DNA from: an uncultured Candidatus Actinomarina sp. | GTDB lineage: Bacteria > Actinomycetota > Acidimicrobiia > Actinomarinales > Actinomarinaceae | Assembly (NCBI GenBank): GCA_902521955.1 | Contig: CABYTP010000003.1 | Span: 5,910 to 69,909, forward strand | Length of the DNA stretch: 64,000 bases | Direction: 5' to 3' | Shown here: positions 1 to 64,000 of the stretch, one piece after another | Layout of the letters: each line of letters opens with the position of its first letter | Position numbering within the stretch: the stretch's first letter is position 1 | Notes under the pieces: model-generated | Told to the model about the DNA's origin: nothing | What the model saw: only the letters and a program-made list of their open reading frames with translations | The model's database searches: none | Program-made: the position numbers and the translations under genes

Positions 1-196
1 GAGTATTTTCATCATTTGTAGTTTGAAGCATGAGATATATTGAAAACCCCATAAGCAAGCTCCCTAGTGTGTACATATATAAACTGACCACTGATGAAAT
101 GATATTATTTGAAATTTTTGAAATAATGTTGTTTGTTTTTACAATATTCATACAACAATATATTAATAGTTTTTATATTAAAATAAGATTAAGAAT

Positions 197-421
197 ATGG
201 ATTTAATAGATACACCTAACCCAAATGCAAAGAAAGTGGTAATTGATTTATCTGCTCCCGAGGATAAAGAACTTGGCAACAAATTATCGAGTGAAGTAAA
301 TGGAATTCATGGAGTATCTTCAGTTTTTCTTGGCCCTGGATTTGTAACTATTATAAAAGAAGAAAACACAGAGTGGGATTCAATAAATCAAGACATTATT
401 AACATCTTTGATAAACTGTAA
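197..421 (+). CDS. Nfu/NifU N-terminal (Nfu_N)-like small protein
   Basis: 74 aa. The pattern TPNPNAKK ... FLGPGFVTIIK ... W resembles the Nfu_N scaffold-domain signature (TPNPNALKF ... F.TV.K). Lies in a neighbourhood of Fe-S genes. Confidence 0.5.
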   Translation: MDLIDTPNPNAKKVVIDLSAPEDKELGNKLSSEVNGIHGVSSVFLGPGFVTIIKEENTEWDSINQDIINIFDKL

Positions 422-424
422 TGT

Positions 425-1033
425 ATGGAAACCTTTAATCAAGATCCAAAACCAGGAAGATTAATTTTACCTTTAGTTTTAATAGGCATGATTGCTACAA
501 CTTACACATTTATAAATAGAGTAGCCGACAATAATCAATTAGAAATAATTGAAGAACAACCTATTGAACAGGTAGAAGAAGTTGTTGATGAAGATACTAC
601 AACAACTTCAACCACAACAACGACGCTGCCAAGTAATTATGTAGAATACCTTGAAGAAATTACTGCTGAGAAAATACAGGCAATAGAGCTCGGCAAAAAA
701 GTCTTGGAGGCCAACGAAAAGTGGGATGAAAAATCTATAACTTATCAAGAAGCAAAACAGGAATTTGCAGAATTTATCAATGACACGGAGTTGTTTACAA
801 ACATTATTGCAGAGCCTGGACCGCCTGCAGAATTTAGTAATTTAGTTTCAAGCCACAATGAATTAATCACATTAGTAAATTTAGTTTACAACGATACTAT
901 TGAATTGCTTGCAGGACTTGAATCCTCAGATACTGGAGAGCAAAGGGCAGCTGCACTGAATTCTTTCAATACAAACCTTGATCAGTTTATAAATAAAATT
1001 GAAGAAATAGTTGCTGCAGCAACTTCTAGCTAG
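425..1033 (+). CDS. hypothetical membrane-anchored protein with acidic and Thr-rich linker
   Basis: 202 aa ORF starting 3 nt after the previous stop. One N-terminal hydrophobic helix (LILPLVLIGMIATTY), then an E/T-rich low-complexity stretch. No recognisable motif. Confidence 0.45.
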   Translation: METFNQDPKPGRLILPLVLIGMIATTYTFINRVADNNQLEIIEEQPIEQVEEVVDEDTTTTSTTTTTLPSNYVEYLEEITAEKIQAIELGKKVLEANEKWDEKSITYQEAKQEFAEFINDTELFTNIIAEPGPPAEFSNLVSSHNELITLVNLVYNDTIELLAGLESSDTGEQRAAALNSFNTNLDQFINKIEEIVAAATSS

Positions 1034-2054
1034 AAGCTGATGAACAAACTGTATCGATCATCAACATTGCAATAACATAAGGGTCGCCATTTGCATTTGG
1101 TCGTCTGTCTTCTAGGTATCCTTTTTTGTCTACTTCAACTTGCCAAGGAATCCTGATCGACGCACCTCTGTCACTAACTCCATAAGAGAAGGTATCAAAA
1201 CTTTGAGTTTCATGATCCCCTGTTAATCTGTCTTCAATATTTGCACCATAATTTTTAACGTGTAAATCTGCATTCTTACCAAGAGCTTCACAACCTGCCA
1301 CTATGGCGTCAAATCCACCATCTTCCCTCATTTGTTTAGTTGAAAAGTTAGTATGCATACCAGCACCATTCCAATCACCTTTTACAGGTTTTGGATCTAG
1401 AGTTGCAGAGATATTCCAGTCTTCAGCAATTCTATAGAGTAACCATCTAGCAATCCAGATATGGTCGCCTATCTCTGGTGCTCCAACTGGTCCTATTTGA
1501 AATTCCCATTGCCCAGGCATAACCTCAGCATTAGTACCTGATATTTCTAAACCAGCTTCCATACATGCTGTCGCATGTGCTTCTGAAATATCACGTCCAT
1601 ACACCTCATCTGCGCCTACACCGCAGTAATAACCTCCTTGTGGAGCTGGGTAACCTGAAGGAGGAAAACCAAGTGGTTGTCCGTACTTTAGTGAATCGTA
1701 AGATTGTTCATAAAATGTATATTCCTGTTCCATACCAAACCATGGTTCAAACTCAGAAAAGTTTGATGCAGACTCTACTAGTGCTGCTCTTGTGTTTGAG
1801 GAGTGGGGAGTCAAGTCAACATTTAATACTTCACACATAACTAAAATGTTGTCTCCACCACGAATGGGATCTTTAAATTGCGAAACTGGCTTTAATACAC
1901 AATCTGAAGCGTCTCCAACAGCTTGTTGGGTACTAGAACCATCAAAGCCCCAAATTGGTGGCTCTGTGCCCTTATCCATAATCTTTGTTTTACTCCTTAA
2001 TTTTGCGGTAGGAGTCTGACCGTCAATCCATATATATTCTGCTTTTATCTTCAT
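1026..2054 (-). CDS. glnII: glutamine synthetase type II (GSII)
   Basis: About 340 aa, which is GSII length. From the ATG at 2054 the N-terminus is MKIKAEYIWIDG, the classic GSII start. GS motifs NAEVMPGQWEFQIGP and GAGMHTNFS are present. The track ORF extends to a TTG at 2078, which I consider less likely. Confidence 0.9.
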   Translation of the reverse strand: MKIKAEYIWIDGQTPTAKLRSKTKIMDKGTEPPIWGFDGSSTQQAVGDASDCVLKPVSQFKDPIRGGDNILVMCEVLNVDLTPHSSNTRAALVESASNFSEFEPWFGMEQEYTFYEQSYDSLKYGQPLGFPPSGYPAPQGGYYCGVGADEVYGRDISEAHATACMEAGLEISGTNAEVMPGQWEFQIGPVGAPEIGDHIWIARWLLYRIAEDWNISATLDPKPVKGDWNGAGMHTNFSTKQMREDGGFDAIVAGCEALGKNADLHVKNYGANIEDRLTGDHETQSFDTFSYGVSDRGASIRIPWQVEVDKKGYLEDRRPNANGDPYVIAMLMIDTVCSSASS

Positions 2055-2087
2055 GAAAGTAATGTAATATGTATTCAAAGAAATGTT

Positions 2088-2114
2088 GTTACATAAATAT
2101 TAAATTATTGTTTC
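2088..2114. promoter_or_regulatory. candidate GlnR boxes in the glnII/glnR divergent spacer
   Basis: GTTAC(2088-2092)-n6-ATTAA-n6-GTTTC(2110-2114). On the other strand this reads GAAAC-n6-TTAAT-n6-GTAAC. The 5-mers are phased at 11 bp and resemble the actinobacterial GlnR half-sites GTnAC and GAAAC. Confidence 0.3.
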
Positions 2115-2117
2115 CAA

Positions 2118-2747
2118 ATGATAGATGCATATATAAACATAGAAAAAACTCATAAAGAGTTTGATCAACATTTAAAAGATGTTGGTATTAATAAACTCGT
2201 ATTAAAAAGTGTGCAAAGTCCTAAACAAATTAAATTAGTTGTTACTTCCCTTAGTAAATATGGGAATACTAAAAAAAATCTCTCTGATTTAGAATCATCA
2301 AACAAACCTTTCCCAACATTAATTATTGTAGATGATGACCAATTTGTTCAGACAATTGATTTAGTTCAAAACCCACAAATAGAACTAGTTTCAAGCAGTA
2401 GCAAATTAGACGAGATTTCAGCAAGAGTACATGCTCTGGTCGGAGAAGGAGAGTCAGAAATTCTTGAATTCAAAGATTTAACTATAAACTTGAAAACCTA
2501 TGAAGCTAAAGCTGGTGACATACTTTTAGACTTAACTTTTATGGAATATGAATTGTTGAAGTTTTTTGTTGAGAACCAAGAAAGTGTCTGGTCAAGAGAA
2601 GACTTGCTAGAAAAAGTATGGGGATATGATTATTTTGGTGGAGCTAGAACTGTAGATGTTCACGTCAGACGATTACGTGCAAAGTTGGGTGACCTTAGAA
2701 ACGATTGGATAAAAACTGTGCACTCAGTAGGTTATAAATTTAACTAA
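2118..2747 (+). CDS. glnR: OmpR-family orphan regulator GlnR (nitrogen regulator)
   Basis: The C-terminal winged helix [14 protein letters not shown] ... [26 protein letters not shown] ... VHSVGYKF is almost identical to the GlnR signature [26 protein letters not shown]. The N-terminal half is an atypical receiver. The gene is divergent from glnII. Confidence 0.8.
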   Translation: [209 protein letters not shown]

Positions 2748-3087
2748 AGCTATTGCCACAACCACAGGTTCTTGATACATTTGGATTATCAATCGAAAAT
2801 CCAGTTTCCATTAATCCTTCTTTGTAATCAAGTGTCGCACCTTTAATATGTTCTAAACTTTGAGCATCAACAACAATACTGACTTCTCCATACTCTTCAA
2901 TAACGTCGCCATCAAATTTGTCAGTGTCAAAAAACATTTCATAAGAATATCCTGAGCAACCACCGGGTTTTACACCCATTCTTAGGAAACTCTCTTTAGA
3001 ATCCTGTTCGGCTTTTAACTCTATTAGTTTGCTTACAGCATTGTCTGTTGCAAGAACAGTTCTTGATGATTTAATTTGTATATCCAT
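2740..3087 (-). CDS. A-type Fe-S cluster carrier (HesB/IscA/ErpA/SufA family)
   Basis: 115 aa with GGCSGY in the middle and a C-terminal CGCGNSF motif, the three conserved Cys of A-type carriers. Confidence 0.85.
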   Translation of the reverse strand: MDIQIKSSRTVLATDNAVSKLIELKAEQDSKESFLRMGVKPGGCSGYSYEMFFDTDKFDGDVIEEYGEVSIVVDAQSLEHIKGATLDYKEGLMETGFSIDNPNVSRTCGCGNSFS

Positions 3088-3164
3088 AGGTTTATTATAG
3101 CAAAGATGTAATTATTCAATAAATTTGTAATTACATCTTTTATAAAATTACTTAGAATAACAAT

Positions 3165-4292
3165 ATGGTACAAAATGATATTTTATTAAAACACCTGTCA
3201 TCAATATATGACCCTGAATTGGCAGTTAATATAGTCGATTTAGGCATGGTAAAAGATATCAAACATGTAGAGAAAGATGTGCATATAAAGCTAGCTTTAA
3301 CTATTGCTGATTGTCCGATGAGAAATCAGATAGAAACAGAGATAGAAAGAAAGCTACTTTTATTGGAAAATGTTGATTCTGTTGAAATTACAACAACAGC
3401 TATGAACCAAGAAGATCGTACCGCGGTAATGGAAAAAGCAAGGAAAAAGGCAAGAGAAAATGCTCAGCCAACGAATATAAATCCTAGAACAAGAGTTGTT
3501 GCTATTGGAAGTGGAAAGGGTGGCGTGGGAAAATCTACTCTATCAGCAAATATAGCTCTTGGTTTATCGAAAGCTGGATTTAAAACTGGATTGCTTGATG
3601 CAGACATATGGGGTTTCTCAATACCACGATTATTGGGAATTACAGGAAGAATAGAAGCCAATGAAGATAAGAAAATGGTACCTTACAAAATTAATGACCT
3701 TGAAGTTGTTTCAACTGGATTAATTACTAGCGATGAAGATACTGCACTGATGTGGCGGGGGTTAATGCTCAGTAAAGCTCTGGAGCAGTTCCTAACTGAT
3801 GTCGAATGGGGAGAGTTAGATTATTTAATAATAGATCTTCCACCTGGTACTGGAGATATTCAAATGGCACTCAGTAGACTCCTACCACAAGCTGAACTTA
3901 TAGTTGTAACAACACCTCAGCTAATGGCGCAGAAAGTTGCAACAAGGGTTGCTGATATGGCCAAAAGAAGTTTCATCCCATTGCTTGGAGTGATAGAAAA
4001 TATGTCATACTTTGAATCTAATTCAGGTGAAAAATTTAACATATTTGGAGAAGGTGGTGGAGAGACTTTGTCAGAAAAATTTGGACTGCCACTGTTGGCT
4101 AAAATTCCTATTAGTGAAGATACAAACAATAAAGCTGATGGTGGAATTCCACTTATTAACCAGGAAAATAACTCTTCAACTAAATTAGCGATTGAAAAAC
4201 TTGTAAAAGATATAGCAATAAAACTACCTCCTGTTGTAGATGAAACATGTACAGGTAGGCTTGCAAAAGTTTTTGAAGAACTTTCAAAGTAA
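3165..4292 (+). CDS. apbC: Mrp/ApbC family Fe-S cluster carrier ATPase with N-terminal DUF59/MIP18 domain
   Basis: N-terminal IYDPELAVNIVDLGMV (DUF59). Deviant Walker A GSGKGGVGKST. DLPPGTGD and a CxxC-less Mrp core. Confidence 0.85.
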   Translation: MVQNDILLKHLSSIYDPELAVNIVDLGMVKDIKHVEKDVHIKLALTIADCPMRNQIETEIERKLLLLENVDSVEITTTAMNQEDRTAVMEKARKKARENAQPTNINPRTRVVAIGSGKGGVGKSTLSANIALGLSKAGFKTGLLDADIWGFSIPRLLGITGRIEANEDKKMVPYKINDLEVVSTGLITSDEDTALMWRGLMLSKALEQFLTDVEWGELDYLIIDLPPGTGDIQMALSRLLPQAELIVVTTPQLMAQKVATRVADMAKRSFIPLLGVIENMSYFESNSGEKFNIFGEGGGETLSEKFGLPLLAKIPISEDTNNKADGGIPLINQENNSSTKLAIEKLVKDIAIKLPPVVDETCTGRLAKVFEELSK

Positions 4293-5587
4293 TGGAAAAT
4301 ATATCTGTTAATAACCTAACTGACTCTACAAATTCTTCTTTGCCAAGAGATATAAAAGTTTTATTAGCTAGAAAAGTTCTTGCAGAAGAAAAAAATATTC
4401 AAATAGCTACTGAAAAATTTTCTGAAATAGTTAAGAATTTAGAACAAAAAAAACAAAGAGAAGTTATCAATGCTACTGGTACAGTTTTGCATACTAATTT
4501 AGGTAGATCTCCAAATAACACAAACTTTTCAGGCAGATATTCAAATATTGAATATGACTTAAATGATTTTAAAAGAGGAACAAGAAATGAATACCTGACT
4601 TCATCTCTAAGTAGTTTTCTTAAATGTGAAGATGTAGCATTTGTAAACAACAATGCATCTTCTCTGTATTTGTCCCTGCGTGCACTGGTAAAAAATAATG
4701 AATATGAGAATGTCATTATTTCTAGGGGGGAAATAATTGAGATTGGGGGATCATATCGACTACCTGAGATAATTAATGAAACTGGACTCAAAATGATTGA
4801 AGTTGGAACTACCAATAAAACCAAGTTGAATGATTACACAAAAGCACTAAAAAATTTTCCTAACTCAATAATATTAAAAGTTCATAGATCAAATTATTCA
4901 ATTTCTGGTTTCACAGAAGAAGTAAGTATAAAAGAACTTGCTGAAATTAGAGATAATTATGAGACTGTTCTATTACATGATCTTGGAAGTGGCTTGGTTA
5001 TAGATAGAAAATTTCTTGAAATAAATAATATCAATATATTCAACAATGAAACTTCTGTTCAAAATTCCCTAGATGATGGTTCTGATTTAGTTATGTTTTC
5101 AGGTGACAAGCTTTTTGGTTCTGTTCAGTCAGGAATAATTGCCGGAAAAAGTAATCTCATAGAGGACATTAAAAAATATAGCCTTTTTAGGACCTACAGA
5201 TGTTCACCATCAATCCTATTTGAACTTCAAGAAACTGTTTCCCGCTATCTAAATAAAAATGAATCAAGTATTCCTTTTTGGCATTTGATGACACAGAGCT
5301 ATAAATCACTTGAAATTAGGTTAAATAATATCGTTACAGACTCCAATTTTAAATTTGATATTGAAGAAGGAACCAGTTTGATTGGAGGTGGTACTCTTCC
5401 TGAAGTTACCATGAAGTCACCTGTATTGCTTTTAAAAGAAGAGGGTAAAAGCTCTACACTTGAAAAATTATTACAAAATGAGATACCTATCATTCCACAT
5501 TTTTATAAAAATAGAATCTGTATTGACTTACGAAGCGTATTTGAAGATCAAGACAAAATAATTAAAAGTTGCCTAAATAAACTATGA
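4292..5587 (+). CDS. selA: L-seryl-tRNA(Sec) selenium transferase
   Basis: INATGTVLHTNLGRS matches the SelA signature (NxTGTVLHTNLGRA). FSGDKLFGSVQSGIIAGK matches the PLP-lysine region FSGDKLLGGPQAGII. The start ATG overlaps the apbC stop (TAATG). Confidence 0.85.
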   Translation: MENISVNNLTDSTNSSLPRDIKVLLARKVLAEEKNIQIATEKFSEIVKNLEQKKQREVINATGTVLHTNLGRSPNNTNFSGRYSNIEYDLNDFKRGTRNEYLTSSLSSFLKCEDVAFVNNNASSLYLSLRALVKNNEYENVIISRGEIIEIGGSYRLPEIINETGLKMIEVGTTNKTKLNDYTKALKNFPNSIILKVHRSNYSISGFTEEVSIKELAEIRDNYETVLLHDLGSGLVIDRKFLEINNINIFNNETSVQNSLDDGSDLVMFSGDKLFGSVQSGIIAGKSNLIEDIKKYSLFRTYRCSPSILFELQETVSRYLNKNESSIPFWHLMTQSYKSLEIRLNNIVTDSNFKFDIEEGTSLIGGGTLPEVTMKSPVLLLKEEGKSSTLEKLLQNEIPIIPHFYKNRICIDLRSVFEDQDKIIKSCLNKL

Positions 5588-7257
5588 CGGTACTTGCTAC
5601 TGCTGGTCATGTTGATCACGGTAAATCGACATTAGTTAATTTTTTAACGAATCAAGAAACAGATAGGTTAGAAGAAGAAAAAAGCAGAGGCTTAACAATA
5701 AATCTTGGTTATACCTATTTCGAATACAAAAAAAGAGCTATTTCAATAGTTGATGTTCCCGGCCACCAGGATTATTTTAAAAATACAATTGCTGGGTTTT
5801 CGAATGTGAATGGAGTCTTGTTTTGTATTGATTCAATTCAGGGATGGTCAAAACAGTCGGAAGAACATTTTAGATCAATTGTAAGCTTGGGAATTAGAGA
5901 TATCTTTGTAATTTTTACCAAGACAGACTTACTAGTGAGCAATCTAGAAAAAGAACCTGTCGTAAAAAAATTTTCAGATGTTAAAGACTTAAATTTTAAA
6001 ATTACAGAATTTAGTTCAAAAACGAGTAATAAAGAAGTTCTACATAAAGAGATTAATGATTTTTTTAAAGATAATGAGTCTTATAAAGAAGGAACTATTT
6101 GGGTTGATAGAACTTTTTCAATAGAGGGTATCGGCACCGTTGTAACCGGAACAGCTAGTAAATATATTGATTTAAGTAGGTTGTATCTAGGTGATAATAA
6201 AAACCCTCTGGAAGTTAAAAAAATACAAAGTCTTGGAAAAGATGTAAATAAAATTGATTCAACATCAAGAATTGCTATCTCCCTTAAAAAAAATCCTTCT
6301 CAGACCCTTCAGAGAGGAGATATTCTTTCAAATAATTTAATAGATAAATCTGAGTATATTCTTCTAGAGACTGAAAACGAATCAGAGTCTTTTAAAAGAA
6401 AAGGTACTATTAGAGCTTATTTCGGGACATCTAATCAAATTGTAAAACAGGTCAAATACTTAAGTGCCGTTGACACAAACATTGCAGTAATTCAATTAGA
6501 TAAACCGATGAGCATTACTGAGGGTCAAAGTGTTCTTTTACACGATTTATCAAAAAATGAGTTTTTAGGAGGAGAAGTTTTATTAAAGACTAGTAATAAG
6601 TTTCATATAAAAAAACTCTTAAAAAACAAGGAACCGCTGGATAGAAATTCATTATTTGAAATTTTAACTTTTACTCCTAAAAAATATTTAGATGAAAATA
6701 TTTCTTATATTGAAATTGAAGATAAATTTATTTCAATAGAAAAACTAAATCTTATAAATAAAAATATTACTGATAACTTAAAAATAGTAAATACTTCTGG
6801 TGTTGAGGATTACTTTTATAAAATACTCTTTATTGAAGCAAAGTTAATAACAAAAATTTTGGAGCAAATAAATGAATTTGATGTAGTGAAGAATCAAATT
6901 ATTCTTAATCAAAAAACAAAGGTTGATTTATCAATTTATAAAAAAATTCTTAACGAAATAACATCTGAATTAAGTATTAAAGAAGTCGAGATATTGAAAT
7001 ATGACAAAGAGGCTGTGAAAGCACTTTTTATGAATAACTATCTTTATAGAATTAATAAAAAATTAGTGATTTCAGTTGATCATAGGGATAAATTGATTGG
7101 ATTATTAAAAACTCTGCCAGAGGCTTTTACGGTAAAAGAATTTAAAGATGCAACAAATTTGTCAAGAAAGTATGCAATTCCATATTTAGAATTTTTAGAT
7201 AGGGAGTCTCTAACTACAAAGATTGATGATAGTGGGAAGAGAAAGAAGCTAGTTTGA
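5584..7257 (+). CDS. selB: selenocysteine-specific translation elongation factor
   Basis: N-terminal ATAGHVDHGKSTL, VDVPGH and TKTD GTPase motifs in SelB arrangement. The long C-terminal extension carries YAIPYLEFLD, typical of the SelB winged-helix SECIS-binding domain. ATGA overlap with selA. Confidence 0.85.
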   Translation: MTVLATAGHVDHGKSTLVNFLTNQETDRLEEEKSRGLTINLGYTYFEYKKRAISIVDVPGHQDYFKNTIAGFSNVNGVLFCIDSIQGWSKQSEEHFRSIVSLGIRDIFVIFTKTDLLVSNLEKEPVVKKFSDVKDLNFKITEFSSKTSNKEVLHKEINDFFKDNESYKEGTIWVDRTFSIEGIGTVVTGTASKYIDLSRLYLGDNKNPLEVKKIQSLGKDVNKIDSTSRIAISLKKNPSQTLQRGDILSNNLIDKSEYILLETENESESFKRKGTIRAYFGTSNQIVKQVKYLSAVDTNIAVIQLDKPMSITEGQSVLLHDLSKNEFLGGEVLLKTSNKFHIKKLLKNKEPLDRNSLFEILTFTPKKYLDENISYIEIEDKFISIEKLNLINKNITDNLKIVNTSGVEDYFYKILFIEAKLITKILEQINEFDVVKNQIILNQKTKVDLSIYKKILNEITSELSIKEVEILKYDKEAVKALFMNNYLYRINKKLVISVDHRDKLIGLLKTLPEAFTVKEFKDATNLSRKYAIPYLEFLDRESLTTKIDDSGKRKKLV

Positions 7258-7509
7258 GATAAAAATTTCTTCTCTTTTTCTCTCTACTTCATTCAACCCA
7301 CCCCAAACACCGAAAGGTTCAGAAATTTCATTTGCTTCTTCAAGGCATTCAATTTTTACAGGACATCCACTACAAACTGCTTTTGCTTTTGCTTCCCTCT
7401 TCTCTCTGTCTTCTTTTTTTTCAAAAGTAGCAGGAGGAAAAAATAGATTACTGCTGTGTTGTCGACAGAGAGCATCGTATTGCCAAGTTGAAATTTTTAT
7501 TTGAAGCAT
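7249..7509 (-). CDS. WhiB-family (Wbl) Fe-S transcription factor
   Basis: 86 aa with C-x(n)-CxxCxxxxxC (ALCRQ ... CSGCPVKIEC) followed by the GVWGG turn. This is the diagnostic Wbl architecture. The 3' end overlaps selB by 9 nt, convergently. Confidence 0.85.
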   Translation of the reverse strand: MLQIKISTWQYDALCRQHSSNLFFPPATFEKKEDREKREAKAKAVCSGCPVKIECLEEANEISEPFGVWGGLNEVERKREEIFISN

Positions 7510-7515
7510 ATTAAA

Positions 7516-7560
7516 ACAATAAACTGCAATTTTTATGTGTAAAAAGATTTTTTTCGCGAA
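7516..7560 (-). promoter_or_regulatory. candidate whiB-like promoter with upstream TTCGCGAA palindrome
   Basis: On the minus strand: TTCGCGAA (7553-7560), 9 nt, TTTACA (7538-7543), 16 nt, TATTGT (7516-7521), 6 nt, ATG. This implies a leaderless or near-leaderless mRNA. Confidence 0.4.
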
Positions 7561-7568
7561 GTATTCGC

Positions 7569-8765
7569 TTATATTGACAATTTTCCGTCTTCTTCGGAAA
7601 GAATTACGTCCTGCATTTCTTTAAGTGATCTGTCTTTATTTTTATTAACAACTATTTGTTTAAGACCTAGCTTCACAAGAACCTGTTGTTCATTTAAAAC
7701 TTCTACTACTTGCGCTTTTTTACCGCTTAATGATGACATTGCGCTTGTGTCAGTAGTAAGTCTTGACCTAATTACAGTAGGTATTGCTATAAAGTAGAAA
7801 AAAGCCAACATTATTGAACAACCAAACATAAGAAATTGGTTAATTTTTAACTCATAATTGTTAAACATTACCAAGCACGATGAATGAAGTATCAGGAATG
7901 ATCCAATTCCTAAAAAGCCAAAATAACCTCTAGATAATATTTTTATATAAGTCAGGAAAGAGATTAGAAAAATAAATAATCCATAATAATTTAAACCAAA
8001 TTCATTAAATGTCATGGAGGAAAATGAAATTAAAAGAGCTCCAATAAATGCCATAATTCCTGGACCAATAGCAAATAATTCTAACCCAATCAAAGCAAAA
8101 CCCAGACCAAAAAACATATATGTAAATAAAGGGTTTGATATGGAAATATAAAACCGTTCGGCAATTGAAGGTTTAATAAATTTTATTTCTTGAATTGCAG
8201 ATGAATTTATATCAAAATTTACAACACCAATAGAAGTATCTATATTGGATGAAATATTTTCCATACCTAAGTTCTCTATAAAAGCTCCTATTGACCCAAC
8301 AATCATATATCCCTCATATATCCCTTCCTCACCACTAATTAATATCGTAGAGTCTGATTGTTGTGTAGTTTGTGTACATGTGTTAATCAAACATGAGTTG
8401 GAGTTAAGAAGATTTTTATTAGTATCGTTGGACATATTTGTTACTAAGGTTCCGGGAGATAAACCAACGTAGTCAAAACTCATAAGTAATTCTGAATTAA
8501 CTTCTGTTTTGTTTGGACCAACCCAAATAGCTTTTGGAATTGTAACGCTTTCTAAAATATCATTTAACTGCATGACGCTCTCTTCGCTTACGTCGTTTGC
8601 GTTGTACTGGATTATAAAAAGCTCATCTTCATCAAATTTGTTTTCATCAAAGTATCTTTCAATAGCATTAATGTGACCGCTAGAAAAAATTCCTTCAATC
8701 TCAAATATGCTTATCTGTGTTATGTTTACAGCTGCAAAAAATAATATCGGTAATAGTTTTAACAT
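7569..8765 (-). CDS. NfeD-like membrane protein (ClpP-class protease fold, apparently degenerate)
   Basis: 398 aa. Signal-like N-terminus, soluble N-domain, a block of about 5 TM helices and a short C-terminal beta-rich tail, which is the COG1030/NfeD layout. I could not see the usual TPGG and Ser-containing motifs. Confidence 0.4.
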   Translation of the reverse strand: MLKLLPILFFAAVNITQISIFEIEGIFSSGHINAIERYFDENKFDEDELFIIQYNANDVSEESVMQLNDILESVTIPKAIWVGPNKTEVNSELLMSFDYVGLSPGTLVTNMSNDTNKNLLNSNSCLINTCTQTTQQSDSTILISGEEGIYEGYMIVGSIGAFIENLGMENISSNIDTSIGVVNFDINSSAIQEIKFIKPSIAERFYISISNPLFTYMFFGLGFALIGLELFAIGPGIMAFIGALLISFSSMTFNEFGLNYYGLFIFLISFLTYIKILSRGYFGFLGIGSFLILHSSCLVMFNNYELKINQFLMFGCSIMLAFFYFIAIPTVIRSRLTTDTSAMSSLSGKKAQVVEVLNEQQVLVKLGLKQIVVNKNKDRSLKEMQDVILSEEDGKLSI

Positions 8766-8806
8766 TTTATATACTTAAATATATACAATAGTAGTCTTTT
8801 AAAACT

Positions 8807-9130
8807 GTGAAAATTTGCTTAATAACTGATAACACCTGGGTAAAGGATTCTTTACTTAAATTTCTTGATTTTGAATACAATTTCACACATCTTGATAATG
8901 GCGATGATATTAAATTATCTTATGATTATATTTTTGTTGATATGCAAGTAAATAACAACGGAGGTCCATCAATAGTAAGGGAAATTAATAGGGATATAAA
9001 ATTCCAGAATTCTAAAATTATTCTATTAATTGATAGGGAAGCTGACACTTTTCAAGCGAAAAGAGTAGGGGCTGATGGATATTTGCTTAAACCAATTGAT
9101 AAAACTAATTTAAAAAACCTTTTTACTTAA
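8807..9130 (+). CDS. stand-alone response-regulator receiver domain protein
   Basis: 107 aa, GTG start. IFVDMQV (phospho-Asp position), ILLID, and GADGYLLKPID (conserved Lys-Pro) fit a CheY-like receiver. No output domain, and no kinase gene nearby. Confidence 0.55.
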   Translation: MKICLITDNTWVKDSLLKFLDFEYNFTHLDNGDDIKLSYDYIFVDMQVNNNGGPSIVREINRDIKFQNSKIILLIDREADTFQAKRVGADGYLLKPIDKTNLKNLFT

Positions 9131-9161
9131 ACAGAAAATACTTTAAAATCAAATATACATA

Positions 9162-10415
9162 TTGAGTACTGACTACATAATCATCATTCTTATAGCAATT
9201 TGCTTGTTTTTCTCTGCATTGCTTTCTGGCTCAGAGACTGCTATTACCTATGTTCCTAGAGAGAAAATACATCAACTTAAAGATTCAAAGAGAAATAATA
9301 AAATAAAGAAAGCAAAAGATGAGTTGGAAAAAACTATCGGAGGAATTCTCGTAGCTAATAATTTTGTAAATATTCTTATGGCTTCTCTTTCAACAGTATT
9401 ATTTGTTCGTCTTTTACAAGGTGATGAAACTGCAGGTTCAGCTTTATCTACACTAGTAATCACATTACTTGTATTAGTAATTGGAGAGATTACTCCTAAA
9501 ACGATTGCATCAAGAAATCCGATTGGTTTCCTATCAAAAACTGCATTTATAATAGATTTTCTTTCAAGAGCCTTTGCTCCGTTTACAAGCCTAATTACCA
9601 ATTCAATTGATAGAACTTCTAAACAAGGCGATATGGATGGAGACAATGAAATAACAGAAGCGGATATTCAGGCACTTACAGCACTTGGTGAGATGGAGGG
9701 GCAAATTTTGCCAGCTGAAAGAGAAATTATTGACTCTCTATTAGATTTTTCTGATAGGCCAATTAAAGAAATTATGACTCCTAGGGTAGATGTATTATTT
9801 CTTTCTTTGCCAGTAAATATGGGGGATGTTAAAAAAATTGTAGACGAAAAAAGAATATCTAGAATGCCAATATCAAGATCTGAGTCCTTAGATGATACAT
9901 TTGGTATTGTATACGTAAAAGACATATTTAATCTTGATGCTTCAGCAAGTTCTGTAGAGGTTGAAAATCTAGTAAAAGATGCCATATATCTTCCCGAATA
10001 CACAACAGTGTTGTCTGCTTTAAATATTCTTAGAGAAAATCAAGCAAGTTTTGCATGTGTTATTGATGAGAATGGTGGGATTGAGGGGGTCATAACTATA
10101 AAAGATGTTCTCTCGGAATTCGTTGGGGACTTACCGGACGAACATGATGAAAGGTTTTCAGGCATTAGAAGACTTGGTCCTGGGCAGTGGGTTGTAGAAG
10201 GAAAAACTGATATTGATGACTTTGAAGAATTTTTTGGACTTGAATCCCAAGAATCAGATGTTGCAACAGTTGGAGGACTTTATTTAAGCTACTCTGAAAA
10301 ACTTCCAAATATTAATGAAAAAATTACAATTCATGGTTTAGAACTCACTGTTACCGCTGTTGATAATCGAAGAATAGATTCACTAGTAGTTAAAAAAATA
10401 TCCAAAATTAATTAA
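9162..10415 (+). CDS. CNNM/HlyC/CorC family transporter (DUF21-CBS pair-CorC_HlyC)
   Basis: 417 aa, TTG start. N-terminal DUF21 TM region (SGSETAIT), tandem CBS region (IMTPRVD ... ISRMPI) and a C-terminal CorC_HlyC-like domain (VGGLYL ... GLELTV). Confidence 0.8.
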   Translation: MSTDYIIIILIAICLFFSALLSGSETAITYVPREKIHQLKDSKRNNKIKKAKDELEKTIGGILVANNFVNILMASLSTVLFVRLLQGDETAGSALSTLVITLLVLVIGEITPKTIASRNPIGFLSKTAFIIDFLSRAFAPFTSLITNSIDRTSKQGDMDGDNEITEADIQALTALGEMEGQILPAEREIIDSLLDFSDRPIKEIMTPRVDVLFLSLPVNMGDVKKIVDEKRISRMPISRSESLDDTFGIVYVKDIFNLDASASSVEVENLVKDAIYLPEYTTVLSALNILRENQASFACVIDENGGIEGVITIKDVLSEFVGDLPDEHDERFSGIRRLGPGQWVVEGKTDIDDFEEFFGLESQESDVATVGGLYLSYSEKLPNINEKITIHGLELTVTAVDNRRIDSLVVKKISKIN

Positions 10416-10483
10416 GTTACAAAACTTATAATATATTAAAACCTCCATCAAATTACTATTTTAAAGTAAGCTATTATGTCAAT

Positions 10484-10762
10484 ATGCAGGTTATATATGC
10501 ACTGGTTCCTTTAATTGGTGGTTGGTTAGTTTATGGATTAATTGCATCTCTATTTTTAAAAAATGCAAGTAGTAGAGACTACCTTTTGTTAATATCATCA
10601 GGATTAATAGGTGGTCTTTTAGGTGGCTTTATAGGTTCGGGTATGGATATTCCTTCAAACTTATGGTGGATGAGAGAGTTAATTAAAGTTGGTGTAACAA
10701 TTTTATCTATGTATACAATTCAAATAATTAGAATACAATATCACAATTTTAAAAAACAGTAA
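10484..10762 (+). CDS. GlsB/YeaQ/YmgE-like small membrane protein
   Basis: 92 aa, three hydrophobic segments, with a Gly-rich helix GLIGGLLGGFIGSG like transglycosylase-associated family proteins. Confidence 0.4.
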   Translation: MQVIYALVPLIGGWLVYGLIASLFLKNASSRDYLLLISSGLIGGLLGGFIGSGMDIPSNLWWMRELIKVGVTILSMYTIQIIRIQYHNFKKQ

Positions 10763-11038
10763 CTAATTCTTTGGGACTCTTGCTGCTTTAAGTAAATTTC
10801 CGTTTTCATCAATTAAACCACATCTCTTTGAGATTAATTTTGGATTAAATGCGAAAAGATTTTTTCTCCAAGTTGCTATGTACCCATAACCTCCAACTTC
10901 ATCAAGCCTAGACAATGCCTCGCCTAGCTCTTTTGAAGACTCTGCTACAACAACTGGTAAAGAATCATACAGAGCATCCCACTCCTCAGACTCCTGAACT
11001 TTAGATGAAGTAAGGAGTGTTTTTAATATGCTACTCAT
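10763..11038 (-). CDS. hypothetical protein, last gene of the mtl/HPr operon
   Basis: 91 aa ORF whose start overlaps the ptsH stop by 8 nt. No motif recognised. Confidence 0.4.
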   Translation of the reverse strand: MSSILKTLLTSSKVQESEEWDALYDSLPVVVAESSKELGEALSRLDEVGGYGYIATWRKNLFAFNPKLISKRCGLIDENGNLLKAARVPKN

Positions 11039-11318
11039 TATTATCTAAAAGCTGTTCAAACCTAATTAAAAAACTTTCCTCGTCATCTCCATCCAAAACT
11101 AGAGTAAATGGTTTATCTTTAGCTATCCCTAAACTTAAGATTCCTATCATGCTCTTTCCATCTTTTTCAACTATTTCTTCTTCTCCAGTTTCTTTATTTA
11201 CTTTTGGAAATTTTACTGCCACAGTTCCATTAAACTCTTGCGCTAATTTTACAAATAAACTTGCAGGTCGAGCATGTAGACCAACTTCATCTTTTACAAC
11301 TAATTCTTTTTCAATCAT
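11031..11318 (-). CDS. ptsH: phosphocarrier protein HPr
   Basis: 95 aa. VGLHARPAS contains the His-15 phosphorylation motif. GKSMIGILSLG resembles the Ser-46 region. Confidence 0.85.
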   Translation of the reverse strand: MIEKELVVKDEVGLHARPASLFVKLAQEFNGTVAVKFPKVNKETGEEEIVEKDGKSMIGILSLGIAKDKPFTLVLDGDDEESFLIRFEQLLDNNE

Positions 11319-12398
11319 CTAACCTCCAAGCTTTTCAATGTATCTATCACTATAGTCTTCAAGCTCCCAAAATTCCTTATAAAATTTCTCTCTTCCGATA
11401 GATATGTGATCTTTACGGAATTGGTCATACCCATCAATGTCTGAAAAACTATTTTCAAATATAATATCTAGGATTTCTTTAAAAGAACTTACATCGCTAT
11501 TATTTGCTATCAATGTGCGAAGTGGATACTCAAATCGTTCATCTTTAGAGAACTTTATTTCTGGATTTCTACAAATTCGATTAACTTCATCCTTTATAAG
11601 AGAAAGGGAGAAACGCTCAATAATTAGGTTAGTGAAACTTTCATGATCCAAGTCTTGATTTGTGAATAGGTTAAAAGCAGTGCTTAATTGTGAGACTGTT
11701 TCTTTTGCGAATGCAACTCCTACGTCTTTATCTAAGATTTCATGAATAAAATTAATATTGTTAGACTTTGCAAAATATGCCAATTGTAAGTGAAGTCCGT
11801 TAAGCAACCATAATTTTTTATAAAACTCATTATCATAATTTTTATAATTAACAACATCTGATTTTTTTAAAGGCCTGCCTTCAGAGTCTTCATCAAGGAT
11901 AATTGATCCATATTTTTCAACAGTCACACTTAAAGATTGCGTAATTTGGGGGGGGACTATTTTATCAACTACTGCATCTATAACTTCTAAATTAGAATTC
12001 AATTTATCAACCTTGTTACTTGATGTACTGGAAGCTCTATACATATTTTCAAAAGCAACAAATATTTGGTTTCGATCATTATCTAGCTCTGCAACTTTTT
12101 GATAAATATCTTTTACAAATTTAGGACCAACAGAAGTGGAAATCATATCTGCATCTAGTAAAGCTGCTTTAAGTTCACCTGTGCTGGCTAAATCTATAGC
12201 TGTGATATTAGAGACAATGTTAATATCACTACTATTCGCATTGATTGATGTAACTCTGTAACTTTTTTCAGAATTAATTAAATTTACAAGTTCTTTATTT
12301 ACATCGATAAAAATAACTTCATAATCATTTTCAAAAAGTATAGGTGCAATAAATCCTCTACCTATATTTCCAGCACCAAAGTGAACAGCAAGCTTCAT
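11319..12398 (-). CDS. mtlD: mannitol-1-phosphate 5-dehydrogenase
   Basis: N-terminal KLAVHFGAGNIGRGFI is the MtlD Rossmann signature. About 360 aa, immediately downstream of the mannitol PTS genes. Confidence 0.85.
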   Translation of the reverse strand: MKLAVHFGAGNIGRGFIAPILFENDYEVIFIDVNKELVNLINSEKSYRVTSINANSSDINIVSNITAIDLASTGELKAALLDADMISTSVGPKFVKDIYQKVAELDNDRNQIFVAFENMYRASSTSSNKVDKLNSNLEVIDAVVDKIVPPQITQSLSVTVEKYGSIILDEDSEGRPLKKSDVVNYKNYDNEFYKKLWLLNGLHLQLAYFAKSNNINFIHEILDKDVGVAFAKETVSQLSTAFNLFTNQDLDHESFTNLIIERFSLSLIKDEVNRICRNPEIKFSKDERFEYPLRTLIANNSDVSSFKEILDIIFENSFSDIDGYDQFRKDHISIGREKFYKEFWELEDYSDRYIEKLGG

Positions 12399-12838
12399 AG
12401 TGATTGAGATAGTAAATTAAAAATATTTTCAACCGATGTTTCTTGCCAAAGTTTCTTAGCATCGTCTTCATCTTCAATAGCGTCGGCAAGGGCGGCAAGA
12501 ACATTCATGTGTTCATCGGAATTTGCAGCAATCCCAACTATTATAAAAGCCATCTCCTCTCCCCATGAAACACCCTCTGGAACCTGAATAACACTGATTC
12601 CAGTATGTAGAACGTGAACTGAACCAGATGACATACCGTGAGGAATAGCAACACCATTCCCAATAAATGTTGCGAATAATTGAGTATCTAACTTTTCAAG
12701 CATAGAGTCAATGTATTCTTTTTCGATATACCCGTTTTCAAAAAGAAGCTGTCCTGAAGCAATGGTGGCTTCCTCTTTTGTTTTAAAATCTCTGTTTGTT
12801 GAAATTGAATCTACCAACAATACTTTTTTTTGACTCAT
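12395..12838 (-). CDS. PTS EIIA component, mannitol/fructose (EIIA-2) type
   Basis: 147 aa with GNGVAIPHG, the active-site His motif of PTS_EIIA_2. Confidence 0.8.
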   Translation of the reverse strand: MSQKKVLLVDSISTNRDFKTKEEATIASGQLLFENGYIEKEYIDSMLEKLDTQLFATFIGNGVAIPHGMSSGSVHVLHTGISVIQVPEGVSWGEEMAFIIVGIAANSDEHMNVLAALADAIEDEDDAKKLWQETSVENIFNLLSQSL

Positions 12839-13155
12839 GTAGAGGTTATTTCATTACCCTCTGATAAATCAGTAATTAATTTTTTAAGTGCTGGGTCATT
12901 CATGAACATCATAAACTGGATGACCACAGCATTTTCTGGTGCTGCAGCTTTTGCAGCAGCTGCTAGGCCTGTATGACAAACGACTATATCTGAATCAGCT
13001 GGTATCTGAGTAGCTGGTGCATGAACGATTTCAACATCTAAACCAGCTTTCTTGGCTTTTTTAACTAGGCCATTCTTTACCATTAAGCTTGAACCAGCTC
13101 CAGCTTCACAAGCTAAACATATCTTTTTTACTTCTGCTCCGTTAATTGAACTCAT
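12835..13155 (-). CDS. PTS EIIB component, mannitol type
   Basis: KKICLACEAGAGSSLM carries the EIIB active-site Cys. I place the start at the ATG at 13155, 5 nt after a GGAGG Shine-Dalgarno. The track start at 13203 lies inside the upstream hairpin. Confidence 0.75.
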   Translation of the reverse strand: MSSINGAEVKKICLACEAGAGSSLMVKNGLVKKAKKAGLDVEIVHAPATQIPADSDIVVCHTGLAAAAKAAAPENAVVIQFMMFMNDPALKKLITDLSEGNEITST

Positions 13156-13164
13156 AATTCCTCC

Positions 13165-13203
13165 AAAAAAAAATTGACTTGGGAATTTTACTTCCCAAGT
13201 CAA
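13165..13203 (-). terminator. intra-operon intrinsic-terminator-like hairpin between mannitol EIIC and EIIB
   Basis: Perfect 12 bp stem TTGACTTGGGAA/TTCCCAAGTCAA (13174-13185 and 13192-13203) with a 6 nt loop. On the transcribed minus strand it is followed by a run of 9 U (13165-13173), then GGAGG and the EIIB ATG. Confidence 0.55.
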
Positions 13204-13223
13204 TTATAACTTAATAGTTTTAA

Positions 13224-14285
13224 TTAAACAGTTGGTATGTTGCTTTCAATTACGGCATCAACACCTGCATCTGTTTCTTTAATTGGACGTGCTCTTAGCA
13301 AGATAACACCAACAACTGCTGATGCTGCTGTAGCAATTGCTACACCTGCTAATACTGGGAACGCCCCACCTTTCGGAAGCATTGCTATATAAGCAAAAAT
13401 ACTTCCTGGTGACGGAGGTCCTACTAAACCTGCACCGGTTGCTACGAACCATAGGTCAGCAGAAATTCCTCCAGCCCACATTGCGATGATCATAATTGGA
13501 TGACCAAGGACATATGGGAAATAAATTTCATGTATTCCTCCAAAGAAGTGAATAATGATTGAGCCTGGTGCGGATTCTTTCCACATACCAGTACCGGCAA
13601 ACCAGTAAGCCAAAAGTAGACCTAAACCAGGACCTGGATTAGTCTCCAAAAGGAAATAAATTGATTGACCTGCTTCTGCAGACTCAGCTGCTCCAAGAGG
13701 TGTTAACACACCTTGGTTTACAGCATTGTTCAAGAACAATACCTTCGCAACTTCAATTGGAATGTCAGCTAGTGGCACTAGACCGCTGTCTACTAACCAA
13801 GCTGCACCGTTACCTAATGCATTTGTTATTGCATCAAGTACTGGGCTAATTACATTATAAGCAACGACTGCTAAGCCCCAACCTAGAATACCGAGAGAGA
13901 AGTTATCATATAACATCTCAAATCCCTCAGGTACACTATCTTGTACTCTGTCGTCAACTTGCTTCATGATCCAAGCTGCTAATGGACCCATTACCATAGC
14001 ACCTAAGAACTGTGGTGAGGAAGTAGCAACAATAATAGCTGTTGTTACAACTGCACCAATAACTCCACCTCTATGACCATGTACCATCTTTCCACCTGTG
14101 TAACCTAACAAAAGTGGTAATAAGGTAACAATCATAGGACCAACCATGGATGACAAATCTTCATTTGGCAGCCAACCAGTTGGAATGTAGAGTGCTGTAA
14201 TTAAACCCCAAGCGATAAAAGCACCAATGTTAGGAATAACCATTCCTGACATAGCACCGCCAACGCGTTGTATGGATTCTTTCAT
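13224..14285 (-). CDS. mtlA: PTS EIIC component, mannitol-specific
   Basis: 353 aa polytopic membrane protein. IPNIGAFIAWG and GGIHEIYFPYVL match the MtlA EIIC domain. Confidence 0.85.
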   Translation of the reverse strand: MKESIQRVGGAMSGMVIPNIGAFIAWGLITALYIPTGWLPNEDLSSMVGPMIVTLLPLLLGYTGGKMVHGHRGGVIGAVVTTAIIVATSSPQFLGAMVMGPLAAWIMKQVDDRVQDSVPEGFEMLYDNFSLGILGWGLAVVAYNVISPVLDAITNALGNGAAWLVDSGLVPLADIPIEVAKVLFLNNAVNQGVLTPLGAAESAEAGQSIYFLLETNPGPGLGLLLAYWFAGTGMWKESAPGSIIIHFFGGIHEIYFPYVLGHPIMIIAMWAGGISADLWFVATGAGLVGPPSPGSIFAYIAMLPKGGAFPVLAGVAIATAASAVVGVILLRARPIKETDAGVDAVIESNIPTV

Positions 14286-14450
14286 ATTTACAATCCCCCT
14301 AATCGATTGTTTGTTTATACGTATTTAATTATTTTAAAATAATCAATTTAATTATAAGAAAATTTTCAATAGGTTTCAGGTAGATGTGGTATAAATTTAT
14401 ACATTTTATGTAACCATTTGATACACTTAAGGCACTAAAAAAGAAAAATC

Positions 14451-14834
14451 ATGAAAAATTTACTATATCTTCTTATTGGAATTGGGTTTTTAGCAATTAT
14501 CTCAAGTAGTGCTTCAGGTTTTTTAACTTCCGAAACCAGCAGTACACTAGATGGACTTTATGAAGAAAGTTTTTATATTGATCCTGAAAATATTGAAATA
14601 AGTGATGATGTAGTAAAGATTTATCTTTTACAAATTAATAAAAATAATGGCGAAAAAAAAGTAAATGATTGTCTGAATTTTTATAGTTCTGAATATGAAA
14701 ACTACAAAATTGAATGCTCTATCTCAGTAAATGAAAATATAGCATTTGATGATGAGTGTGTTTTCATAACAGGAGTTTTTATAAAAGAAGAAGAAAAAGA
14801 TGTAGTTACTATTGTGAAAGATAACTCTTGTTAG
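14451..14834 (+). CDS. hypothetical secreted protein
   Basis: 127 aa with an N-terminal signal-like helix (LLYLLIGIGFLAIISSSASG). It is the only plus-strand gene between the two minus-strand PTS operons. No motif recognised. Confidence 0.4.
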   Translation: MKNLLYLLIGIGFLAIISSSASGFLTSETSSTLDGLYEESFYIDPENIEISDDVVKIYLLQINKNNGEKKVNDCLNFYSSEYENYKIECSISVNENIAFDDECVFITGVFIKEEEKDVVTIVKDNSC

Positions 14835-14837
14835 TAA

Positions 14838-15110
14838 TTAATCAAAAATAGAACCAAGTAAACTATCCTCTTCTGTTTCTATCTCGGCTACAGGTTCTCC
14901 AACATTAACCATGTCTCCTTCATTAGCAATTAAATTTATAATCTCGCCAGAGTAAGGGGATTCAAGATCCATATCTACCTTATCTGTTGAAATCTCACAA
15001 ATGACATCTCCTTTATTAACTTTGTCACCGATAGAAACTTTCCAAGATAGTAACTCTGCCTCTGACATTTGATCAGACATAGCTGGTAGCAGGATATTTT
15101 CTTTGGCCAT
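14838..15110 (-). CDS. stand-alone lipoyl-attachment domain protein (E2-like lipoyl domain only)
   Basis: 90 aa. CEISTDKVDMDLESPYSGEI matches the lipoyl-lysine motif (E.DKA..E..S...G). There is no E2 catalytic or subunit-binding domain. Confidence 0.75.
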   Translation of the reverse strand: MAKENILLPAMSDQMSEAELLSWKVSIGDKVNKGDVICEISTDKVDMDLESPYSGEIINLIANEGDMVNVGEPVAEIETEEDSLLGSIFD

Positions 15111-15116
15111 ATTAAT

Positions 15117-16115
15117 TTATACCATATCTTTAATAGCTTGCATAATGTCTTCCTTTTGAGGGATAACTGTTGTTTCTAAATGTTTTGCAGAGGGCATTGG
15201 TGAATGAAGTCCTGAAACTAACTTGGGAGCAATAGAAAGACTAGAGAATGCATCGCTCTGAACAACATTAGAAATTACAGTACTTCCAACTGAGCTGTTT
15301 GCAGGAGCTTCTTGGCAAACAAGAAGCTTCTTTGTCTTTGAAACTGAAGTAATTATGGTTTCCATATCCAGAGGGGAAAGAGTTTGAAGATCAATGAGTT
15401 CTGCAGAGATTTCAGATAGCTCATCAGAGGAAATTGCATCCTTTACAACATTCACCATGTTTGAATAAGAGACAATAGTAATATCATTTCCTTCAGATAA
15501 AATTTTTGCCTGACCAAGAAGCTCAGAATTACTTGGAATGTTATTTAAAACTACATCATCTTTAATTTTATAAATTAATTTATGTTCCATAAATATTACT
15601 GGATTTGGATCAACAAAAGAATGCAAAAGCAAATCATATGCATTTTGTGGGTTTGACGGTGTAACAACTTTCAAACCTGGAACATGACAAAACCAAGACT
15701 CTAAAGACTGGCTATGTTGTGCAGCAGCTCCTGTCCCAGCACCACTAGCGCCCCTAACAACAATGGGTACATTGACTGCGCCACCATACATAAAATGAAG
15801 TTTTGCGGCTTGATTAACAATTGGATCCATCGCATTTACAATAAAATCACTGAACTGCATCTCTACAATAGGTTTTGAGTCTGTCATGGCAGCACCTACT
15901 GCTAAACCAGCTATTACATCTTCAGCTATAGGTGTATCTTTTATTCTCTCTTCTCCAAAAGTTTCTAATAATCCATCAGTAACTCCAAATGCACCACCGT
16001 AGATTCCTATATCTTCACCTGCTATGAAAGCATTTGGATATTCTTTAAGAATTAGTGAGAGTGCATTGTTGATTGCCTGCCCAACAGAAAGCTCAGGCAT
16101 AAGAGTCCTCCTCAA
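15117..16115 (-). CDS. TPP-dependent 2-oxoacid/acetoin dehydrogenase E1 component, beta subunit
   Basis: 332 aa. AINNAL ... GEDIG.YGGAFGVT ... RIKDTPIAE ... GLKVV.PS are typical E1-beta (transketolase Pyr and C-terminal domains). The start may be the internal MPELSV (16100). Confidence 0.85.
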   Translation of the reverse strand: MRRTLMPELSVGQAINNALSLILKEYPNAFIAGEDIGIYGGAFGVTDGLLETFGEERIKDTPIAEDVIAGLAVGAAMTDSKPIVEMQFSDFIVNAMDPIVNQAAKLHFMYGGAVNVPIVVRGASGAGTGAAAQHSQSLESWFCHVPGLKVVTPSNPQNAYDLLLHSFVDPNPVIFMEHKLIYKIKDDVVLNNIPSNSELLGQAKILSEGNDITIVSYSNMVNVVKDAISSDELSEISAELIDLQTLSPLDMETIITSVSKTKKLLVCQEAPANSSVGSTVISNVVQSDAFSSLSIAPKLVSGLHSPMPSAKHLETTVIPQKEDIMQAIKDMV

Positions 16116-17052
16116 GATTAGTGACGGGACTTAGTGGAGAGTCTAAAGCTTTCTTTACTGAAGTTCTTATTGTGTTTTTTACTTCTTCATCAATTTCTTT
16201 TAAATCTACTTCTGTAATGCCTTGTTCAAGAAGTTTTCCAATATATCTTTTAATTGGATCTTTTTCATCCTTCCAGAAATTTATTTCCTCACTTGTCCTG
16301 TATAAATTACGATCAGACTTTGAGTGTCCCCTATACCGATATGTAACAGCTTCAATAAATTTTGGTCTATTATTACTTAATATTTCATCTTTAAAAGTGG
16401 CTACACTTTCATAAACAGCCTCAACATCATTACCATCAATTTGAATACTTTCAATACCGTATGAGTTTCCTCGTGATGCAATTGATTCCCCGGCAACTGC
16501 TTTTTCTGAAGCCATAGACATTCCGTATTGATTATTCTCACATAAAAAAAGTACAGGAAGGTTCCATAATGAAGCTAAGTTAAGTGCTTCGTGAAATGAT
16601 CCCTCATTTACAGCTCCGTCACCAAAGAAACATAAAACTATATTTTCTTTCTTTTGTAACTGAAATGAAAGAGCTGCTCCAACAGATATGGTTAAACTTC
16701 CTGCAACTATACCATTGGCACCAAGATTTCCGTTTGATAAATCAGCAATGTGCATGGAGCCTCCACGACCTCTACAATATCCGTCTTCACGTCCTAAAAG
16801 CTCAGCAAACATTTTATATGGATCCGCACCCTTGCCTAAACAATGGCCATGTCCTCTATGGGTTGAAGTTATTAAGTCTTTTTTATCTAATGCGAGACAT
16901 GCACCAGCTGCTGTTGCTTCTTGTCCTATGGAGAGATGCATTGTTCCATGCAGTAGGCCGCGAGAAAACATTTCCTCTAATGCTTCTTCAAACAATCTTA
17001 TTAGCATCATCATTCGATGAAGTTCTAATTGGGTATCTTTGGTTACTGACAT
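16093..17052 (-). CDS. TPP-dependent 2-oxoacid/acetoin dehydrogenase E1 component, alpha subunit
   Basis: 319 aa. HLSIGQEA, YRGHGH, GDGAVNEG (TPP-binding GDG-x-NEG) and YRYRGHS motifs. Confidence 0.85.
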   Translation of the reverse strand: MSVTKDTQLELHRMMMLIRLFEEALEEMFSRGLLHGTMHLSIGQEATAAGACLALDKKDLITSTHRGHGHCLGKGADPYKMFAELLGREDGYCRGRGGSMHIADLSNGNLGANGIVAGSLTISVGAALSFQLQKKENIVLCFFGDGAVNEGSFHEALNLASLWNLPVLFLCENNQYGMSMASEKAVAGESIASRGNSYGIESIQIDGNDVEAVYESVATFKDEILSNNRPKFIEAVTYRYRGHSKSDRNLYRTSEEINFWKDEKDPIKRYIGKLLEQGITEVDLKEIDEEVKNTIRTSVKKALDSPLSPVTNLEEDSYA

Positions 17053-17062
17053 TAATTTCTAT

Positions 17063-18316
17063 TTAACTATTATCTTGTAATTTTCGTAAATTGTTAATTA
17101 AATTTTTTGGAAGGTTTACATCATCAAAGGTAATTGGGTCACCTTGTTTTATATCGTTTACTACTTCCGCACCCTCAAGAAGACCTAATGGAACTAAATT
17201 CTCAGCTTCACTAACTGGATAAGTTACGCCGTATGAATTAAATCCACCAATCCCATCTACAACTTCACCTTTACTTAAATCTTTTTTTGCATGTCCTACT
17301 ACTTCAGCTATCCATGTCGTAGGTTGTAGTCCCGGTTCTTGGTTGATGATTGCCATACCAATACTTCTTGGTGCCTCTATAGAAGCTAGGTGATATGGTC
17401 TGTAAAAAGTGTAGTAGGGACCTTCACCCATAGAGAGATATTCCATTTCTTCAATAACCGTAGAGTTTTCAGATTTTACAATAGCAAACACACCTGGAGC
17501 TGGTCCAAAAGCATAATCCACTCGTCCTGAACTACTAAGTACACCACCATCTTCTTGAGGTATAAGTATTTTATTTAAATCACTAACTTCACTGACGGGT
17601 CCATTCATCCCGGCTTTATCTGGTGGTAAGTTTATTGCATTTGCAAGAGCGGCCATTTCTATCATTGTCTTAGAACCATCTTCAAAACTAGCTAACATTT
17701 TTGGATTCATTTTTTTCTTAGTTGCTTTTTCTAAACATGAATCTGGGTTAGCAGTTTGATCAAGTGGATTGTTCTTTCCTTTACCCACACAAACAACTTC
17801 AAACCCAAGATCTGTAGAAAAATCATAAAGTTCTTTGCATGCTACAGGTTCATCTCCATTTGCAACACTATAAACTACTCCATTTTCACGTGCTTTATTT
17901 GCAAAATACATACCAATAGTTACATCTGTTTCGACATTTAACATGAGTATATGTTTTTTTGCATCAATACAGGCATTTGCAACTTCTGCGCCAACCCAGG
18001 GAACCCCTGTTGCTTCAAAAACAATATCTACTGGAAGCTCTGCAAGTGCTGATGCGTTATCTACAACACCTCCATTCCCATCTTGAATAGATTTTGCTGC
18101 TTCACTATTGCTTTTAATTATTTCAACTCCTGCTAATGAAAGTGCATTTTCTGCTCTCTTAATATCAATATCTGCACAAGCTACAAGACTCATTCCAGGT
18201 ATTCTGCCAATTTGTGCTGCTAAGCCTGAACCCATCTGTCCAGCACCAGCCAAGCCTACCCTAACTGGTCTTCCTAGTTCTTTTTCTCTTTTAATTAACT
18301 CTTCTGTATAGTTCAT
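17063..18316 (-). CDS. NAD(P)-binding oxidoreductase, homoserine-dehydrogenase-like with SAF-like C-terminus (COG4091-like)
   Basis: 417 aa. N-terminal Rossmann VGLAGAGQMGSGLA. The overall layout resembles the 'predicted homoserine dehydrogenase, SAF domain' family. It sits where srlD would be expected. Confidence 0.5.
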   Translation of the reverse strand: MNYTEELIKREKELGRPVRVGLAGAGQMGSGLAAQIGRIPGMSLVACADIDIKRAENALSLAGVEIIKSNSEAAKSIQDGNGGVVDNASALAELPVDIVFEATGVPWVGAEVANACIDAKKHILMLNVETDVTIGMYFANKARENGVVYSVANGDEPVACKELYDFSTDLGFEVVCVGKGKNNPLDQTANPDSCLEKATKKKMNPKMLASFEDGSKTMIEMAALANAINLPPDKAGMNGPVSEVSDLNKILIPQEDGGVLSSSGRVDYAFGPAPGVFAIVKSENSTVIEEMEYLSMGEGPYYTFYRPYHLASIEAPRSIGMAIINQEPGLQPTTWIAEVVGHAKKDLSKGEVVDGIGGFNSYGVTYPVSEAENLVPLGLLEGAEVVNDIKQGDPITFDDVNLPKNLINNLRKLQDNS

Positions 18317-18672
18317 TGGGTAATTTCTAACCTATCTCCAATTTCAATAACTGGTTTTTTATCATACTTACAACTCACATCCCCAGGTAAAGCTGCTTCT
18401 GTTGCGCTATCAAGCTTTAAAACCAAATGGCCTAGATTTTTAAAATTTTCATTAGCAACAGGTCCAACAGCAGTTACTTCTAAATTTGCATCTGATAAAA
18501 GAATTTTAGATCCAACAATAATCTCTTCCGAAATCTCATTAAGTTTATGAATTACTGCAAAATCTTGTAGCTCTTCTGGAGCATTATCACCAAAAAAGAC
18601 AACTATTCCTTCATCTAAAAATAAACTTGCCTGGTCACCTATTCGGACTATTTCAGAAGAATAGATGTGCAT
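18313..18672 (-). CDS. srlB: PTS EIIA component, glucitol/sorbitol-specific
   Basis: 119 aa. I could align it to E. coli SrlB over its full length (IVRIG ... APEEL ... VTAVGPVANENFKNLGHLVLK vs VTAVGSVAEDNLRELGHVTLR). Confidence 0.8.
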   Translation of the reverse strand: MHIYSSEIVRIGDQASLFLDEGIVVFFGDNAPEELQDFAVIHKLNEISEEIIVGSKILLSDANLEVTAVGPVANENFKNLGHLVLKLDSATEAALPGDVSCKYDKKPVIEIGDRLEITQ

Positions 18673-19049
18673 TAAGCTTCTGTTACTTGATCCTCAGATA
18701 CGCCTGAAACAAAGTTTTCTTCCTTAATAAACTGTGCAAGAGGGCCGGCAGGCGTCGTATCATGTATGTCAATTGTAGGAACGCCTTTCATTGGATAAAC
18801 CCCAATTCTTGCTGTTCCACCACAATCAATAACAGCGCATGCCATTGCTTTAAAACTTCCTTCTGGTGATGATTTAAAACCATCAAATGCCTCTGCACCT
18901 GTTAAGTCAGCGATCTTTTGTGCTACTGGGTGTATACCTCCACCTGTAATGCAAACAATATATTTTCTTTCATCTGTTGGTTGGATTTCTAAAGGACCGC
19001 CCCAGCCACTCTTTCCTGCTTCTACTTTAACTTTTTTATAATCTGCCAT
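18672..19049 (-). CDS. PTS EIIB domain protein, glucitol family (equivalent to SrlE N-terminal domain)
   Basis: 125 aa. GKSGWGGPLEI ... AVIDCGGTARIGVYP ... PTIDIH ... GPLAQFI parallels SrlE residues GTGGWGGPLEL ... AVIDCGGTLRCGIYP ... PTINIH ... GPLAQYI. Confidence 0.8.
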   Translation of the reverse strand: MADYKKVKVEAGKSGWGGPLEIQPTDERKYIVCITGGGIHPVAQKIADLTGAEAFDGFKSSPEGSFKAMACAVIDCGGTARIGVYPMKGVPTIDIHDTTPAGPLAQFIKEENFVSGVSEDQVTEA

Positions 19050-19066
19050 TTATTCTCCTTAAAATT

Positions 19067-19098
19067 TGTAACGCTCTGATTTTACACAGAGCGTTACA
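19067..19098 (-). other. intra-operon 12 bp hairpin between glucitol EIIC2 and EIIB genes
   Basis: TGTAACGCTCTG (19067-19078) and CAGAGCGTTACA (19087-19098) form a perfect stem with an 8 nt loop. On the minus strand it is followed by AAUUUU and then the AAGGAG RBS of the EIIB gene. Confidence 0.5.
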
Positions 19099-19124
19099 TT
19101 CTTAACAATTGTTAAATTAAATCT

Positions 19125-19649
19125 TTACAACCCTAATGCAAACAAATAACCAACAACTACTGAGATTGGTCCAGTAATCATTCTGCTTGTCAGAACTGCT
19201 GGAACACCAATCGTAACTGTCTCAGGTTCAGCTTCACCTAGTGCTAATCCTACAGGAACAAAGTCACAACCAACTTGTGGGTTGATTGCAAACAATGCTG
19301 GAAGTGCCATTGAAACATCAATGTTTCCACGACCAATTTCTGTACCGATTAAAACACCCACAATTTGGGCAATAACAGCACCTGGTCCCAATAATGGTGA
19401 CAGGACTGGAATTGCACAAATGATACAAACTATCATCAATCCACCCAAACTGCTGGAAAAACCTTTTATTCCATTAGCAATAGCATCACCGACACCGGTT
19501 TCCAAAATCAAACCAATGACGAATGTTACGAATGCCATGAAAGGAATAATTGTTTTTAGACATAGATCAACTGCATCACGACCTGCTTGAAACAATGTTC
19601 CAACCACGCCACCAACTGACCTACCTATTTTTTCTATTAATGCTTGCAT
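19125..19649 (-). CDS. PTS EIIC2 membrane domain protein, glucitol family (equivalent to SrlE C-terminal domain)
   Basis: 174 aa. PFMAFV ... SPLLGPGAVIAQ ... ALPALFAINPQVGCDFVPVGLALGEAEPETV is near-identical in pattern to the C-terminal half of E. coli SrlE. Confidence 0.75.
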   Translation of the reverse strand: MQALIEKIGRSVGGVVGTLFQAGRDAVDLCLKTIIPFMAFVTFVIGLILETGVGDAIANGIKGFSSSLGGLMIVCIICAIPVLSPLLGPGAVIAQIVGVLIGTEIGRGNIDVSMALPALFAINPQVGCDFVPVGLALGEAEPETVTIGVPAVLTSRMITGPISVVVGYLFALGL

Positions 19650-20191
19650 TATTCGACACCCGCCTTTCTTGCTGCCATAATGTTATAAATAATGTCAGTG
19701 ACAATACCTCTAATCAAAATAACTACAAGACCAGCAAGTAGGTAACGAACTGCTAAAGCAGTAACCATGTCAGGTGCAACAATCTCTACACCTGCAGCAA
19801 TGCCTAACCATACGAACAACTCTCCACCATTTGCATGTGGAAATATTCCCGTAATTGGATGTACAAAGCTGACTGCTGAATCATAAAATGCCGGTTTGTG
19901 CTTTTCTGGCAAAAATGTACCGAATGTATAACAAACTGGGTTAGTTAACATAAACACAGCAACAAACGGTAAAAGAGTATACCTTACAGGCATGTATGCC
20001 CATCCTTCTTGAGAAGCCCATTTTGCAAACCCCTCTACTCTTTCTTCACCAATAAACTTGACCAAAGCATTTACTGCGGTCAAGAACACTACCACAATTG
20101 GAATAATTCCAGTTGTGAATCCCACAAATACGTCAGCAGCGGTTCTAAATACTTGGATAAAGGCTTCTGCGCCATTTACTAAAGCATCCAT
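19649..20191 (-). CDS. srlA: PTS EIIC1 component, glucitol/sorbitol-specific
   Basis: 180 aa. GAEAFI ... GIIP ... LPEKHKPAFYD ... FPHANGGELFVWLGIA parallels SrlA (MPEKYKPSYY ... FPHINPGELFVYLGIA). Confidence 0.85.
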   Translation of the reverse strand: MDALVNGAEAFIQVFRTAADVFVGFTTGIIPIVVVFLTAVNALVKFIGEERVEGFAKWASQEGWAYMPVRYTLLPFVAVFMLTNPVCYTFGTFLPEKHKPAFYDSAVSFVHPITGIFPHANGGELFVWLGIAAGVEIVAPDMVTALAVRYLLAGLVVILIRGIVTDIIYNIMAARKAGVE

Positions 20192-20206
20192 TTCTCCCCC
20201 TTTTTA

Positions 20207-20620
20207 CTAACTTATCGAATTACTATCTTTTTTACTTTCAATTCTTTTAATCAAAGTATCAGATGCCATAGAGGCAGCTTCCCAGATAGGTTCGTTTTTA
20301 TCTGAAGTAACAATTTCATGCAAACTCATACCATTGAACAATGTAAGTTTTTTACTTTTTGCAAAAGTAGTAACACCTTCTAGGGTTAGGCCATCAACAA
20401 TAATTGATTCTGCATTAGCTGAAATTGCTATATAGATTTTTTTTCTTCCCCATTTAGGCTGGTTGACGCCAATGGCAACTTCAAGATTCGGGCCCTTAAT
20501 GCTGTTAACTGCATTAAGAAAGCTCGTAGCTTGTTTTTTTGCTAGATACATTTGTAATACCCACATCAAGGCAAGAGTTACAAATATTATGCCTATGGCA
20601 TAAGGTGAATCTAGCACCAT
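20207..20620 (-). CDS. gutM: GutM-like glucitol operon activator
   Basis: 137 aa. N-terminal TM helix, then ... GRKKIYIAISANAESIIVDGLTLEGVTTFAK, which resembles GutM (PRVVVAIALDDQQRIVDTLFMKGLTVFAR). Sits directly upstream of srlA. Confidence 0.55.
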   Translation of the reverse strand: MVLDSPYAIGIIFVTLALMWVLQMYLAKKQATSFLNAVNSIKGPNLEVAIGVNQPKWGRKKIYIAISANAESIIVDGLTLEGVTTFAKSKKLTLFNGMSLHEIVTSDKNEPIWEAASMASDTLIKRIESKKDSNSIS

Positions 20621-20695
20621 TATTCTCCCCCAACTAAATGATTAATCTAATTTTACTTTTTAAAAATTGGGCTTATCGAGTGTTTTGGTAAAATT

Positions 20696-20744
20696 TCAAT
20701 AAATTTATTGACAGTTTTTTTATTTTGTTAAGAAATGTTAACAA
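20696..20744. promoter_or_regulatory. candidate operator palindromes upstream of gutM
   Basis: Perfect 16 bp palindrome TCAATAAATTTATTGA (20696-20711). Inverted repeat TTGTTAA-n6-TTAACAA (20725-20744). The TTAACAA/TTGTTAA half-site recurs as TTAACAATTGTTAA at 19102-19115. Confidence 0.3.
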
Positions 20745-20745
20745 A

Positions 20746-21426
20746 TTAAATCATAGTTTCGAGTTTGAAAATATCCTCGATGAAAGTTACTTTCATATTT
20801 CTTGGGTCTCCTGGTATCACAACTGCCTCAAGTTCTGAATATTTAGATACACACTCGGTAGTATCTACGGCTTGCCAATTATCTAGCTTTGCAAGTTCAT
20901 AAGATTTCCACAATTCTGAAGCTGGAAATATTTGAGGTGTTTGTATTTCAACAATAGTTTCTTGTTTTGTATCGCTATTTAAATTATCTTTTTTCATAAG
21001 ATTTTCTGAATTAAATCCTGGTGCAGATGCTCCATATTTAGTTGCTACATCAATTAGTTCATCTAGTAAATATATAGGAAGAAGCGGTCTTGCTCCATCA
21101 TGTATTAATATTAAATCCTCTTCATCTACATCTTCTCTTTCTTTTAAATTTGCTAAACCTTGGTATTCACTTTCGTGCCTAGTATTTCCTCCAACTGCAA
21201 CCCCTGCGAGCTTTTTTGGATTTGTTAGTTCGATAACATTGTTTGTTTTGTCCCAGTCTTCATCTCGAACAACTAATAATATTGAGTCTACTTTCTCAGA
21301 CTGATCTAGAGTTTCTAAAGCCCACGAGAGCGCTGGCTTGCCTCCAATAGGAAAGTAAACTTTATTTTCTTCATTGTTAAACCTATCACTGGATCCACCA
21401 GCTAATAAGATTGCATGTACTTTCAA
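20746..21426 (-). CDS. IspD/TarI-family sugar-alcohol-phosphate cytidylyltransferase
   Basis: 226 aa. AILLAGGSSDRF ... K.Y..IGGKP and IHDGARP motifs of the IspD/TarI nucleotidyltransferase family. The start overlaps the ptsI stop by 4 nt. Confidence 0.75.
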   Translation of the reverse strand: MKVHAILLAGGSSDRFNNEENKVYFPIGGKPALSWALETLDQSEKVDSILLVVRDEDWDKTNNVIELTNPKKLAGVAVGGNTRHESEYQGLANLKEREDVDEEDLILIHDGARPLLPIYLLDELIDVATKYGASAPGFNSENLMKKDNLNSDTKQETIVEIQTPQIFPASELWKSYELAKLDNWQAVDTTECVSKYSELEAVVIPGDPRNMKVTFIEDIFKLETMI

Positions 21427-23055
21427 AGTATGTCTTCCTTTATTAGAAGCGTTACCTCTTCAGCATTATTCGCAGATAGCATTTTGTCTACAAATTTTTC
21501 TGGAATGTTATCAGAATTCTCTTCTAGAATTTCAAAAACAAAAGGAGCCGCAGCTGGTGACATACTAAATGTCCTTAAACCTAAAATATACAACGCCAAA
21601 GCTGAAATGGGATCTGATGCCATTTCACCACAGACAGAAACTTCAATTTTATTTTTTCTACAATTATTTATAACTTCTGAAATTGCTCGGAGTACAGCTG
21701 GGTGAAGTGGGTTTTGATATTTACTAAGATTACTATTACCTCTGTCAGCAGCCATTATGTACTGTGTTAAATCATTTGTACCAATTGAAATAAAATCTAC
21801 AACTTCTGAAAACTGATCTGACATTAATGCTGATGATGGTGTTTCAACCATTATCCCTAATGGCGGAGTTTTTTAAATTAAGCTCTTCGGCAATTTCATT
21901 TACATAATTTTTAGCATCTAAAAAATCTTCTATTGTAGATACCATAGGAAACATAACTTTAACCCTATCAATACAGTCTGATTCTAAAATTGATCTAACT
22001 TGTGAATGGAAAATATCCTTATTCTGAAGTGATAATCTTATACCCCTAACTCCCAAAAATGGATTTTCTTCAACTGGTAAATTTAAATGCTTTACCTGCT
22101 TATCACCACCTATATCCAGCGTTCTGTATACAATTGTTCCTTTAAATTTTTCTGAAAGTTCAGATAGTACTTTTTTTTGGTCTTCAAATGTTGGTGGGCT
22201 TTGCCTATCTAAATAAATAAACTCTGACCTAAATAGGCCTATTGAATCTAAGAATAAATGTTCAAAATTATTGATTTCTTCTGAGGAGCCGACATTAATT
22301 CTGAAATCAATTCCTAATTTCTCATATTTATCTTTAGTAAAGTTGCTAATTACTAAATTAATATTTTCTGATTTTCTTTTAAGTTCTGAAATTATTTCCT
22401 CTGAAGGAGAAAAGATAACCTCTCCACTTTCTCCATCTATTGCGATTTCAGTTCCTGTTGATATATCATTTACGGACTCTTTAAGACCAATTACGCAGGG
22501 GATTCCTAAGTTTTTGGCAACAATTACAGCATGGGAAGTGAAACCACCTTCTTTTAAAATAATGCCCGAGACTTTATTTAAGTCCATGGATGATGTATCA
22601 GCAGGGGTCAAATCATTAGCGATTAGAATAGTATTCTCCTCAAATGTTGTAGATATATCCTTATCCTGCATTGCAAAAATAAGATGCTTTCCAACTGAAA
22701 TAATATCTTCTGATCTTTGCTTAAAATAATCATCCTCCATGGAGTCAAAGATTGATGCTGTAGATGAAAAGACTTCAAATACTTTTTCAGTTGAAATGTC
22801 AGAGTTCACATCAAACTGGTTTGTGATTTCAGGATCTTCTAGAATCAAGATATAAGCATCAAGTACTTCGGCCTCATCAATCCTATCTTTAGATTTAAAA
22901 GATTCAATCTGTTTCTTAAACCTTTTAATCAAATTAGATTTAGCTACCTCAAAAGAAATACTCATAGGACTTTCGAAATTTATTTCATTTTCATATATAT
23001 ATGAACTACCTATAGCTATTCCTATTGAAGCGCCTAGACCTTTAACACTTGTCAT
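21423..23055 (-). pseudogene. ptsI: PTS enzyme I (ptsI) interrupted by a +1 frameshift in an A6 run
   Basis: The N-terminal 403 aa ORF (GGFTSHAVIVAKNLGIPCVIG, active-site His) and the C-terminal 142 aa ORF (IGTNDLTQY, CGEMASDP) are in different frames. Deleting one base of the homopolymer at 21869-21874 gives LNLKTPPLGIMVETPSS, a continuous EI. Confidence 0.8.
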
Positions 23056-23130
23056 ATTTACATCAACCTTGTTTAAAAAATTTCTTTTTAATATTTATGA
23101 TTACTCAAAAATATTATTAATTTAAATTAT

Positions 23131-23589
23131 ATGCAGATTTTAGTGCTTGAGGTTAATAGTTCTATTACTTTGTTTAATTTAAATGAAATTAATGGAAATT
23201 TAACTTTCGAAAAAATAAACGAAATTGATAACCCTAAATTCCTTGATTATGTGGATGACACAGAATGCATAATATTAGATAATACTGCACCGGATGAACC
23301 TAAACTTTCAGTTGTCCTTAGCAACTTGTTATCTTCTGACTACAAAGTAACTACAAATAATGTTACAAATGCTATTAAAAAAATTAATAATCAGGGGCAA
23401 ATCATCGAACACCTTGATCGAGAAGAATACATCAGGCTCTGCACTCCAGCTAAATCTAACATTGGGATTATTAAATCTTATTTTGAAAAATATGCTCAGT
23501 GGAATCTAAACAAATTTATGCTTGAAAATGATGCTTACTACGACAAATATCAGGCACTTGAGCCAGAAGTATATTTGGAATCTAAATAA
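23131..23589 (+). CDS. hypothetical protein
   Basis: 152 aa ORF with no motif recognised. The 3' end overlaps the convergent DMT gene by 40 nt. Confidence 0.35.
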   Translation: MQILVLEVNSSITLFNLNEINGNLTFEKINEIDNPKFLDYVDDTECIILDNTAPDEPKLSVVLSNLLSSDYKVTTNNVTNAIKKINNQGQIIEHLDREEYIRLCTPAKSNIGIIKSYFEKYAQWNLNKFMLENDAYYDKYQALEPEVYLESK

Positions 23590-24401
23590 ACCTGTACGAC
23601 CCCAGCACCAATAACTAATAGAAAACCAAAATATTGAATATTCTGTAAATTTTCATTAAGTATCACTGCTCCAATAATTACACCTGTTACTGGCTCTAAG
23701 TATGTAATCGTTCCAATAGACAAAGGTGTGATAATTTTTACAACATACCAATAGGTTGCGAGTCCAACTCCGGTTAGGAAAAATCCTAGAAATATGCTGA
23801 CTGCTAAATTGTCAACCATCCAAGAAAACCCAGTAATGGTAAAAGGTGTTAAACAAGCTCCAGCGAACAATACCTGGATGAATGCAACATTAAGACCACC
23901 AAATTCTTTTGATTTTTCAGAACCATAGATTATCAAAATTGCAAGCGTTACTGCACTGATAATCCCGTAAAGTACTCCAACCATTGAAGATATGGTTGAT
24001 AAGTCTAAGAGGAGAAATAGTCCAAGGAATCCAGTCAGAATAATTAGTACTTGATGTCTCTTTACATTTTGACCTCTAAATATTTCAAATAAAATAATGA
24101 AAATAGGATAAGAGAAAACTAGACCAATGCCCACAGCAACTGTATTGAGCTCAATTGACTTAAACATTGTCGACCAATGAATAGCGAGCAGTGGGCCTAG
24201 AATAATACCTGAACGTACCAATTCTTTTCTTATCCCACCTCTTGTAATTACAAAAAAGAATAAAAATATAGTTCCAAGGAAAGTTCTAATGCCAACTAAA
24301 GAGAGGGAGCTAACATCTGAAGTTCTGATTATAAGTGGAATAGTTCCCCATGAAATTGCTAATAAGCTAATTAAAAAATAAGCCCTGAGTTTAGAATTCA
24401 A
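23550..24401 (-). CDS. EamA/DMT-family transporter
   Basis: 283 aa, about 10 TM helices arranged as two EamA-like repeats (WGTIPLIIR ...). Confidence 0.7.
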   Translation of the reverse strand: MNSKLRAYFLISLLAISWGTIPLIIRTSDVSSLSLVGIRTFLGTIFLFFFVITRGGIRKELVRSGIILGPLLAIHWSTMFKSIELNTVAVGIGLVFSYPIFIILFEIFRGQNVKRHQVLIILTGFLGLFLLLDLSTISSMVGVLYGIISAVTLAILIIYGSEKSKEFGGLNVAFIQVLFAGACLTPFTITGFSWMVDNLAVSIFLGFFLTGVGLATYWYVVKIITPLSIGTITYLEPVTGVIIGAVILNENLQNIQYFGFLLVIGAGVVQVYLDSKYTSGSSA

Positions 24402-24403
24402 AC

Positions 24404-25765
24404 TTACTGTTGTTCTTGTCTTGAGTAATTACTAAATTGTGTGAACTCTTTACTAAAGAAGAGTTCTACTTTTCCTGTCATACCAGATCTGTTTTTAACT
24501 ATATTTACTTCTGCAACACCAGGTACGTCTGTCCCTGGGTTGTAGTAATCATCTCTATAAAGCATCATCACAATATCAGCATCCTGCTCAATTGCACCTG
24601 ATTCACGGAGATCACCAAGACGTGGCCTTTTGTCTTCTCTCGCTTCAGCAGCTCTGTTTAACTGAGAGAGTGCAAGAATTGGGACTTTTAATTCTCGAGC
24701 TAAGTTTTTTAAGTTTCTGCTTATTTCGGCAATTTCTTGTTGTCTATTGTCTCCAGAAGAGCTCTGCATCAACTGAAGATAATCAACAATTATCAAATCT
24801 AAATTTTTTGCAGATTTAAGACGTCTTGACTTTGCTCTAATGTCAGTAACAGTGATGACGGGAGCATCGTCAAAATATAACGGTAGATTGTTCACTTTAG
24901 AAGCTGCTTCAACTACTCTTGACCATTTCTCAGGACCAAGTTGTCCTTTTCTAGCATCACCTGAAGTTACTTTTGCTTCTGAAAAGAGAACTCTCTGAAC
25001 AAGTTCTTCTTTTGTCATTTCAAGCGAGAAGAAAGCTACAACTTTACCCTCTTTTGCTACGTTAGTTCCTATGTTCAAAGCAAGCGAAGATTTACCCATG
25101 CTGGGTCTAGACGCAATAACAGCTAGATTTCCTTCTTGTAGTCCTGATAGGTAATTGTCTAAATCTGTAAAGTAGGTAGGTAAACCTGATAATCCAGTCC
25201 CTCTATTTTCTATTTCTTCAATTCTTTCGATTGCACCTTCCAAAACATCGGTAACACCAACCAACCCATCTCCGATAGCATCGTCAGAAGCTGTAAATAT
25301 TGTTTGCTCAGCTTCGTCAAGCACACTATGAATTTCTTTATCCATAGCCATTGCTAGAAGTTCTATTCTTCCACTAGCCTTTAATAATTTTCTTCTATGA
25401 GAATGTTCCAAAACAATCTCAATATATCTTTCAAAGTTTGCAGAACTTGGGACATTATCAACGAGTCTTGCAATATATGAAGCATTTATTGAAGTAGAGT
25501 TTTTAGAGTCTTTAAAAATTAACTCTGAGACGGTTACTGTATCAATTGGCTTACCTGTATCAAATAGTCCTTTCATGGCTTCATAAACTGTTTGGTTTGA
25601 CGGGCTATAGAAATCAGGTGGCCTAACTTCTTCCATTAACCTCGATACAGCATCTCTTGAAAGTAGAGCGCTTCCCAATAATGCTTCTTCTGCTTCTAAA
25701 CTATGGGGAGGAACCTTACCTAAAGACTGATTGTCTCTTGATGAAATTGCCTCTGGACCAACCAT
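24404..25765 (-). CDS. dnaB: replicative DNA helicase
   Basis: PPHSLEAEEALLGS N-terminus. Walker A RPSMGKSS. IIVDYLQLM. Arginine finger region ALSQLNR. No intein. Confidence 0.95.
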   Translation of the reverse strand: MVGPEAISSRDNQSLGKVPPHSLEAEEALLGSALLSRDAVSRLMEEVRPPDFYSPSNQTVYEAMKGLFDTGKPIDTVTVSELIFKDSKNSTSINASYIARLVDNVPSSANFERYIEIVLEHSHRRKLLKASGRIELLAMAMDKEIHSVLDEAEQTIFTASDDAIGDGLVGVTDVLEGAIERIEEIENRGTGLSGLPTYFTDLDNYLSGLQEGNLAVIASRPSMGKSSLALNIGTNVAKEGKVVAFFSLEMTKEELVQRVLFSEAKVTSGDARKGQLGPEKWSRVVEAASKVNNLPLYFDDAPVITVTDIRAKSRRLKSAKNLDLIIVDYLQLMQSSSGDNRQQEIAEISRNLKNLARELKVPILALSQLNRAAEAREDKRPRLGDLRESGAIEQDADIVMMLYRDDYYNPGTDVPGVAEVNIVKNRSGMTGKVELFFSKEFTQFSNYSRQEQQ

Positions 25766-26217
25766 TATTTTGTTTCAGGAACTACTTCAAGTGTTGTGTC
25801 AAACTGTGTATCAGGACCTAATACAACAGTTACTGTATGTAGTCCTATTTCTTTAACCTGGTCTTTCGTGTCAATTTGGCTCTCTTCAAGTTTATAACCT
25901 GAAAAAGTTTCAATTGCCTCAACAATCTGTTCATTACTAATTGCAGCATAGAGGGTTCCCTCATCTGTTGAGTTTTGAGAAATTACAATATGAGCATCTG
26001 CTAAAGCAGTTGTTATTGAATCTGCCAATTCACTATTTACCTGTGCCTGAAGTTTTCGTTTTTCTTGAATCTTCTCAGCAAGTTCTAAATTACTTGTAGT
26101 TGCCAAGATTGCTAATTTTTTTGGAAGCAAATAGTTTCTAGCGTATCCTTTTGCTACATTAACAATATCTCCTTTACGCCCAAGTGATTTGACATCTGAG
26201 TTAAGAATTAATTTCAT
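25765..26217 (-). CDS. rplI: 50S ribosomal protein L9
   Basis: [36 protein letters not shown] is the canonical L9 N-terminus. Confidence 0.9.
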
Positions 26218-26498
26218 CTCCTATTACCGTAACTTTGCTTATAGGAGCTTGTTGTAACATAAGGTAATAAAGCTAGCTCTCTAGCAACTTTTATTAGTCG
26301 AGCCACTTTAGCTTGTTCTTGTTTAGTGATTCCAGTAATTAAGCTGGATCTAATCTTTCCTCTGTCGGAGATGAATTTTTCCAAAAGCTTTACATCTTTA
26401 TAAGTCGCATTTTCAATTTGTTTTTTTGTTATTCTTCTCTGCTTAGGTGCTTCATATTTTGAAGCTCTTCTTCCTGAATTTCTTTTAGTATTTGCCAT
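26214..26498 (-). CDS. rpsR: 30S ribosomal protein S18
   Basis: [24 protein letters not shown] ... [22 protein letters not shown] is the S18 signature. Confidence 0.9.
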
Positions 26499-26510
26499 TA
26501 TTAAATCTCC

Positions 26511-26936
26511 TTAGAACGGTGCTTCGTCTTCTTCGTAATTTTCTCTTGCTACTGGTTGAGGTGATGATGACATACCACCTGAAGACCTTTCAATATTTGC
26601 TTTTGCCCATCTTAGACTTGGTGCTATTTCATCAATTGAGATGTCCACTACAGATCTATTCTGACCATCTTGTGTTTCCCAAGATCTATAATTTAATTTT
26701 CCTACGACAATAACTCTCATTCCTTTTTGTAATGAGGCTGCTGCGTTTTCTGCCATGTCATTCCAAACGGTACCTTGGAAGAACATAGCATCTCCTTCTT
26801 CCCAAGATCCATCAGAGTTTCTTTTGCGCTTATTTTGTGCAATCCTTATTTCAGCTAATGTTGCACCACCATCAGTTACCCTTACTTCCGGGTCTGCTGT
26901 TAAATTTCCAACTATTGTTACTGTGTTATCTACCAT
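26511..26936 (-). CDS. ssb: single-stranded DNA-binding protein
   Basis: OB-fold N-terminus (NTVTIVGNLTADPEVR), Gly/Ser-rich linker and an acidic tail ending DEAPF. Confidence 0.9.
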   Translation of the reverse strand: MVDNTVTIVGNLTADPEVRVTDGGATLAEIRIAQNKRKRNSDGSWEEGDAMFFQGTVWNDMAENAAASLQKGMRVIVVGKLNYRSWETQDGQNRSVVDISIDEIAPSLRWAKANIERSSGGMSSSPQPVARENYEEDEAPF

Positions 26937-26948
26937 CTTTATCTACTC

Positions 26949-27236
26949 CTAGCTTTCCATCTTTAACACTTTGTGTCTAATCACATCATCAGATATTTTT
27001 AGCACTCTATCTAACTCTGCTGGCACATTTGAAGGGCTTTCAAAACTTGTTATTGTATAAATTCCTTCTTTAAATGTATCAATTTCGTATGCAAATTTTC
27101 TTCTTTGCCATACTCCCTGTTCCGATACATTACCTCCACCATTTGAAATCACATCTGTGATTGATTTGTGGATTGATTCGACGACTGATTCGTCTGCTGT
27201 TGGTCTCACTATTGAGACTAAGTCATATTTATTCAT
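26949..27236 (-). CDS. rpsF: 30S ribosomal protein S6
   Basis: MNKYDLVSIVRP ... WQRRKFAYEI ... G.Y is typical S6. Lies in rpsF-ssb-rpsR-rplI order. Confidence 0.9.
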   Translation of the reverse strand: MNKYDLVSIVRPTADESVVESIHKSITDVISNGGGNVSEQGVWQRRKFAYEIDTFKEGIYTITSFESPSNVPAELDRVLKISDDVIRHKVLKMES

Positions 27237-27256
27237 TTTTCTCCTATGGACACTTG

Positions 27257-27283
27257 TACGTGGCTTCTTATGAAGCAGGTACT
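27257..27283 (-). ncRNA. candidate rpsF 5' leader hairpin (possible S6:S18 autoregulatory element)
   Basis: Minus strand GUAC-CU-GCUUC-AUAA-GAAGC-CAC-GUAC. This is a bulged hairpin about 20 nt upstream of the rpsF RBS (AGGAG). Confidence 0.25.
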
Positions 27284-27307
27284 TATTAATTTAATAGTAG
27301 GAATTAG

Positions 27308-28171
27308 TTATGACAGAATTTTTTTAATTTCTTTTTTCCACTCTTTTATGTTTTCAGATGTTAATTTACCAGCACCATATGAGTGTTCCTCTGAGGGAAA
27401 CGTCTTATTTTCTACATCAACTTTGTACTTTTTTAGACTTTTTACAACTTCGTCATACTGATCTGAATACCTTTTTACGAACTTTGCATCTATATACTCT
27501 TTTGATTTCATTCCAATAAGGTCATTAAATACTAATACCTGTCCACTTACATCTACACCAGCACCAATTCCTATGGTTGGAATTGTAATTTTCTCAGTAA
27601 TGACTTCTGCCACAACTGAAGGTACTCCTTCTAGAACAATACTGAAGCACCCAATCGAATCTAGTAGAACCGCTTCTTCTAATAGTTGAGTTGCCATATC
27701 TAAAGTTTTTCCTTGGACTTTATAGCCACCCATGACATTTTTTGACTGGGGGGTAAGCCCTAAATGTCCCATTACAGGTATTTCAGCATTTATTATTGCT
27801 TCTATAACATCTTTTCTTTTTTGGCCTCCCTCTAATTTAACTGCATCAGCACCAGCTTCCTGAATAAATCTTGCTGCATTACGTACAGCCTCTTCGACAG
27901 TATTGTGATAACTCATGTAAGGCATATCTGCGACTACTAGGGAATCTGGCTGGGCTCTTGTAACAGCTTTTACATGGTGTAGCATTTCATCCATGGTTAT
28001 TGAAAGAGTATCATCATGACCAAGTACAACTTGCGCTAAAGAGTCACCTACTAAGATTATGTCTATTCCAGCTTCTGATACAGCATTAGCTGTGGGGAAA
28101 TCATATGCCGTCATCATACTTATCTGACGACTGTTTTTTAAATCCAGTATTTTTGGTACAGTTATTTTCAT
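27308..28171 (-). CDS. panB: 3-methyl-2-oxobutanoate hydroxymethyltransferase
   Basis: MMTAYD ... ILVGDSLAQVVLGHD.TL ... ADMPY ... VKLEGG ... MGHLGLTPQ are PanB signatures. Confidence 0.9.
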   Translation of the reverse strand: MKITVPKILDLKNSRQISMMTAYDFPTANAVSEAGIDIILVGDSLAQVVLGHDDTLSITMDEMLHHVKAVTRAQPDSLVVADMPYMSYHNTVEEAVRNAARFIQEAGADAVKLEGGQKRKDVIEAIINAEIPVMGHLGLTPQSKNVMGGYKVQGKTLDMATQLLEEAVLLDSIGCFSIVLEGVPSVVAEVITEKITIPTIGIGAGVDVSGQVLVFNDLIGMKSKEYIDAKFVKRYSDQYDEVVKSLKKYKVDVENKTFPSEEHSYGAGKLTSENIKEWKKEIKKILS

Positions 28172-28286
28172 ATTTTTCTCTCCGCCTTATAGGTCGAAGG
28201 ATCTAAGGTCATTATATTATTGATATTTCTATTTCAAACTAATTTTTTAATTTAGGTTTTAAATTATTTGTTTATAACATCTAGTT

Positions 28287-28889
28287 ATGAGTTTCTTAAA
28301 GTACTGCTTGTTATTAATATTGGTAGCATGTTCAGTATCAACGACTGGAGAAGATGTGGATAATAATTTAGAAAAAGCTTATTTCGCAGGCGGTTGCTTT
28401 TGGTGTATGGAACCACCTTTTGAAGCCTTAGATGGTGTAAAAGGTGCAGTATCCGGATATATGGGTGGAACAGTTGAAAATCCAACATATGAAGAAGTTA
28501 CAACTGGAGAGACAGGCCATGCTGAAGTAGTTGAGATTTTATTTGACCCTGAAGTTGTAAGCTATGAAGAACTGCTTGCTGTGTTTTGGAGAAACATTGA
28601 TCCTACCGCATTAAATTATCAATTTGCCGATGTTGGATCACAGTACAGAACAGAGATTTTTACAGTTGGTAGTAATCAAAAAGATCTTGCTTTAGCCTCA
28701 AAAGAGGAGTTAGAAAACTCTGGAAAGTTTGATAAACCAATAGTTACTGCAATATCAGAAGCTCCAGAATTTTATGTTGCGGAAGAATATCATCAAGACT
28801 TTTACAAAAAACAGAGCATGAGATATCAAATGTATGCAAAGGCTAGTGGTAGAAAAGGGTACTTGGAAGATACCTGGGGCGATAGTTAA
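28287..28889 (+). CDS. msrA: peptide-methionine (S)-S-oxide reductase MsrA, predicted lipoprotein
   Basis: Active site GGCFWCME, HAEVV and EEYHQDFY. The N-terminus LLLILVAC has a lipobox-like L-V-A-C after a hydrophobic signal. Confidence 0.85.
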   Translation: MSFLKYCLLLILVACSVSTTGEDVDNNLEKAYFAGGCFWCMEPPFEALDGVKGAVSGYMGGTVENPTYEEVTTGETGHAEVVEILFDPEVVSYEELLAVFWRNIDPTALNYQFADVGSQYRTEIFTVGSNQKDLALASKEELENSGKFDKPIVTAISEAPEFYVAEEYHQDFYKKQSMRYQMYAKASGRKGYLEDTWGDS

Positions 28890-29866
28890 TACATAATCGT
28901 TTTTGTTAAATGGTGTGCTGATTGTTCAGCATGAAAATCAGTCCATAACTTAAAATCAAGTTGAGGAATTATTATCTTTTCCTCTTCTTGTTTTACTTTA
29001 TTTATCTCTTCAGTCAGTTGTGCTGTAACAAACAGTGTTGCTGCTCTAATTTCAATTTCCTCAATTGAATCAGATTCTATCAGGACGCCTTGTTCTATCT
29101 TGTTTTTAAGTTTGTCAGTGTAAGTAACAATACCCATCTTCTCAAGAGCAACTGGAACTATATAATCAGCAAATGCAGTCATGTTTTCCATGTCTTCAAT
29201 ATAGAACTCTCCATCCTTAGCTAGTTCCCTGTGAATACCCCAAAATGCTAACTGGGCTAATTTTAGAAAATACACTTCTTCTTCTAAATAGATAGAAGTA
29301 TCTCTAAACCTATCAAATTGAGAAACCAGTCTCTCAATTAAACCCTCTCCATTGTGATAAAGTTTTTTTGGACCACTTTTAATAAAATTTATCCAGTCAC
29401 CCTTATATTCCCCAACTAATGTTTCGCCAACTTTATTTAAAACATATGTTTTTTCTTTAGCCATTGGCATCTCTATATTTGCTGTAAAGATTGATTTAAA
29501 GGTTGTTTCAGTAATATCTTGTAAGAAATAACCATCATACAAATCTATTCCGTTTTTTACAGCTTGGTCAATTTGGTAAACCATTGCATCCGTATCGGAA
29601 AAAGTATTGTAACCATCATTTAATGCGTATTTAATTTGTGATTCAAAATCTGTGAAAGCAAAATTTAATGTGTTAATTAACATGGTTTTTCTAATGACAT
29701 CTTCTGGTTTTAGGTATGAGTTGTTGGGATATTTAATTTCATAATTGTAAGCTGAAAGGTTTTTTGCTTCAGTGACTAATTGGACACTATCAATAGATAA
29801 ATGTTGTAGGTTTTTTATTACCGGCCTAATGGAATGTAGTACTTTTGAGTCCCAATTAATCTTCAT
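28886..29866 (-). CDS. queuosine salvage family protein (DUF2419/QNG1-like)
   Basis: 326 aa. FADYIVPVAL resembles the family motif ADYR.PQ.L, and the length and pattern are similar. Recognised from memory only. Confidence 0.4.
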   Translation of the reverse strand: MKINWDSKVLHSIRPVIKNLQHLSIDSVQLVTEAKNLSAYNYEIKYPNNSYLKPEDVIRKTMLINTLNFAFTDFESQIKYALNDGYNTFSDTDAMVYQIDQAVKNGIDLYDGYFLQDITETTFKSIFTANIEMPMAKEKTYVLNKVGETLVGEYKGDWINFIKSGPKKLYHNGEGLIERLVSQFDRFRDTSIYLEEEVYFLKLAQLAFWGIHRELAKDGEFYIEDMENMTAFADYIVPVALEKMGIVTYTDKLKNKIEQGVLIESDSIEEIEIRAATLFVTAQLTEEINKVKQEEEKIIIPQLDFKLWTDFHAEQSAHHLTKTIMY

Positions 29867-29916
29867 GAAAAAATCTTAATAGCATTTGCTAAAAATATTT
29901 TTTATACTTTAATTTT

Positions 29917-30786
29917 ATGAACCCAAAAATTTGTATTGTAGGCAGTGCCAACATAGATCAGATTTCCTATGTTGATACTATTCCCTCTGATGGAGAAACA
30001 GTATTTGGTGATTCTTATCAAATGGGATTTGGTGGTAAGGGAGCAAACCAAGCAGTGATGGCGGGGTTGCTTGGCGCAGATGTCTATATGATTGCTTGTT
30101 TAGGCACTGATGTCTATAACAAGATGACAGTTGACAATTTAAATAACAACAATGTCAATACGGACTATATTCAAACTGTAAATGGTTCCAGTGGTGTGGC
30201 TCCTATATGGGTTGACAAAACAGGTCAGAATAGAATTATTGTTATACCTGGTGCTAACAATTTAATTGATGCAGATATTGCTATAGACTCATTAAGCAGT
30301 ATTGGTCCTTTAGATGTTGTAGTTGGCCAATTTGAAATACCGTTAGAAGTAAATGAGAAGGTATTTGAATATGCTAGAAATAATGGAATACAAACTGTCT
30401 TAAACCCAGCACCTGCCGGAGATGTTTCAGAAAAGCTATTAAATAATACCTCCTGGTTTATACCTAATGAGGTCGAGTTTGAAGAAATGCTAGGAGAACC
30501 GTTTAATGAGAATGCTTTATTAAAACACTCAAAAGATGCCAAACCAGAAATAATTGTAACTTTAGGTGAAAAAGGATGTGCTGAAGTGAGTGATGGAAAA
30601 GTATATATTCATCAAGCTAAAAAAGTTACTGCTATTGATACAACTGGGGCTGGAGATGCGTTTGTTGGATCTTTCTCATATGGTTTAGCAAGTAAAATGT
30701 CGAAACAAGATTCGATACAGTTAGCTCTGGAAAAAGCAACAAACTCTGTTACTAAAAAAGGAACCCAGAGTTCTTATAAAGATTAA
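29917..30786 (+). CDS. rbsK: ribokinase
   Basis: GFGGKGANQAV (PfkB signature 1) and DTTGAGDAFVGSF (signature 2). 289 aa. Confidence 0.85.
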   Translation: MNPKICIVGSANIDQISYVDTIPSDGETVFGDSYQMGFGGKGANQAVMAGLLGADVYMIACLGTDVYNKMTVDNLNNNNVNTDYIQTVNGSSGVAPIWVDKTGQNRIIVIPGANNLIDADIAIDSLSSIGPLDVVVGQFEIPLEVNEKVFEYARNNGIQTVLNPAPAGDVSEKLLNNTSWFIPNEVEFEEMLGEPFNENALLKHSKDAKPEIIVTLGEKGCAEVSDGKVYIHQAKKVTAIDTTGAGDAFVGSFSYGLASKMSKQDSIQLALEKATNSVTKKGTQSSYKD

Positions 30787-31553
30787 GTAGGAATTTTTAA
30801 ACTAGATTCCAAAATAACGTTTGTAGCCATATTTACTGAGTCAAGATAATCTTCTTTACTCAAAGCTTCTTTTCTATTTTGATCTCCATACACTACAAGT
30901 AATGCTCCTGTTCTGACTTTTCTGTAAGCGCCTACAACAAATAATGTCGACACCTCCATCTCAGAACATAGGACTCCACCCTTAACCCATGCTTCCCATT
31001 TCTGATTTAATTCATGAGAAACAGGCATAGAATCTGGGTCATGTTGACCATAAAAGGAATCTTTTGACTGTACAACACCAATATGATAACTAGCTTCTTT
31101 TTCTTTAGCCGCGCCTTCTAATGCATAGACCATATCAGCTGATGGCACTGCGGGATACTCAATTGGCATATATTGAGGTGAAGTTCCCTCCTGTCTGACA
31201 GCCCCATTCGCAATAACTAAATCACCAATTCTGGTGTGTTCTTGCATGGCGCCTGAAGTCCCCAGCCTAACTAAAGTCTTTGCTCCAATATTTGCTAATT
31301 CTTCTACAGCTATTGCTGCAGATGGGCATCCAATTCCTGTAGAAGTAACACTTACTGGTCTACCTTTGTATGTGCCAGTCACTGTTTTGTATTCTCTATT
31401 AAAAGCAATTTCTTTGGGGTCATCAAAATGTTTTGCAATAAAGTCAACTCTTCCGGGATCCCCAGGAAGAATAACAAAATCTGCTATATCGCCTTCTTGT
31501 AATTGTATGTGGTACTGCTTTTCTCCATCAAGCATTGATTTCTTTTCTGACAT
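30783..31553 (-). CDS. udp: uridine phosphorylase / PNP-UDP family 1 nucleoside phosphorylase
   Basis: ILPGDPGRV, STGIGCPSAAIAVEEL, RLGTSGA and SEMEVSTLF parallel E. coli Udp. Confidence 0.75.
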   Translation of the reverse strand: MSEKKSMLDGEKQYHIQLQEGDIADFVILPGDPGRVDFIAKHFDDPKEIAFNREYKTVTGTYKGRPVSVTSTGIGCPSAAIAVEELANIGAKTLVRLGTSGAMQEHTRIGDLVIANGAVRQEGTSPQYMPIEYPAVPSADMVYALEGAAKEKEASYHIGVVQSKDSFYGQHDPDSMPVSHELNQKWEAWVKGGVLCSEMEVSTLFVVGAYRKVRTGALLVVYGDQNRKEALSKEDYLDSVNMATNVILESSLKIPT

Positions 31554-31644
31554 AAAATAAATGATATCAACCTATTTTGAACTGGTCACTAAATATTTTT
31601 GATAAATCCATAGAAATTATTGCCAAAACTGATACTTTAATACT

Positions 31645-32844
31645 ATGGATATTCCACAAATTTCTTTTCCTAATACTGATAAAGAATTTATTAATAATCC
31701 ATACCCTTATTTAAAAGAATTAAGAGAAAAGTCACCTTTACATTTAGACGTCGAAAGTGGTCTTGTCCTCATTACGCATTTTGATGATGTAAAAAATGTT
31801 CAAAAAAGTAAAAATTTTTCCTCATCAGAACCGGAAAATTATGAGAAAAAAGAAGCAACAATAATTGATAAAAAAGATTATGAATTTTTTTGGAAGACTG
31901 AGGAATTTAATTTATTAAATCTTGAAGGCACAATTCATAGCGAACTTAGAGGTTTGGTAGCAAAAGCTTTTTCAAATAGACAGGTACAGGAATTAAGACC
32001 ATTTATGGAGAGGAAATCAAAAGAATTGTTAGAAAAAGTTAATAGAGATTCATTTGATTTGTTAGCTGATTATGCACAACCTTATTCAATATCTGTAATT
32101 GGAGAGCTGCTTGGTGTACCTGAAGAAGATTATGACAAATTTTTATACTGGTCTCATGCAATAGTCAAAATGTATGATTTGAAAGTGTCTGATGAGAGCG
32201 CATTAGAAGCAGAAAATGCTGCCAAAGAATTTTATATCTACATGAATAATTTGATAGATAGTAAAAATGCGGACCCCCAAAATGATATGATTTCAAGATT
32301 GTCTCAAGTGAGTGAAAATGATCAGAAACTAACTAGAGACCAAATTATATGTACTGTAATTTTATTATTGAATGCTGGTCACGAAGCAACAGTAAACACA
32401 ATTGGAAATTCCATCGTAGCTTTAAACCAGAATGATATTGAAACAAAAGATTTACATAAAAAGTTTGAAATAAAAGACATTATCGAAGAACTCATTAGAT
32501 GGGATAGCCCTTTACAGTTTTTTCAAAGATGGGTCGTGGAGGACACTGAACTATCTGGATATGAACTACCCAGAAATTCTAAAGTTGCCATTCTCTTGGG
32601 ATCAGCAAATAGAGATAACTTAGCATTCAGTGAAGCAGAGAAGGTTGATTTCGAACGTGAAAATTTAAGCCACACAAGTTTTGGTGGTGGAGTTCATTTT
32701 TGTCTTGGCGCCCACCTTGCAAGATTAGAATTAGAAGTTTCATTTCAAAATTTATTCAATTATGACATACAACTTTTAGCTAACCCAGAAAGAACAGGTG
32801 CTTTTGGGATCAGAGGATTTAAAAATATTCTGGTAAAAATTTAA
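31645..32844 (+). CDS. cytochrome P450
   Basis: Heme-ligand loop FGGGVHFCLGAHLAR, I-helix LLLNAGHEAT and the ExxR region EELIRWDSP. Confidence 0.85.
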   Translation: MDIPQISFPNTDKEFINNPYPYLKELREKSPLHLDVESGLVLITHFDDVKNVQKSKNFSSSEPENYEKKEATIIDKKDYEFFWKTEEFNLLNLEGTIHSELRGLVAKAFSNRQVQELRPFMERKSKELLEKVNRDSFDLLADYAQPYSISVIGELLGVPEEDYDKFLYWSHAIVKMYDLKVSDESALEAENAAKEFYIYMNNLIDSKNADPQNDMISRLSQVSENDQKLTRDQIICTVILLLNAGHEATVNTIGNSIVALNQNDIETKDLHKKFEIKDIIEELIRWDSPLQFFQRWVVEDTELSGYELPRNSKVAILLGSANRDNLAFSEAEKVDFERENLSHTSFGGGVHFCLGAHLARLELEVSFQNLFNYDIQLLANPERTGAFGIRGFKNILVKI

Positions 32845-32887
32845 AGTTTAACTTCTGTAACTCATCAACTAGACCTAAACTCCATGT

Positions 32888-34054
32888 ATGGGGAAATCTA
32901 AAAGCTATGGTATGAACACCAAAGCACTGCATGCTAATAAAAAATTTGAACCTATAAGTGGAGATATCATGCCACCTCTTCACCTTTCAACAACTTATAA
33001 AAATGATGTTCCCGGCGAATCAGAGTATTTCTACGGACGTGTTAACAACCCTACAAGAGAGCTTTTTGAAAGGACATTGGCTTCACTTGAAGGAATAGAA
33101 AACTATGAAGAAATACATGCCCTTGCAATGGCTTCAGGTATGTCCGCTGTTAGTTTGATAGCGGAACTCGTCAAGCCAGGAGAAAATGTAGTTATCACAA
33201 AGGATGTATACGGAGGAACAACCAATTATTTTTCAAAAATAGTCACTGAAAGAGGTGTCGAAGTTAATTTTTGTGATTTTTCTGATACTGAAAAGCTAAA
33301 ATCACTATTAAATGATAAAACTAAGTTGGCGTGGATAGAATCACCATCTAATCCATCTATAAATCTTTATGATCTTTCAAAAACTGCAGAAATTGTCCAT
33401 GAAAATGGTACTTTTTTAGTTGCAGACAGTACCTTTTCTACACCATTTATTACTAGGCCTCTAGAGCATGGAGTTGATATTGTCATGCACTCAACAACAA
33501 AATATATTGGAGGACATAGTGATACGCTTGGTGGGGCTGTTGTTACAAAAAATCCTGAGCTACATGAAACTCTAATGTTTTATCAGAGACAAGGTGGAGC
33601 GATTATGTCACCTTTTGATTCATATTTAGTACAAAGAGGTTTATACACACTTGGACCAAGAATAAAATTACATTCTGAAAATGCACATAAATTAGCCGAG
33701 CACCTTGAAAGTTCTGAACTTATTAAAGAAGTTAGATATCCTGGATTGAAAAATTTTAAAAATCATGAAATAGCATTAAAGCAAATGGATTATTTCGGAG
33801 GGATGCTTAGTTTTTACCTAAATGAGAATGTAGATCAAGAAAAGTTTTGGAAATCACTAGATTTATATAAATTAGCAGTGAGTCTTGGTGGTGTGGAAAC
33901 TTTGATAGAGTTACCGTACTTAATGACGCATGATAATGCACAGGAAACTGCAGCTAGTGCTCCTATTGATTTAATAAGAGTTTCTGTAGGGCTTGAAAAT
34001 ATTGAAGACTTAATTGACGATATGGATTCTGCTCTAAATGCTGCAAAAAAATAA
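32888..34054 (+). CDS. Cys/Met metabolism PLP-dependent enzyme (cystathionine gamma-synthase/beta-lyase family)
   Basis: YGRVNNPTR, SGMSA and HSTTKYIGGHSD (PLP lysine). 388 aa. Confidence 0.85.
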   Translation: MGKSKSYGMNTKALHANKKFEPISGDIMPPLHLSTTYKNDVPGESEYFYGRVNNPTRELFERTLASLEGIENYEEIHALAMASGMSAVSLIAELVKPGENVVITKDVYGGTTNYFSKIVTERGVEVNFCDFSDTEKLKSLLNDKTKLAWIESPSNPSINLYDLSKTAEIVHENGTFLVADSTFSTPFITRPLEHGVDIVMHSTTKYIGGHSDTLGGAVVTKNPELHETLMFYQRQGGAIMSPFDSYLVQRGLYTLGPRIKLHSENAHKLAEHLESSELIKEVRYPGLKNFKNHEIALKQMDYFGGMLSFYLNENVDQEKFWKSLDLYKLAVSLGGVETLIELPYLMTHDNAQETAASAPIDLIRVSVGLENIEDLIDDMDSALNAAKK

Positions 34055-35006
34055 ATCTAATTCAAACTATTTTATATATTCCTTAATCGCTGTTTTTTCT
34101 ACCGGAATTTTATTTATCATCTTTGGATCTAATGGCTGGGGTCCTGCAGCTTCGAATGAACAAGCAATTGGTGAAATTTCAAGATGGTGTGAAAGAGTAA
34201 GTGCTGGATTTTTTAGAGAACCCGCCAATACATTAGGGAACTTAGGATTTGTATTTGCTGGTCTTTATATGTTCTACAAGCTATCTAAAGATGCAACAAG
34301 TAATCTTTCACCAATGTTCGGTTCCTTTAAAATTGCGCTCGTATATGCATCAGCATCAACATTTCTAGGACCTGGATCAATGGCAATGCATGGAACTCAT
34401 ACTAGGTTTGGTGCTTGGCTGGATAATGTTTCTATGATTGCATATATTTTGCTTTTGTGGATGTATAACTTAAAACGGCTGACGAAATTTTCAGACAAAA
34501 CTTATTTTGTTAGCTATTCAGCTTTACTAATTTATTATGCATTTAGCTATTGGTATTTAGATTCAGGTCTTGGAATTGGAGTTGACTTATTTGAATTGAG
34601 TATTGGTTTGTGGATTGCAACAGAAGTACTAATTAAATTTCCTAATATTTATGGTCGTCTAATGTCAGGGGTTACAGTCCTAATTATTCAGCAATTGTTT
34701 GGTAGCTCAGTTATTGAATCTCTAGCAAACTTTGACCAAAATTGGGAAATGCTTCTATATTTCTTACCTGCATTAATACCAAATTTTCAATCAGAGGTCA
34801 AAAGAGTATATACTCCATGGTTTTTTATAGGTTTTGCCTCTTTTTTTGGAGCTGTATTAATTTGGGGAACTGGTGTACCAAATCACCCTTGGTGTAATCC
34901 AGATTCATGGCTACAGGCACATATGATCTGGCATTTATTGTGTGCCGTTGCAACTCTTAGCTTTTTTAATTTCTACAGGAGAGAGACTACGGCCTCAAGT
35001 ACATAA
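34038..35006 (+). CDS. ceramidase-like (PF05875/PAQR-like) integral membrane protein
   Basis: About 7 TM helices. NTLGNLGFVFAGLYM near TM1, MHGTH, and a C-terminal HMIWH (HxxxH) reminiscent of the alkaline ceramidase zinc site. The true start is possibly downstream of the overlap with the previous gene. Confidence 0.35.
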   Translation: MLQKNKSNSNYFIYSLIAVFSTGILFIIFGSNGWGPAASNEQAIGEISRWCERVSAGFFREPANTLGNLGFVFAGLYMFYKLSKDATSNLSPMFGSFKIALVYASASTFLGPGSMAMHGTHTRFGAWLDNVSMIAYILLLWMYNLKRLTKFSDKTYFVSYSALLIYYAFSYWYLDSGLGIGVDLFELSIGLWIATEVLIKFPNIYGRLMSGVTVLIIQQLFGSSVIESLANFDQNWEMLLYFLPALIPNFQSEVKRVYTPWFFIGFASFFGAVLIWGTGVPNHPWCNPDSWLQAHMIWHLLCAVATLSFFNFYRRETTASST

Positions 35007-37512
35007 TATCTTCTTGATTGAGCTCAATAAGTTCTCTGCCAAAATAAAGTGGGTACATTGTATTAGAAATCCAGCTATCTACTTGATCATCATAATATTT
35101 TGACATCACGTGTCCAGATTGACCAGAGGGAAGAACTGTTCTTGAATTATCAAAATTACCCAAATCAATAACCATCCTCATTGATGGGTAACTTCCAATT
35201 GTAAAGTCATCTCCAAACCCCCAATCAGTAGAGTTAATTGAAAAAGAGGAACCTCCAGACTCAACTGGACCAATGTTGACTAATGAAGTTAAGATTGAAA
35301 TCCCTGCCTCACCAAGAAAGTTTGTTGGGTATGTAATGGTGTGTATTTTTCCCCAAGTCCAGTCACTTGATTTATCTGTACCAAATATATCGATTATGTA
35401 ACCATCTGAGAGAGATAGGGATCTCTCTAAGATATCAGTAAGGTTTTCCTTATTTGGTGTATTGACATCATCCCAGAGAATATGATTTGGGTCTTTCAAC
35501 ATTAATCTAAAGACTTCAGAAGTAGCGTCTGAATTTCCTGGTTGTAGGGAAATCTCATTTCCGGCATTATCCTCTACAACCAACTCTTCAAAGGTCTGTG
35601 AAGCTAAAGTTTTATAAAACACTGCCCAAGCTGAAGCCCCAACTGAATCTATATTCATTTCGTATTTTGTATCTGAAATAGACCATTCTTTCATAAGTGT
35701 TAGTACTTTTGAGTCAATATAAACATTATTGAAAACATAGGGAAGAATATATGCTGCAGAAAAATCATAGTTATTTATCTGCATTGCTTCCATGTCATCT
35801 ACTGAGATTTTATTTTGGATATACTGTTCAATTACACGTTCAATAGCTTCTGCTCTATAGCCTCTTGCATAATAATTTGGCCACGGTTGCTCCGGATGGA
35901 CTGATTGATTTGCAGTAATAATATAGCCTTTTGTTGGGTTAAATGTATACGGTAAGTCTTCAAATGGGACAAATCCTGTCCAATCATTTTCGCTCAACCA
36001 CCCTTCAATGGGAAGATCTCCTAGTTGTCCATCAGCTCTTATAGGTAACTTTCCTGGAGATTGGTAAGCGATGTTCCCATCGACATCTGCATAGAGTAAG
36101 TTTTGGGCTGGGACATCAAACAATCTTGAGGCTTTTCGAAACTCATCCCAATTAGACGCATAGTTAAAATCTCTGATGCCAACAAATGTTGTACCAGGCA
36201 TTAATGCTGGCCAAGAAAGAGAAACTGAAAAATTGTTCGGTAAGCTTAATTTTACTTCATTAGCAAATGATGATTCCCCATCTTCTGGATTTAAGTTTAT
36301 AGGATATGAACGATCAGAAACAATTGGTCCATGTTTTGTTGATCTTACCTCTATAACAATTGGTTCCTGACCAGCAACCTCTATGATTTCTGTAACTCTA
36401 TCCATCTCCAACCACTCACCATCAACCTCATATTGGTTAGGGTTACTAGGATTAATTTTTTCAATAAAAAGATCTTGGACATCTGGACCCATATTTGTAA
36501 ATCCCCATGCTATATCACTGTTATGTCCAATAACAATATATGGCGATCCTGCGAATGAAAATCCAACAACATCTAAGTTACAATCACGGTATTTTGGAAA
36601 ACAATGTAGTCCATTCTCATACCATATTGCTGGAAGCTGAACAGATAAGTGTGGGTCATTTGCTAGTAACGGAAAGCCTGTTTCAGTGTGTTCTCCTGAT
36701 ATTGCCCATGAGTTTGAACCTAAAGATTGGTTTGTCTCTAAATCTTTAGTGACATATTTAATAAAAATTGATTGATAGAGTTGTTGGATGTTATTTGCTT
36801 TTCCAACAGAAGCAAATGAACCCTTTCCTTCCCACTCTTCAACTATATAGGGGTGCTCGTCAGGATATGGTGGTGTAAGCAAAGAGGAAATCTCAGGCGT
36901 GAGTGAATTAAATGTTTTTGAGTTTCTTATTTCTTGTTGGAAATTTCCATTTAGATCGTAGGCCATCATCTTTGCCCAAGCTAGAGGATAGTGAGGTTCG
37001 TATCTATCAACTTCATAATCGGGATTAATAAACTGTAACAAAAAGTGTTCTAAGCTTAAGCTCCTCTGAGGTCTTGATTCAATATATGCATTAATTCCAT
37101 TTGTGTAGTTAATTAAATCTTGTTTGAATTCTGGAGGAAGGGTTTCATACTCTTCAAGTGCAACTCTATTGAAACCAAATGTTCTAAAAAGTAAATCTGC
37201 TCCAACACCTGGTTCTCCAATTAATGAAGCTAAACGCCCTGTGCTTAGGTGACTCCAAAACTCTAGTTGCCAGAATCGATCCTGAGCATGAACATACCCC
37301 TGAGCAAACAAGATATCGTCTACATTTGTACCATATATATGGGGAATTCCTCTTTCATCACGAATAACCTCTACAAAATCTGTTAATGGAAGACCAGAAA
37401 CATCTATATCGTGATCTGGAAGCGGCATTCTGAAGATAACAACACCTGCAATAAGTACTGCTGCTTGAAGCAATACTAAAATTACAAAAAGCCATTTAAT
37501 AAATTTTTTCAT
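34987..37512 (-). CDS. penicillin acylase / acyl-homoserine-lactone acylase family (Ntn hydrolase S45)
   Basis: 841 aa with a signal anchor. RDERGIPHI, AQDRFWQLE and the autoprocessing site GSNSWAISG ... LLANDPHL. Confidence 0.85.
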   Translation of the reverse strand: MKKFIKWLFVILVLLQAAVLIAGVVIFRMPLPDHDIDVSGLPLTDFVEVIRDERGIPHIYGTNVDDILFAQGYVHAQDRFWQLEFWSHLSTGRLASLIGEPGVGADLLFRTFGFNRVALEEYETLPPEFKQDLINYTNGINAYIESRPQRSLSLEHFLLQFINPDYEVDRYEPHYPLAWAKMMAYDLNGNFQQEIRNSKTFNSLTPEISSLLTPPYPDEHPYIVEEWEGKGSFASVGKANNIQQLYQSIFIKYVTKDLETNQSLGSNSWAISGEHTETGFPLLANDPHLSVQLPAIWYENGLHCFPKYRDCNLDVVGFSFAGSPYIVIGHNSDIAWGFTNMGPDVQDLFIEKINPSNPNQYEVDGEWLEMDRVTEIIEVAGQEPIVIEVRSTKHGPIVSDRSYPINLNPEDGESSFANEVKLSLPNNFSVSLSWPALMPGTTFVGIRDFNYASNWDEFRKASRLFDVPAQNLLYADVDGNIAYQSPGKLPIRADGQLGDLPIEGWLSENDWTGFVPFEDLPYTFNPTKGYIITANQSVHPEQPWPNYYARGYRAEAIERVIEQYIQNKISVDDMEAMQINNYDFSAAYILPYVFNNVYIDSKVLTLMKEWSISDTKYEMNIDSVGASAWAVFYKTLASQTFEELVVEDNAGNEISLQPGNSDATSEVFRLMLKDPNHILWDDVNTPNKENLTDILERSLSLSDGYIIDIFGTDKSSDWTWGKIHTITYPTNFLGEAGISILTSLVNIGPVESGGSSFSINSTDWGFGDDFTIGSYPSMRMVIDLGNFDNSRTVLPSGQSGHVMSKYYDDQVDSWISNTMYPLYFGRELIELNQEDIMYLRP

Positions 37513-37538
37513 GAATCCCCCTAGGTAAATAATAGATA

Positions 37539-37943
37539 TTAGAGGTTAAGGTTGTCTATCCAGTCTGAGATTTCTTTTACTGTCTGCTTGTAAATTTGAA
37601 GGGCGTGTTCATCTGAATCATATGAAGCTCGACTTGGATCAACAAATGAATTATGAATTCTGTTTTTTGCATTAGGAAATATGGGACAAAGCTCATTAGC
37701 CGAATCACATACTGTTAATACGTAATCGAACGTTTCATCGATAAAATCATCTACAAGTTTGGGATACTGTGCGGAGATGTCGTAACCCTCTTCGGACATC
37801 GCCCTCACTGCATATGGATTTACATTGTTTTCAGGATGCGTTCCTGCTGATTGAATTTCATAATCTGGGTACTTATTCTTAAGCAGACCCTCAGCAATTT
37901 GTGATCTACAGGTATTACCTGTACATATAACAATTATTTTCAT
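37539..37943 (-). CDS. arsC: arsenate reductase, LMW-PTP type
   Basis: VICTGNTCRSQIAEG P-loop plus downstream Cys (TVCD ... ELCP), typical of thioredoxin-coupled ArsC. No arsR or arsB adjacent. Confidence 0.75.
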   Translation of the reverse strand: MKIIVICTGNTCRSQIAEGLLKNKYPDYEIQSAGTHPENNVNPYAVRAMSEEGYDISAQYPKLVDDFIDETFDYVLTVCDSANELCPIFPNAKNRIHNSFVDPSRASYDSDEHALQIYKQTVKEISDWIDNLNL

Positions 37944-37977
37944 GTGGCTATTTTAAATAGAAAATTAGAATAATGAT

Positions 37978-38274
37978 ATGGATACAAGAGCTAGTAAAGA
38001 ACGTAAATTTACTGAAACCATGGAAAAGTGGATTATGTATTTTATGTATTTATTATTTGGTGGTTTGTTTTTTTTAATATCCATACAGGGATCTCTGAGT
38101 GAAGGGTTGATATTATTGCCCATTGCGTTAGTCTCTATTCCCCTTACGAAGTGGGGTATGCGTTGGCAAAACGAACGCTATATAAGAAGTGCTCAGAATC
38201 AAGATGACCTAGAAGTTGTTGTAAATAGATTAAATGAAATTGAAAAAAGAATATCAGAATTGGAGGATAAATGA
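37978..38274 (+). CDS. hypothetical membrane protein
   Basis: 98 aa, two hydrophobic helices and a C-terminal coiled-coil-like tail. Its stop overlaps the next gene's start. Confidence 0.4.
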   Translation: MDTRASKERKFTETMEKWIMYFMYLLFGGLFFLISIQGSLSEGLILLPIALVSIPLTKWGMRWQNERYIRSAQNQDDLEVVVNRLNEIEKRISELEDK

Positions 38275-38756
38275 TATCTGTAGAAGTATTACTGAAACAT
38301 ATGGCTTGGGCAAACCAAGAAATCTACAAAGAAGTGCAGAAGCTAGATAATGAAGTCTTAAATTACTATGTAATTGATCCTGAGTGGACTGTCAGAAAAA
38401 TACTTATTCACATTGTTGGTGCTGGTCACTTATATGGACAGAGGCTAGATGGTGATCCTTTCTCACCATTTAAGTTAGAAAGTGATGATGATGGAATGTT
38501 AATTAATCAACTACTTACTGAATTAGAAAGAATAGATCAAGGTTTAATTAAATTCGCAAATGTTGAAGATGGGGATTTAACCTACATGACATCTCAAGGA
38601 GAAAGAACAAGTAAGATTTCTACAATAATTTCTCAAATGATATTCCACGCTGCTGAACATAGAGCACAAATTGTTGCAGCTTTAGATAAACACAACTTAA
38701 GAGAAATAAATTTAGATAGATACTCAGTGTTTAGCTATATAGAAAGCATCAAGTAG
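38271..38756 (+). CDS. DinB-family protein
   Basis: 161 aa four-helix pattern with conserved His positions (LIHIVGAGH ... FHAAEHRAQI). Confidence 0.5.
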   Translation: MISVEVLLKHMAWANQEIYKEVQKLDNEVLNYYVIDPEWTVRKILIHIVGAGHLYGQRLDGDPFSPFKLESDDDGMLINQLLTELERIDQGLIKFANVEDGDLTYMTSQGERTSKISTIISQMIFHAAEHRAQIVAALDKHNLREINLDRYSVFSYIESIK

Positions 38757-39054
38757 TACTGCTGTTTACCCACTCATCATATTCTGGCAAGGTGTAAACA
38801 GGCTCTAGTACTGTAATTTTTGGGAGTTCGTAATGATGTCTTTGTTTTACGATGTCTACAACTTCTCTGAGTAAAGCCTCACTTGTATACATAGACACTT
38901 CTACTTCTGGTTCATTAATTATTTCATCTTTCCACTTATAGGATGACTGAATAGTATGGAATGTTCCACATGCAATTTTATTTGTTTCAAGCAAAAGATT
39001 GATCAATTCTTTTGCATTTTTATCATCACCTACGGTTGTTTGGATAATAATCAT
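38749..39054 (-). CDS. cutA: divalent-cation tolerance protein CutA
   Basis: 101 aa. IACGTF ... SSYKWKDEI ... E ... HHYELPKI matches the CutA1 pattern. Confidence 0.7.
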   Translation of the reverse strand: MIIIQTTVGDDKNAKELINLLLETNKIACGTFHTIQSSYKWKDEIINEPEVEVSMYTSEALLREVVDIVKQRHHYELPKITVLEPVYTLPEYDEWVNSSTT

Positions 39055-39890
39055 AAGTCAAGATTAAGCTCTTTTGCTGTGTAAGACCATAGAGAAGTTC
39101 TGAATTCTTTATTGTAAACAATTTTGTTATGTTTCATGGTTGATGGCTTTCCATAAAATCCAAAGATACGCGGGGCATAGACGTGGTGTGGTGAGACATC
39201 TGTCTCTTCTATAGCTTTTAATATAGGGGCGATACCTGTTTGAATATTTGTAGAAAAATATGTATAAAAAGATTTTTTTATTCTTTTTACATTGTGGGGT
39301 CTAGATTGTCGTGATTTTGTAACACCTGGGTGAGCAACTGATACAGATACAGGTACATCAACTAACCTATTCCCCAACTCCAGCGCAAACATTGATCTAT
39401 ATAGATTTGTTAAATTGTATCTACTGCTTGGTGAAAACGATTTCTGTGTATGAAGATCTTCTAGTATTAACTTTCTAGCTAAATACATTGAGAGACTTGA
39501 AATCTGAACAATCTTTCCTGAGGTATTTATAAGGTTATCTAAGAGCATTAGGGATAAACGATAAGAACCAAAATAATTCACAGACATCATGGATTCGTAT
39601 CCTTCAGTTGTTAATTCAAAATCTCTATAAATTAAACCTGCATTGTTGTACAAAATATCTAAATTTGAATAATCAGATTTTATCTTCTGGACGAATAGCT
39701 GTATGCTTTCTGGATCAGAGAGATCAAGTTCTAGAAACTTTGAAGATGGACCTAGATATTTCTCTGCCATCAACCCTTTTTCAGTGTTTCTACAAGCAAG
39801 TACAACTCTATAGTCATGTTGAATCAATCTCTTTGCAACTGCTAGACCAATTCCTTTATTCGCTCCGGTAATGATTGCTGTTTTTGTCAT
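39051..39890 (-). CDS. short-chain dehydrogenase/reductase (SDR)
   Basis: ITGANKGIGLA (TGxxxGxG), NNAG, and a catalytic region with Ser ... Y.x3.(K/N). Confidence 0.8.
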   Translation of the reverse strand: MTKTAIITGANKGIGLAVAKRLIQHDYRVVLACRNTEKGLMAEKYLGPSSKFLELDLSDPESIQLFVQKIKSDYSNLDILYNNAGLIYRDFELTTEGYESMMSVNYFGSYRLSLMLLDNLINTSGKIVQISSLSMYLARKLILEDLHTQKSFSPSSRYNLTNLYRSMFALELGNRLVDVPVSVSVAHPGVTKSRQSRPHNVKRIKKSFYTYFSTNIQTGIAPILKAIEETDVSPHHVYAPRIFGFYGKPSTMKHNKIVYNKEFRTSLWSYTAKELNLDL

Positions 39891-39926
39891 TTTTTATTCA
39901 GTCTATTAATAGGTAGGATTAAACAA

Positions 39927-40148
39927 ATGTATTATTTGTTAACTGGAATTATTGCTGTATCAATACTGAGATACTTTAATTTAATACCAAAAATGACGAG
40001 TAAGTTTTGGACATATGTTGATTATGTAATAGTCCTCATTGGGTTTGTGCTACTTCTTTCACGTATACCTCCTTTTTTCTCAGGAATTTTACTTACAGTT
40101 GTAGCTGGGTATGCATGGCGAAAAGGCTTTTTCGATAAATTTCGCTAG
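39927..40148 (+). CDS. hypothetical small membrane protein
   Basis: 73 aa, two or three hydrophobic helices. No motif recognised. Confidence 0.35.
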   Translation: MYYLLTGIIAVSILRYFNLIPKMTSKFWTYVDYVIVLIGFVLLLSRIPPFFSGILLTVVAGYAWRKGFFDKFR

Positions 40149-40152
40149 AGCG

Positions 40153-41280
40153 TTAGCTATTAGGAAGGATTGACATAAGCTCTTCTTCAGAGCTGTTAGT
40201 AATAAAATTTCTAAATTCTTCTTCGTATGTAATGTAATTTTTTCCAAATGTATTTTGAAAATTTTCAGGAAATAAAATACCTGTCTGTGCATTTATCCAA
40301 AAGTCATACATTGTCTGTTCTCCGTGAATGTTGGTTAAGTAGGCTATAAACCATGCACCTACTTGATAACCTACAGCCCAATCACTTTCCCAAGTGACGT
40401 TATAGAGTTCAGGCCCATTCAAATATCGTTCTTTTATGGTTGGTTGATTGTCTCCACAGTAACAACTAAATAATCCTCTATTCATTTCGTTTTGCAAATG
40501 AGAAAAATCATTTACGTCACGTGAATAGTAAAGGTGAGAAAAATATGTTGCATATCCCTCCATCCAGAAAGGTTTGTCTCTTTCATCCTTTTCTATTCTC
40601 TTGCCAGTAATTTTTTGTTCTAAGTCGTAGTCAAAACCTACAACATTGGAAAGTTGAAAAATGTGATACATTTCATGAATAGTTACATAAGCTTGTGATC
40701 TACTATCCCAAGATAAATCAAATGATCCACTAATGAAAAGATAACAACATTCTCTATCACTTGGTATTCCGCTTATAGAAGATCCTGTAACTCTTCCACT
40801 ATCTGTAAAAAGACCAATACTTCCGTCAGCTTTCTTATCATGATTCTTTGGATTGCAGCGGGAATTCCTGAATGTTTTTGGATACACTTCATCTAAATAC
40901 TGGCAATATTCTTCCTCTAGAGCTATTGCAGATTCATAATTTTCAGAGTCAAGCTGAACAACAAGTATTGGATATAAATTTTCTCTTTTTATGCGTTCAT
41001 CTACAAACAAAAGCTGTTCCGTATATTGAATGTACTTTGTAAGAATATCCACATGCTGATCAGAAATAGTTGAGGCTCTAAAGATTTTTACATCTCTGTA
41101 GTCAAGATAGTTATCTGATTGGGGAATATTTTTCTCTGGAGTAGTCGTTGCTATGTCTTCAACTGTAATGGTCGTTGTTATATCTTGAGTAGTGTCTGTT
41201 GTAATAATTAAAGATCCCTCAGTTAATTCACTTCCACCACACACGATGAAGATCGATAAAAATAGTATGTATTTTTTCAT
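40153..41280 (-). CDS. putative secreted lipoprotein with HExxH (zinc-metalloprotease-like) motif
   Basis: Signal plus lipobox-like FIVCGG, a Thr-rich linker, and VTIHEMYHIF containing HEMYH. No family assigned. Confidence 0.4.
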   Translation of the reverse strand: MKKYILFLSIFIVCGGSELTEGSLIITTDTTQDITTTITVEDIATTTPEKNIPQSDNYLDYRDVKIFRASTISDQHVDILTKYIQYTEQLLFVDERIKRENLYPILVVQLDSENYESAIALEEEYCQYLDEVYPKTFRNSRCNPKNHDKKADGSIGLFTDSGRVTGSSISGIPSDRECCYLFISGSFDLSWDSRSQAYVTIHEMYHIFQLSNVVGFDYDLEQKITGKRIEKDERDKPFWMEGYATYFSHLYYSRDVNDFSHLQNEMNRGLFSCYCGDNQPTIKERYLNGPELYNVTWESDWAVGYQVGAWFIAYLTNIHGEQTMYDFWINAQTGILFPENFQNTFGKNYITYEEEFRNFITNSSEEELMSILPNS

Positions 41281-41414
41281 TCGTAATATTTATTGTTGTA
41301 CAGCAACCATCTTATACAAAACACAACAACAATAACCGAGAACAACATTGTCATATTTGGAAAGAGATACAATAGAGTAATTGAACCTATCACTGTAATG
41401 AAAATTACTAACAC
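41277..41414 (-). CDS. candidate small hydrophobic protein (45 aa, below the ORF-track cutoff)
   Basis: A GTG start 1 nt after the upstream TAG, and a stop overlapping the downstream ATG (ATGA). It translates to VLVIFITVIGSITLLYLFPNMTMLFSVIVVVFCIRWLLYNNKYYE, which gives two hydrophobic helices. It exactly fills the gap between its neighbours. Confidence 0.3.
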   Translation of the reverse strand: MLVIFITVIGSITLLYLFPNMTMLFSVIVVVFCIRWLLYNNKYYE

Positions 41415-41415
41415 T

Positions 41416-42081
41416 CTATTTTTCTCCCGGTTTGTAGAAGATTTTATTTCTTCCCTGAACCAAATGATATCTATCCATTAACGCATTTTTATCTACATCA
41501 ACAGAATCTGTTAAAACAAGTTCATCCATTAGTTCAAATCTACGATTTTTATAGTCTATTTTAGTTGGGACAACTGTAGCGTCGAGTGCTCGACCAATAT
41601 AATGAAACCCAGTTTTTATAGTTTCGTTAGATTTCATCTCGCCTTCAACTGTTAAATAGAGAATAAATTTATCTTTTGATTGAAGCTGATCAATAACTTG
41701 CTGCGTAACTCCAGTTGATTTAGCTCTCCAAACAGGAATTCCACCAAATTCAAGGAGTAGCTTATTTTGCATCTTCCCAAAAGGGTGCGGTATGCCCAGT
41801 TTGTCTGGATTTTTTTTAAAAGGAAGTGGTATAACTATTCGAGTAAACATTGAAACTGAACCCAAAAAGTAAAACTTCAAATCGGTGGCTAAGCATACTA
41901 TATATGCATAAATTGCATCAAAAGTAGATGAGTGAGGTGCTGAGGCAATAATTATTCTCTTTTTATCAGGTAGGTTGCCAACTATATCCCAGTTAACAAC
42001 TTTTAAAACAAACCGTCCAATTGGTCCAAGTATTTTTCTTTTCTTATTTGGATGATTTTCTGTTTTAACAACCTCTTCCAT
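41416..42081 (-). CDS. PlsC-like acyltransferase
   Basis: 221 aa. SAPHSSTFD is an HxxxxD acyltransferase motif. Paralogous to the ORF at 51076-51741. Confidence 0.55.
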   Translation of the reverse strand: MEEVVKTENHPNKKRKILGPIGRFVLKVVNWDIVGNLPDKKRIIIASAPHSSTFDAIYAYIVCLATDLKFYFLGSVSMFTRIVIPLPFKKNPDKLGIPHPFGKMQNKLLLEFGGIPVWRAKSTGVTQQVIDQLQSKDKFILYLTVEGEMKSNETIKTGFHYIGRALDATVVPTKIDYKNRRFELMDELVLTDSVDVDKNALMDRYHLVQGRNKIFYKPGEK

Positions 42082-42090
42082 ATATCTATG

Positions 42091-43368
42091 CTAATTACTT
42101 GTAATCTCTTTCACCTGTTTAGAGAGATTTCTTAAATTCTTATTATTAAAATTTACAATCCATAAAACTACATACAAAATACCAATTATAAAAAATAAAA
42201 ACGCATACCCTCTTCCGGGCCCAGAACCAAAAAGTGGAGTTAGGATATCAACATTTTGCGGGTAAAAAGAAAACTCTAAATAATCTCCTAAAGGTCCTGC
42301 AATAACAACTCCTAAGGGTCGTAACATCTGAGCAATTGTCCCCCTAAGTGCTAAAGCTCTTCCTCGAATATTTTCATCTGTAATAGCAAGCCACGCTCCT
42401 GAGGAAACTGTATATTGTACCGTTCCGCTTACTCCAGCGATAATGCCATGTATGCATAAAAGAAATATGCTTGGTCTGAGTGAACCTAAAATCAAACTCA
42501 GGCCACCTAAAAGGCCCATATATATTGCAACTTTTAAATTCCCCTGAAGTTTGTCAGCTAATCGAAGTGAGATAATTGAACCAACTAGAAATGCTAAGCC
42601 AACACTTGATTCAACAATACCTAGCCCTCTTGCGTCTGTGAAGCTAAGAATCATTGGTGGAATTAATACTGAGGTGAAGCCCCATAAAAAGTTACCGATT
42701 GAAAGAATAGATACTAAAGCAAGTAGTCCTTTTTGTTTTTTTAACCAGTTATAAGCTTCGACTAGGTCAAAATAAGTATTTTTAAAATTTAACTTTCCCT
42801 TTGTTTTAATTTTTTTACTTTTAAACAAAGTTATAGTTGCGATGCCGAAAAAACAGGTAATAAGATCCACAAGAATCACTCCAGGAAGGCCAAAAAAAGA
42901 ATAAATGAATGCTCCACCTATTGGTCCAATTAAAACAGAAATTGCTTCTGCACTCTCAAATAGAGCTGAGACTTTTGTTACTTCGTGTTTTTTTACAACA
43001 TCACCTAAAAAAGCACTCCATGTTGTCCAGTGAGCTATTTCAAAAATTCCAAAAGCTAAAGCAAATGGTATGAGTAAGGTAAGTGTCAAGATATCACTTA
43101 TTGCAAAATATCCAATTACACACATCAATACCGCAATTATTAAATCAAAAACAATAATCAATGTTTTTCTTGGAAATCTATCTGCAAGGACTCCTCCGAA
43201 TGGTCCTGTAACTACACCTACAATTGCAACTATAAATAAAATGGTAGAAAGAGCGCTTGCTTTTCCTGTGGTCTCATATATCCAAACTCCTATTGCGAAG
43301 AAAGACATAGAAGAGCCAGTCCATGATACTGTTTGACCAAACCAGAGAAGATATACTTTTTTACTCAT
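42091..43368 (-). CDS. MFS transporter
   Basis: 425 aa, about 12 TM helices. LADRFPRK loop motif between TM2 and TM3. Confidence 0.8.
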   Translation of the reverse strand: MSKKVYLLWFGQTVSWTGSSMSFFAIGVWIYETTGKASALSTILFIVAIVGVVTGPFGGVLADRFPRKTLIIVFDLIIAVLMCVIGYFAISDILTLTLLIPFALAFGIFEIAHWTTWSAFLGDVVKKHEVTKVSALFESAEAISVLIGPIGGAFIYSFFGLPGVILVDLITCFFGIATITLFKSKKIKTKGKLNFKNTYFDLVEAYNWLKKQKGLLALVSILSIGNFLWGFTSVLIPPMILSFTDARGLGIVESSVGLAFLVGSIISLRLADKLQGNLKVAIYMGLLGGLSLILGSLRPSIFLLCIHGIIAGVSGTVQYTVSSGAWLAITDENIRGRALALRGTIAQMLRPLGVVIAGPLGDYLEFSFYPQNVDILTPLFGSGPGRGYAFLFFIIGILYVVLWIVNFNNKNLRNLSKQVKEITSN

Positions 43369-43426
43369 AAATCACCTTGTTGAGTATATAAGTAAAACAT
43401 ATATAAAATTTTAAAACGCGCTGATG

Positions 43427-43549
43427 CTAGCCAATGCAAGAAAAACAGTGAACCATCCAGTTTTCAGTAACTTGAGGATCAAGTGAAGACAGAGCTGTAA
43501 ACCCTAAAATAATTGCAATTCCAATTAATGTCCAGTGTTTTATAGGCAT
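43427..43549 (-). CDS. candidate small membrane peptide (40 aa)
   Basis: ATG ... TAG ORF MPIKHWTLIGIAIILGFTALSSLDPQVTENWMVHCFSCIG in an otherwise empty 212 bp spacer. One TM helix and a C-terminal CxxC. Confidence 0.2.
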   Translation of the reverse strand: MPIKHWTLIGIAIILGFTALSSLDPQVTENWMVHCFSCIG

Positions 43550-43580
43550 AAATCAATAATAAACACATTAAATTTGAAAA

Positions 43581-44588
43581 TTGAAAAAATTCATCATAGA
43601 TTGGGATTATAAGGGGGAGCTTATGTTGAGTAAAGAGGCTATTAAAGCCCAAAACAAATATAAAAAATTAGGTTCTATGATTTCATGGCTGGTCGTTGAA
43701 CCTTGGAAACCAGTAATGTGGAAAGTCAAACTACAGAGGTTTAACTTTGATAATATTGTTGCGATAAATCCAAAATCTAAAGGTCATAAAAAAGAGAAGT
43801 TAAAACTTGCAGGAATGGAGACATGGAAGATTACAACTCCTAACTCAGATCCAGAAAAGATTCTTCTATACTTTCATGGCGGAGCATATCAAGTTGGAAG
43901 TCCTAAAGGGTACTATCCTATGCTTACTCATTTAGCGAGAGAAACAGGGTTTACAATCTACATTCCTGATTACAGACTCGCACCAGAACACTATCACCCA
44001 GCGCAGGTTGAAGATGGTGTTGCTGCATATGAGGCACTGGTAAATGACTTAAGATATTCTCCAGATCAAATTGCTTTCGGTGGTGATTCAGCGGGTGGAA
44101 ATATGTCACTTGTGACAATGTTGAAACTAAAAGAACAAGGTAAAGAATTACCAGCAGCAATAATATGTATCTCTCCGTGGGCAGATCCGGCCGCAACCGG
44201 AGAATCATATAACCGAGAAATGGCTGAAAAGGATTTACTCATTGGACCTATTTTTAAAAGAATGTGGGATGAATATAACCTTGATGGATTCGGAGGGTAC
44301 TTTGTAAAAGAAGAAGACTTAGATTCAGAAAACCCATATATATGTCCTATAAAAGGTGACTATACAAATAGTCCTCCAATAATGATTCAAGTTGGTGGTG
44401 CTGAGTTACTACTTTCAGACTCTAGAACGTTGAAAAATGTCTTAGAGCGTGATGGCATAGAACATGAATATAAAGAGTGGGAGGATTTATGGCATGTATT
44501 TCAAATAGAAGCAGTGCTGCCTGAATCAGTAGAGTCTTTTAAAATGTTTGGGAATTTCTTAAATAAACATATTGGTGTAAAAGTCTAA
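43581..44588 (+). CDS. alpha/beta-hydrolase esterase/lipase (HSL, family IV)
   Basis: Oxyanion HGGAY, nucleophile elbow GDSAGGN, and downstream D and H positions. TTG start, with an alternative ATG at 43623. Confidence 0.8.
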   Translation: MKKFIIDWDYKGELMLSKEAIKAQNKYKKLGSMISWLVVEPWKPVMWKVKLQRFNFDNIVAINPKSKGHKKEKLKLAGMETWKITTPNSDPEKILLYFHGGAYQVGSPKGYYPMLTHLARETGFTIYIPDYRLAPEHYHPAQVEDGVAAYEALVNDLRYSPDQIAFGGDSAGGNMSLVTMLKLKEQGKELPAAIICISPWADPAATGESYNREMAEKDLLIGPIFKRMWDEYNLDGFGGYFVKEEDLDSENPYICPIKGDYTNSPPIMIQVGGAELLLSDSRTLKNVLERDGIEHEYKEWEDLWHVFQIEAVLPESVESFKMFGNFLNKHIGVKV

Positions 44589-44625
44589 ACTTTATAATTA
44601 ATACCATAAATATTTAAAACAAAGG

Positions 44626-45621
44626 ATGGTAATGAAGCACGCACTTATTACTGGAAGTTCTGGTCATGTTGGGTCTAATCTCGTTAGAAAACTTTCAGAA
44701 TTAGATTATAAAATTCGATGTATTGACTTTGATGGAGACCACAGAGCCTATGAAGGTTACGATGTTGAAATCATAAAAGGAGATATCACCGACAAAGACT
44801 CTCTATACGAAATATTTGAGGGTGTTGACGTAGTATTTCACACGGCAGCTCTAATTAACTTAGATAGAAGATACAGAGAAGCAATCGAGTTTGTAAATAT
44901 TGAGGGTACAAGAAATGTTTGTGAAGTTGCACTTGAAAAAGGTATTGAAAAATTAGTCCATTTCTCTTCAGTGGATGCTTTTTACCGTTTTCCTATTGAT
45001 GAACCATTACTCGAAGATAGAAAATTAATTGATGATGCTAGTGGTATGCCGTACGATTACTCAAAAGCTGAAGGCCAGAGAATAGTTCTAGAGTTCTGCA
45101 AGAAAGGCTTAGATGCGTCAATAATTCACCCAACCTCAATTGTCGGTCCAAATGATTTTAAACCAGGACTTCCCATGCAGGCATTTGTAGATATGGCAAA
45201 TGGTAAAACCAAGTTGATGCCTGACTGGGGATATAACTTTATTGACGTTCGAGATCTATGTGATGCTGCAATTTCTGCAGTAGAGAATGGTAAGACAGGT
45301 CAGAACTACATCATTGGTGGCGAATATCATTCATATTTATATATTGCGGAGTTAATGGGTAAACAAGTAGGTAGAAAAGTTGTTTATGGAAAACTACCTG
45401 AGTTTATTACATATATAGCTATTCCTTTTGAATATATTAGGTCTCTAATTAATAAAAAGCCTCGCTTGATAACACTAGATACAATTCACACAGCTCAAAC
45501 TGGAAATAAAGTTGTTCCAAGTACTTTAGCCCGTGAAGAACTTGGACATAATCCAAGACCAATAGAGGAAACTATATTTGATACAGTTGAGTTTTTTCAA
45601 AAAAGAGGTCTAGTAAATTAG
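44626..45621 (+). CDS. NAD-dependent epimerase/dehydratase family protein
   Basis: ITGSSGHVGSNLV Rossmann motif and YDYSKAEGQ (YxxxK). 331 aa. Confidence 0.8.
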   Translation: MVMKHALITGSSGHVGSNLVRKLSELDYKIRCIDFDGDHRAYEGYDVEIIKGDITDKDSLYEIFEGVDVVFHTAALINLDRRYREAIEFVNIEGTRNVCEVALEKGIEKLVHFSSVDAFYRFPIDEPLLEDRKLIDDASGMPYDYSKAEGQRIVLEFCKKGLDASIIHPTSIVGPNDFKPGLPMQAFVDMANGKTKLMPDWGYNFIDVRDLCDAAISAVENGKTGQNYIIGGEYHSYLYIAELMGKQVGRKVVYGKLPEFITYIAIPFEYIRSLINKKPRLITLDTIHTAQTGNKVVPSTLAREELGHNPRPIEETIFDTVEFFQKRGLVN

Positions 45622-45638
45622 GAATTAGTATTTACAAT

Positions 45639-46475
45639 ATGTCTGTGAATAATTTAGAGTTTCTCAACGTAGCTGGCTACAAATTTGAGCCATTGGAAAA
45701 CCTTGATTCCCTTATTCCTGAATTCCAGAATAAGTGTGATGAGTTAGGCCTTAAGGGTTCAGTGTATCTCAGTCCAAATGGAATAAATTTCTCTATTGCT
45801 GGAACCGAAGAAGATATGGACACATATATAAAATTTATGGAAGAGGATTCAAGATTTAGAGATATTCCTTTAAAGAAAACCTTTAGTGAGACACAGCCTT
45901 TTAGAAGAATGAAGGTGCGTTTAAAAAAAGAAATTATTTCACTTGGTAGAGATGATATTAATCCAAGCGAGTTGACCGGAGATTACATATCACCAAGAGA
46001 GCTATTTGAAATATATGAAAAAAAAGAAGACGTAATAGTTCTTGACACTAGAAATGAGTATGAAACAAGAGTTGGGCTTTTTGAAAATGCAATCGATCTA
46101 CAATTAGATACTTTTAGAGACTTTCCTTCAGCTATTGAGACACTTCCGGAGGAATATAAAGATAAGCAAATTGTTATGTACTGTACTGGTGGCATTAGGT
46201 GTGAAAAGGCATCTGCTGTCATGATGAAAGCTGGGTTTTCCGATGTTAAACAATTAGAAGGCGGGGTACTAGATTACTTCAAAGAGACTGGTGGCGCTTA
46301 CTGGAATGGTGATTGTTTTGTATTTGATGAGAGAGTTGCTCTAGACAAAGAACTTAAAGAGACAGAGTATATATATTGTTATATTTGTAGAGAGCCACTT
46401 TCAGCAGAAGAAAAAGCATCACCAGATTTTAAAATTAATGAATACTGCCCTTACTGTATAGACAGTAGTTCTTAA
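45639..46475 (+). CDS. trhO: rhodanese-domain protein UPF0176 / tRNA uridine(34) hydroxylase TrhO
   Basis: IVMYCTGGIRCEKASAVM and CFVFDERVAL match E. coli YceA/TrhO. C-terminal Cys cluster CYIC ... CPYC. Confidence 0.8.
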   Translation: MSVNNLEFLNVAGYKFEPLENLDSLIPEFQNKCDELGLKGSVYLSPNGINFSIAGTEEDMDTYIKFMEEDSRFRDIPLKKTFSETQPFRRMKVRLKKEIISLGRDDINPSELTGDYISPRELFEIYEKKEDVIVLDTRNEYETRVGLFENAIDLQLDTFRDFPSAIETLPEEYKDKQIVMYCTGGIRCEKASAVMMKAGFSDVKQLEGGVLDYFKETGGAYWNGDCFVFDERVALDKELKETEYIYCYICREPLSAEEKASPDFKINEYCPYCIDSSS

Positions 46476-46675
46476 TCATCACCAGGAAAATTAGGATTTC
46501 CTCCATAAGGTTCTTCATATTTGTTTTCATATAAATCTTCTAAAGTCTGATATATTCTTTTAGATGTAGCTAATACTGTTACGATACCTTTTTTAACAAG
46601 CCACTTATATGGAGCTGAAAATATTTTTTGCTCTAACTCAAGTAATTTTTTAAACATAATGGTACAAAAATACAA
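46472..46675 (-). CDS. hypothetical small protein
   Basis: 67 aa ORF, probably starting at the internal MFKKLL. No motif recognised. Confidence 0.3.
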   Translation of the reverse strand: MYFCTIMFKKLLELEQKIFSAPYKWLVKKGIVTVLATSKRIYQTLEDLYENKYEEPYGGNPNFPGDD

Positions 46676-46806
46676 TATTTTTGAATTTATCGATAATTAT
46701 GAATATTAAATTTTTATTAACTAATTCCTTATATCCCACAAAACCTGGATTATTGGAGTAATTCTAAATTACTGAAAAAAAGAGATTAAACCTAAAATAT
46801 CTCTTT

Positions 46807-46923
46807 ATGAACGCAAACAAGATTCTCATTGGTGCAGTTATTGTTGTAATAATTTGTTTTCTTATTTATATTTCTTTTGCATTGATATCAATACCTTTTG
46901 TACTGCTGCTCTCACTCTTTTAA
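46807..46923 (+). CDS. candidate small hydrophobic peptide (38 aa)
   Basis: MNANKILIGAVIVVIICFLIYISFALISIPFVLLLSLF. Immediately followed by a strong terminator hairpin. Confidence 0.25.
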   Translation: MNANKILIGAVIVVIICFLIYISFALISIPFVLLLSLF

Positions 46924-46932
46924 GTTTTTAAT

Positions 46933-46965
46933 AAAAAAAGAGGGGTGCTTGACTCCCCCTCTTTT
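46933..46965. terminator. bidirectional intrinsic terminator
   Basis: AAGAGGGG (46938-46945) and CCCCTCTT (46956-46963) form a GC-rich stem. It is flanked by A7 upstream and T4 downstream. Confidence 0.6.
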
Positions 46966-47037
46966 ACAAGCTTAAAAACCCTGTCCAGAATTTCTAAGCT
47001 ATATGAATAGTTTATATGCTTTAAATGATTATTAAAT

Positions 47038-47154
47038 TTATTTTTTAATTGCCAACATAAGAATAAAAATAAATGCAGTTAGACCAATTGATGAAAGAAC
47101 AACAAGCTCGATCATAGATTCATTCACAATTAAATAATCAAAAAATTCTCTCAT
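47038..47154 (-). CDS. candidate small membrane peptide (38 aa)
   Basis: MREFFDYLIVNESMIELVVLSSIGLTAFIFILMLAIKK, with one TM helix. It points toward the same terminator. Confidence 0.2.
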   Translation of the reverse strand: MREFFDYLIVNESMIELVVLSSIGLTAFIFILMLAIKK

Positions 47155-47155
47155 A

Positions 47156-47247
47156 TCTGTATATTAATTAAGTCTGTATATATTAATTAAAACCAAAGGT
47201 CTGTACAGCGAGTTTTCAAAGTGATTCAATAGCCAGAAATACAGACC
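47156..47247. repeat. cluster of short direct and inverted repeats next to the tRNA fragment
   Basis: CTGTATA(TA)TTAATTAA occurs at 47157-47171 and 47174-47190. GGTCTGTA at 47198-47205 is inverted as TACAGACC at 47240-47247. A further GTCTGTA lies at 47172-47178. Confidence 0.5.
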
Positions 47248-47256
47248 AAATATTTG

Positions 47257-47308
47257 TGGGCGCTACAGGATTTGAACCTGTGACTTCTTCCTTGTAAGGG
47301 AAGCGCTC
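47257..47308 (-). pseudogene. tRNA-Val(UAC) 3' fragment (D-stem 3' strand to discriminator), 5' part missing
   Basis: Minus strand reads GAGC-G-CTTCC-CTTACAA-GGAAG-AAGTC-ACAGG-TTCAAAT-CCTGT-AGCGCCC-A. That gives an anticodon arm with UAC, a T arm and the 3' acceptor strand. No GGGCGCT 5' acceptor strand or GCTC D-stem strand precedes it. The lysA stop codon begins 2 nt upstream. Confidence 0.75.
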
Positions 47309-47310
47309 AG

Positions 47311-48579
47311 TTATAAGTCGTTTATAAATGTATCTTGAAAACTCTGTCTATTTACTAACTCAACCACACCGCTATCAGTTACAGCAACTACTCCAGATTT
47401 GGGTACTCGGTTATAGTTACTTGCCATAGCAAAGGTATATGCTCCAGTAGATGTAGACATTAAAATATCACCAGATACAGTATCTCTTGGCAACATTGCA
47501 TCTTTGACTAATAGATCTCCACTTTCACAGTGCCTACCAGAGACAGCATGCACTACATCGTCTCCAGCTTTTCCACCTGAGATATTAAATAGTTTATGCT
47601 CACTTCCATACAGAGCTGGCCTTGGATTATCAGACATACCACCATCTACCAAAATATATGGCTTCTCTCCTCTATCATCTTTAATGGCTCCAGCAGTATA
47701 TAAAATGACTCCTGGATTATTCACTAATGCTCTACCTGGTTCAATCATGACCTTATATGATCCACTCCAGTGTTCTTTGATTCCTTCATGAATGGCATCT
47801 GCATAGACTTTTAGTTCGTGGTCTACTTCATCACCTGCATAGGGAGAGAAAAATCCACCACCGGCATCAAAGACTATTTCTCTTTCCACACTTGCTGGGT
47901 GAGCATTAAGAAAATCTGCACACTCGCTCATTGCTTTTTTATAACGATCTGGGTCTTTAATCTGGCTACCAATATGGACATGTACTCCAGAAAATAATAA
48001 ATGAGGGGAGTTGTAGATTTGTTGCAGAGCCTCTTCTGCAAAACCAATAGAGATACCAAATTGTTGGTCGTATCCAGAAGTTAATACCATCGGATGTGTC
48101 TCAGCTCCAACATCTAAATTAATTCTCATTATGACCGGTTGTTTTCTACCTAACTTGTTAGCAACCTCTTCTAACATTGGAATCTCAAAACGATTATCTA
48201 CTGAGATATGTCCTCCATTATGTTGCATGAAAAACTCAATTTCATCTTTATTCTTAAAGGTTCCGTTAAATAAAGAATTTTCTAACGTTCCAGTAACAGC
48301 TTGGACTGTTGCCATTTCTCCACCAGAGACAACATCTACTCCCCATCCTTTATTATCTAACTCTTTAACTAGGGCTTTACATATAAATGCTTTTGCTGCA
48401 TATCTAAAATAAGTATCTTCTCCAAATGCATTTGTAAAATGATCAATATTATCTTTTAAATGTTCCCAGTCATACACATATAGGGGAGTTCCATATTCTT
48501 TTGCAACGTCAAGTAATGAAGTCTCTCCGATAAAAGCGACCCCATCCTTAAATTCAAGGTTGGATGGTAAGTAATTCAT
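47311..48579 (-). CDS. lysA: diaminopimelate decarboxylase
   Basis: 422 aa. YAAKAF (PLP Lys), HVHIGSQ, DAGGGF, EPGRALV and CESGD motifs. Confidence 0.9.
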   Translation of the reverse strand: MNYLPSNLEFKDGVAFIGETSLLDVAKEYGTPLYVYDWEHLKDNIDHFTNAFGEDTYFRYAAKAFICKALVKELDNKGWGVDVVSGGEMATVQAVTGTLENSLFNGTFKNKDEIEFFMQHNGGHISVDNRFEIPMLEEVANKLGRKQPVIMRINLDVGAETHPMVLTSGYDQQFGISIGFAEEALQQIYNSPHLLFSGVHVHIGSQIKDPDRYKKAMSECADFLNAHPASVEREIVFDAGGGFFSPYAGDEVDHELKVYADAIHEGIKEHWSGSYKVMIEPGRALVNNPGVILYTAGAIKDDRGEKPYILVDGGMSDNPRPALYGSEHKLFNISGGKAGDDVVHAVSGRHCESGDLLVKDAMLPRDTVSGDILMSTSTGAYTFAMASNYNRVPKSGVVAVTDSGVVELVNRQSFQDTFINDL

Positions 48580-49343
48580 TTTTTTAAGCGACGTTTAATC
48601 CACGCAATATCTTTCTTCTGCGCTTCAAGTCCTCCAGGTGTTTCAACAATAATATCTGTTTTGCAATTCTTAATAACATATTCAAGCTCAGCCTTTGGAA
48701 TGTTTCCTTTTCCTAAGTTTTCATGACGATCTCTTGAACTCTCAAAGCCATCTTTTGAATCATTAAAGTGGACAAGGTCTATTTTCTTTGTAAGCTTTTT
48801 AAACCCCTTAACCGCTTCTTGTGTTGGAATACCTCCAGCCCATGTATGACAGGTGTCTAAACAAAGACCTACATTTAAATGCCCAATAACTTCCCATAGC
48901 CTCTCGATAGAATCCATATATCTAGCAACAGAGTTTTTTCCACCAGCAGTATTTTCTACTAATACTCTCATTCCTGTGTCTTCAACATGTTCTATAGCTT
49001 TTCTCCAGTTTTCATAACCTTCGCCAATATCTCCACCCTCACCAACGGATCCACCATGAACTATGACTGCTTTTGCACCAAATGATGCCGCTACTTTACA
49101 AGTATCTTTCAGTAATTTACGACTTGGATGACGTACTTTATTATTTGGTGTTGGCACATTAATTAAATATGGGGCATGAACATAAATTGGTCCTTCATAT
49201 TCTTGTAAAACATCGACATCTTCTCGAGGTTTTGGGCTTTTCCACATCTGAGGACTAGAAATGAATATCTGAAAAGTGTCTCCTTTTCTGAGTTTTATCT
49301 CTTCTACAGCATTTTTTGAGGGTATATGTGAGCCAATATTCAT
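48576..49343 (-). CDS. nfo: endonuclease IV (deoxyribonuclease IV)
   Basis: HAPYLINV, VHGGS, ENTAGG, CLDTCHTWAGG and HFNDSKDGFESSRDRHENLGKGNI match the Nfo metal-site motifs. 4 nt overlap with lysA. Confidence 0.85.
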   Translation of the reverse strand: MNIGSHIPSKNAVEEIKLRKGDTFQIFISSPQMWKSPKPREDVDVLQEYEGPIYVHAPYLINVPTPNNKVRHPSRKLLKDTCKVAASFGAKAVIVHGGSVGEGGDIGEGYENWRKAIEHVEDTGMRVLVENTAGGKNSVARYMDSIERLWEVIGHLNVGLCLDTCHTWAGGIPTQEAVKGFKKLTKKIDLVHFNDSKDGFESSRDRHENLGKGNIPKAELEYVIKNCKTDIIVETPGGLEAQKKDIAWIKRRLKK

Positions 49344-49511
49344 GAATTAAGTATATATCATTGAAATTATTCTATAAATGGTAAAGATAAAGATTTCAGT
49401 ATTAAACTTAAAGTAGACTTCCTTTCGTGCTTTGAGCCACTTCGAAAGCCGATAAAACAAAAATTACAGCCACAGGGAGTCTTTTTGTGTTTTTTAATAA
49501 AAAATAGTCTG

Positions 49512-49599
49512 GAAAAGTGAAAATCCCAGTTGATCTTGCGACCCTCCGGGATTTTCGAACTATCTTCTATTAGGTCTTGCGACTTCATTTCTGATAGTT
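49512..49599 (-). ncRNA. candidate small RNA, copy A
   Basis: Minus strand: -35 TTGCCA (49628-49633), 17 nt, -10 TATTTT (49605-49610). The transcript then has a CUAUC ... GAUAG stem enclosing GUC-GCAA-GAC. Next comes the hairpin AAAAUCCC-GGAG-GGUC-GCAA-GAUC-AACU-GGGAUUUU (49520-49555), followed by a U-rich tail. Confidence 0.5.
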
Positions 49600-49652
49600 A
49601 TATAAAAATACTCTAGTTTGGCTTATTTGGCAAGAAATTTTGATTAGTTTTT

Positions 49653-49660
49653 TTCGCGAA
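49653..49660. promoter_or_regulatory. TTCGCGAA palindrome 19 nt upstream of the copy A -35
   Basis: Exact 8 bp palindrome in the context AAAAGTTCGCGAAAAAAA (minus strand). Confidence 0.45.
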
Positions 49661-49704
49661 CTTTTATACATGAAATTTATAGAATTTGGAGATATTTACT
49701 GCCA

Positions 49705-49793
49705 GAAAGCAAAAATCCCAGTTGATCTTGCGACCCTCCGGGATTTTTTATTCTATCTTCTTTTCAATCTTTCGATTTCTTTTCAGATAGTGT
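49705..49793 (-). ncRNA. candidate small RNA, copy B
   Basis: Minus strand: -35 TTGCGT (49823-49828), 17 nt, -10 TATATT (49800-49805). The transcript has a CUAUCU ... AGAUAG stem enclosing AAUC-GAAA-GAUU. It then carries the same 36 nt hairpin as copy A (49711-49748), followed by UUUUUGCUUUCU. Confidence 0.5.
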
Positions 49794-49847
49794 TCTATAA
49801 ATATACGTTAGTTTTTGTTCTTACGCAAGATATTTACTAATGTATTT

Positions 49848-49855
49848 TTCGCGAA
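49848..49855. promoter_or_regulatory. TTCGCGAA palindrome 19 nt upstream of the copy B -35
   Basis: Exact 8 bp palindrome in the context AAAACTTCGCGAAAAA (minus strand). It abuts the stop codon of the upstream ORF at 49859. Confidence 0.45.
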
Positions 49856-49858
49856 GTT

Positions 49859-50308
49859 TTACTCTTCTTCTGGCATATTTACTGTGCTCATAAGCGCATC
49901 TATTTCAGCTACTGACACTTCGGCAATTTGGACATTGTATGTTTTATCACTAAACGTAAATTGAAGGAAGTTGTCTTCTTTCATCTCTATAGTTGAAAGC
50001 TCTGATATATCTTTTACGACTGAGAGTACTTTTTCTTTTGTTCTTAAAACTATTTTGGAGTCAATTATTTCAATTACTGGAAGAAAAATACTTTGTACTG
50101 TCACAACTAATTGCAGAATCCCTAAAAAAAGTATTGTGTAGTAGAGATACTCTTCTCGAGCATTGGAACCAAATTCCTGTAAATCAAAATACTGTGATAG
50201 ATATTCCCTAAAAGGACCAGATGTCATATTATCTAAGGCAATATAAGAGAGGGCGATACCAGATAAAAATGGTCTCAGCTGTTTTTTTCTATCTCTATAC
50301 AATTGCAT
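49859..50308 (-). CDS. hypothetical membrane protein
   Basis: 149 aa, two central hydrophobic helices and a soluble C-terminal domain. No motif recognised. Confidence 0.4.
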   Translation of the reverse strand: MQLYRDRKKQLRPFLSGIALSYIALDNMTSGPFREYLSQYFDLQEFGSNAREEYLYYTILFLGILQLVVTVQSIFLPVIEIIDSKIVLRTKEKVLSVVKDISELSTIEMKEDNFLQFTFSDKTYNVQIAEVSVAEIDALMSTVNMPEEE

Positions 50309-50358
50309 AATTTTTTTCTTTCAGTATCAGAATAACCTAAATTCGCTATTGTTTTGGT

Positions 50359-51054
50359 ATGGAAATTGTACTGATTCGACATGGGCAACCTGCATGGATA
50401 GTTGAGGATGAATACAGAAGAAACCCTGGATTAACTGAGCTTGGTAAGGTGCAGTCACAAAAATCTGCCTCAGTTTTTTTAGAAAACAGCATGGATGAGC
50501 TTTGGGTATCTCCGTTAAATAGGGCTCAAGAAACACACACTCCTTTTAAAGAGAGAAATATAGCAAAAAATATTATCACTTATGACTGGCTTCAGGAGAT
50601 GGAAGATCCGGAAGAAGTAGCACTATATGGAAAATCAAATGATGAGATTATGGCTTTTTTTGAGAAGAGGAATAGTCAGTCTTTTGAGGAATGGTCAAAA
50701 GGAAGTCATGGGCAGTATATGGAAAATTTTAAAAATAAAATTATCCCCAACCTTGATAGTGAGTTAAAAAGTAAAGGGATTACCTCCATTGATGACACCT
50801 ATGACAGAATGTTTGATATAAGTACCTCAAATCTTGAGAAGATAATGATTATTTCACATGCTGGAACAATGTCTGTTCTGCTTTCATATTTCCTAAATAT
50901 GCCCCTATATCCCTGGACATGGAGGAAGTTTTTACCAAGACACACCGGTCACACGACATTAAAATCTAGCAAAATATCTGGAGGACACTTCTTCAGACTT
51001 AAAGAATTTAACAATGTCTCATTTACAGACGATGACGGAGAGCAAACATACTAA
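50359..51054 (+). CDS. histidine phosphatase (phosphoglycerate mutase) family protein
   Basis: N-terminal VLIRHGQP (RHG catalytic motif), SPLNRAQET and ISHAG. Confidence 0.7.
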   Translation: MEIVLIRHGQPAWIVEDEYRRNPGLTELGKVQSQKSASVFLENSMDELWVSPLNRAQETHTPFKERNIAKNIITYDWLQEMEDPEEVALYGKSNDEIMAFFEKRNSQSFEEWSKGSHGQYMENFKNKIIPNLDSELKSKGITSIDDTYDRMFDISTSNLEKIMIISHAGTMSVLLSYFLNMPLYPWTWRKFLPRHTGHTTLKSSKISGGHFFRLKEFNNVSFTDDDGEQTY

Positions 51055-51075
51055 AGTAGAGATATAAGGTCTACT

Positions 51076-51741
51076 GTGCAAACAAGAATTCTTCCAGATA
51101 TAAAAATTAGTCACTTAACTCCAGTTAAAAAAAGGTTTTTTCTTAAATACTTAGCAAGATTTCTACTACTTTTTGAAAGCGTAAAGCCAGTTGGAAGTTT
51201 TTTAGATAATAAACGAGTTGTACTAGTAGCTGCACCGCATCAGTCTGGAAAAGACGAATATTTGATGGCTTTGATTATTTTAGCTTTAGATGTGGATGTC
51301 TGTTATTTATCAGCAAAGTGGACTATGAGAAAATTACCAAATCCCTTTTCAAAGTCAAAAGATATTGACGATCAAGGTATTAATTGGCCACTTGGATGGT
51401 TGCAAGAAAAAGCATTTAGAAGCTTCGGTGCAATTCCAGTAGATAGAAAAGGTAATAGTGGTCAGTACTCTGCAGTAATAGAAGAGCTAAGAGCTAGAGA
51501 ATCTTTTTTGTTAATAATTACTCCAGAAGGTAGATTCGATGCAACAAGATTTAGAACAAGTTTTCTTTACCTTGCAAAAGAGTTGGATGCTGAAGTGATG
51601 CCAGTACAAATAGACTATGAGAACAAAAAGCTAAATATTTTATCATCTTTTAATATAGATGGAGATACTGAGGATGTGATTCAGAGACTTCGACTACAGT
51701 TTGATGGTGTGCGAGGAAAGAACAGTAGATTTAAAGCATGA
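51076..51741 (+). CDS. PlsC-like acyltransferase (paralog of 41416-42081)
   Basis: 221 aa, GTG start. AAPHQSGKDE (HxxxxD), FGAIPVDR and ITPEGRF motifs. Same length and block order as the ORF at 41416-42081. Confidence 0.55.
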   Translation: MQTRILPDIKISHLTPVKKRFFLKYLARFLLLFESVKPVGSFLDNKRVVLVAAPHQSGKDEYLMALIILALDVDVCYLSAKWTMRKLPNPFSKSKDIDDQGINWPLGWLQEKAFRSFGAIPVDRKGNSGQYSAVIEELRARESFLLIITPEGRFDATRFRTSFLYLAKELDAEVMPVQIDYENKKLNILSSFNIDGDTEDVIQRLRLQFDGVRGKNSRFKA

Positions 51742-52547
51742 TGGAAGAGAAGTTATATAACCTAATCCAAGAGCGAGGACCTTGGCTTCTTAAAAAGAAC
51801 TTGGTATCGAAATCAATATTCAGCTTTTTAAAAAACTATCTTAAATTTGAAGAAACAATATTTGTGGGTAATCATATTCAGACAATGACTGGGCCAGAGG
51901 CATTTACCTGGTTAGGAAGTGAATATACAAGTAATTGTGAGGTTAAAGGTTTAGAGAATATTCCTGAAGATGGAAAATGCTTGATTGTCTCGAACCATGC
52001 AATGGGTGCAGCAGATGCTATTGCTCTCTACTATCAAATTTGTAAAGTACGACAAGATAGTTTCTTTTTTGCAAATGAATTATTTGTGTACCTCTTAGGT
52101 GCTTTTGATGAAGTTATAGCTCCAGTAGTTTGGAATAAAGAGAAAGAGACACACAGTGCTAATAAAACTACCCTCGGAAGAATTAAAGTATTTTTTGATG
52201 CTGAGAGACCTGGAATTATATTCCCCTCTGGAAGATTATCTAAGCTAACATTATTTGGCTTAAGGGATAGGCCTTGGGAGAAAACCCCAATAACTCTTGC
52301 TAAAAAGTACAACTTCCCTCTTGTTCCGGTTTATGTAAAGGGAAGAAACTCTTGGTTTTACTACTTTGCATCATTTGTCAGTAAACAGTTACGAGATGTG
52401 TCACAACTGAACGAATTATTTAACAAAAGAGAGACAAAAATTAAAATCAAAATTGGTAAGCCAATTAGAGTCTCCACCTTAAGCGAAAATAATGATACTG
52501 CAATTAAAGAGCTTAGGGATAAAGTTGAACGTTTAAGGAAATTTTAA
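51738..52547 (+). CDS. lysophospholipid/PlsC-superfamily acyltransferase
   Basis: 269 aa. VSNHAMGAADA (NHxxxxD) and IFPSGRLS (PxG block). 4 nt overlap with the previous acyltransferase gene. Confidence 0.5.
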   Translation: MMEEKLYNLIQERGPWLLKKNLVSKSIFSFLKNYLKFEETIFVGNHIQTMTGPEAFTWLGSEYTSNCEVKGLENIPEDGKCLIVSNHAMGAADAIALYYQICKVRQDSFFFANELFVYLLGAFDEVIAPVVWNKEKETHSANKTTLGRIKVFFDAERPGIIFPSGRLSKLTLFGLRDRPWEKTPITLAKKYNFPLVPVYVKGRNSWFYYFASFVSKQLRDVSQLNELFNKRETKIKIKIGKPIRVSTLSENNDTAIKELRDKVERLRKF

Positions 52548-52552
52548 ATAAA

Positions 52553-53557
52553 CTAGTTTACTACTTCACCAGAAGTTGGACTTACTCCTAGATTTCCTAA
52601 CATATAACCAAATAATAATGGTGTGGTAACTAAGCCCCCAAGGCCATAGAAACGCCATGTTAGATCTATTTCGTTTATTGATGAAAAAACTAATAAATGC
52701 AGGACAAAAACAAATCCATAAGAGCCGGCAACTAACGCTGCACTTATCTGAATTTTTCTATCGTGGTTAGTTGTTTGGTACCAATTAGTAATTTGATAAA
52801 TGAGTACCGCCATGATTAATCCAGAAATACAAATCAAAATAGTACGATCAAACTCACCAAGGCTTGGGTTTATAGAGATATATAAAAAAGAAACCAGATA
52901 AATAGTAGACATTTGTTTTGCTGTAACTTTGAATCGAATTATATAGACAAAGATAAAACTAGCTAACATTGCTTGCAAAATAACACTTCCCGCAGCAAGT
53001 TCATCCTCTCTATCAATAAAAGACCATATATCTAAAAATGGATTTATAAAAAGTGTGATAAACATGACCAATCCATAACTTGTTGCTGCTGAAAAAATTG
53101 CTGCATTGTCTAATTTCTCTTTTGATGGTCTTGCTGTGAAAACATAGTCCAACATTAAAAATGAACCTAGGAATAACATGAGATGTGATGGTGTGATTAA
53201 AGGTTCAACCCCTGTTTCGATTCCAAAAAGAGTATGCCAAATTGCGTCTGAAGCTCCTCCGATGCCAAAAACTACAGCACCTAAAACACCGACATCAACT
53301 TTATAATCTTTCATATTATTTTTTATGTACATGGCTACTAAAACTGAAAAAGCATAGCCTGAGTACAGTAGAGCATGCCAGGGAGTGAAAAAAGTTTCTA
53401 TATCGTCGATAAGGTAAGTGTGGGCACTTGAATCAATCCAGGCGCCTGAAAAAAACCAAATCATTGAAAAAATTAATAATCTTCTATGATTTTTATCAGT
53501 GATTGGCGTTGGTGATAATTTATTAAACATGTTGTATCTTTTCTTTATTGTAAACAA
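52553..53557 (-). CDS. hypothetical polytopic membrane protein
   Basis: 334 aa, about 9 TM helices with several conserved-looking His (AHTYL, WHALL, WHTLFG). No family assigned. Confidence 0.4.
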   Translation of the reverse strand: MFTIKKRYNMFNKLSPTPITDKNHRRLLIFSMIWFFSGAWIDSSAHTYLIDDIETFFTPWHALLYSGYAFSVLVAMYIKNNMKDYKVDVGVLGAVVFGIGGASDAIWHTLFGIETGVEPLITPSHLMLFLGSFLMLDYVFTARPSKEKLDNAAIFSAATSYGLVMFITLFINPFLDIWSFIDREDELAAGSVILQAMLASFIFVYIIRFKVTAKQMSTIYLVSFLYISINPSLGEFDRTILICISGLIMAVLIYQITNWYQTTNHDRKIQISAALVAGSYGFVFVLHLLVFSSINEIDLTWRFYGLGGLVTTPLLFGYMLGNLGVSPTSGEVVN

Positions 53558-53608
53558 TTGTTTAACTTCTTATTCTAGAAATTATTAAAACTGTTTTAGA
53601 ATTTATGC

Positions 53609-54775
53609 ATGAATGAAAATAGTTTTTCAAGAACTTTAACTTTAAAAAACTCCATTTACTTAGGTTTGAGTTCGATGATTGGTGCAGGATTGTTTAACAA
53701 TATTGCACCAACTGCAAAGGTAAGCTCATATTCTGCAATTCTCGGTCTGCTGTTAGCATCTACTATTGCATTTGCTAATGCATCATCATCTGCTCAACTT
53801 GCATCGCTCTATCCTCAAACTGGAGGTACGTACTTATATGCAAAAAATGTCCTTGGAAATAGTGCTGCAAACATTGCAGGAATTGTATTTATCATTGGAA
53901 AAACGATTAGTTGTATAGCGATTGCTTTAACTCTTGGAAACTATCTTTCACCTGTAAATAGTAAAGAATTCGCTGTTTTGTTGTCTTTCGTTGTGTTTTT
54001 GATAGGTTTTACAGGAATTCATAAAACAGCAAGAATTGCAAAATGGTTTGTTTGGATACTTTTTGGATTATTAGCTTTTTATACCGTATCAATACTCATA
54101 ACACCTGGAGTACGTTTCAATATACCTATCACTGATCGGTTTTCTATAAATAGTCTTTTATTATCAGGAAGTATTTGGTTTTTTGCATTTACGGGCTACT
54201 CGAGATTAGCTACCTTTGGTGAAGAGATAAAGAATCCAGAAAAGATTATTCCAACCGCTATTTTTACTGGTCTTGGAATAACCGTACTTTGCTATTTAAT
54301 AATTAGTTGGGTTACCCTCTCAATAGTTGACCCTGAGATAATAATGAACTCAAAGACTCCTTTACTAATCGCTATGGATCTCAGTGCTATGTCTGAATTT
54401 TCTTTTTTAATTATATTTGGATCTTCTATTGCAATGACTTCAGTCTTCCTTGCATTAATGCCCGGTATTAGCAGGATATATGTTGCGATGGCAAGAGACG
54501 GTATTCTCCCAAGAGCTTTATCTACTATCCATAAAAAGTATAACTCTGCATATATTTCAGAAGTATTAGTTTTGGTCACAGTGATTATTGGGATATATCA
54601 ACTCAATGTCATAGATTCTATAAAATTAAGTTCGTTTTTTATTTTGATTTACTACTCAATAACAAACTTGTCAGTAATTAGGCTGGAAAAAGAGCAAAGA
54701 ATTTACACAGTTGTAATTGCTTACTATGGCCTGATTGTGTGCATTGTTTTTGCATGTTCGCTTTTGTTACTGTAA
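53609..54775 (+). CDS. APC-superfamily amino acid/polyamine permease
   Basis: 388 aa, about 11 TM helices. N-terminal GLSSMIGAGLF and FAFTGY motifs. Confidence 0.75.
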   Translation: MNENSFSRTLTLKNSIYLGLSSMIGAGLFNNIAPTAKVSSYSAILGLLLASTIAFANASSSAQLASLYPQTGGTYLYAKNVLGNSAANIAGIVFIIGKTISCIAIALTLGNYLSPVNSKEFAVLLSFVVFLIGFTGIHKTARIAKWFVWILFGLLAFYTVSILITPGVRFNIPITDRFSINSLLLSGSIWFFAFTGYSRLATFGEEIKNPEKIIPTAIFTGLGITVLCYLIISWVTLSIVDPEIIMNSKTPLLIAMDLSAMSEFSFLIIFGSSIAMTSVFLALMPGISRIYVAMARDGILPRALSTIHKKYNSAYISEVLVLVTVIIGIYQLNVIDSIKLSSFFILIYYSITNLSVIRLEKEQRIYTVVIAYYGLIVCIVFACSLLLL

Positions 54776-54780
54776 TTAAT

Positions 54781-54802
54781 AAACCGAGATAAATCTCGGT
54801 TT
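54781..54802 (+). terminator. hairpin terminator after the permease gene
   Basis: AAACCGAGA-TAAA-TCTCGGTTT, a 9 bp stem beginning 3 nt after the stop. The U tract is weak. Confidence 0.45.
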
Positions 54803-54920
54803 ACTTTCAGTGACCTGTAAAAGCTTCCCCCAAAGCCTTTACCAAGTTTTTATAGAAGAATAATTCTCCCCACTTGTAATTATATAAATTACATATACCT
54901 TTTTCTGCATTTTGCCAATA

Positions 54921-54980
54921 TTTTCACAATCAATATATTTTTGTGAAAATTTTGTCACAAAGTTTAAAGATTGTGAAATC
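54921..54980. promoter_or_regulatory. cluster of TTGTG/CACAA inverted repeats upstream of the SRPBCC gene
   Basis: TTTTCACAA (54921-54929) and TTGTGAAAA (54941-54949) form a perfect 9 bp inverted repeat. TTTGT-C-ACAAA is an 11 bp palindrome at 54951-54961. A further TTGTGAAAT lies at 54971-54979. Confidence 0.35.
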
Positions 54981-55036
54981 TAAATTAATTAATTTATTGT
55001 TTTTAGTTTTTTTTAAAAATATTTTATTCTAAATTA

Positions 55037-55528
55037 ATGAATACTTTTAGTTCACAACATAGCCAAGTTTTTTCACAAAACGTTTCTGAATTATGGAGTG
55101 CAATATCAATAGAAAATAATTTGAACGATACTCATCCTTTTTGTAAAGAAAATAGATCTATTGAGTGGTCAGGTGATGTACATAAAGATATTCTGGTCTA
55201 TCTAAATGGAACGACTTATGTAAGAGATTTTTCAGAGTGGTTTGAAGGTAAGGGGTATAATTTATGGATTGGTGAAGATGGCGGACCAAAGTCATATGTA
55301 GAGTGGCGAATAAAAGAGCATGCTAATGGTTCTGAGTTATCAATAACGGTGTATCCACATTTATTAAGTAAATGGCCAAAAACACTAGCTTTTATACCTT
55401 TTTGGGTATATATCAATCCAAAACTAAGGTCGTATTTAAAATCTGTTCTTAAAGGGTTCAAATGGAATCTTGATAAAAATACTACTGTACCAAGAAACCA
55501 GTTTGGAGAACACTCCTGGTTTTCATAA
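55037..55528 (+). CDS. SRPBCC-superfamily (polyketide cyclase/START-like) protein
   Basis: 163 aa. The length and alternating beta pattern with a long C-terminal helix fit SRPBCC. No catalytic motif recognised. Confidence 0.4.
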   Translation: MNTFSSQHSQVFSQNVSELWSAISIENNLNDTHPFCKENRSIEWSGDVHKDILVYLNGTTYVRDFSEWFEGKGYNLWIGEDGGPKSYVEWRIKEHANGSELSITVYPHLLSKWPKTLAFIPFWVYINPKLRSYLKSVLKGFKWNLDKNTTVPRNQFGEHSWFS

Positions 55529-55567
55529 ATTATTTTTCATCTTCACAGCCACATTCTGGACAAAACA

Positions 55568-55942
55568 TTACTCACCTCCTACTTCATCAAGCTTAATAAT
55601 TGCGCGATGTTCATCAGGTCCCCTAAGAAACATTTGTGAAATCACGCCATATTTGTTTTTAATGACGCCTACTGCTTCAGCTTTTGCTACAGGTTCAGTA
55701 ACTAGTGACCCTATAACATCTAAGCTCTCTGAAAGTCTTTTAGTTCCACTTTGGTTTGTTATATAAATTGTTGCTTTACCGTTATTTCTAACTCTTTTAA
55801 CTTTTCCAGCATTCAGACTTGTAGTTACAACTAGTGAATTATCATGTGGAGCAACCCAAACTGGCGTTGTTACTGGTGAGCCATCTTTTTTATAAGTAAT
55901 TAGATTTATGTATTCGACATCTTTGAAATCGTTAAAGTCCAT
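55568..55942 (-). CDS. PPOX-class (pyridoxamine 5'-phosphate oxidase-like, probably F420-dependent) protein
   Basis: 124 aa. LITYKKDGSPVTTPVWVAPHDNSLVVTT is the typical split-barrel PPOX N-terminus found in actinobacterial F420 enzymes. Confidence 0.65.
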   Translation of the reverse strand: MDFNDFKDVEYINLITYKKDGSPVTTPVWVAPHDNSLVVTTSLNAGKVKRVRNNGKATIYITNQSGTKRLSESLDVIGSLVTEPVAKAEAVGVIKNKYGVISQMFLRGPDEHRAIIKLDEVGGE

Positions 55943-56133
55943 ATAGAAATAATACGTTAAAAATAATTTAATAAAAGCTCTGGAAGCTGTCTCAGCCTGC
56001 GTGCAACATAATCGTTAGAAATTAATAAATAAATCAAAGTTAGAATGAACAAGAATTTAAATAGATTTTTTCTGATGTACATAAAGTTATAGTAAATATT
56101 TTTTTGTGTACATGTTTACCATTAAACAGAAGG

Positions 56134-56772
56134 TTATGTTGGGGTATCTCCTTCATTAAAATCTATGTTCAACATACCTGCATAAACAGGTCCCATATAT
56201 GCTACAGTGCTTCCGTCAAACAAGTCAGTTTCTGATTCGCTATCAAGAACTGCTTGTAGTTTTGTGACTGCGGCATCCATGTCTTCTTTGGAATCCCAAA
56301 AGTTCCAACTAATTGCGCTATTTCCATCGAAAATTGCACCTGTAACTTGGAGTCCTTCTGACTCTTCGTAAATTGGCTCTACTTTTTCTTTTAGAAAATT
56401 TAACACTGCGTCTGTTTCTTTTGCTACACCAACTACCAATCTCAAGTAGCTTGGTCTCTGACTGTCTTTGGCCATGGTTTGGTATATCTTTCCGTAGACA
56501 GCATCTCCTTCATAAACAACCGGAGGTGCAGACATTAAACTTCCTGCACCTGATAAAACTCCTTCAATTTGCTCTTGTGCTGCATCTAAATGCTCTTTAC
56601 TTTCATAGCATGACAAGTTTATACCTGAATTTTCTCCAGTTATTGCTGCCATCATTGTTAAAAGACCCGGTGTTCCTGCAAACTCAGGTATAACCTTTTC
56701 TTTAACATAAGAAACTGCCTCATCTCTTTTCCCATCCTGCAGAGCAGGGATAGTTATTCTAAAGTACATCAT
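56134..56772 (-). CDS. tandem ABM/dimeric alpha-beta-barrel-like protein, paralog 1
   Basis: 212 aa with an internal duplication (YFRITIP ... SCYESKEHLDAAQE and YLRLVVG ... WNFWDSKEDMDAAVT). Each half has the ABM-like pattern. Alignable to the ORF at 57429-58070. Confidence 0.45.
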   Translation of the reverse strand: MMYFRITIPALQDGKRDEAVSYVKEKVIPEFAGTPGLLTMMAAITGENSGINLSCYESKEHLDAAQEQIEGVLSGAGSLMSAPPVVYEGDAVYGKIYQTMAKDSQRPSYLRLVVGVAKETDAVLNFLKEKVEPIYEESEGLQVTGAIFDGNSAISWNFWDSKEDMDAAVTKLQAVLDSESETDLFDGSTVAYMGPVYAGMLNIDFNEGDTPT

Positions 56773-56786
56773 TTCCTTTCTATTAA

Positions 56787-57416
56787 TTAAACCTCATGTT
56801 TTCCGATAGCATCACCAACTCCAATTATGAAAAGTGGATATAAGATAACTCCACCAAGAACAAATAGCCCCGCAAAAGCTGCGGCTGGTATGATTCCAAA
56901 AAGAGTTAGTGCTTGAGCAGGAATTATTATTGCAGCAAAGATGGTTCCAACAGTTTGGGTCCTCTTACTCAATAAATTTCCTCTTCGCTTGTCAGTCCTG
57001 ACTAGCAAATACGCATACATTCCATATAAGAAAAATATTGTATTTGTAAATGAGCCTGATATTGCACCAACAGTATCAGTATCTAAGACTGTATCAAAAA
57101 CGCTGTAGTAATTAAATACTGCTCCTAGAGAAAACAACATCTGAACAGTTACACTAACGAACAAGATGTTATGCATATGTGACAAATCAAAAGTTTGTTT
57201 TACATCAAAAACTACATAAATACCCAAAAGTACTCCTGTAGTTAAGAATGCAATTACAAAGTTTAATATCGACGTAATTGGTCCGTAAGTTGGGTCAAAG
57301 CCAACAGAATCTGGTCCTAATAAAAGTGCCAAGATCACAAAATTTGCTAAAACACAAACAGCAATGACTCTTGTTATTGCTTTTAAGTTTTTAATTTCAT
57401 CTTTAAATGTTTCCAT
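56787..57416 (-). CDS. hypothetical 6-TM membrane protein, paralog A
   Basis: 209 aa. Shares GP..S.LNF and LGG..LYPLFI.G.G motifs with the ORF at 58099-58722. Confidence 0.5.
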   Translation of the reverse strand: METFKDEIKNLKAITRVIAVCVLANFVILALLLGPDSVGFDPTYGPITSILNFVIAFLTTGVLLGIYVVFDVKQTFDLSHMHNILFVSVTVQMLFSLGAVFNYYSVFDTVLDTDTVGAISGSFTNTIFFLYGMYAYLLVRTDKRRGNLLSKRTQTVGTIFAAIIIPAQALTLFGIIPAAAFAGLFVLGGVILYPLFIIGVGDAIGKHEV

Positions 57417-57428
57417 TGATAATCCTTT

Positions 57429-58070
57429 CTACAATTTTCCTACAGGAAAATCGACATAATTTTTCCATATATCACATTGACCAGTTATTTCTTGTGGTGC
57501 TTCTGAAATAAGATTTGCAACCGCATCTGAAACAACTGATGAAATAACATCTGATGCAGCATGTGCGGCGTCGTGATTAGTCCAAAAGTTAAAACTAAAT
57601 CCTTTATCTTCAGCTACTTTACAAGCTCCGGTTCCATAAATTCCTTCAACATTTTCGTAAGCTGGATAAACAGTGTTCGTCATAAAATCTGCAACATCAT
57701 CATAGGTTTTACCCTCTTGGGTTCCTCCACCTAAAACAAATCTTGCAAAAAATCCATCTTCACCGTCTTTGGACACTGCAACGTATTGCTGTCCAGCAAC
57801 CATGGTTCCTTCCGTAACTACTGGCTGTCCTGCTAGCATTTCACCAGCTCCTGCTAATGCTTGGTTGAACTTTTCAATAGAAGCATCTTTAGCCTCTTCA
57901 TTAGCCCATGTAGACCATGCCATAAATCTTCCATCGTTAGTGGCACATGCAGCTATTCCTAATAGCCCTGAGATTCCCTCATAAGATGGTATTACTGTAT
58001 TCTTGACGTATTCAAGGGCGTTATTCATTTCACCCTCTTTTACATCTGCAAGAGTTAGTCTTACAAACAT
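57429..58070 (-). CDS. tandem ABM/dimeric alpha-beta-barrel-like protein, paralog 2
   Basis: 213 aa with the same two-half layout (FVRLTLA ... WSTWANEEAKDAS and FARFVLG ... FNFWTNHDAAHAAS). Confidence 0.45.
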   Translation of the reverse strand: MFVRLTLADVKEGEMNNALEYVKNTVIPSYEGISGLLGIAACATNDGRFMAWSTWANEEAKDASIEKFNQALAGAGEMLAGQPVVTEGTMVAGQQYVAVSKDGEDGFFARFVLGGGTQEGKTYDDVADFMTNTVYPAYENVEGIYGTGACKVAEDKGFSFNFWTNHDAAHAASDVISSVVSDAVANLISEAPQEITGQCDIWKNYVDFPVGKL

Positions 58071-58098
58071 AAAACTCCTTCCTTAAAGTTTTAAGCCC

Positions 58099-58722
58099 CT
58101 ATTTTTTCGGAGCTGTTTCCATTGCTTTTCCTAAACCAAAAATAAATAATGGATAAAGTACTAATCCTCCTAAGACAAGTGTGATGAAGCCCACAACTTC
58201 TGGAAGCACTCCATACGCAAAACCAAGTGTACTTACCATAACTAGAGTAGCTCCTCCCCACCCTGCATAATTTGCATAGGTTGGAATTAGGTTAGCTTTT
58301 GTACTTCGTAGAACAGCTATCCCAAATATTCCTATAAAGACTCCCCATGCAGATGTTGCTGCACTAGTTGCATCAATTACCTGGTTAGTTGTTAAGAATG
58401 TTTCACCTATTGAATTCTCTTGTCCAACAGCACCGAATGCTGGCATAGTGTTAACAACGTGTGCGACAAAAGCCATTGTGCCCGTTACGTTAACATATGG
58501 GTTATCATCTCCACCAAATAATTTTGTTCCAATGTAGAGAACAAATAAAAATGCGAAGCTTAAACCAAAGTTTAAAACTGACAAGGCTGGTCCCCATGTT
58601 TCACTATATCCAACTTGGTCTGTAGGAATTAAAAATGCCTGTATGCCGAACGATAATATTATCGTTACAACAAAGACTTTTGACATTGTTGAGCCAAGTC
58701 TTGATTCACTTTCTGTAATCAT
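58099..58722 (-). CDS. hypothetical 6-TM membrane protein, paralog B
   Basis: 207 aa. GPALSVLNF and LGGLVLYPLFIFGLG motifs shared with paralog A. Confidence 0.5.
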   Translation of the reverse strand: MITESESRLGSTMSKVFVVTIILSFGIQAFLIPTDQVGYSETWGPALSVLNFGLSFAFLFVLYIGTKLFGGDDNPYVNVTGTMAFVAHVVNTMPAFGAVGQENSIGETFLTTNQVIDATSAATSAWGVFIGIFGIAVLRSTKANLIPTYANYAGWGGATLVMVSTLGFAYGVLPEVVGFITLVLGGLVLYPLFIFGLGKAMETAPKK

Positions 58723-58733
58723 ATTTTTCCTTT

Positions 58734-59300
58734 CTACTCTGTGCCTGAAGTTGCTTTATCTCCCCAAGCAAAATAATTTCCTAAACTTGTTCCAACTACC
58801 AAAAACAACCATCCAACAAGTCCAATTATTTGGAAATCTTCTGGTAATTCATAACCAAAAAATATATCTGCTGAACTACCAATAGTTATGATAAAAGCAC
58901 CTAAGACAGTTATGTTTTCATATAGTGGACGAAAAATGCCAGTTCCTCTTAAAGTTAAAGTATAAATTAATGAGTTAAAAGCCCAAAAAAAGTACATTGG
59001 GAAAAAACCATCTTCTTCAAGGAGAGTAATTTCAAGAAACGTACCCAAAATAATAACTGAAGCTAATACTGTTGTAGCTGCTTTCCAATATTCTGGAACA
59101 TGCCCCTCTGCAAGATAATAGCCTGCAATAATAATAGAAACTAATGTGAACCCCCAGAAAAAGTTCAACAAATCATCAACTGCGTCTAAAGCTGTTGATC
59201 CTGAGAACTCTACTCCTATAAATACCACATTAATGACTAGAAAAGTCAGTGCATTTTGTCTTGCTAAATCACCGATTGGCTGGGTGAAAAATTTTTTCAT
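58734..59300 (-). CDS. hypothetical membrane protein, distant paralog C
   Basis: 188 aa. Similar TM layout and an LLNFFWGF motif at the position equivalent to LNF in paralogs A and B. Confidence 0.45.
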   Translation of the reverse strand: MKKFFTQPIGDLARQNALTFLVINVVFIGVEFSGSTALDAVDDLLNFFWGFTLVSIIIAGYYLAEGHVPEYWKAATTVLASVIILGTFLEITLLEEDGFFPMYFFWAFNSLIYTLTLRGTGIFRPLYENITVLGAFIITIGSSADIFFGYELPEDFQIIGLVGWLFLVVGTSLGNYFAWGDKATSGTE

Positions 59301-59339
59301 TAGTTAACCTACCTTCCATAAGTTCCCTCTTATTAAATT

Positions 59340-59374
59340 AATGATGTAATTTAACTTCCATAAATTACATCATT
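59340..59374 (-). terminator. 14 bp perfect hairpin between the LLM gene and the membrane/ABM array
   Basis: AATGATGTAATTTA (59340-59353) and TAAATTACATCATT (59361-59374) with a 7 nt loop. AU-rich, followed on the minus strand by AAUUUAAU. Confidence 0.4.
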
Positions 59375-59407
59375 ATTTTACAAAATTTATTTAAGGAATG
59401 GGGTCTT

Positions 59408-60439
59408 TTAAATATTATTTAAAACTAACGGTTTAACTTTTTCTCCAATTAATGAATAGGTTTGCAACAAGTCTTCGTGAGTTAGGCCAGCATTGTCAAT
59501 TTGAAAGGTAAACCGAGATATTCCACCTAAAGCTTTGCTGTGGCGTATTAATTTTTCAGCAACTTCTTCTGGACCGCCTACAACATAAGCTCCTAGTTCA
59601 CTAATTTGTTGATTAAACCTCTCCATGGTAACTGGTGCCCAACCACGTTCTTTACCGATTTGATTAAACCAGGTGCGGTAACCTGGGTAATATTTTTCAA
59701 TAGCTTCCTCTTTTGAGTCTGCTACATAACCAAGTGAGTGAAGGCCTACTTTTAATTCAGATTTTTTATGGCCAGCTTTTTCTGCTGCTTCGTAATACAT
59801 ATCAATTAAGGGACGAAACCTATGTGTTTCGCCACCAATCACAGCCACCATAAGTGGTAAACCAAGAGTTCCCGCACGAACAAATGAAGCTGGTGTCCCA
59901 CCAACACCTACCCATACAGGGAGTTTGTTTTGAACAGGTCTGGGGTAAACTGTCTGGTTTTCCAAGGGTGGTCTAAATTTACCTGACCAAGTAATGTGTT
60001 TTTCATCCCTAATTTTTAGAAGAAGGTTAAGTTTTTCAGCATATAAATTGTCATAATCTTCGAAATCTAATCCGAATAATGGAAATGCTTCTGTAAAAGA
60101 ACCTCTACCTGCAACTATCTCAGCTCTTCCATTAGAAATTAAATCTAACGTGGAATAATTTTGAAAAAGCCGAACTGGATCCATTGCACTTATAACAGCG
60201 ACTGCACTAGTTAATATAATATTTTCTGTTTTTGTTGCTGCAGCTGAAAGTATATTGTGTGCTGCAGAATCTAAGAACTCTTCTCTATGGTGTTCTCCAA
60301 TGCCGAATACATCAAGACCAACTTTGTCAGCATGAACGATTCGTTCAATGAGTTCTGACATTGCTTTTGCATCGTCCTCAACTGTTCCACCTTCATTTGT
60401 CTGAGTTTTCTTTGCGAATGAATCTATTCCTATTTGCAT
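59408..60439 (-). CDS. LLM-class (luciferase-like) flavin/F420-dependent oxidoreductase
   Basis: 343 aa TIM-barrel LLM pattern (GIGEHH ... LSNGRAEIVAGRGS ... GGTP). Confidence 0.8.
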   Translation of the reverse strand: MQIGIDSFAKKTQTNEGGTVEDDAKAMSELIERIVHADKVGLDVFGIGEHHREEFLDSAAHNILSAAATKTENIILTSAVAVISAMDPVRLFQNYSTLDLISNGRAEIVAGRGSFTEAFPLFGLDFEDYDNLYAEKLNLLLKIRDEKHITWSGKFRPPLENQTVYPRPVQNKLPVWVGVGGTPASFVRAGTLGLPLMVAVIGGETHRFRPLIDMYYEAAEKAGHKKSELKVGLHSLGYVADSKEEAIEKYYPGYRTWFNQIGKERGWAPVTMERFNQQISELGAYVVGGPEEVAEKLIRHSKALGGISRFTFQIDNAGLTHEDLLQTYSLIGEKVKPLVLNNI

Positions 60440-61738
60440 TTAGGCAATATTTTTTAAAGTTTGTACAAGACTGTCTATAAGCATTTCTATATGATCAATC
60501 TGAACACTTTCGTTTGGAGCATGTGCATTTCCCAACTCTTCATCTGCAGCTCCAACTAATACAAGCTCTGCATTGGGAAACTCTCTGACAAAGTCATTAG
60601 CAAAAGGTATTGAGCCACCTACTCCTATGTAAGCGGTTTCATTTTCCCAAATTGAATTAAAGCTGTTTACTAGCTCAGTAGTAAAAGGTTTATTCGGATC
60701 TGCTACTACTCCGGAGCCTTTTGAGTTTGGAATAAATTTTACCGATGCATTCCAGGGAATATTATTCATCACATGCTGTTCAAGCATTTTCATTGCATGA
60801 TCTGGGTCTTCGGTTGGAGGTAATCTTAAACTAATTTTTGCTTTAGCTTTAGGAATTACTAAATTAACTGCATCTTTGACAGGTGGAGCATCGATAGCCA
60901 AAACATCTAAAGCTGGTTCTAACCAAAGTCTTTTAGAAATGCTTTCCGTGTCAAATAGGTTGATATCATCTGAGCCAAGCATTTTTTTTAGGAAAGATTC
61001 TTCAAGCTCTGTTACTTGCATGTCTGTTGGGGTTAATCCTTCTATAAGTAACTCTCCTTTTTCGTTGTGAAAAGAAGCGATAATTCTACTTAATACCATA
61101 AATGCATCCGGAACAACTCCACCACCAACACCAGAGTGTATTGGCCTCATGGGTTGATCAACTTCAATAAATGCATCAGCTAAACCTCTAAGTGTTGTTG
61201 TAATTGTGGGAACTCCTATTTTTACATTTCCAGAATCAGCAATAACTATTACATCAGCCTCTAAAGATTCTCTGTTTTGTTCTATAAAAGAAGCCATAGT
61301 TGGTGATCCAATTTCTTCTTCACCTTCTATAAAAATTTTAATATTAACTGGTAGGTCTTCTAAAAGTTTCTTAACAACGTTGTAATGAACAACAACTCCA
61401 GATTTATTGTCACCAGAACCCCTTCCATAAAGCCTTCCCTCTTTTATGACAGGTTCAAAAGGTTCTGTATTCCAAAGGTTTATATCACCTACAGGTTGAA
61501 CATCGTGATGAGCGTATAAAAGTACTGTCTTTTTTGAAGGGTCTATTTCGGTATGTGCTACAACTGCAGGCATTCCTCCAGCAACTTTAATTATCTGGGT
61601 ATCAAGTCCTAATCCTGCAAACAAATTTTCTACAAATTGAGAAGATGCATCGACATCATCTCTGTGTGCTTTATCAGAACTGATAGATTGGATTTTTACC
61701 ATTTCTGATAACAGATTAATTATTTCTTCTTGAGCCAT
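60440..61738 (-). CDS. M20-family metallopeptidase/dipeptidase (ArgE/DapE/CPG2-like)
   Basis: 432 aa. LLYAHHDVQP, GRGSGDNKSG and EGEEEIGS metal-ligand motifs. Confidence 0.8.
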   Translation of the reverse strand: MAQEEIINLLSEMVKIQSISSDKAHRDDVDASSQFVENLFAGLGLDTQIIKVAGGMPAVVAHTEIDPSKKTVLLYAHHDVQPVGDINLWNTEPFEPVIKEGRLYGRGSGDNKSGVVVHYNVVKKLLEDLPVNIKIFIEGEEEIGSPTMASFIEQNRESLEADVIVIADSGNVKIGVPTITTTLRGLADAFIEVDQPMRPIHSGVGGGVVPDAFMVLSRIIASFHNEKGELLIEGLTPTDMQVTELEESFLKKMLGSDDINLFDTESISKRLWLEPALDVLAIDAPPVKDAVNLVIPKAKAKISLRLPPTEDPDHAMKMLEQHVMNNIPWNASVKFIPNSKGSGVVADPNKPFTTELVNSFNSIWENETAYIGVGGSIPFANDFVREFPNAELVLVGAADEELGNAHAPNESVQIDHIEMLIDSLVQTLKNIA

Positions 61739-61764
61739 AAAGATATTGTACGTCTTAAAAATAT

Positions 61765-64000
61765 TTATTCGTAAGAGATGGCCTCTAGAATGTTCTGCCT
61801 TGATGCTCTAATTGCTGGGAGTATTGCAGCAACTACACCAGCAATAATAGATATACCGATCCAAAGAAATGTTTGAGAGATTGATACTGAAAAAACTGTG
61901 AATCCATCATCAGCTAAGGTTTGTATCAAACTCCATGCAAAGAAGATTCCAAGACCCGTACCAAGAGCTGCTCCAAAGATAGCAATTATAGAAGATTCAA
62001 TAAATATCATTCTTCTAATTTGTTTTCTGTATGTACCAATCGCTCTCATAAGTCCAATTTCCCGAGTTCTCTCATATACCGACAAAGATAGTGTGTTGGT
62101 TATACCAAATAGTGCTACAAATATTGAAATAGATAGAAACCCATAGATAACATTTAGTAATAACTGGATTTGATTATTGGCTTCTTCCACTAAGCCATCT
62201 TCATCTCTTATTGCAACCCCTGGATATCCATCAACAATAGAATTTATTTTCTCCTCAAGTTCAGGTGTTTTCTCATACACATTAAAATATAATTCTGTAT
62301 CAAGTGACTCATCACTAAAGAATGAACTGTTTTCTAATAAAACAAAAAATTCAGCTGGTGGTTGGGTTGTCCAATCAAAAATATAAGAGACGGTAAAGCC
62401 CTTTTCTCCCTCTTCAGGAATAGTTAGCAATACCTCATCACCAACTGATAATCCCTCTCTTTCGGCTGTTTGTTTTAAGATTCCAATAGTATCTTTCTTT
62501 AAAAAGCCTTCTCTACTTCCTTCAATATCATCTGTTTTAACAAGATCAAATACCGTCTCGTCTACAGCACCTAAAATTAGAGGCCTTTGGTTATATCCGA
62601 CTACAGTTGCTCTTGTTCGAGATAGTTTTGTCACTTCATCAAGCTCTAACAGCTCTTCTGATAAACCAGTGGGGATTCCAGGTGATGCAAAAACATTTGC
62701 GGCACTAACTTGATAATCAGCTAATATAACCTCGCTAATTAGAGTTTCTGCCTGTGCTTTAAAAGAGGTTGTAATTACATTAGCTAAAGAAATCAATGTT
62801 AGACCTATCATTAAAGCTGAGGCTGTAGACGCTGTTCTTCTTGGTGTTCTTTTAGAATTTTCTGTTGCTAATTTTCCTAAAATTCCAAATATTAAGTTAT
62901 AAAATTTTTCAAATATAAAAACAAAAGGTTTTGTAATTGATGGGGTTATAACTGATATACCAATAAAAATAATACCCGCGCCAAATCCTACTTGCTGAAG
63001 TGAGGAAAGGGTAGGGAGATCTAAAAATTCAAACAAAACGCCAAACAACATTCCAAAACCAATTGTTGATATGAGTGTTCCAAAAATTAACCTTATAAAC
63101 AGTGACTTTCCTTTAGGAGTTGAGATACTGTCTCTTATTGCTTCCATAGGACTTACTTGGGAAGCTTTTCTAGCAGGAAGTAGGGATGAAAGAATTGTTA
63201 CTGTAACACCAATTGCTAATCCAACGAGTGCAGCTTCAGTTGTTAAAACCAAAGGTCCTTCAGGTAATCCGAATTCAAAATATTGCAAGCCCTCTTTAAC
63301 TGCGACCGCAAGTCCAATACCAAGTCCAATTCCCAAACCAGAACCAACAATTGACATAAAAAGAGATTCTGAAATAACAAGTCTATATATTTGTCTCTTA
63401 GATGTACCAAGTGCTCTAAGTAGGGATAGTTCTTTAGTTCTCTGTAAAAGAAGGATTCTGAATGTGTTCTGAATTATAAAAGCACCCACAAATATAGCTA
63501 TTCCAGCAAAAACATTGAGAATTGTATTAAAGAAATCGAGACCTTGCTTAATGGAGTCTGCCTGTTCTGCTGCCGCTTCTTGGGCATTAATTACATTTAA
63601 ATTTTCACTATCAAGACTTGCTATTTGTTCTTTAACTTCGTTTACATCGTAATTATTTTCAACAACAACATTAATTAAGTCGACCTTGCCTGTGGAATCT
63701 AGTAATTTTTGAGCAGTTGTAAAATCGAACAATGCAAATGTTGCACCTCCAGGTGATCCGACATTAGCAAATTCAGCAATTCCCGAAATTGTAAAAGTTG
63801 CAGGAGTTGCTCCGGCCAATACGGTCACTTTATCTCCAACTGCAAAGTCATGATTTTCAGCAGTAAGAACATCCATAACAACTTCTCTAATATTTGTTGG
63901 AGGTTTACCTTCAACTAGCGACCATTGGGCAGCATAGGGGTTGTTATCCCAAGCAGCTCCGAATGTAGGTGCAAATCCATTTTGAACTAATATTGTTTCT
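61765..64000 (-). CDS. ABC transporter permease with two FtsX domains (MacB/LolE-like), 5' end outside the window
   Basis: Two FtsX 4-TM modules, each followed by RELGLLRA-like motifs (KELSLLRALGTSKRQI and REIGLMRAIGTYRKQI). The reading frame stays open from 63877 to the window edge, so the listed Met at 63876 is probably internal. Confidence 0.8.
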   Translation of the reverse strand, partial: ETILVQNGFAPTFGAAWDNNPYAAQWSLVEGKPPTNIREVVMDVLTAENHDFAVGDKVTVLAGATPATFTISGIAEFANVGSPGGATFALFDFTTAQKLLDSTGKVDLINVVVENNYDVNEVKEQIASLDSENLNVINAQEAAAEQADSIKQGLDFFNTILNVFAGIAIFVGAFIIQNTFRILLLQRTKELSLLRALGTSKRQIYRLVISESLFMSIVGSGLGIGLGIGLAVAVKEGLQYFEFGLPEGPLVLTTEAALVGLAIGVTVTILSSLLPARKASQVSPMEAIRDSISTPKGKSLFIRLIFGTLISTIGFGMLFGVLFEFLDLPTLSSLQQVGFGAGIIFIGISVITPSITKPFVFIFEKFYNLIFGILGKLATENSKRTPRRTASTASALMIGLTLISLANVITTSFKAQAETLISEVILADYQVSAANVFASPGIPTGLSEELLELDEVTKLSRTRATVVGYNQRPLILGAVDETVFDLVKTDDIEGSREGFLKKDTIGILKQTAEREGLSVGDEVLLTIPEEGEKGFTVSYIFDWTTQPPAEFFVLLENSSFFSDESLDTELYFNVYEKTPELEEKINSIVDGYPGVAIRDEDGLVEEANNQIQLLLNVIYGFLSISIFVALFGITNTLSLSVYERTREIGLMRAIGTYRKQIRRMIFIESSIIAIFGAALGTGLGIFFAWSLIQTLADDGFTVFSVSISQTFLWIGISIIAGVVAAILPAIRASRQNILEAISYE

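Follow-up and report, generated by a model that had tools for sequence, protein, structure and literature searches.

An operon of the abundant marine bacterium Candidatus Actinomarina is read here, with about even confidence, as a system for the uptake and cleavage of a polyol, whose substrate would most likely be 2-C-methyl-D-erythritol (ME) rather than glucitol, with methylerythritol 4-phosphate (MEP) passing via DXP to glyceraldehyde 3-phosphate (GAP) and acetyl-lipoyl. The operon occupies positions 14838-20620 on the minus strand of the 64-kb stretch of DNA that was analysed (the window) and consists of nine co-directional ORFs, most of them overlapping, as obtained by ORF calling and by Pfam and NCBIfam profiles. 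The coordinates of the initial annotation are correct, and the profiles back every one of its assignments. The gene content, the family membership of the proteins, the conservation of the module among relatives and the decay of its E2 component were observed directly; all features described below lie on the minus strand.

The Gut-family transporter and its neighbours

The first gene of the operon encodes a GutM-like operon activator of 137 aa (20207..20620; PF06923, E 2.1e-15), and GutM was also found in the clusters of relatives. The SrlA-like Gut-family PTS EIIC (180 aa, 19649..20191; PF03608, 1.6e-66) is 42% identical to E. coli SrlA and passes the NCBIfam SrlA equivalog model with 207 bits vs a cut-off of 150. 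The special feature of the transporter, already recognized in the initial annotation, is a SrlE that is split into two genes of swapped order, the membrane half (EIIC2, 174 aa, 19125..19649), which matches only positions 158-329 of the SrlE profile, preceding the EIIB half (125 aa, 18672..19049), which matches only positions 1-118. The former shares 52% identity with the C-terminal half of E. coli SrlE, the latter 48% with its N-terminus, including the IDCGGT cysteine motif. The SrlB-like Gut-family EIIA (119 aa, 18313..18672; PF03829, 1.3e-31) is 36% identical to its E. coli counterpart. By ORF coordinates three junctions overlap, namely SrlA/SrlE membrane half (1 base between start and stop), SrlE EIIB half/SrlB, and SrlB/oxidoreductase (4 bp at the SrlB stop). 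The split and swapped SrlE is common to Actinomarina, Nitriliruptoraceae and freshwater acI-like Actinobacteria, and a fused SrlE is retained in other carriers of the same cluster.

The transporter families (SrlA, both SrlE halves, SrlB, GutM) are those of the E. coli srlAEBD-gutM system (TC 4.A.4, Gut family), and, as for the latter, the Actinomarina transporter is expected to take up a polyol at the expense of PEP and to deliver it in phosphorylated form. E. coli SrlE is fused, however, whereas the two Actinomarina genes lack the linker of roughly 30 residues. Furthermore, unlike the E. coli operon, the cluster is devoid of an SDR-type SrlD, SrlR and GutQ, and its downstream enzymes (DXR-II, E1 alpha/beta, lipoyl protein) are different. 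The earlier statement that another set of enzymes takes the place of SrlD holds, with no SDR-type SrlD in the operon 14838-20620.

The upstream ispD gene and the general PTS proteins, which the earlier reading had left aside, belong to the picture of the system. Directly upstream lies a protein of the IspD (MEP cytidylyltransferase) family (226 aa, 20746..21426; PF01128, 9.8e-35), which reaches 141 bits, below the NCBIfam ispD equivalog cut-off of 181; its best PDB matches are IspD enzymes. PTS enzyme I (21423..23055) is split into two ORFs of 403 aa and 142 aa by a 1-bp frameshift, due to an additional A in a run of A near 21850, and is intact, with 547-558 aa, in nine relatives. HPr, the general PTS phosphocarrier, is encoded by the last ORF of the adjacent mannitol PTS operon (11031..11318), and in most other lineages the cluster has an HPr homologue next to it.

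The oxidoreductase and the E1 pair

The enzyme that follows SrlB is an NAD(P)-dependent reductoisomerase-like oxidoreductase of 417 aa (17063..18316; PF21135, 5.6e-63). It had been described as a homoserine-dehydrogenase-like/SAF protein; the SAF domain is indeed present, and the family can be refined to DXR-II/DRL. PF21135 is the 'Oxidoreductase DRL catalytic domain' of Pfam, and the Brucella abortus DRL structures (PDB 3upy, 3upl) match the protein over its full length (E 3.6e-99), with the same domain order and an SAF-like C-terminal domain. Neighbour-joining trees built with few landmark sequences place it within the DXR-II clade, separate from a listed DLO2 member and other homologues. 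From the set of DXR-II signature residues compiled in PMC3847144, 22 of 24 are identical, including K191, K193 and T229, which anchor the phosphonate in DXR-II (PMC3847144). The fosmidomycin/phosphate-anchoring and dimer-interface residues of Brucella DRL are likewise conserved; global identity is only about 42%, and H250 is replaced by Asn. By these sequence criteria the protein is a member of the DXR-II/DRL family, and its activity is predicted from this membership. DXR activity was reported for 11 of 11 tested members of the clade, which contained no Actinobacteria in the 2013 survey. The initial annotation could not name a pathway for this set of enzymes; the set is real, and because the oxidoreductase belongs to DXR-II/DRL, the pathway now has a testable name.

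The TPP-dependent E1 pair of acetoin-/pyruvate-dehydrogenase type is confirmed by PF00676 for E1 alpha (319 aa, 16093..17052; 1.4e-80) and by PF02779 and PF02780 for E1 beta (332 aa, 15117..16115), the two genes overlapping by 23 bp. E1 alpha remains under the cut-off of TIGR03182 (350 bits), and E1 beta passes that of an NCBIfam PDH E1 beta subfamily. In comparison with human PDH, the catalytic GHS histidine of E1 alpha and the catalytic Glu and His (AQHSQ) of E1 beta are conserved, and with these three residues kept the enzyme is predicted to be competent for lipoyl acylation. In this respect it resembles AcoABCL and the heterotetrameric PDH E1, TPP enzymes with conserved catalytic residues and a lipoyl acceptor. 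One should recall that AcoAB converts acetoin, a methyl alpha-hydroxyketone, into acetyl-lipoyl and an aldehyde; the chemistry proposed for the Actinomarina E1 is the same. Unlike the acetoin dehydrogenase system, Actinomarina has neither E2 core nor E3 in the window. Moreover, E1 alpha shares 47-62% identity with its counterparts adjoining DXR-II in other phyla, and the DXR-II-linked E1s share polar-for-hydrophobic replacements vs AcoC-type paralogues and human PDH. They form a group which, unlike AcoABCL, is tied to DXR-II and SorC-type sugar-phosphate regulators and carries polar substitutions in the active region; a sugar phosphate (DXP) is proposed as the substrate of the Actinomarina enzyme.

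Conservation of the module and reduction of its E2

The set of DXR-II, E1 alpha/beta and E2, often with E3 as well, is found in Actinobacteria, Firmicutes, rhizobia and Aerophobetes, and the uptake module varies between carriers (Gut PTS, ABC transporter with PfkB kinase, MFS transporter with FGGY kinase). E1 adjoins DXR-II in 69 of the 80 genome loci, and in 32 plasmid records E1 alpha lies about 100 bp from DXR-II. On Agrobacterium pAt the order is SorC, ABC transporter, PfkB kinase, DXR-II, E1 alpha, E1 beta, E2, E3 and LipA; NGR234, whose gene is a listed DXR-II, has DXR-II, E1 alpha, E1 beta, E2 and E3; Priestia combines an MFS transporter and an FGGY kinase with E1-E3, and the Aerophobetes cluster includes an FGGY kinase. 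The E1 and lipoyl genes thus belong functionally with the oxidoreductase. The initial annotation had considered that they might be a separate unit found in relatives without the PTS; E1/E2 genes without PTS do occur, always beside the same oxidoreductase and another uptake/kinase module, so that they do not represent an unrelated transcription unit.

This bears on a conventional reading, an ordinary sorbitol PTS in which the DXR-II-like protein stands in, as a non-orthologous enzyme, for sorbitol-6-phosphate dehydrogenase and E1 alpha/beta and the lipoyl protein are an unrelated pyruvate/acetoin dehydrogenase located downstream by chance. The PTS proteins do match glucitol/sorbitol models (SrlA above its equivalog cut-off), E1 beta passes the PDH E1 beta subfamily cut-off, the position of the DXR-II-like gene is the one usually taken by gutF/srlD in Firmicute operons, sorbitol uptake is listed in the Actinomarinales genome paper, and the homologous Listeria operon is treated as a sorbitol operon in a Listeria paper. 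Both published annotations, however, are based on homology only, and E1 alpha/beta track DXR-II rather than the PTS, being adjacent to it in rhizobia, Priestia and Aerophobetes in the absence of a Gut PTS. With genes that overlap within a single Actinomarina operon, and a TPP cleavage that fructose-6-phosphate does not need, we regard a sorbitol system as improbable, and the initial doubt that glucitol is the substrate as well founded.

The combination of a transporter, a kinase or PTS, an oxidoreductase and an oxidative TPP complex points to a catabolic route whose oxidised intermediate is barred from entering central metabolism directly, and DXP fits such an intermediate. A link to MEP is supported by operons of a Gut-type PTS and DXR-II in Listeria, Enterococcus and Ligilactobacillus. 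Some contexts leave room for other substrates. In Ligilactobacillus fsa and tkt lie downstream of the PTS and DXR-II-clade gene, an arrangement compatible with a pentulose or hexulose phosphate as product; a rhizobial DXR-II-clade gene, in Phyllobacterium, is accompanied by a sugar ABC transporter and an aldose epimerase, without kinase or E1; and in the Aerophobetes/Clostridia clusters three Zn-dependent polyol dehydrogenases and a xylose-isomerase-like protein are present in addition. The same logic might accordingly apply to another polyol (e.g. a 6-deoxyhexitol, pentitol or tetritol), with the DXR-II-like protein as a plain polyol-phosphate dehydrogenase and E1(/E2/E3) cleaving the ketol phosphate into an acyl unit and an aldehyde phosphate. 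We consider this possible, if rather unlikely: F6P, Xu5P and Ru5P enter central metabolism directly with no need of E1-E2-E3, cleaving them on TPP would yield glycolyl instead of acetyl units, the residues of the DXR-II signature and of phosphate binding are kept, tested members of the clade have DXR activity, and the cluster is flanked by ispD and ispF. As to the latter, 57 of the 80 loci have an IspD gene within the cluster or next to it, and genuine ispD and ispF flank it in several actinobacterial classes despite extensive rearrangement, with carD in several lineages. In Microbacteriaceae the flanking ispD is the housekeeping gene of carD-ispDF, and the adjacency could partly reflect inherited synteny, by insertion at a carD-ispD-ispF locus, rather than functional coupling.

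The last gene of the operon encodes a free-standing lipoyl-domain protein of 90 aa (14838..15110; PF00364, 3.6e-21), which contains ISTDKVDMDLES. As had been claimed, it is a lipoyl domain only, and tblastn of the 64-kb window, with full-length E2 and E3 queries, returned no E2 core, E3 or SorC regulator. Its best NCBIfam match is the acetoin-dehydrogenase E2, matches to GcvH being weak. The gene has exactly 90 codons in all 17 Actinomarinales loci that cover it, so a sequencing artefact is ruled out; a full E2 hidden by a sequencing error, as envisaged in the initial annotation, was found neither there nor in the window. Across the Actinomarinales loci there is hardly any variation in the TDKVDM motif or the EEDSLLGSIFD tail, and a median dN/dS of 0.11 indicates purifying selection. 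When the protein is aligned with the complete E2 encoded in the Nitriliruptoraceae cluster, it covers residues 1-88 of the latter (45% identity). The E2 of relatives has lipoyl, E3-binding and catalytic domains, in some with E3 adjacent; freshwater acI-like lineages retain the E2 core without the catalytic His; in Actinomarinales the core is deleted and the lipoyl domain left. By these alignments, a normal E2 has been reduced to this protein as a derived trait of the lineage, and the idea of a free-standing lipoyl carrier stands for Actinomarinales and fails for the wider system, where relatives carry a full E2. Free lipoyl carriers are familiar from the H protein of glycine cleavage, and in corynebacteria OdhA relies, in trans, on the lipoyl domains carried by the PDH E2. 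In both cases, as in Actinomarina, the lipoyl domain is not covalently joined to its acyltransferase, but unlike GcvH the 90-aa protein is an E2-type domain, the reduced remnant of a dedicated E2.

The conserved lipoyl domain also weighs on a biosynthetic role, in which E1 alpha/beta would substitute for DXP synthase (pyruvate + GAP to DXP), DXR-II would form MEP and IspD CDP-ME, the PTS being a mere neighbour; a streamlined genome would in this way encode the initial three reactions of the MEP pathway. These activities would follow one another in the pathway, the cluster sits in the carD-ispD-ispF locus, some lineages have an operon of only DXR-II and IspD, E2 catalysis has been lost in both streamlined planktonic lineages, and mutants in dxs can be rescued by point mutations in the PDH E1 of E. 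coli (PMC3424233). A carboligase, however, has no need of a lipoyl domain, yet the lipoyl-lysine is kept under purifying selection; most carriers have an intact E2, several with E3 and LipA within the operon; transporter, kinase and sugar-phosphate regulators accompany the module in organisms with a normal MEP pathway; and the enzyme genes are contiguous with the PTS genes in the operon. This role is considered very improbable.

A putative route for methylerythritol breakdown

For methylerythritol breakdown, the reading preferred here, the following sequence can be envisaged, in which we infer the substrate (from protein family and gene context), the direction of DXR-II, the use of DXP by E1 and the service of the lipoyl carrier in trans. 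SrlA, the two-gene SrlE and SrlB, powered by the neighbouring enzyme I and HPr, would import ME and release it as MEP. The latter would constitute a branch point, from which the adjacent IspD could route it to isoprenoid synthesis (salvage), or DXR-II, working in reverse, could convert it to DXP. DXP, a methyl alpha-hydroxyketone like acetoin, would be cleaved by E1 alpha/beta on TPP to glyceraldehyde 3-phosphate and hydroxyethyl-TPP, and oxidative transfer of the hydroxyethyl unit would leave the lipoyl-lysine acetylated. In most carriers the dedicated E2 (sometimes with E3) would produce acetyl-CoA; in Actinomarina the central E2 and E3 would have to take the acetyl group from the dihydrolipoyl carrier and re-oxidise the latter in trans. 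In both Actinomarina and the acI-like lineages, with the E2 core deleted or devoid of its catalytic His, disposal of the acetyl group would depend on a different E2 working in trans.

The proposal presupposes that ME is available in seawater. Related chemistry is found in the LsrK/LsrG/LsrF system, which converts phospho-AI-2, the phosphate of a 1-deoxy five-carbon keto sugar, to triose phosphate and acetyl-CoA and is controlled by a SorC-family regulator responsive to the phosphorylated sugar. The proposed route would likewise split a 1-deoxy keto-sugar phosphate into triose phosphate and acetyl-CoA, with SorC-family regulation, but unlike the Lsr case its enzymes are unrelated (LsrF is thiolase-like, without TPP or lipoyl), and substrate and uptake system differ. 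ME enters Salmonella via the Gut-family (sorbitol) PTS (title of Testa, Cornish and Poulter 2004, cited in PMC3994034), as in the proposed first step; its phosphorylation to MEP on entry would follow from the PTS mechanism. Uptake in Salmonella is a side activity of the sorbitol system, exploited for the experimental rescue of MEP-pathway mutants, whereas in Actinomarina it is proposed as a dedicated function with its own downstream enzymes. A published description of this breakdown system was not found in the literature.

The role described for DXR-II is biosynthetic (DXP to MEP), whereas the Actinomarina context, with PTS and E1/E2, suggests the reverse, catabolic direction. Should Actinomarina have no dxs, classical dxr or second ispD, its DXR-II may simply be the housekeeping DXR. 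The presence of active DXR-II in organisms that also have DXR-I, or that lack any MEP pathway, is a published puzzle; a catabolic role for DXR-II, if true, would account for both situations.

Operon layout and the glucitol-type permease

The sequence belongs to the OCS155 marine Actinobacteria (G+C ≈ 34%), and the same locus was found on a single-cell genome contig at 98% protein identity. Nine genes run from 20620 to 14838 on the minus strand with almost no intergenic space; three junctions overlap by 1-4 bases, and E1 alpha and E1 beta overlap by 23 bp. The genes encode GutM (20207-20620; Pfam/NCBIfam), SrlA/EIIC (19649-20191; PF03608, 1.6e-66), a 174-aa membrane half of SrlE (19125-19649), a 125-aa IIB half of SrlE (18672-19049), SrlB/EIIA (18313-18672; PF03829, 1.3e-31), a 417-aa oxidoreductase (17063-18316; PF21135, 5.6e-63), the alpha (16093-17052) and beta (15117-16115) subunits of a TPP-type E1, and a 90-aa protein (14838-15110) with a lipoyl domain and no other domain. 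All gene assignments of the initial annotation were borne out by Pfam and NCBIfam. Rfam and tRNA scans of the window gave no RNA elements, promoter-like sites were rarer than in shuffled sequence, and the promoter/terminator scan returned no convincing terminator after the lipoyl gene.

SrlA reaches 207 bits against the NCBIfam equivalog cut-off of 150 and is 42% identical to E. coli SrlA. In place of the single SrlE polypeptide of the Gut family (TC 4.A.4), with its N-terminal IIB and C-terminal membrane domains, the window has a split SrlE with the membrane half first, because the match to the SrlE model is confined to positions 158-329 in the 174-aa protein and to positions 1-118 in the 125-aa protein; each half scores under the NCBIfam cut-off for the whole protein. 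The membrane half is 52% and the IIB half 48% identical to E. coli SrlE, whose linker of roughly 30 residues is absent from both, and the IIB cysteine motif IDCGGT aligns with that of E. coli SrlE, as befits a Gut-family member. The split and swapped form is common to Nitriliruptoraceae and acI-like (freshwater actinobacterial) loci, and a fused SrlE occurs in other carriers. A Gut-family permease predicted to be made of four polypeptides instead of three, with permuted gene order, would be of interest for the evolution of PTS permeases. In contrast to the E. coli reference operon, which has srlD, no SDR sorbitol-6-phosphate dehydrogenase (SrlD/GutF) was detected within or adjoining the operon by inspection of ORFs and profile search. 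The published Actinomarina annotation of the operon is "sorbitol uptake", and the Listeria homologue is likewise annotated as a sorbitol operon.

PTS enzyme I (21423-23055) reads as two ORFs of 403 and 142 aa. At their junction (≈ 21844-21853) an A-run has one extra A, TTTAAAAAACTCC versus TTTAAAAACTCC in a 98%-identical relative, and the gene is intact at 547-558 aa in nine related genomes. The likely cause of the frameshift is an error in sequencing or assembling the homopolymer; failing that, it marks a strain-specific pseudogene, which would disable both PTS systems. The second of these, a complete mannitol PTS operon directly downstream (11031-14285, minus strand; seen in ORF translations and tblastn only), comprises EIIC (13224-14285), EIIB (12835-13203), EIIA (12395-12838), a mannitol-1-phosphate dehydrogenase-like protein (11319-12398) and HPr (11031-11318). 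Together, enzyme I, both polyol PTS operons and HPr make up a co-directional "PTS island", the mannitol genes of which are missing at this position in some Actinomarina genomes (compared loci L006-L009). Further away, the plus-strand gene at 5584-7257 encodes a selenocysteine-specific elongation factor of the SelB type (GTP_EFTU and SelB winged-helix domain), which implies that selenoproteins are made from this very small genome.

The DXR-II oxidoreductase and its neighbours

PF21135, found on the 417-aa protein, is the catalytic domain of DRL, the DXP reductoisomerase (DXR)-like enzyme of Brucella, and a full-length match was obtained to the Brucella DRL structures 3upl and 3upy (E 3.6e-99, residues 11-415). 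Carretero-Paulet et al. (2013; PMC3847144) split this family three ways, into DXR-II, DLO1 and DLO2; 11 of the 11 DXR-II members tested complemented a dxr mutant, and complementation failed for all four DLO1/DLO2 proteins tested, which are oxidoreductases of unknown function. In simple neighbour-joining distance trees of a few landmark sequences, the window protein clusters with Brucella, S. fredii NGR234 (listed as DXR-II), Listeria and other Firmicute members; the group excludes Cupriavidus necator N-1 (listed as DLO2), Deinococcus and a haloarchaeal homologue. Of 24 DXR-II positions highlighted in that paper, 22 carry the Brucella DRL residue in the window protein and two differ (H250N, V351I); the set includes K191, K193 and T229, which anchor the substrate, and the dimer contacts E174, F178, R320 and Y322. 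Tree position and signature residues rule out a DLO-type, non-DXR oxidoreductase. The initial annotation, which had seen a homoserine-dehydrogenase-like/SAF oxidoreductase, agrees with the profiles, and the structure match, tree and residues refine it: on these sequence comparisons the protein is a member of the DXR-II family. A DXR-II/DLO homologue that is 36-42% identical adjoins a TRAP transporter on haloarchaeal plasmids, including one of Natronosalvus rutilus (L092); it is devoid of K193 and T229 and lies outside the DXR-II clade.

For the genomic context, 80 genome loci around DXR-II relatives were collected and all window proteins mapped onto them. E1 genes were present in 69 and the Gut PTS in 68, several of the remainder being truncated contigs. 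The full set of Gut PTS, GutM, DXR-II, E1 alpha, E1 beta and lipoyl protein or E2 recurs in Actinomarinales, Nitriliruptoraceae, acI-like Actinobacteria, Pseudonocardiaceae (Amycolatopsis, Prauserella), a Streptomyces, Microbacteriaceae (Salinibacterium, Cryobacterium) and the Firmicute Thermovorax, in widely varying gene order. Elsewhere the front end differs. The Agrobacterium pAt plasmid carries a SorC regulator, an ABC transporter, a PfkB kinase, DXR-II, E1 alpha, E1 beta, E2, E3 and LipA; S. fredii NGR234 has SorC, DXR-II, E1 alpha, E1 beta, E2 and E3; a Priestia plasmid has E1 alpha, E1 beta, E2, E3, SorC, an MFS transporter, a further SorC, DXR-II and an FGGY kinase; and Aerophobetes and Clostridia MAGs have SorC, a xylose-isomerase-like protein, a Zn-dependent dehydrogenase, an FGGY kinase, DXR-II, E1 alpha and E1 beta. 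A plasmid collection added 32 records with E1 alpha ≈ 100 bp from a gene of the DXR-II clade. The Gut PTS and DXR-II occur without E1 in Listeria, Enterococcus raffinosus and Ligilactobacillus salivarius.

The initial annotation had allowed that the E1 and lipoyl genes might prove to be a separate, unrelated unit found without the PTS. E1 without the PTS does occur; in the data compared here, an E1 unit unrelated to the oxidoreductase was never found. Since E1 persists with DXR-II under other uptake systems, the PTS is best regarded as one of several interchangeable front ends, and conservation across the 80 genome loci and the plasmid records rules out a chance juxtaposition of E1 and PTS. 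An ordinary sorbitol operon that happens to be followed by an E1 with no part in it is improbable, for it is DXR-II that E1 follows, not the PTS. Two contexts do not fit neatly and count against over-generalising: in Phyllobacterium the partners of DXR-II are an aldose epimerase and a sugar ABC transporter, and in Ligilactobacillus fsa and tkt lie downstream.

Immediately upstream of the operon, and translationally coupled to enzyme I, is an IspD-family gene (20746-21426, minus strand). Its product matches PF01128 (9.8e-35) and its best PDB matches are IspDs; it lies under the NCBIfam ispD equivalog cut-off (141 vs 181 bits), and ribitol-5-phosphate cytidylyltransferases score nearly as well. 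Of the 80 loci, 57 have an IspD gene within or next to the cluster. Its positional equivalent in Microbacteriaceae is a true, housekeeping IspDF beside carD (Salinibacterium has ispD and ispF fused into one gene, ispDF), and the entire cluster sits between ispF and ispD/carD in Nitriliruptoria and acI-like lineages. The loci with the cluster in or beside the conserved actinobacterial carD-ispD-ispF genes are L040-L047 and L051 (Microbacteriaceae), L020-L025 (Nitriliruptoria) and L061, L068, L071 and L078-L080 (acI-like); in L021 DXR-II is placed between carD and ispD. In several MAGs DXR-II and IspD form a stand-alone two-gene operon. The adjacency outlasts many rearrangements, and inherited synteny may contribute to it. 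Four freshwater actinobacterial loci (L067, L072, L073, L076) contain a further IspD-like gene, divergent and shorter (about 204-217 aa; PF01128 matches it weakly), which runs convergent to the DXR-II/IspD pair, as at 11962-12576 on the minus strand of L073.

The E1 component and the lipoyl protein

The E1 is of the heterotetramer type (PF00676 in alpha, PF02779 and PF02780 in beta). Compared with human E1, the alpha-subunit GHS histidine, the beta-subunit glutamate and the beta-subunit AQHSQ histidine are kept, so that the window E1 retains the residues needed for reductive acylation. When the DXR-II-linked E1s were set against all other E1s, no residues unique to them emerged, because E1s of C. 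difficile and Brevibacillus that are not beside DXR-II group with them. Relative to AcoC-type paralogues and human PDH, the DXR-II-linked E1s show several hydrophobic-to-polar replacements, which are suggestive of a sugar-phosphate substrate, not diagnostic. They also accompany SorC-family sugar-phosphate regulators, company that offers weak evidence in the same direction. The operons of the two outlying E1s (L088, a C. difficile plasmid-labelled record, and L089, Brevibacillus laterosporus) read E1 alpha-E1 beta-E2-E3 with no DXR-II nearby; their E1 alpha is 51-54% identical to that of the window, as close as the DXR-II-linked ones, and both adjoin regulators of the SorC sugar-phosphate type, the Brevibacillus operon also lying next to a different PTS. 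The label "acetoin dehydrogenase" may hide sugar-phosphate substrates more generally in this E1 subgroup.

A regular E2 has three domains: lipoyl, E1/E3-binding and an acyltransferase core with the motif DHRxxDG. The 90-aa protein has the lipoyl domain only, and tblastn of the 64-kb window with two full E2s, one E3 and one SorC disclosed no E2 core, E3 or SorC regulator. The earlier view of a lipoyl-only protein holds, since tblastn of the whole window gives the lipoyl domain alone; a hidden or frameshifted E2 is ruled out by that search together with the 90-aa ORF, which is common to all Actinomarinales. In the 17 Actinomarinales loci that cover the gene it is exactly 90 aa in every case, with a virtually invariant TDKVDM lipoylation motif and acidic tail EEDSLLGSIFD and a median pairwise dN/dS of 0.11. 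On the plus strand, a 127-aa ORF (14451-14834; hydrophobic N-terminus, no Pfam match) runs convergent on the lipoyl gene, 3 bp apart, and fills the space where relatives encode the remainder of E2.

In Nitriliruptoraceae, Pseudonocardiaceae, Microbacteriaceae, Thermovorax, rhizobia and Priestia E1 beta is followed by an ordinary E2 (352-472 aa) that combines a lipoyl, an E3-binding and an acyltransferase domain and carries DHRxxDG as its catalytic motif; E3 adjoins the cluster in Thermovorax, Priestia, Agrobacterium and NGR234. Eight acI-like loci (L059, L063, L064, L068, L071, L072, L076, L080) have an E2 of 342-371 aa that keeps the lipoyl and E3-binding domains and has lost the catalytic histidine, DHRxxDG reading DLRYCDA or DLNFCDF; this resembles a halfway point on the way to the reduced form in Actinomarina. 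By these comparisons the free lipoyl carrier is real, under selection and derived, given its constant length in 17 of 17 loci, its low dN/dS and the full E2 of relatives. The dedicated acyltransferase thus appears to have been given up independently in two genome-streamlined planktonic lineages, E1 and a lipoyl acceptor being kept. The acidic tail of the 90-aa protein corresponds to the start of the linker in full-length relatives. Directly after the lipoyl domain the motif E-[ED]-D-x-L-L-G-x-[IL]-F-D is conserved from the 90-aa protein to full-length actinobacterial E2s (L020-L058) and absent from the acI-like, rhizobial and Firmicute proteins; it may serve in docking.

These features bear on whether the locus could be a biosynthetic trio, with a DXS-like E1, DXR-II and IspD. 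Such a trio is highly improbable in view of the conserved lipoyl domain, the intact E2, E3 and LipA of most carriers, and the context of transporters, kinases and regulators. Whatever the substrate, the locus shows how a multienzyme complex can be pared down, from a full E2 to a dead E2 and on to a 90-aa carrier.

A candidate route for 2-C-methyl-D-erythritol

The combination of a transporter, one phosphorylation, DXR-II and an oxidative TPP/lipoyl complex points to a catabolic route whose oxidised intermediate would be unable to enter central metabolism by itself. If DXR-II acts as its clade does, this intermediate would be deoxyxylulose 5-phosphate (DXP), the phosphorylated substrate MEP (2-C-methyl-D-erythritol 4-phosphate) and the imported compound 2-C-methyl-D-erythritol (ME), which a Gut-family PTS reportedly carries into Salmonella (Testa et al. 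2004). ME would be imported and phosphorylated to MEP, and DXR-II would oxidise MEP to DXP, running the MEP pathway's first committed step backwards. DXP has the form CH3-CO-CHOH-R, the functional group that acetoin dehydrogenase E1 cleaves; by analogy with what is established for AcoAB, E1 would split DXP into glyceraldehyde-3-phosphate and acetyl-lipoyl, the latter giving acetyl-CoA. In Actinomarina the acetylated carrier would need to be served in trans by the central E2 and E3, and the sharing of lipoyl domains between complexes has actinobacterial precedent. The neighbouring IspD suggests salvage into isoprenoids as a second possible fate of imported MEP.

The assignment of the substrate to ME, made from family membership and gene context, stands at about an even chance. 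Another polyol handled by the same logic is rather unlikely. The joint reading, in which DXR-II is primarily catabolic, makes up with a DXP-cleaving E1-E2-E3 an undescribed, widespread pathway for burning (and salvaging) ME, and has the lipoyl carrier of streamlined lineages plug into the central PDH E2/E3, is advanced tentatively, its chances falling somewhat short of even.

Each protein family of the operon is already known. Literature searches on ME catabolism, 2-methyltetrol degradation, DXR-II with PTS or E1, and SAF/gutM yielded no description of the pathway; nor was a description found of DXR-II joined to Aco-like E1-E2-E3 and Gut PTS or kinase front ends, of a catabolic reading of DXR-II, of actinobacterial DXR-II, of a split and permuted SrlE, or of an E2 that shrinks step by step to a free lipoyl carrier. 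The locus is a polyol operon linked to a PTS whose set of downstream enzymes is unprecedented, and the chance that it marks a new pathway is substantial.

Active DXR-II also occurs in bacteria that have DXR-I, in Chloroflexus, which has the mevalonate pathway only, and in Finegoldia, which has neither pathway (PMC3847144), the redundancy being a puzzle restated in a 2026 review. A catabolic role, if true, would explain the presence of DXR-II beside DXR-I or without the MEP pathway, and would address the question of its patchy distribution. Cultured relatives with the same cluster are Salinibacterium, Cryobacterium, Amycolatopsis, Agrobacterium and S. fredii NGR234. The proposed pathway would constitute a new route for a five-carbon branched polyol and extend acetoin-cleavage chemistry to a sugar phosphate, and its carriers would be soil rhizobia, Firmicutes and planktonic Actinobacteria that rank among the most abundant. 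Candidatus Actinomarina is among the most abundant and most streamlined bacteria of the surface ocean, and the pathway, if true, would point to overflow metabolites of the MEP pathway as a marine carbon currency.

Follow-up and report, generated by a model that had tools for sequence, protein, structure and literature searches.

Two tandem, paralogous units, A and B, occupy the spacer upstream of nfo in Candidatus Actinomarina and, to judge from the way they are conserved in related genomes, are very probably real, expressed small RNA (sRNA) genes. A reading of the sequence alone had proposed two such genes on the minus strand, and its core is now supported by conservation, covariation and the promoter footprint. 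The units match no catalogued RNA family and constitute a new one, which, across the sequences compared, is specific to Candidatus Actinomarina and its close relatives and, in many lineages, numbers three or more copies per genome. The full account put forward here, in which A and B would belong to a multi-copy, independently transcribed family of ~88-nt sRNAs that act in trans and are recognised as folded RNA, is held with moderate confidence.

Layout of the nfo-upstream spacer

The window, that is, the whole 64-kb stretch of DNA analysed, has a GC content of ~34% and derives from Candidatus Actinomarina, which counts among the smallest and most abundant bacteria that live free in the sea, with a genome of ~1.1 Mb, two sigma factors and intergenic spacers whose median length is 2-3 bp (PMC7771536; bioRxiv 10.64898/2026.04.03.716425). 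Given so short a median spacer, the ~190 bp taken up by each unit is unlikely to be neutral, and non-coding DNA retained in so compact a genome almost certainly has a function. Three RNA gene candidates take up ~0.5 kb here, and one family, present in at least three copies, is equipped with a dedicated promoter element.

The 515-bp spacer reported from the sequence-only reading was recovered at its full extent between nfo and a 149-aa ORF, hyp149 (Table 1). Two ~192-bp units lie within it, and in each a promoter-like region is followed by an irregular hairpin (P1), by a 36-nt hairpin that is identical in both units (P2) and by a U tail. The ~192-bp repeat that had been described was found as a direct repeat with a spacing of 192-195 bp, and the 36-nt element said to be identical occurs in two copies with 0 mismatches (shuffled sequences are expected to yield none); outside P2, the units share 73-95% identity. 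No tRNA or tmRNA gene was detected in the 64-kb window, and an exact-sequence look-up of the nfo protein returned no record.

Table 1. Positions of genes, predicted RNAs and promoter-like elements in and around the nfo-upstream spacer.
Feature	Position	Strand	Remarks
nfo (Pfam AP_endonuc_2)	48576-49343	minus	
nfo-upstream spacer	49344-49858		515 bp, between nfo and the 149-aa ORF
-10 hexamer TATACT of nfo	49350..49355	minus	6 nt ahead of the ATG at 49343
-10-like TAnnnT hexamer TAAACT of C	49403..49408	plus	6-8 nt upstream of the conserved start of C
Candidate sRNA C	49415..49486	plus	between unit B and nfo; closing stem AGACUUCC/GGGAGUCU, stacked hairpin
Predicted sRNA B	49512..49600	minus	~86-89 nt, 5' AACUAUCAG ... 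GGGAUUUUCACUUU 3'; ends inferred from sequence
P2 of B	49520..49555	minus	same sequence as P2 of A
P1 of B	49560..49597	minus	CUAUC/GAUAG outer stem, GUC-GCAA-GAC cap
-10-like hexamer TATTTT of unit B	49605..49610	minus	
-35-like hexamer TTGCCA of unit B	49628..49633	minus	kept while both flanking spacers vary
Upstream box TTCGCGAAAAA of unit B	49650..49660	minus	
Predicted sRNA A	49704..49793	minus	~88-90 nt, 5' ACACUAUC ... GGGAUUUUUGCUUU 3'; ends inferred from sequence
P2 of A	49712..49747	minus	AAAAUCCCGG-AG-GGUC-GCAA-GAUC-AA-CUGGGAUUUU; terminator-like hairpin, 2x2 purine loop, invariant G.U pair
P1 of A	49753..49790	minus	CUAUC/GAUAG outer stem, symmetric purine-rich internal loops, AAUC-GAAA-GAUU cap
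-10-like hexamer TATATT of unit A	49800..49805	minus	17 nt after -35; invariant in A-type units
-35-like hexamer TTGCGT of unit A	49823..49828	minus	read from sequence; TTGC(A/G)T in A-type units
Upstream box TTCGCGAAAAA of unit A	49845..49855	minus	~20 nt upstream of -35
149-aa ORF (hyp149)	49859-50308	minus	

RNA fold and covariation

On the minus strand, sRNA B (covariance-model score 101.5 bits; fold z = -4.2) and sRNA A (109.4 bits; z = -5.4) each form two hairpins, and the plus strand gives z = -2.0 and -1.1. In a model-fitted alignment of the family (117 covariance-model hits, 100 distinct sequences, 70 sources searched), 95.1% of cells are paired, with slid controls reaching at most 52%, and compensatory changes occur in 9 of 24 pairs, a value attained by 0 of 500 shuffles; the covariation is modest, the sequences being very similar, such an alignment leans towards the structure of the model, and the shuffle statistics are inflated by the relatedness of the sequences. 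Comparison of the homologues reveals compensatory changes in P1 at all 5 outer pairs and at one inner pair. In P2, every cell is paired, 3 pairs have a compensatory change, and the G.U pair is found in 100 of 100 distinct sequences. Conserved, covarying secondary structure is present on one strand: the loop variants GCAA, GAAA, GAGA, GGAA and GUAA are all GNRA on the minus strand, and, since both loops stay GNRA and this strand folds much better, the RNA strand is the minus strand. What had first appeared as a covariation-like pattern in the hairpins is borne out by these changes and by the retention of the GNRA loops.

The internal loop of P1 becomes Watson-Crick paired in some homologues (for example, AUUAAGUC/GACUUAAU at locus L038). 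P2 has the form of a Rho-independent terminator: its stable stem is built on a CCC(G):(C)GGG core and leads into UUUUUGCUUU or UUUUCACUUU. It escaped a simple terminator scan because its internal loop interrupts the stem-and-loop pattern that the scan looks for. A possible likeness of its GGUC-GCAA-GAUC segment to helix 27 of 16S rRNA, in which the register of the G.U pair differs, is not put forward as a relationship. Two suggestions about the GGAGG of this hairpin, that it is fully exposed and, offered as speculation, that it might mimic an anti-SD sequence, did not survive the comparison. The minimum-energy fold pairs the first G and the last two G's, leaving only A-G in the 2x2 internal loop, and the half-paired motif is not conserved, its commonest form elsewhere being GAAGG or GGAAGG.

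Promoters and the upstream box

The sigma-70-like promoters with 17-nt spacing proposed for the two units were found again, TTGCCA-17-TATTTT of B by scan and TTGCGT-17-TATATT of A by direct reading. Promoter-like scan matches alone are not above chance (2 found, 3.1 expected), and support for the unit promoters comes instead from the conservation footprint, in which conserved box, -35 and -10 elements alternate with variable spacers. Each unit therefore has a promoter of its own in the sense of a sequence footprint. The upstream box is kept in every unit, the most divergent ones included, and, of 191 TCGCGAAAA boxes counted across 934 kb of Actinomarina DNA, 190 stand ahead of a unit. This box is probably an activator or UP-type element, and its definition provides a starting point for working out a regulon. 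The only other boxed gene seen encodes a WhiB-like regulator; the related contigs compared for this gene are too similar to each other to show conservation of its box.

Homologues, synteny and copy number

Other Actinomarina genomes and marine metagenomes yielded about 150 homologous units, 47 units being spread across 28 genome loci. The conservation check called for by the sequence-only reading showed the units to be kept in every related genome for which sequence of the region exists, and more than 20 species have kept both unit types. Gene order is constant (hisphos / hyp149 / [memb176] / A / variable genes / B / ... / nfo-lysA), and the units stay in place where 1-3 kb of variable genes intervene before nfo; their variable neighbours include a GNAT acetyltransferase, a lipoprotein, a P450, tdh-kbl and a 176-aa membrane protein. 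The same promoter also precedes a third full unit (M), which is found at a second locus, flanked by met genes and a 5'-3' exonuclease gene, and the exonuclease gene keeps a -10 hexamer 6-7 nt before its ATG, as nfo does. Within the 64-kb window, the covariance model has two hits only. In 40 of 65 loci, the paralogues present agree in their P2 loop signature, compared with 19 +/- 2.7 for shuffled pairing.

These arrangements bear on whether the units act in cis, as a leader, riboswitch, attenuator, or 5' UTR or promoter of nfo-lysA or of another downstream gene. Their position upstream of nfo-lysA in the window, a terminator-like P2 that could attenuate, and the unit ahead of the exonuclease gene, another DNA-repair gene, would all suit such a role. 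Synteny already contradicts it: in many genomes the units and nfo lie 1-3 kb apart, with unrelated genes in between, unit A often has a convergent gene after it, on the opposite strand, and the downstream neighbour may be another unit, a convergent acetyltransferase, a lipoprotein, a P450, the exonuclease or nfo. The -10 hexamer of nfo is kept even in genomes where other genes precede nfo, so that nfo has its own leaderless-type promoter and is independent of units A and B; hexamers 6-7 nt before the ATG of nfo and of the exonuclease gene imply leaderless transcripts, and each unit has its own promoter footprint. A cis-acting leader is accordingly very improbable, and the objection that the region is simply the 5' UTR or promoter of nfo-lysA, anticipated in the sequence-only reading, fails with it.

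The other objection anticipated there, a decaying duplication, fares no better, as both copies are under purifying selection. Units that are only 73-95% identical outside P2, and an ATG-initiated ORF that overlaps unit B (73 aa, 49367-49588, starting inside the unit), might suggest either decay or a small protein gene, but both unit types are kept in more than 20 species with covarying stems, and either explanation has a negligible probability. The 73-aa ORF was rejected on several counts: its ATG is absent in A-type and some B-type units, non-synonymous changes fall at second codon positions (CTA, CGA, CAA), and the frame runs into the variable region with differing lengths, has 1-nt indels downstream and gives no Pfam match.

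The units could, alternatively, be DNA-level repeats that organise a variable locus, serving as recombination anchors or cassette boundaries in the manner of integron attC sites or REP elements. Genes between and beside the units differ among genomes, a gene-plus-unit duplication occurs at one locus (L010), the paralogues evolve in concert, and contig ends often fall inside units, all of which would suit such repeats. Compensatory changes together with strict GNRA loops, however, indicate that what is selected is a single strand, folded and of one polarity, a promoter footprint stands ahead of each unit, and the third copy, at the met/exonuclease locus, does not sit in a variable region. The units also lack attC core sites (RYYYAAC ... 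GTTRRRY) and terminal inverted repeats, and form two separate hairpins each rather than the one long imperfect hairpin of attC. A blastn comparison against phages and plasmids returned nothing, a motif scan of viral contigs gave a single chance match in high-GC coding DNA, and no integrase was found among the flanking ORFs examined. A function at the DNA level is thus improbable, and where the repeats recombine, this is more probably a by-product than their function. The units may be among the few internal repeats reported for Actinomarina genomes.

Relation to catalogued RNA families

The Rfam comparison proposed at the outset gave no match among the 4227 models of Rfam 15 for the whole window at gathering thresholds. 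Sensitive mode over 49300-49950 produced chance-level matches only (<=18 bits), and the units of 10 related loci had none in a run that found SAM-I/IV riboswitches and a tRNA, serving as a positive control. Literature searches on Actinomarina sRNA, Actinomarinales and the hairpin sequences found no description of these RNAs. The RNA gene candidates of the spacer point to RNA-based regulation that, as Rfam finds nothing, is absent from current annotation; the covariance model is usable for annotating Actinomarinales genomes, and the family supplies concrete targets for mapping marine metatranscriptomes.

Several known systems resemble A and B in organisation. PrrF1/PrrF2 of Pseudomonas, Qrr1-5 of Vibrio and OmrA/B of E. 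coli are near-identical sRNAs of ~90-110 nt found in tandem or in multiple copies, and they share with A and B their own promoters, a common upstream regulator site, a Rho-independent terminator and a copy number that varies with lineage. They differ in having a conserved single-stranded seed, Hfq dependence and proteobacterial hosts; in A and B, conservation lies in the helices and GNRA caps, with no conserved unpaired seed, and sequence and covariance-model similarity are lacking. The Yfr2-Yfr5 (Cyano-1) RNAs of Prochlorococcus and Synechococcus are abundant, very conserved multi-copy sRNAs of ~90 nt, partly in tandem, and their host is likewise a streamlined marine picoplankter, but they belong to another phylum and have another fold and other loop motifs, and A and B have no Rfam match. 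Yfr2 pairs with the sRNA Yfr1, whereas complementarity of A or B to candidate RNA C does not go beyond shuffles, the duplex energies being no better. The actinobacterial 6C RNA (RF01066) is of similar size and also has two hairpins; its loops are C-rich, those of A and B are GNRA, and its model gives no match even at E <= 10.

Proposed mechanism

In the mechanism favoured here, each gene would be transcribed from a sigma-70-type promoter (TTGCNN, 17 nt, TATNTT) with the TCGCGAAAA box ~20 nt upstream of the -35, and a factor acting at this TCGCGA box would set the level of the RNAs. The transcript would consist of the irregular P1, a short A-rich linker and the nearly invariant P2, which would double as a Rho-independent, bidirectional terminator. 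The RNAs are presumed to act in trans, and selection appears to bear on helical geometry and not on an unpaired seed. The predicted elements preserved are two UC-GNRA-GA caps, tandem purine-purine loops, the invariant G.U pair and an invariant CCC:GGG block. Selection on helices and caps suggests that a partner, probably a protein, most likely reads the RNA as a folded shape, for which the RNA would be a decoy or scaffold; shape recognition and protein partner alike are put forward tentatively. Near-invariance of P2 and shared loop signatures could, on a counter-view, come partly from gene conversion and not from selection by a partner.

The same sRNA genes might instead act by antisense base-pairing, with purine-rich loops or the A-rich linker directed against pyrimidine-rich mRNA or the 16S anti-SD. 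The RNA is rich in GAAAAGAA and AGAAG stretches, its purine-rich loops could still be pairing seeds, neighbouring candidate RNA C has a long conserved unpaired stretch, and tandem paralogous base-pairing sRNAs (PrrF1/2, Qrr) are the commonest precedent. Several features of the alignment speak against this mode of action, which is considered rather unlikely. The RNAs contain no invariant unpaired segment, the linker varies between paralogues (AAUAAAA, AACAGAA, UUCGAA, UAAGAA), and GGAGG is neither conserved nor free of pairing. Loop residues, moreover, swap with Watson-Crick pairs in some homologues and so face each other inside the helix, and it is the helices and caps that are the most conserved parts.

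For shape recognition by a partner, CsrB/RsmY/RsmZ offer the closest analogy: like A, B and M, they comprise several paralogues, carry a conserved palindromic upstream activating sequence before a sigma-70 promoter and contain structural modules recognised as folded RNA. The parallel does not extend to the loops, as the repeated loop GGA of the CsrB/Rsm RNAs is absent in A and B, which have GNRA loops and only two hairpins; in place of multiple exposed GGA motifs there is a single, partly paired GGAGG, replaced by GAAGG or GGAAGG in most homologues. Neither CsrA nor Hfq is known in Actinobacteria. One speculative and distinctly unlikely extension is that the A, B and M RNAs are the RNA half of a new ribonucleoprotein or titration system, with a Csr- or 6S-like role in a phylum without a known one, in which the UC-GNRA-GA-capped helices would be protein-bound and RNA level would be set by a factor recognising the TCGCGA box, a box that the WhiB-like gene also has. 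If true, A, B and M together with the seed-bearing RNA C would form a control module centred on RNA, in a free-living cell that is among those with the fewest genes.

Candidate RNA C

Absent from the sequence-only reading, along with the third paralogue elsewhere and the conserved TCGCGA box, was a further candidate RNA on the opposite strand, C, which is unrelated to the family of A and B. Beyond its stacked hairpin, C has a conserved unpaired stretch, AUAAAACAAAAAUUACAGCCAC, followed by a U run; searches for targets of this stretch found none above chance in the window. Its -10-like hexamer has an invariant T, A and final T in 19 species, with varying flanks, and the pattern holds in most of 61 sequences, a few rows being offset by 1-2 nt in an ungapped view. 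Searches with nhmmer found 75 copies of C in the Actinomarina loci examined, not always adjoining B or nfo. An assignment of C to the nfo 5' UTR was rejected, since it is conserved when moved away from both B and nfo, as were an ORF, because of 1-nt indels, and a minus-strand RNA, which shows no fold signal (z ~0). Wobble and one-sided changes in C are consistent with the plus strand only, and the plus-strand MFE lies below the minus-strand MFE in 57 of 61 sequences.

Two predicted tandem RNA genes between nfo and hyp149

The 515-bp spacer between nfo and the gene for a 149-aa protein (hyp149) is exceptional, and it holds a direct repeat with a spacing of 192-195 bp. On the minus strand both repeats, units A and B, contain the 36-nt element that the sequence-only reading had described as identical in the two; it occurs twice with no mismatches, where chance predicts no occurrence at all. 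These are the only two units in the 64-kb window, whose GC content is ~34%. Conservation, structure, a promoter footprint and independence from nfo all support the central proposal of that reading, two tandem, paralogous small-RNA genes on the minus strand. Comparative analysis shows A and B to be predicted RNA genes that are autonomous, conserved and structured, and that exist in several copies with a common promoter element.

All relatives of the hyp149 protein come from marine metagenomes or from genomes that bear the names Candidatus Actinomarina, OCS155 or Acidimicrobiaceae; one single-cell genome, L001, has a match with 99% identity. Comparison of homologous spacers in related genomes, which the sequence-only reading had proposed, finds units in every locus with downstream DNA available and always on the strand of hyp149 (28 syntenic genome loci). 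A scan of metagenome contigs with a degenerate pattern of P2, the 36-nt terminator-like hairpin of the unit, adds ~100 further units in low-GC marine DNA, along with ~15 obvious chance matches in high-GC coding DNA. The order histidine phosphatase (opposite strand), hyp149, an optional 176-aa membrane protein, unit A, variable genes, unit B and, further on, nfo-lysA recurs in >100 contigs; the variable genes include an opposite-strand GNAT acetyltransferase, a lipoprotein, a P450 and tdh-kbl. The units keep their position where 1-3 kb of other genes intervene before nfo, and in all genomes compared nfo carries a TATACT hexamer of its own, 6 nt 5' of the ATG, which implies a leaderless nfo transcript. 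The alternative that the units are simply the 5' UTR or promoter of nfo-lysA is thereby ruled out.

The interval from hyp149 to nfo is a short region whose gene content varies among genomes; in L010 the 176-aa membrane protein gene is duplicated along with a unit, and assemblies frequently break within units. Such variation next to the units suggests a second effect of the repeats, the promotion of recombination, which is regarded here as a by-product. The units that diverge most, those of L045 and L077 (77-79 bits), have ACUUA/UAAGU in P1, the irregular 5' hairpin, with the cap GAUUC-GCAA-GAAUC, and an AG/AC loop in P2. Their gene context differs, comprising glutamate dehydrogenase, a PD-(D/E)XK-like nuclease and an inositol-phosphate-synthase-like gene.

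Neither gathering thresholds nor the sensitive mode gave a match between the units and Rfam 15, in agreement with the earlier remark that the fold was not recognised as any named family; the same kind of search recovered SAM-I/IV riboswitches and a tRNA in related loci. A tRNA/tmRNA search found none, phage and plasmid DNA held no match to the units, and the literature searched contained no description of the units or their hairpins as RNA. A 73-aa ORF over unit B was rejected as coding sequence, as it is not conserved as an ORF among homologues.

Positions and sequences of the features discussed; entries without a locus name refer to the window
Feature	Position or locus	Strand	Remarks
nfo	48576-49343	minus	Pfam AP_endonuc_2
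hyp149	49859-50308	minus	149-aa ORF, no Pfam match
36-nt element	49520-49555; 49712-49747	minus	AAAATCCCGGAGGGTCGCAAGATCAACTGGGATTTT
Candidate RNA C	49415-49486 (49403-49486 with TAnnnT hexamer)	plus	72-nt block between B and nfo
Conserved block 1			ATGTATAAAAGTTCGCGAAAAAAAC; includes box
Conserved block 2			TCTTGCCAAA; includes -35
Conserved block 3			ACTATTTTTATATAAC; includes -10 and start region
Box outside the units	7550-7559	minus	TCGCGAAAAA
WhiB-family ORF	7249-7509	minus	Pfam PF02467
Probable selB	5584-7257	plus	GTP_EFTU and SelB winged-helix domains
Leaderless-type starts	49350-49355 (ATG 49343); L099 ~2740-2757; L135		L135: lipoprotein gene
Third full copy	L099 ~2634-2720; L044, L062, L074, L080, L086, L100, L110, L121, L132, L145		met/exonuclease locus
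Damaged unit	L060 ~3518-3607		met/exonuclease locus
SAM-I/IV riboswitches	L080 11037-11128, 12271-12360; L086 7306-7397; L099 106-197		5' of methionine genes
Most divergent units	L045 2188-2273; L077 6589-6674		
Variable genes between units	L006, L010, L013, L014, L015, L019, L021, L025		
Variable genes between units and nfo	L007, L011, L017, L020		

Structure and strand

Each unit folds on the minus strand into two hairpins (z = -4.2 and -5.4, vs -2.0 and -1.1 on the plus strand). In a MAFFT alignment of 116 distinct units this structure pairs 95.2% of cells, vs 28-52% with the partners slid. Compensatory changes occur at 9 of 24 pairs, a count reached in 0 of 500 shuffles, in a second alignment (117 hits, 100 distinct) that is itself fitted to the structure model; the sequences are closely related throughout, and within the limits of this modest divergence the covariation-like pattern perceived from the two copies holds. 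All five pairs of the P1 outer stem covary (for example CUAUC/GAUAG, CUAAA/UUUAG, CUAUU/AAUAG and ACUUA/UAAGU), the P1 cap stem alternates between G-C, A-U and U-A, and P2 has two-sided change at 3 pairs. The loop variants GCAA, GAAA, GAGA, GGAA and GUAA are all GNRA on the minus strand, which independently supports that strand as the RNA strand and, with the better minus-strand fold, upholds the GNRA-capped hairpins first proposed.

The purine-rich "internal loops" of P1 become Watson-Crick pairs in some homologues (AUUAAGUC/GACUUAAU in L038, for example), so their two sides lie opposite one another within a single uninterrupted, irregular helix. P2 is almost invariant: its CCC:GGG block, G.U pair and GGUC-GCAA-GAUC cap are each constant in >95% of distinct sequences, a conservation that far exceeds the requirement of a terminator. 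The GGAGG within it had been taken as exposed. In the predicted fold half of the motif is paired, the first G within CGG/CUG and the last two G's opening the apical stem, with A-G in a 2x2 internal loop opposite A-A. Most homologues replace GGAGG with GAAGG or GGAAGG, which leaves the proposed anti-SD mimicry without support.

Promoter, upstream box and terminator

Both proposed promoters, TTGCCA-17-TATTTT and TTGCGT-17-TATATT, are present as described. The matches of a simple promoter scan by itself are not above chance; support comes from the conservation footprint. The 43 distinct B-type upstream regions, anchored on a TCGCGA-containing box ~20 nt 5' of the -35, contain three conserved blocks with variable spacers between them, a pattern that points to a real promoter. 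The box, TCGCGAAAA, is retained even in L045 and L077, and 190 of the 191 found in 934 kb of Actinomarina DNA precede a unit. The sole exception, which is also the one box that the window contains apart from those of the two units, is located 41 nt 5' of a WhiB-family gene, whose regulation may thus be common with that of the RNA genes; the related contigs compared are too similar to gauge its conservation there.

P2 followed by UUUUUGCUUU or UUUUCACUUU has Rho-independent form, as expected of the terminator with U-rich tail originally claimed. Since the base of P2 is symmetric (A-run/U-run) and convergent genes end directly at it, P2 probably terminates transcription in both directions.

A third copy at a methionine/exonuclease locus

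A further full unit with the same A-type promoter sequence is flanked on one side by methionine genes under SAM-riboswitch control (metY-metX, metK or metE) and on the other by a gene for a 5'-3' exonuclease. Copy number is therefore at least three per genome in many lineages; this number and the box regulon are lower bounds, the related genomes being represented by flanks only. Because riboswitches precede the methionine genes, the third copy stands at the end of a SAM-controlled operon; ~40 nt beyond it begins the exonuclease gene (277-290 aa), which looks leaderless too, followed by tilS and hpt. In L060 the unit at this locus is damaged, with ~10 nt of the P1 3' half missing; single copies can evidently be lost.

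Proposed role and relation to known systems

Selection on A and B keeps a pair of similar UC-GNRA-GA caps, tandem mismatches between purines, the CCC:GGG block and a G.U wobble, a pattern typical of RNAs read as shapes, through protein or tertiary contacts, and not as sequence. The main rival, that A and B act by base-pairing through their purine tracts, would call on regions that are not kept in this way: no unpaired segment is invariant, paralogues have different linkers, and the purines of the loops are enclosed in a helix. Given the shape-like conservation, the reading tentatively favoured is that the RNAs would bind a protein partner as decoy or scaffold, their level being controlled through the TCGCGA box. 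Paralogues of one genome have the same P2 loop variant at 40 of 65 loci vs 19 ± 2.7 by chance, which fits co-adaptation to one partner; gene conversion would yield the same.

PrrF1/2, Qrr and Yfr2-5 are bacterial sRNA families in tandem or multiple copies, and the A/B family is best filed with this kind, though itself new. It resembles these families in gene arrangement and RsmY/Z in that the upstream box recalls their activating sequence. The C-rich loops of 6C, the GGA loops of Csr/Rsm RNAs and the fixed downstream gene of riboswitches are all absent, and the units lack the defining features of attC sites.

A convergent candidate RNA and putatively leaderless genes

Between B and nfo lies a block of 72 nt that hardly varies. 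In related loci nhmmer finds 75 copies of it; some are separated from the nearest unit by 1.3 kb, and some do not adjoin nfo, which marks the block as an independent element. Its minus-strand reading gives no fold signal (z ~0), and in 57 of 61 sequences the plus strand has the lower MFE. A closing stem of 9-10 bp (AGACUUCC/GGGAGUCU) tolerates a U.G pair and one-sided A-to-G changes on the plus strand only, the 3' arm of a stacked inner hairpin changes in step with the 5' arm (compensatory variants), and a stretch of 20-22 nt (AUAAAACAAAAAUUACAGCCAC) is conserved and unpaired. Complementarity to A or B is no better than in shuffles, and target sites within the window are none above chance. A TAnnnT hexamer stands 6-8 nt 5' of the block's conserved start, and its stem is followed by a U run; this element, C, looks like a candidate seed-bearing sRNA convergent with B.

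In many genes, including nfo, the exonuclease gene, whiB and the lipoprotein gene, a TAnnnT hexamer ends 6-7 nt 5' of the start codon, with no Shine-Dalgarno spacing, which suggests that leaderless mRNAs are widespread in the host organism. The WhiB-family gene, which has TATTGT 6 nt 5' of its ATG, looks leaderless; the gene convergent with it, from its domains (precomputed Pfam, identical contigs), probably encodes the selenocysteine elongation factor SelB.

What the first reader, a model, noticed from the sequence alone, without database searches (positions are those of the whole stretch)
56134..59300. Array of three paralogous membrane proteins interleaved with two paralogous tandem-ABM-like proteins
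Five consecutive minus-strand genes with 10-30 nt spacers form the pattern membrane C, membrane B, soluble S2, membrane A, soluble S1. A and B clearly share motifs (GP..S.LNF, LGG..LYPLFI.G.G), and C shares the LNF helix. S1 and S2 align end to end. Each is itself an internal duplication of an approximately 100 aa alpha+beta-barrel (ABM/Dabb-like) unit with the W/Y-x-S/T-x-E/D ... DAA pattern. So a membrane-plus-soluble cassette has been duplicated in tandem in a genome that otherwise carries very little redundancy. The array lies directly downstream of LLM oxidoreductase, M20 peptidase and FtsX-type ABC permease genes. I cannot assign the membrane family. Cofactor-independent oxygenase or isomerase chemistry, or ligand binding at the membrane, is a possibility.
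Basis: partly seen in the sequence, partly recalled or inferred. Interest (0 to 1): 0.65.

Follow-up and report, generated by a model that had tools for sequence, protein, structure and literature searches.

The report
Actinomarina membrane-plus-barrel protein operon
Five adjacent genes in the tiny ocean bacterium Candidatus Actinomarina form a separately and strongly transcribed operon that mixes an uncharacterised family of six-helix membrane proteins with oxygenase-like barrel proteins; every related genome has a version of it in a different arrangement, and its function is unknown.

Summary
Five minus-strand genes (56134-59300) with 11-28 nt spacers encode two tandem alpha+beta-barrel (ABM-like) proteins and three 6-TM proteins. 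S1 and S2 are paralogs, and so are A and B. C is a distant relative that only profile comparison detects.

The window comes from Ca. Actinomarina SAG AG-333-E10. The "duplicated membrane+soluble cassette" reading does not hold. In 34 Actinomarina arrays the locus sits at the same site but shows 30 different gene orders (2-9 genes), drawn from old subfamilies (about 9 AB, 10 C, 5 S, plus single-unit barrels). All subfamilies are under purifying selection.

S2's subfamily (S.1) is near-universal. It has been exchanged between clades. In all 33 genome copies it carries His-x3-His-x23-Glu and three Cys.

The A/B family has no Pfam, PDB or BFVD relative. It also occurs without any barrel partner, as tandem arrays in marine Chloroflexota.

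The array has its own conserved -10 box, 5' hairpin and Shine-Dalgarno sequence. In four marine metatranscriptomes it yields contigs while the upstream LLM, M20 and ABC genes do not.

Function is unknown. My working model is a membrane-associated small-molecule handling module with S2 as the candidate catalytic core.

The parts
56134..56772 (-). S1: cytoplasmic tandem alpha+beta-barrel (ABM-like) protein, 212 aa, subfamily S.2. It lacks the His-His-Glu constellation.
   Evidence: ORF. 33% identity to S2, E 5e-31. Subfamily clustering puts it in S.2, present in 18 of 34 arrays. Positions 166, 170 and 194 are E/D, D and A in S.2. dN/dS 0.09.
56787..57416 (-). A: 6-TM membrane protein, 209 aa, subfamily AB.1 of the orphan A/B family.
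   Evidence: ORF. 28% identity to B, E 4e-18. No Pfam or NCBIfam family. AB.1 occurs in 9 arrays, dN/dS 0.06.
57429..58070 (-). S2: tandem alpha+beta-barrel protein, 213 aa, subfamily S.1, the near-universal core of the array. It carries H166-x3-H170-x23-E194 plus C42, C150 and C199.
   Evidence: AF2 pLDDT 92, pTM 0.85. Foldseek against PDB: 3mcs and 3f44 at TM 0.74, E 1e-11; SOR 2cb2 at E 1.5e-8. S.1 is in 33 of 34 arrays. The six residues are invariant in the 33 genome copies plus the window. 30 of 39 full-length metagenome representatives keep the two His.
58099..58722 (-). B: 6-TM membrane protein, 207 aa, subfamily AB.7 (rare, 3 arrays).
   Evidence: AF2 pLDDT 90: six long helices plus one short helix. 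No PDB match (best E 0.09) and no BFVD match. Only 75 clusters at 50% identity in 1.84 billion proteins.
58734..59300 (-). C: 6-TM membrane protein, 188 aa, subfamily C.1. It is the usual first gene of the array and a distant homolog of A and B.
   Evidence: ORF. 145 homologs, none named. C.1 is in 29 of 34 arrays. hhalign of C profile against AB profile: 87-90%, E about 1e-6, reversed controls <1%.
59301..59380 (-). Conserved leader of the array. It has a -10-like box TAAAAT (59375-59380), a 14-bp hairpin (arms 59361-59374 and 59340-59353, loop TGGAAGT) and a Shine-Dalgarno GGAAGG (59312-59317).
   Evidence: Sequence. Inverted repeat I1. The same architecture lies upstream of the first array gene in other genomes, whatever gene precedes it. 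RNAalifold on 27 leaders finds 10 pairs, 5 with compensatory changes between clades. Transcript contigs reach 59349. No Rfam family matches.
56077..56133 (-). 3' untranslated end of the array transcript (minimum extent).
   Evidence: A metatranscriptome contig at >=98% identity spans 56077-56255. No contigs lie over 55209-56009.

Best explanation
Shown. The five genes are one autonomous, strongly transcribed operon, and a version of it was found in each of the 34 Ca. Actinomarina arrays compared. It is assembled from two old gene families. One is an orphan family of about 200-aa, 6-TM membrane proteins (A, B and, distantly, C). The other is a family of cytoplasmic dimeric alpha/beta-barrel (ABM-like) proteins (S1, S2; elsewhere also single-unit relatives). 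The window's order is one of at least 30 arrangements. These arose by gain, loss, reshuffling at gene boundaries and exchange between clades of whole genes from long-diverged subfamilies, not by a recent cassette duplication. All subfamilies are under purifying selection.

Inferred working model. The membrane paralogs form substrate-specific conduits or docking platforms, possibly as hetero-oligomers. This function is self-sufficient, because the family exists alone in marine Chloroflexota. In Actinomarina the barrel proteins have been recruited to act on the cytoplasmic side on the same small, probably hydrophobic or aromatic, molecule(s). S2 (subfamily S.1) would be the conserved core and candidate metal-dependent catalytic subunit, using His166, His170 and Glu194 with nearby Cys. 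S1 and the other S paralogs lack that site and would be accessory binding or partner subunits.
For: Organism and distribution. The window is 100% identical to SAG AG-333-E10. All 34 genome hits for S are Actinomarina/OCS155-type records.

Array comparison. Same site in every genome, 30 distinct orders, 2-9 genes, S.1 in 33 of 34 and a C-type gene in 34 of 34.

Selection. dN/dS is 0.05-0.28 for every subfamily, like the flanking genes.

Exchange between clades. S.1 identity is discordant with the flanks. For example, L012-L017 have M20 at 67% but S.1 at 90-91%, while L001 and L022-L032 have M20 at 89-93% but S.1 at 66-69%. Synonymous differences in the S.1 C half are 0.26-0.44 across clades, against 0.65-0.77 in the flanks and 0.53-0.63 for same-clade genomes carrying the other allele. 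Transcript contigs break at gene junctions.

Own transcription unit. The -10 box, hairpin and SD are conserved and the hairpin shows compensatory changes. Contigs span the S1-A, S2-B and B-C junctions. At >=98% identity, four metatranscriptomes give depths up to 60 across 56.08-59.35 kb and essentially nothing on 52-56 kb or 59.6-64 kb.

Folds. S is a tandem ferredoxin-like barrel. Small soluble array members weakly hit NIPSNAP and DUF1428, and S.4 reaches 22.8 bits against ABM.

Candidate site. H-x3-H-x23-E/D is invariant in S.1 (33 genome copies plus the window) and in S.3 (16 of 16), and absent from S.2, S.4 and S.5. The spacing equals the iron ligands His86, His90 and Glu114 of sulfur oxygenase reductase (PMC7398979).

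Membrane family. It stands alone as 2-4-gene arrays in marine Chloroflexota and other marine contigs.
Against: No experiment or complex prediction links the S proteins physically or functionally to the membrane proteins. Co-transcription is the only link. It is confined to Actinomarina, the gene ratio is not fixed, and no specific S-membrane pair is conserved.

The membrane proteins have no invariant polar or charged residue inside the helices. The conserved positions are Gly, Pro and loop or tail motifs. They also match no solved transporter fold.

The His pair of S.1 is replaced (Q/N, Q/D, T/E, H/N) in 9 of 39 full-length metagenomic cluster representatives. In SOR the motif lies in the N-terminal part of the protein, here it lies in the C-terminal unit. 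There is no sequence similarity to SOR. I could not inspect model coordinates, so the three residues are not shown to be close in space.

The RNA evidence comes from assembled contigs of runs that were selected because they contain array words. It shows strong relative representation, not quantitative expression.
Confidence: 0.35

Rival explanations
1. Co-located but functionally independent. The 6-TM family does its own job, as in Chloroflexota where it has no barrel partner. The S proteins are ordinary cytosolic ABM-type enzymes or stress proteins that share a strong promoter in a genome with almost no intergenic space.
For: The A/B family occurs alone or in pure A/B arrays in other lineages. 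There is no fixed stoichiometry and no conserved S-membrane pair. Operons are long and spacers about 2 bp in these genomes (PMC7771536).
Against: Every one of 34 Actinomarina arrays combines at least one 6-TM gene with at least one barrel gene at the same site. The S family was found nowhere else in those genomes. The genes are interleaved rather than placed as two blocks. The minimal arrays are still one C plus one S (L028, L042).
Confidence: 0.3
2. Non-enzymatic barrel proteins. The S proteins are ligand-binding, chaperone or regulatory subunits (NIPSNAP- or Dabb-like) that dock on the conserved cytoplasmic N- and C-terminal tails of the membrane proteins. No oxygenase chemistry is involved.
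For: S1 and three of the five S subfamilies lack the His-His-Glu set. Some S.1 variants have lost the His pair. Single-unit members resemble NIPSNAP and DUF1428. The membrane proteins have strongly conserved cytoplasmic termini: MKKFFTQPIG..RQN and AWGDK in C, MIT..E..LG in A/B.
Against: Invariance of His, His, Glu and three Cys in all 33 genome copies of S.1 plus the window, together with retention of H-x3-H and an acidic residue in the very divergent S.3, is hard to explain without a chemical role.
Confidence: 0.17
3. Surface-variation or conflict locus. The membrane paralogs are exposed targets or immunity-type proteins, for example against phage or membrane-active toxins. Their turnover would be driven by antagonists.
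For: There are 30 arrangements in 34 genomes, mosaic junctions within natural populations and exchange between clades. The conserved motifs of A/B lie in predicted outward-facing loops (topology is my inference from the positive-inside rule).
Against: There are no PADLOC hits, no copies on viral contigs and no BFVD fold match. dN/dS within subfamilies is low, with no sign of diversifying selection. The locus has genome-typical GC and the window has no tRNA, unlike the known Actinomarina flexible island or HVR. The S proteins lack signal peptides.
Confidence: 0.08
4. One reading: a recent in-situ tandem duplication of one membrane+soluble cassette (B-S2 giving A-S1).
For: The alternating order in the window, and the similar divergence of A/B (28%) and S1/S2 (33%).
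Against: A, B, S1 and S2 each belong to subfamilies shared by many species and older than the clades. The alternating order occurs in only 2 of 34 arrays. B's ortholog follows S2's ortholog in L001. DNA repeats between the copies are negligible.
Confidence: 0.05

Closest known systems
Tandem (fused) ABM-like 'putative monooxygenases' of unknown function, PDB 3MCS (Fusobacterium FN1347) and 3F44 (Lactobacillus acidophilus). More distant: anthrone-oxidase-like 5F9P and PenE 9KDP.
   Same: One chain of about 210 aa forming a pseudo-dimeric alpha+beta barrel from two ferredoxin-like units. Foldseek E 1e-11, TM 0.74.
   Different: Only 10-14% sequence identity. No HMM-level similarity to any PDB chain. 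Pfam ABM matches only below the curated cut-off. Those proteins are not known to be encoded with membrane partners (my knowledge, not tested here). Their functions are mostly unknown too.
Sulfur oxygenase reductase (SOR; PDB 2CB2, 6M35)
   Same: The same barrel superfamily (Foldseek E 1.5e-8, TMq 0.69). The identical spacing His-x3-His-x23-Glu that ligates the mononuclear iron in SOR, and three conserved cysteines (PMC7398979).
   Different: SOR is about 308 aa with chimney and C-terminal helices and forms 24-mers. Its motif is at residues 86-114, whereas here it is at 166-194 in the second unit. There is no sequence similarity and no Pfam SOR hit. The organism is a mesophilic oxic-ocean heterotroph. 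The His pair is lost in some environmental variants.
NIPSNAP and DUF1428 single-domain barrel proteins
   Same: The small soluble members found in some arrays (about 106 aa and about 117 aa) give weak hits to these families, E 1e-3 and 1e-2. They belong to the same clan as ABM (my knowledge of the Pfam clan).
   Different: All hits are below the curated thresholds. These members are not present in the window itself.
Small-membrane-protein uptake systems with a cytosolic trapping partner, or paralogous specificity subunits (PnuC-NadR, ECF S-components). Functional analogy only.
   Same: Small (about 200 aa, 6-TM) membrane proteins present as several divergent paralogs. Strong transcript representation in a nutrient-poor-ocean, multiply auxotrophic organism. 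A cytoplasmic partner is encoded alongside.
   Different: No fold match to any solved transporter, including these. No conserved polar residues within the helices. No ATPase or T-component is adjacent. This is an analogy recalled from knowledge, not a tested relationship.
Flexible genomic island fGI1 / tRNA-bounded hypervariable region of Actinomarina (PMC7771536; bioRxiv 10.64898/2026.04.03.716425)
   Same: Fixed position with variable gene content between species.
   Different: This window has no tRNA. GC is 0.37, which is not lower than the surroundings, whereas the island is at about 28-29%. The content here is a reshuffled set of the same few families under purifying selection, not singletons. 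Neither paper mentions the array.

Membership tests
Dimeric alpha/beta-barrel superfamily (ABM-like) | Two beta-alpha-beta-beta-alpha-beta ferredoxin-like units packing into a barrel | tested here: met
   AF2 model of S2, pLDDT 92, with secondary structure E-H-E-E-H-E twice. Foldseek against PDB gives 174 hits at E<=1e-3, all barrel-superfamily proteins among the top 50. N half against C half by hhalign: 99.5%.
Pfam ABM (PF03992) | Score at or above the curated gathering threshold (23.1 bits) | tested here: not met
   S2 17.6 bits (E 0.0045). S1 has no ABM hit. The best relative, S.4, reaches 22.8 bits.
Cofactor-independent ABM monooxygenases | O2-dependent turnover of an aromatic or polyketide substrate without metal or cofactor | not testable with these tools
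   Requires biochemistry.
Sulfur oxygenase reductase | Iron ligands His-x3-His-x23-Glu | tested here: inconclusive
   The spacing is identical in S2/S.1 (H166, H170, E194) and similar in S.3. However, the motif lies in the other barrel unit, spatial proximity was not checked, it is absent in S1, and the His pair is lost in 9 of 39 metagenomic variants.
Sulfur oxygenase reductase | Sequence family membership (about 308 aa, SOR Pfam model, chimney insertion) | tested here: not met
   S2 is 213 aa. No SOR family appears in the Pfam scan at E<=1. Profile searches of the PDB do not retrieve SOR.
Any curated membrane-protein family (Pfam-A, NCBIfam) | Significant HMM match for A, B or C | tested here: not met
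   There are no hits at or above threshold. Scattered hits at E>0.005 go to unrelated DUFs, each in 1-2 of 21 or 23 members.
Solved membrane folds (ECF S-components, PnuC, SWEET, rhodopsins and others) | Structural match of the AF2 model | tested here: not met
   Best PDB hit E 0.09, TM <=0.41. Best BFVD hit E 0.55. Profile-versus-PDB sequence searches give nothing meaningful. AlphaFold DB was not available.
One superfamily joining A/B with C | Profile-profile similarity beyond composition | tested here: met
   hhalign 87-90%, E 1.5-4e-6, about 180 colinear columns, against <1% for reversed controls. The AB HMM ranks C third among all window ORFs, E 0.003.
Known anti-phage defence systems (PADLOC) | HMM match | tested here: not met
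   The only hit is ZorA at E 0.012 over 42 residues of C. There is nothing for the other proteins.
tRNA-bounded flexible island / HVR of Actinomarina | tRNA boundaries, lower GC, singleton content | tested here: not met
   No tRNA or other Rfam hit in 64 kb. GC is 0.37 at the array against 0.32-0.37 around it. The same families recur in all genomes.

The most novel reading that the evidence does not exclude
The array is a previously unrecognised small-molecule acquisition or processing system of nutrient-poor-ocean bacteria. A new class of 6-TM conduits, shared with marine Chloroflexota, would be coupled in Actinomarina to cytoplasmic barrel proteins, including a SOR-like non-haem-metal enzyme (S2). 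One concrete version follows from the report that Actinomarinales encode two rhodopsins but no known retinal-synthesis genes (PMC7771536). The operon could supply or salvage the chromophore, or another membrane-soluble cofactor. Nothing here links it to retinal specifically.
Probability: 0.1. Interest if true: 0.85.

Novelty: new variant of a known kind. Interest (0 to 1): 0.55.

Why it matters
Ca. Actinomarina is among the smallest and most abundant photoheterotrophs of the surface ocean. It is uncultured, extremely streamlined, and has only 29-44 paralogs per genome. A locus that spends 2-9 genes on paralogs of two uncharacterised families, is kept in every genome examined, has its own conserved expression signals and dominates local transcript assemblies is likely to encode something central to this lifestyle.

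The work also defines three things. First, an orphan 6-TM family shared by marine Actinomarinales and Chloroflexota. Second, a new branch of the alpha/beta-barrel superfamily with a candidate 2-His-1-carboxylate site. Third, a compact example of gene-by-gene reshuffling and exchange between clades that lies outside the known hypervariable island. Each of these gives a concrete, testable target in an organism where most leads come from annotation alone.

Tried and rejected
1. Assigning the membrane proteins to a known family. I tried Pfam, NCBIfam, PADLOC, PDB sequence profiles, and Foldseek against PDB and BFVD. All were negative.

2. Sequence-level links of S to solved structures, including SOR. 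Only spurious TPR and Vps4 hits appeared.

3. A riboswitch or known RNA in the leader. Rfam gave no hit in the whole window.

4. The simple promoter and terminator scan. It found fewer promoter-like sites than in shuffled sequence and nothing at the leader. The conserved -10 box only became visible by comparing genomes.

5. Phage carriage of S. None was found in IMG/VR.

6. DNA repeats that could drive cassette shuffling. Only short, weak matches near ribosome-binding sites and gene starts were found.

7. A metagenome scan with the broad A/B alignment.

8. Literature. Two Actinomarinales genome papers and a search for expression studies contain no mention of this locus.

9. Recent cassette duplication. 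Rejected on comparative grounds.

10. Membership of the known flexible island. Rejected.


Full report
WHAT IS THERE. They are S1 56134-56772, A 56787-57416, S2 57429-58070, B 58099-58722 and C 58734-59300, with spacers of 14, 12, 28 and 11 nt. Upstream are a luciferase-like monooxygenase of the Atu2307/SP_0267 family, an M20 peptidase and a duplicated FtsX-type permease. Downstream, after 191 nt, is a PPOX/F420-type protein. S1 and S2 are paralogs (33% identity, E 5e-31), and a cross-repeat alignment (E 3e-6) points to an internal duplication. Comparing profiles of the N and C halves confirms the duplication (99.5%, E 3e-23; reversed control 3%). A and B are paralogs (28%, E 4e-18). C is not detectably similar to A or B by BLASTP or thin profiles. 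With profiles built from 62 A/B-type and 79 C-type sequences, hhalign gives 87-90% probability, E 1.5-4e-6, over about 180 colinear columns, against <1% for reversed controls. I therefore treat C as a distant member of one 6-TM superfamily.

ORGANISM AND DISTRIBUTION. A scan of one genome per GTDB species found S2 relatives in 34 loci, all labelled Ca. Actinomarina, OCS155 or unclassified actinobacterial MAGs. One of them (SAG AG-333-E10) is 100% identical to the window. Homolog searches returned only unnamed marine metagenome, SAG and Tara proteins. An exhaustive profile search with the A/B family found only 75 clusters at 50% identity among 1.84 billion proteins.

FOLDS. The AlphaFold2 model of S2 (pLDDT 92) has two ferredoxin-like units. 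Its best PDB matches are fused ABM-like 'putative monooxygenases' of unknown function (3MCS, 3F44; TM 0.74). These are followed by an anthrone-oxidase-like protein, PenE, sulfur oxygenase reductase, and chlorite-dismutase or coproheme-decarboxylase proteins. Pfam ABM matches only below its threshold. The model of B (pLDDT 90) has six long helices plus one short helix. It has no significant match in the PDB (best E 0.09) or in BFVD. Pfam, NCBIfam, PADLOC and PDB-sequence profile searches are also empty.

COMPARATIVE ANATOMY. I called ORFs in all fetched loci, classified them with HMMs of the three families and clustered them at 50% identity. The array always sits at the same chromosomal site. 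It follows M20, LLM or a PutA-like gene. It precedes the PPOX gene, with a cupin and/or an acyltransferase-3 gene in between in some genomes.

Its content differs nearly everywhere. Thirty-four arrays show 30 subfamily orders and 26 family-level orders, with 2-9 genes (median 7). The general grammar is:
- 1-4 C-type genes;
- optionally an A/B-type gene;
- S.1 (the subfamily of S2);
- optionally S.4 and a single-unit barrel protein of about 117 aa;
- 0-2 A/B-type genes;
- optionally S.3;
- optionally S.2 (the subfamily of S1) or S.5.

S.1 is in 33 of 34 arrays, and a C-type gene is in all of them. The window's C-AB-S-AB-S order occurs twice. The gene before S.1 is C-type in 24 arrays and A/B-type in 8. 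The ortholog of B (75% identity) follows S.1 in L001. Extra small soluble members weakly resemble NIPSNAP and DUF1428. Two further 175-180-aa multi-TM proteins are even more divergent relatives. All subfamilies have dN/dS of 0.05-0.28, the same range as the flanking genes, so these are maintained genes. This pattern is not that of a recently duplicated membrane+soluble cassette.

EXCHANGE BETWEEN CLADES. Identity of S.1 to the window copy is discordant with the flanks. Genomes whose M20, permease and other flanking proteins are only 58-67% identical carry S.1 at 90-91%. Genomes with flanks at 86-93% carry S.1 at 66-69%. The difference is concentrated in the N-terminal unit (45-54% against 84-89%), while the C-terminal unit stays at 73-96%. 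Synonymous differences in the S.1 C half are 0.26-0.44 in the cross-clade pairs. That compares with 0.65-0.77 (saturated) in the flanks and 0.53-0.63 in same-clade genomes carrying the other allele. Codon constraint alone would not produce this, so it indicates transfer of the gene between clades. In metatranscriptome contigs, sequences diverge from the window exactly at gene junctions (57417-57429, 58727-58755, 59281-59287). One contig joins S2 to the start of the B region and skips B. This fits whole-gene mosaicism in natural populations.

EXPRESSION SIGNALS AND TRANSCRIPTS. The 107-nt spacer before C holds a 14-20 bp inverted repeat. Aligning the region upstream of the first array gene from 27 genomes shows a conserved architecture, whatever gene lies upstream. 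It consists of a -10-like box (TAGAAT, TATAAT or TAAAAT), 4-5 nt, a 10-bp hairpin with a GGGAAG-type loop, and about 25 nt leading to a GGAAGG Shine-Dalgarno sequence. Five of the ten hairpin pairs carry compensatory changes between the two main clades. A third leader type (L005, L011, L042) has a different hairpin after TATAAT.

A 5'-terminal stem-loop commonly stabilises mRNA. That is my interpretation and was not tested.

Four marine metatranscriptomes contain contigs covering 56.08-59.35 kb. These span the S1-A, S2-B and B-C junctions, with depths up to 60. At >=98% identity, almost nothing maps to the 4 kb downstream or the 4.6 kb upstream that contains the LLM, M20 and FtsX genes. There are caveats. 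The runs were chosen because they contain array words. Contigs are not reads. In one run (X10) other genes at 44-52 kb reach similar depth. The conclusion I draw is limited: the array is its own transcription unit and is much better represented than its neighbours.

A CANDIDATE ACTIVE SITE. Across the 33 genome copies plus the window, S.1 has invariant His166, His170, Glu194, Cys42, Cys150 and Cys199. The very divergent S.3 keeps His-x3-His and an Asp at the third position. S.2 (S1 of the window), S.4 and S.5 do not. By the model's secondary structure, the His pair lies at the start of helix 2 and the Glu at the start of strand 4 of the second unit. The spacing His-x3-His-x23-Glu is that of the iron ligands of sulfur oxygenase reductase, which also has three functionally important cysteines (PMC7398979).

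This is a lead, not a membership. There is no sequence similarity. The SOR motif sits in the N-terminal part of a 308-aa protein. I could not check 3-D proximity. Nine of 39 full-length metagenomic representatives have replaced the His pair while keeping Glu194, Cys150 and Cys199.

THE MEMBRANE FAMILY OUTSIDE ACTINOMARINA. Divergent A/B members lie on contigs of 34-55% GC. Some are annotated by NCBI as Chloroflexi or Chloroflexota MAGs. There the family is solitary or forms tandem arrays of 2-4 paralogs, with a conserved paralog order in L051, L055 and L061. No S or C gene lies within 7 kb. One subfamily (AB.2-like) clusters with these non-Actinomarina sequences. Tandem multiplicity is therefore a property of the membrane family itself, which suggests hetero-oligomers or a set of specificities. 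The association with barrel proteins is specific to Actinomarina.

INTERPRETATION. Shown:
- an autonomous, conserved, strongly represented operon built from two old families;
- gene-level reshuffling and exchange between clades;
- purifying selection on all subfamilies;
- an orphan 6-TM family, and a new barrel-protein branch with a conserved His, His, Glu and Cys constellation in its core member.

Inferred with low confidence (about 0.35): the membrane proteins are conduits or docking platforms for small, probably hydrophobic molecules, and the barrel proteins act on those molecules in the cytoplasm, with S2 as the catalytic core.

The main rival (0.3) is simple co-transcription of functionally independent genes. 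A non-enzymatic binding or partner role for the S proteins (0.17) and a conflict or surface-variation role (0.08) remain open. The recent-cassette-duplication model is rejected (0.05).

The report that Actinomarinales lack known retinal-synthesis genes despite having two rhodopsins makes a chromophore or cofactor salvage role an attractive speculation, but no data here support it specifically.

NOVELTY. Neither the 2020 order-level genome paper nor the 2026 complete-genome preprint mentions the locus. The soluble part is a new branch of a known superfamily. The membrane part has no known relative. The combination is undescribed. Because the function is unknown, I rate it a new variant of a known kind rather than categorically new.

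Noticed in passing
L051 7001-9838, L055 4378-7417, L061 5344-7618, L060 597-2878: Marine Chloroflexota-type and other unclassified contigs carry tandem arrays of 3-4 A/B-family paralogs in the same paralog order. In L051 and L055 they sit next to an aquaporin-like and a ketopantoate-reductase-like ORF. In L061 they sit next to DinB_2 and arylsulfotransferase genes. A conserved 272-288-aa ORF lies on the opposite strand just downstream.
   Followed up: partly
window 52553-53557 (-): A 334-aa multi-TM protein with no Pfam family. It is syntenic next to the amino-acid permease in most Actinomarina loci, at 56-88% identity and dN/dS 0.12.
   Followed up: partly
window 40153-41280 (-) and 41416-42081 (-): Two further ORFs (375 aa and 221 aa) next to an MFS transporter have no Pfam match at E<=0.001.
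   Followed up: no
L028 (BOWN01000001.1, 617-kb contig): The record is titled 'Cryomorphaceae bacterium'. It nevertheless carries the Actinomarina FtsX-M20-LLM synteny at 89-90% protein identity and a minimal array (C.2 + S.1). It is probably a mislabelled Actinomarina genome, in line with the preprint's remark that many NCBI records in this group are misclassified.
   Followed up: partly
L010 (C.7, 132 aa), L012 (C.8, 117 aa), L025 (AB.5, 147 aa), L027 (C.9, 123 aa), L035 (C.3, 149 aa): Some arrays contain truncated copies of membrane genes. These could be decaying paralogs, SAG assembly errors or my simple start-codon calls.
   Followed up: no
window 58084-58697 (run X4): One metatranscriptome contig (depth 22) joins position 58084 to 58697 and so skips almost the whole B gene. 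This suggests a co-occurring strain whose array lacks B at this position.
   Followed up: no
window 1-64000: No tRNA, rRNA or any other Rfam family reaches its gathering score anywhere in the 64-kb window.
   Followed up: yes
window 47311-48579 (-): The ornithine/DAP/arginine decarboxylase gene is the only other place in the last 20 kb with clearly raised transcript-contig depth in run X2 (about 24).
   Followed up: no
L069 3081-3446: A 121-aa NIPSNAP-like ORF (judged by eye) lies about 3.5 kb from a split A/B-family gene on a 54% GC contig. This may be coincidence.
   Followed up: no
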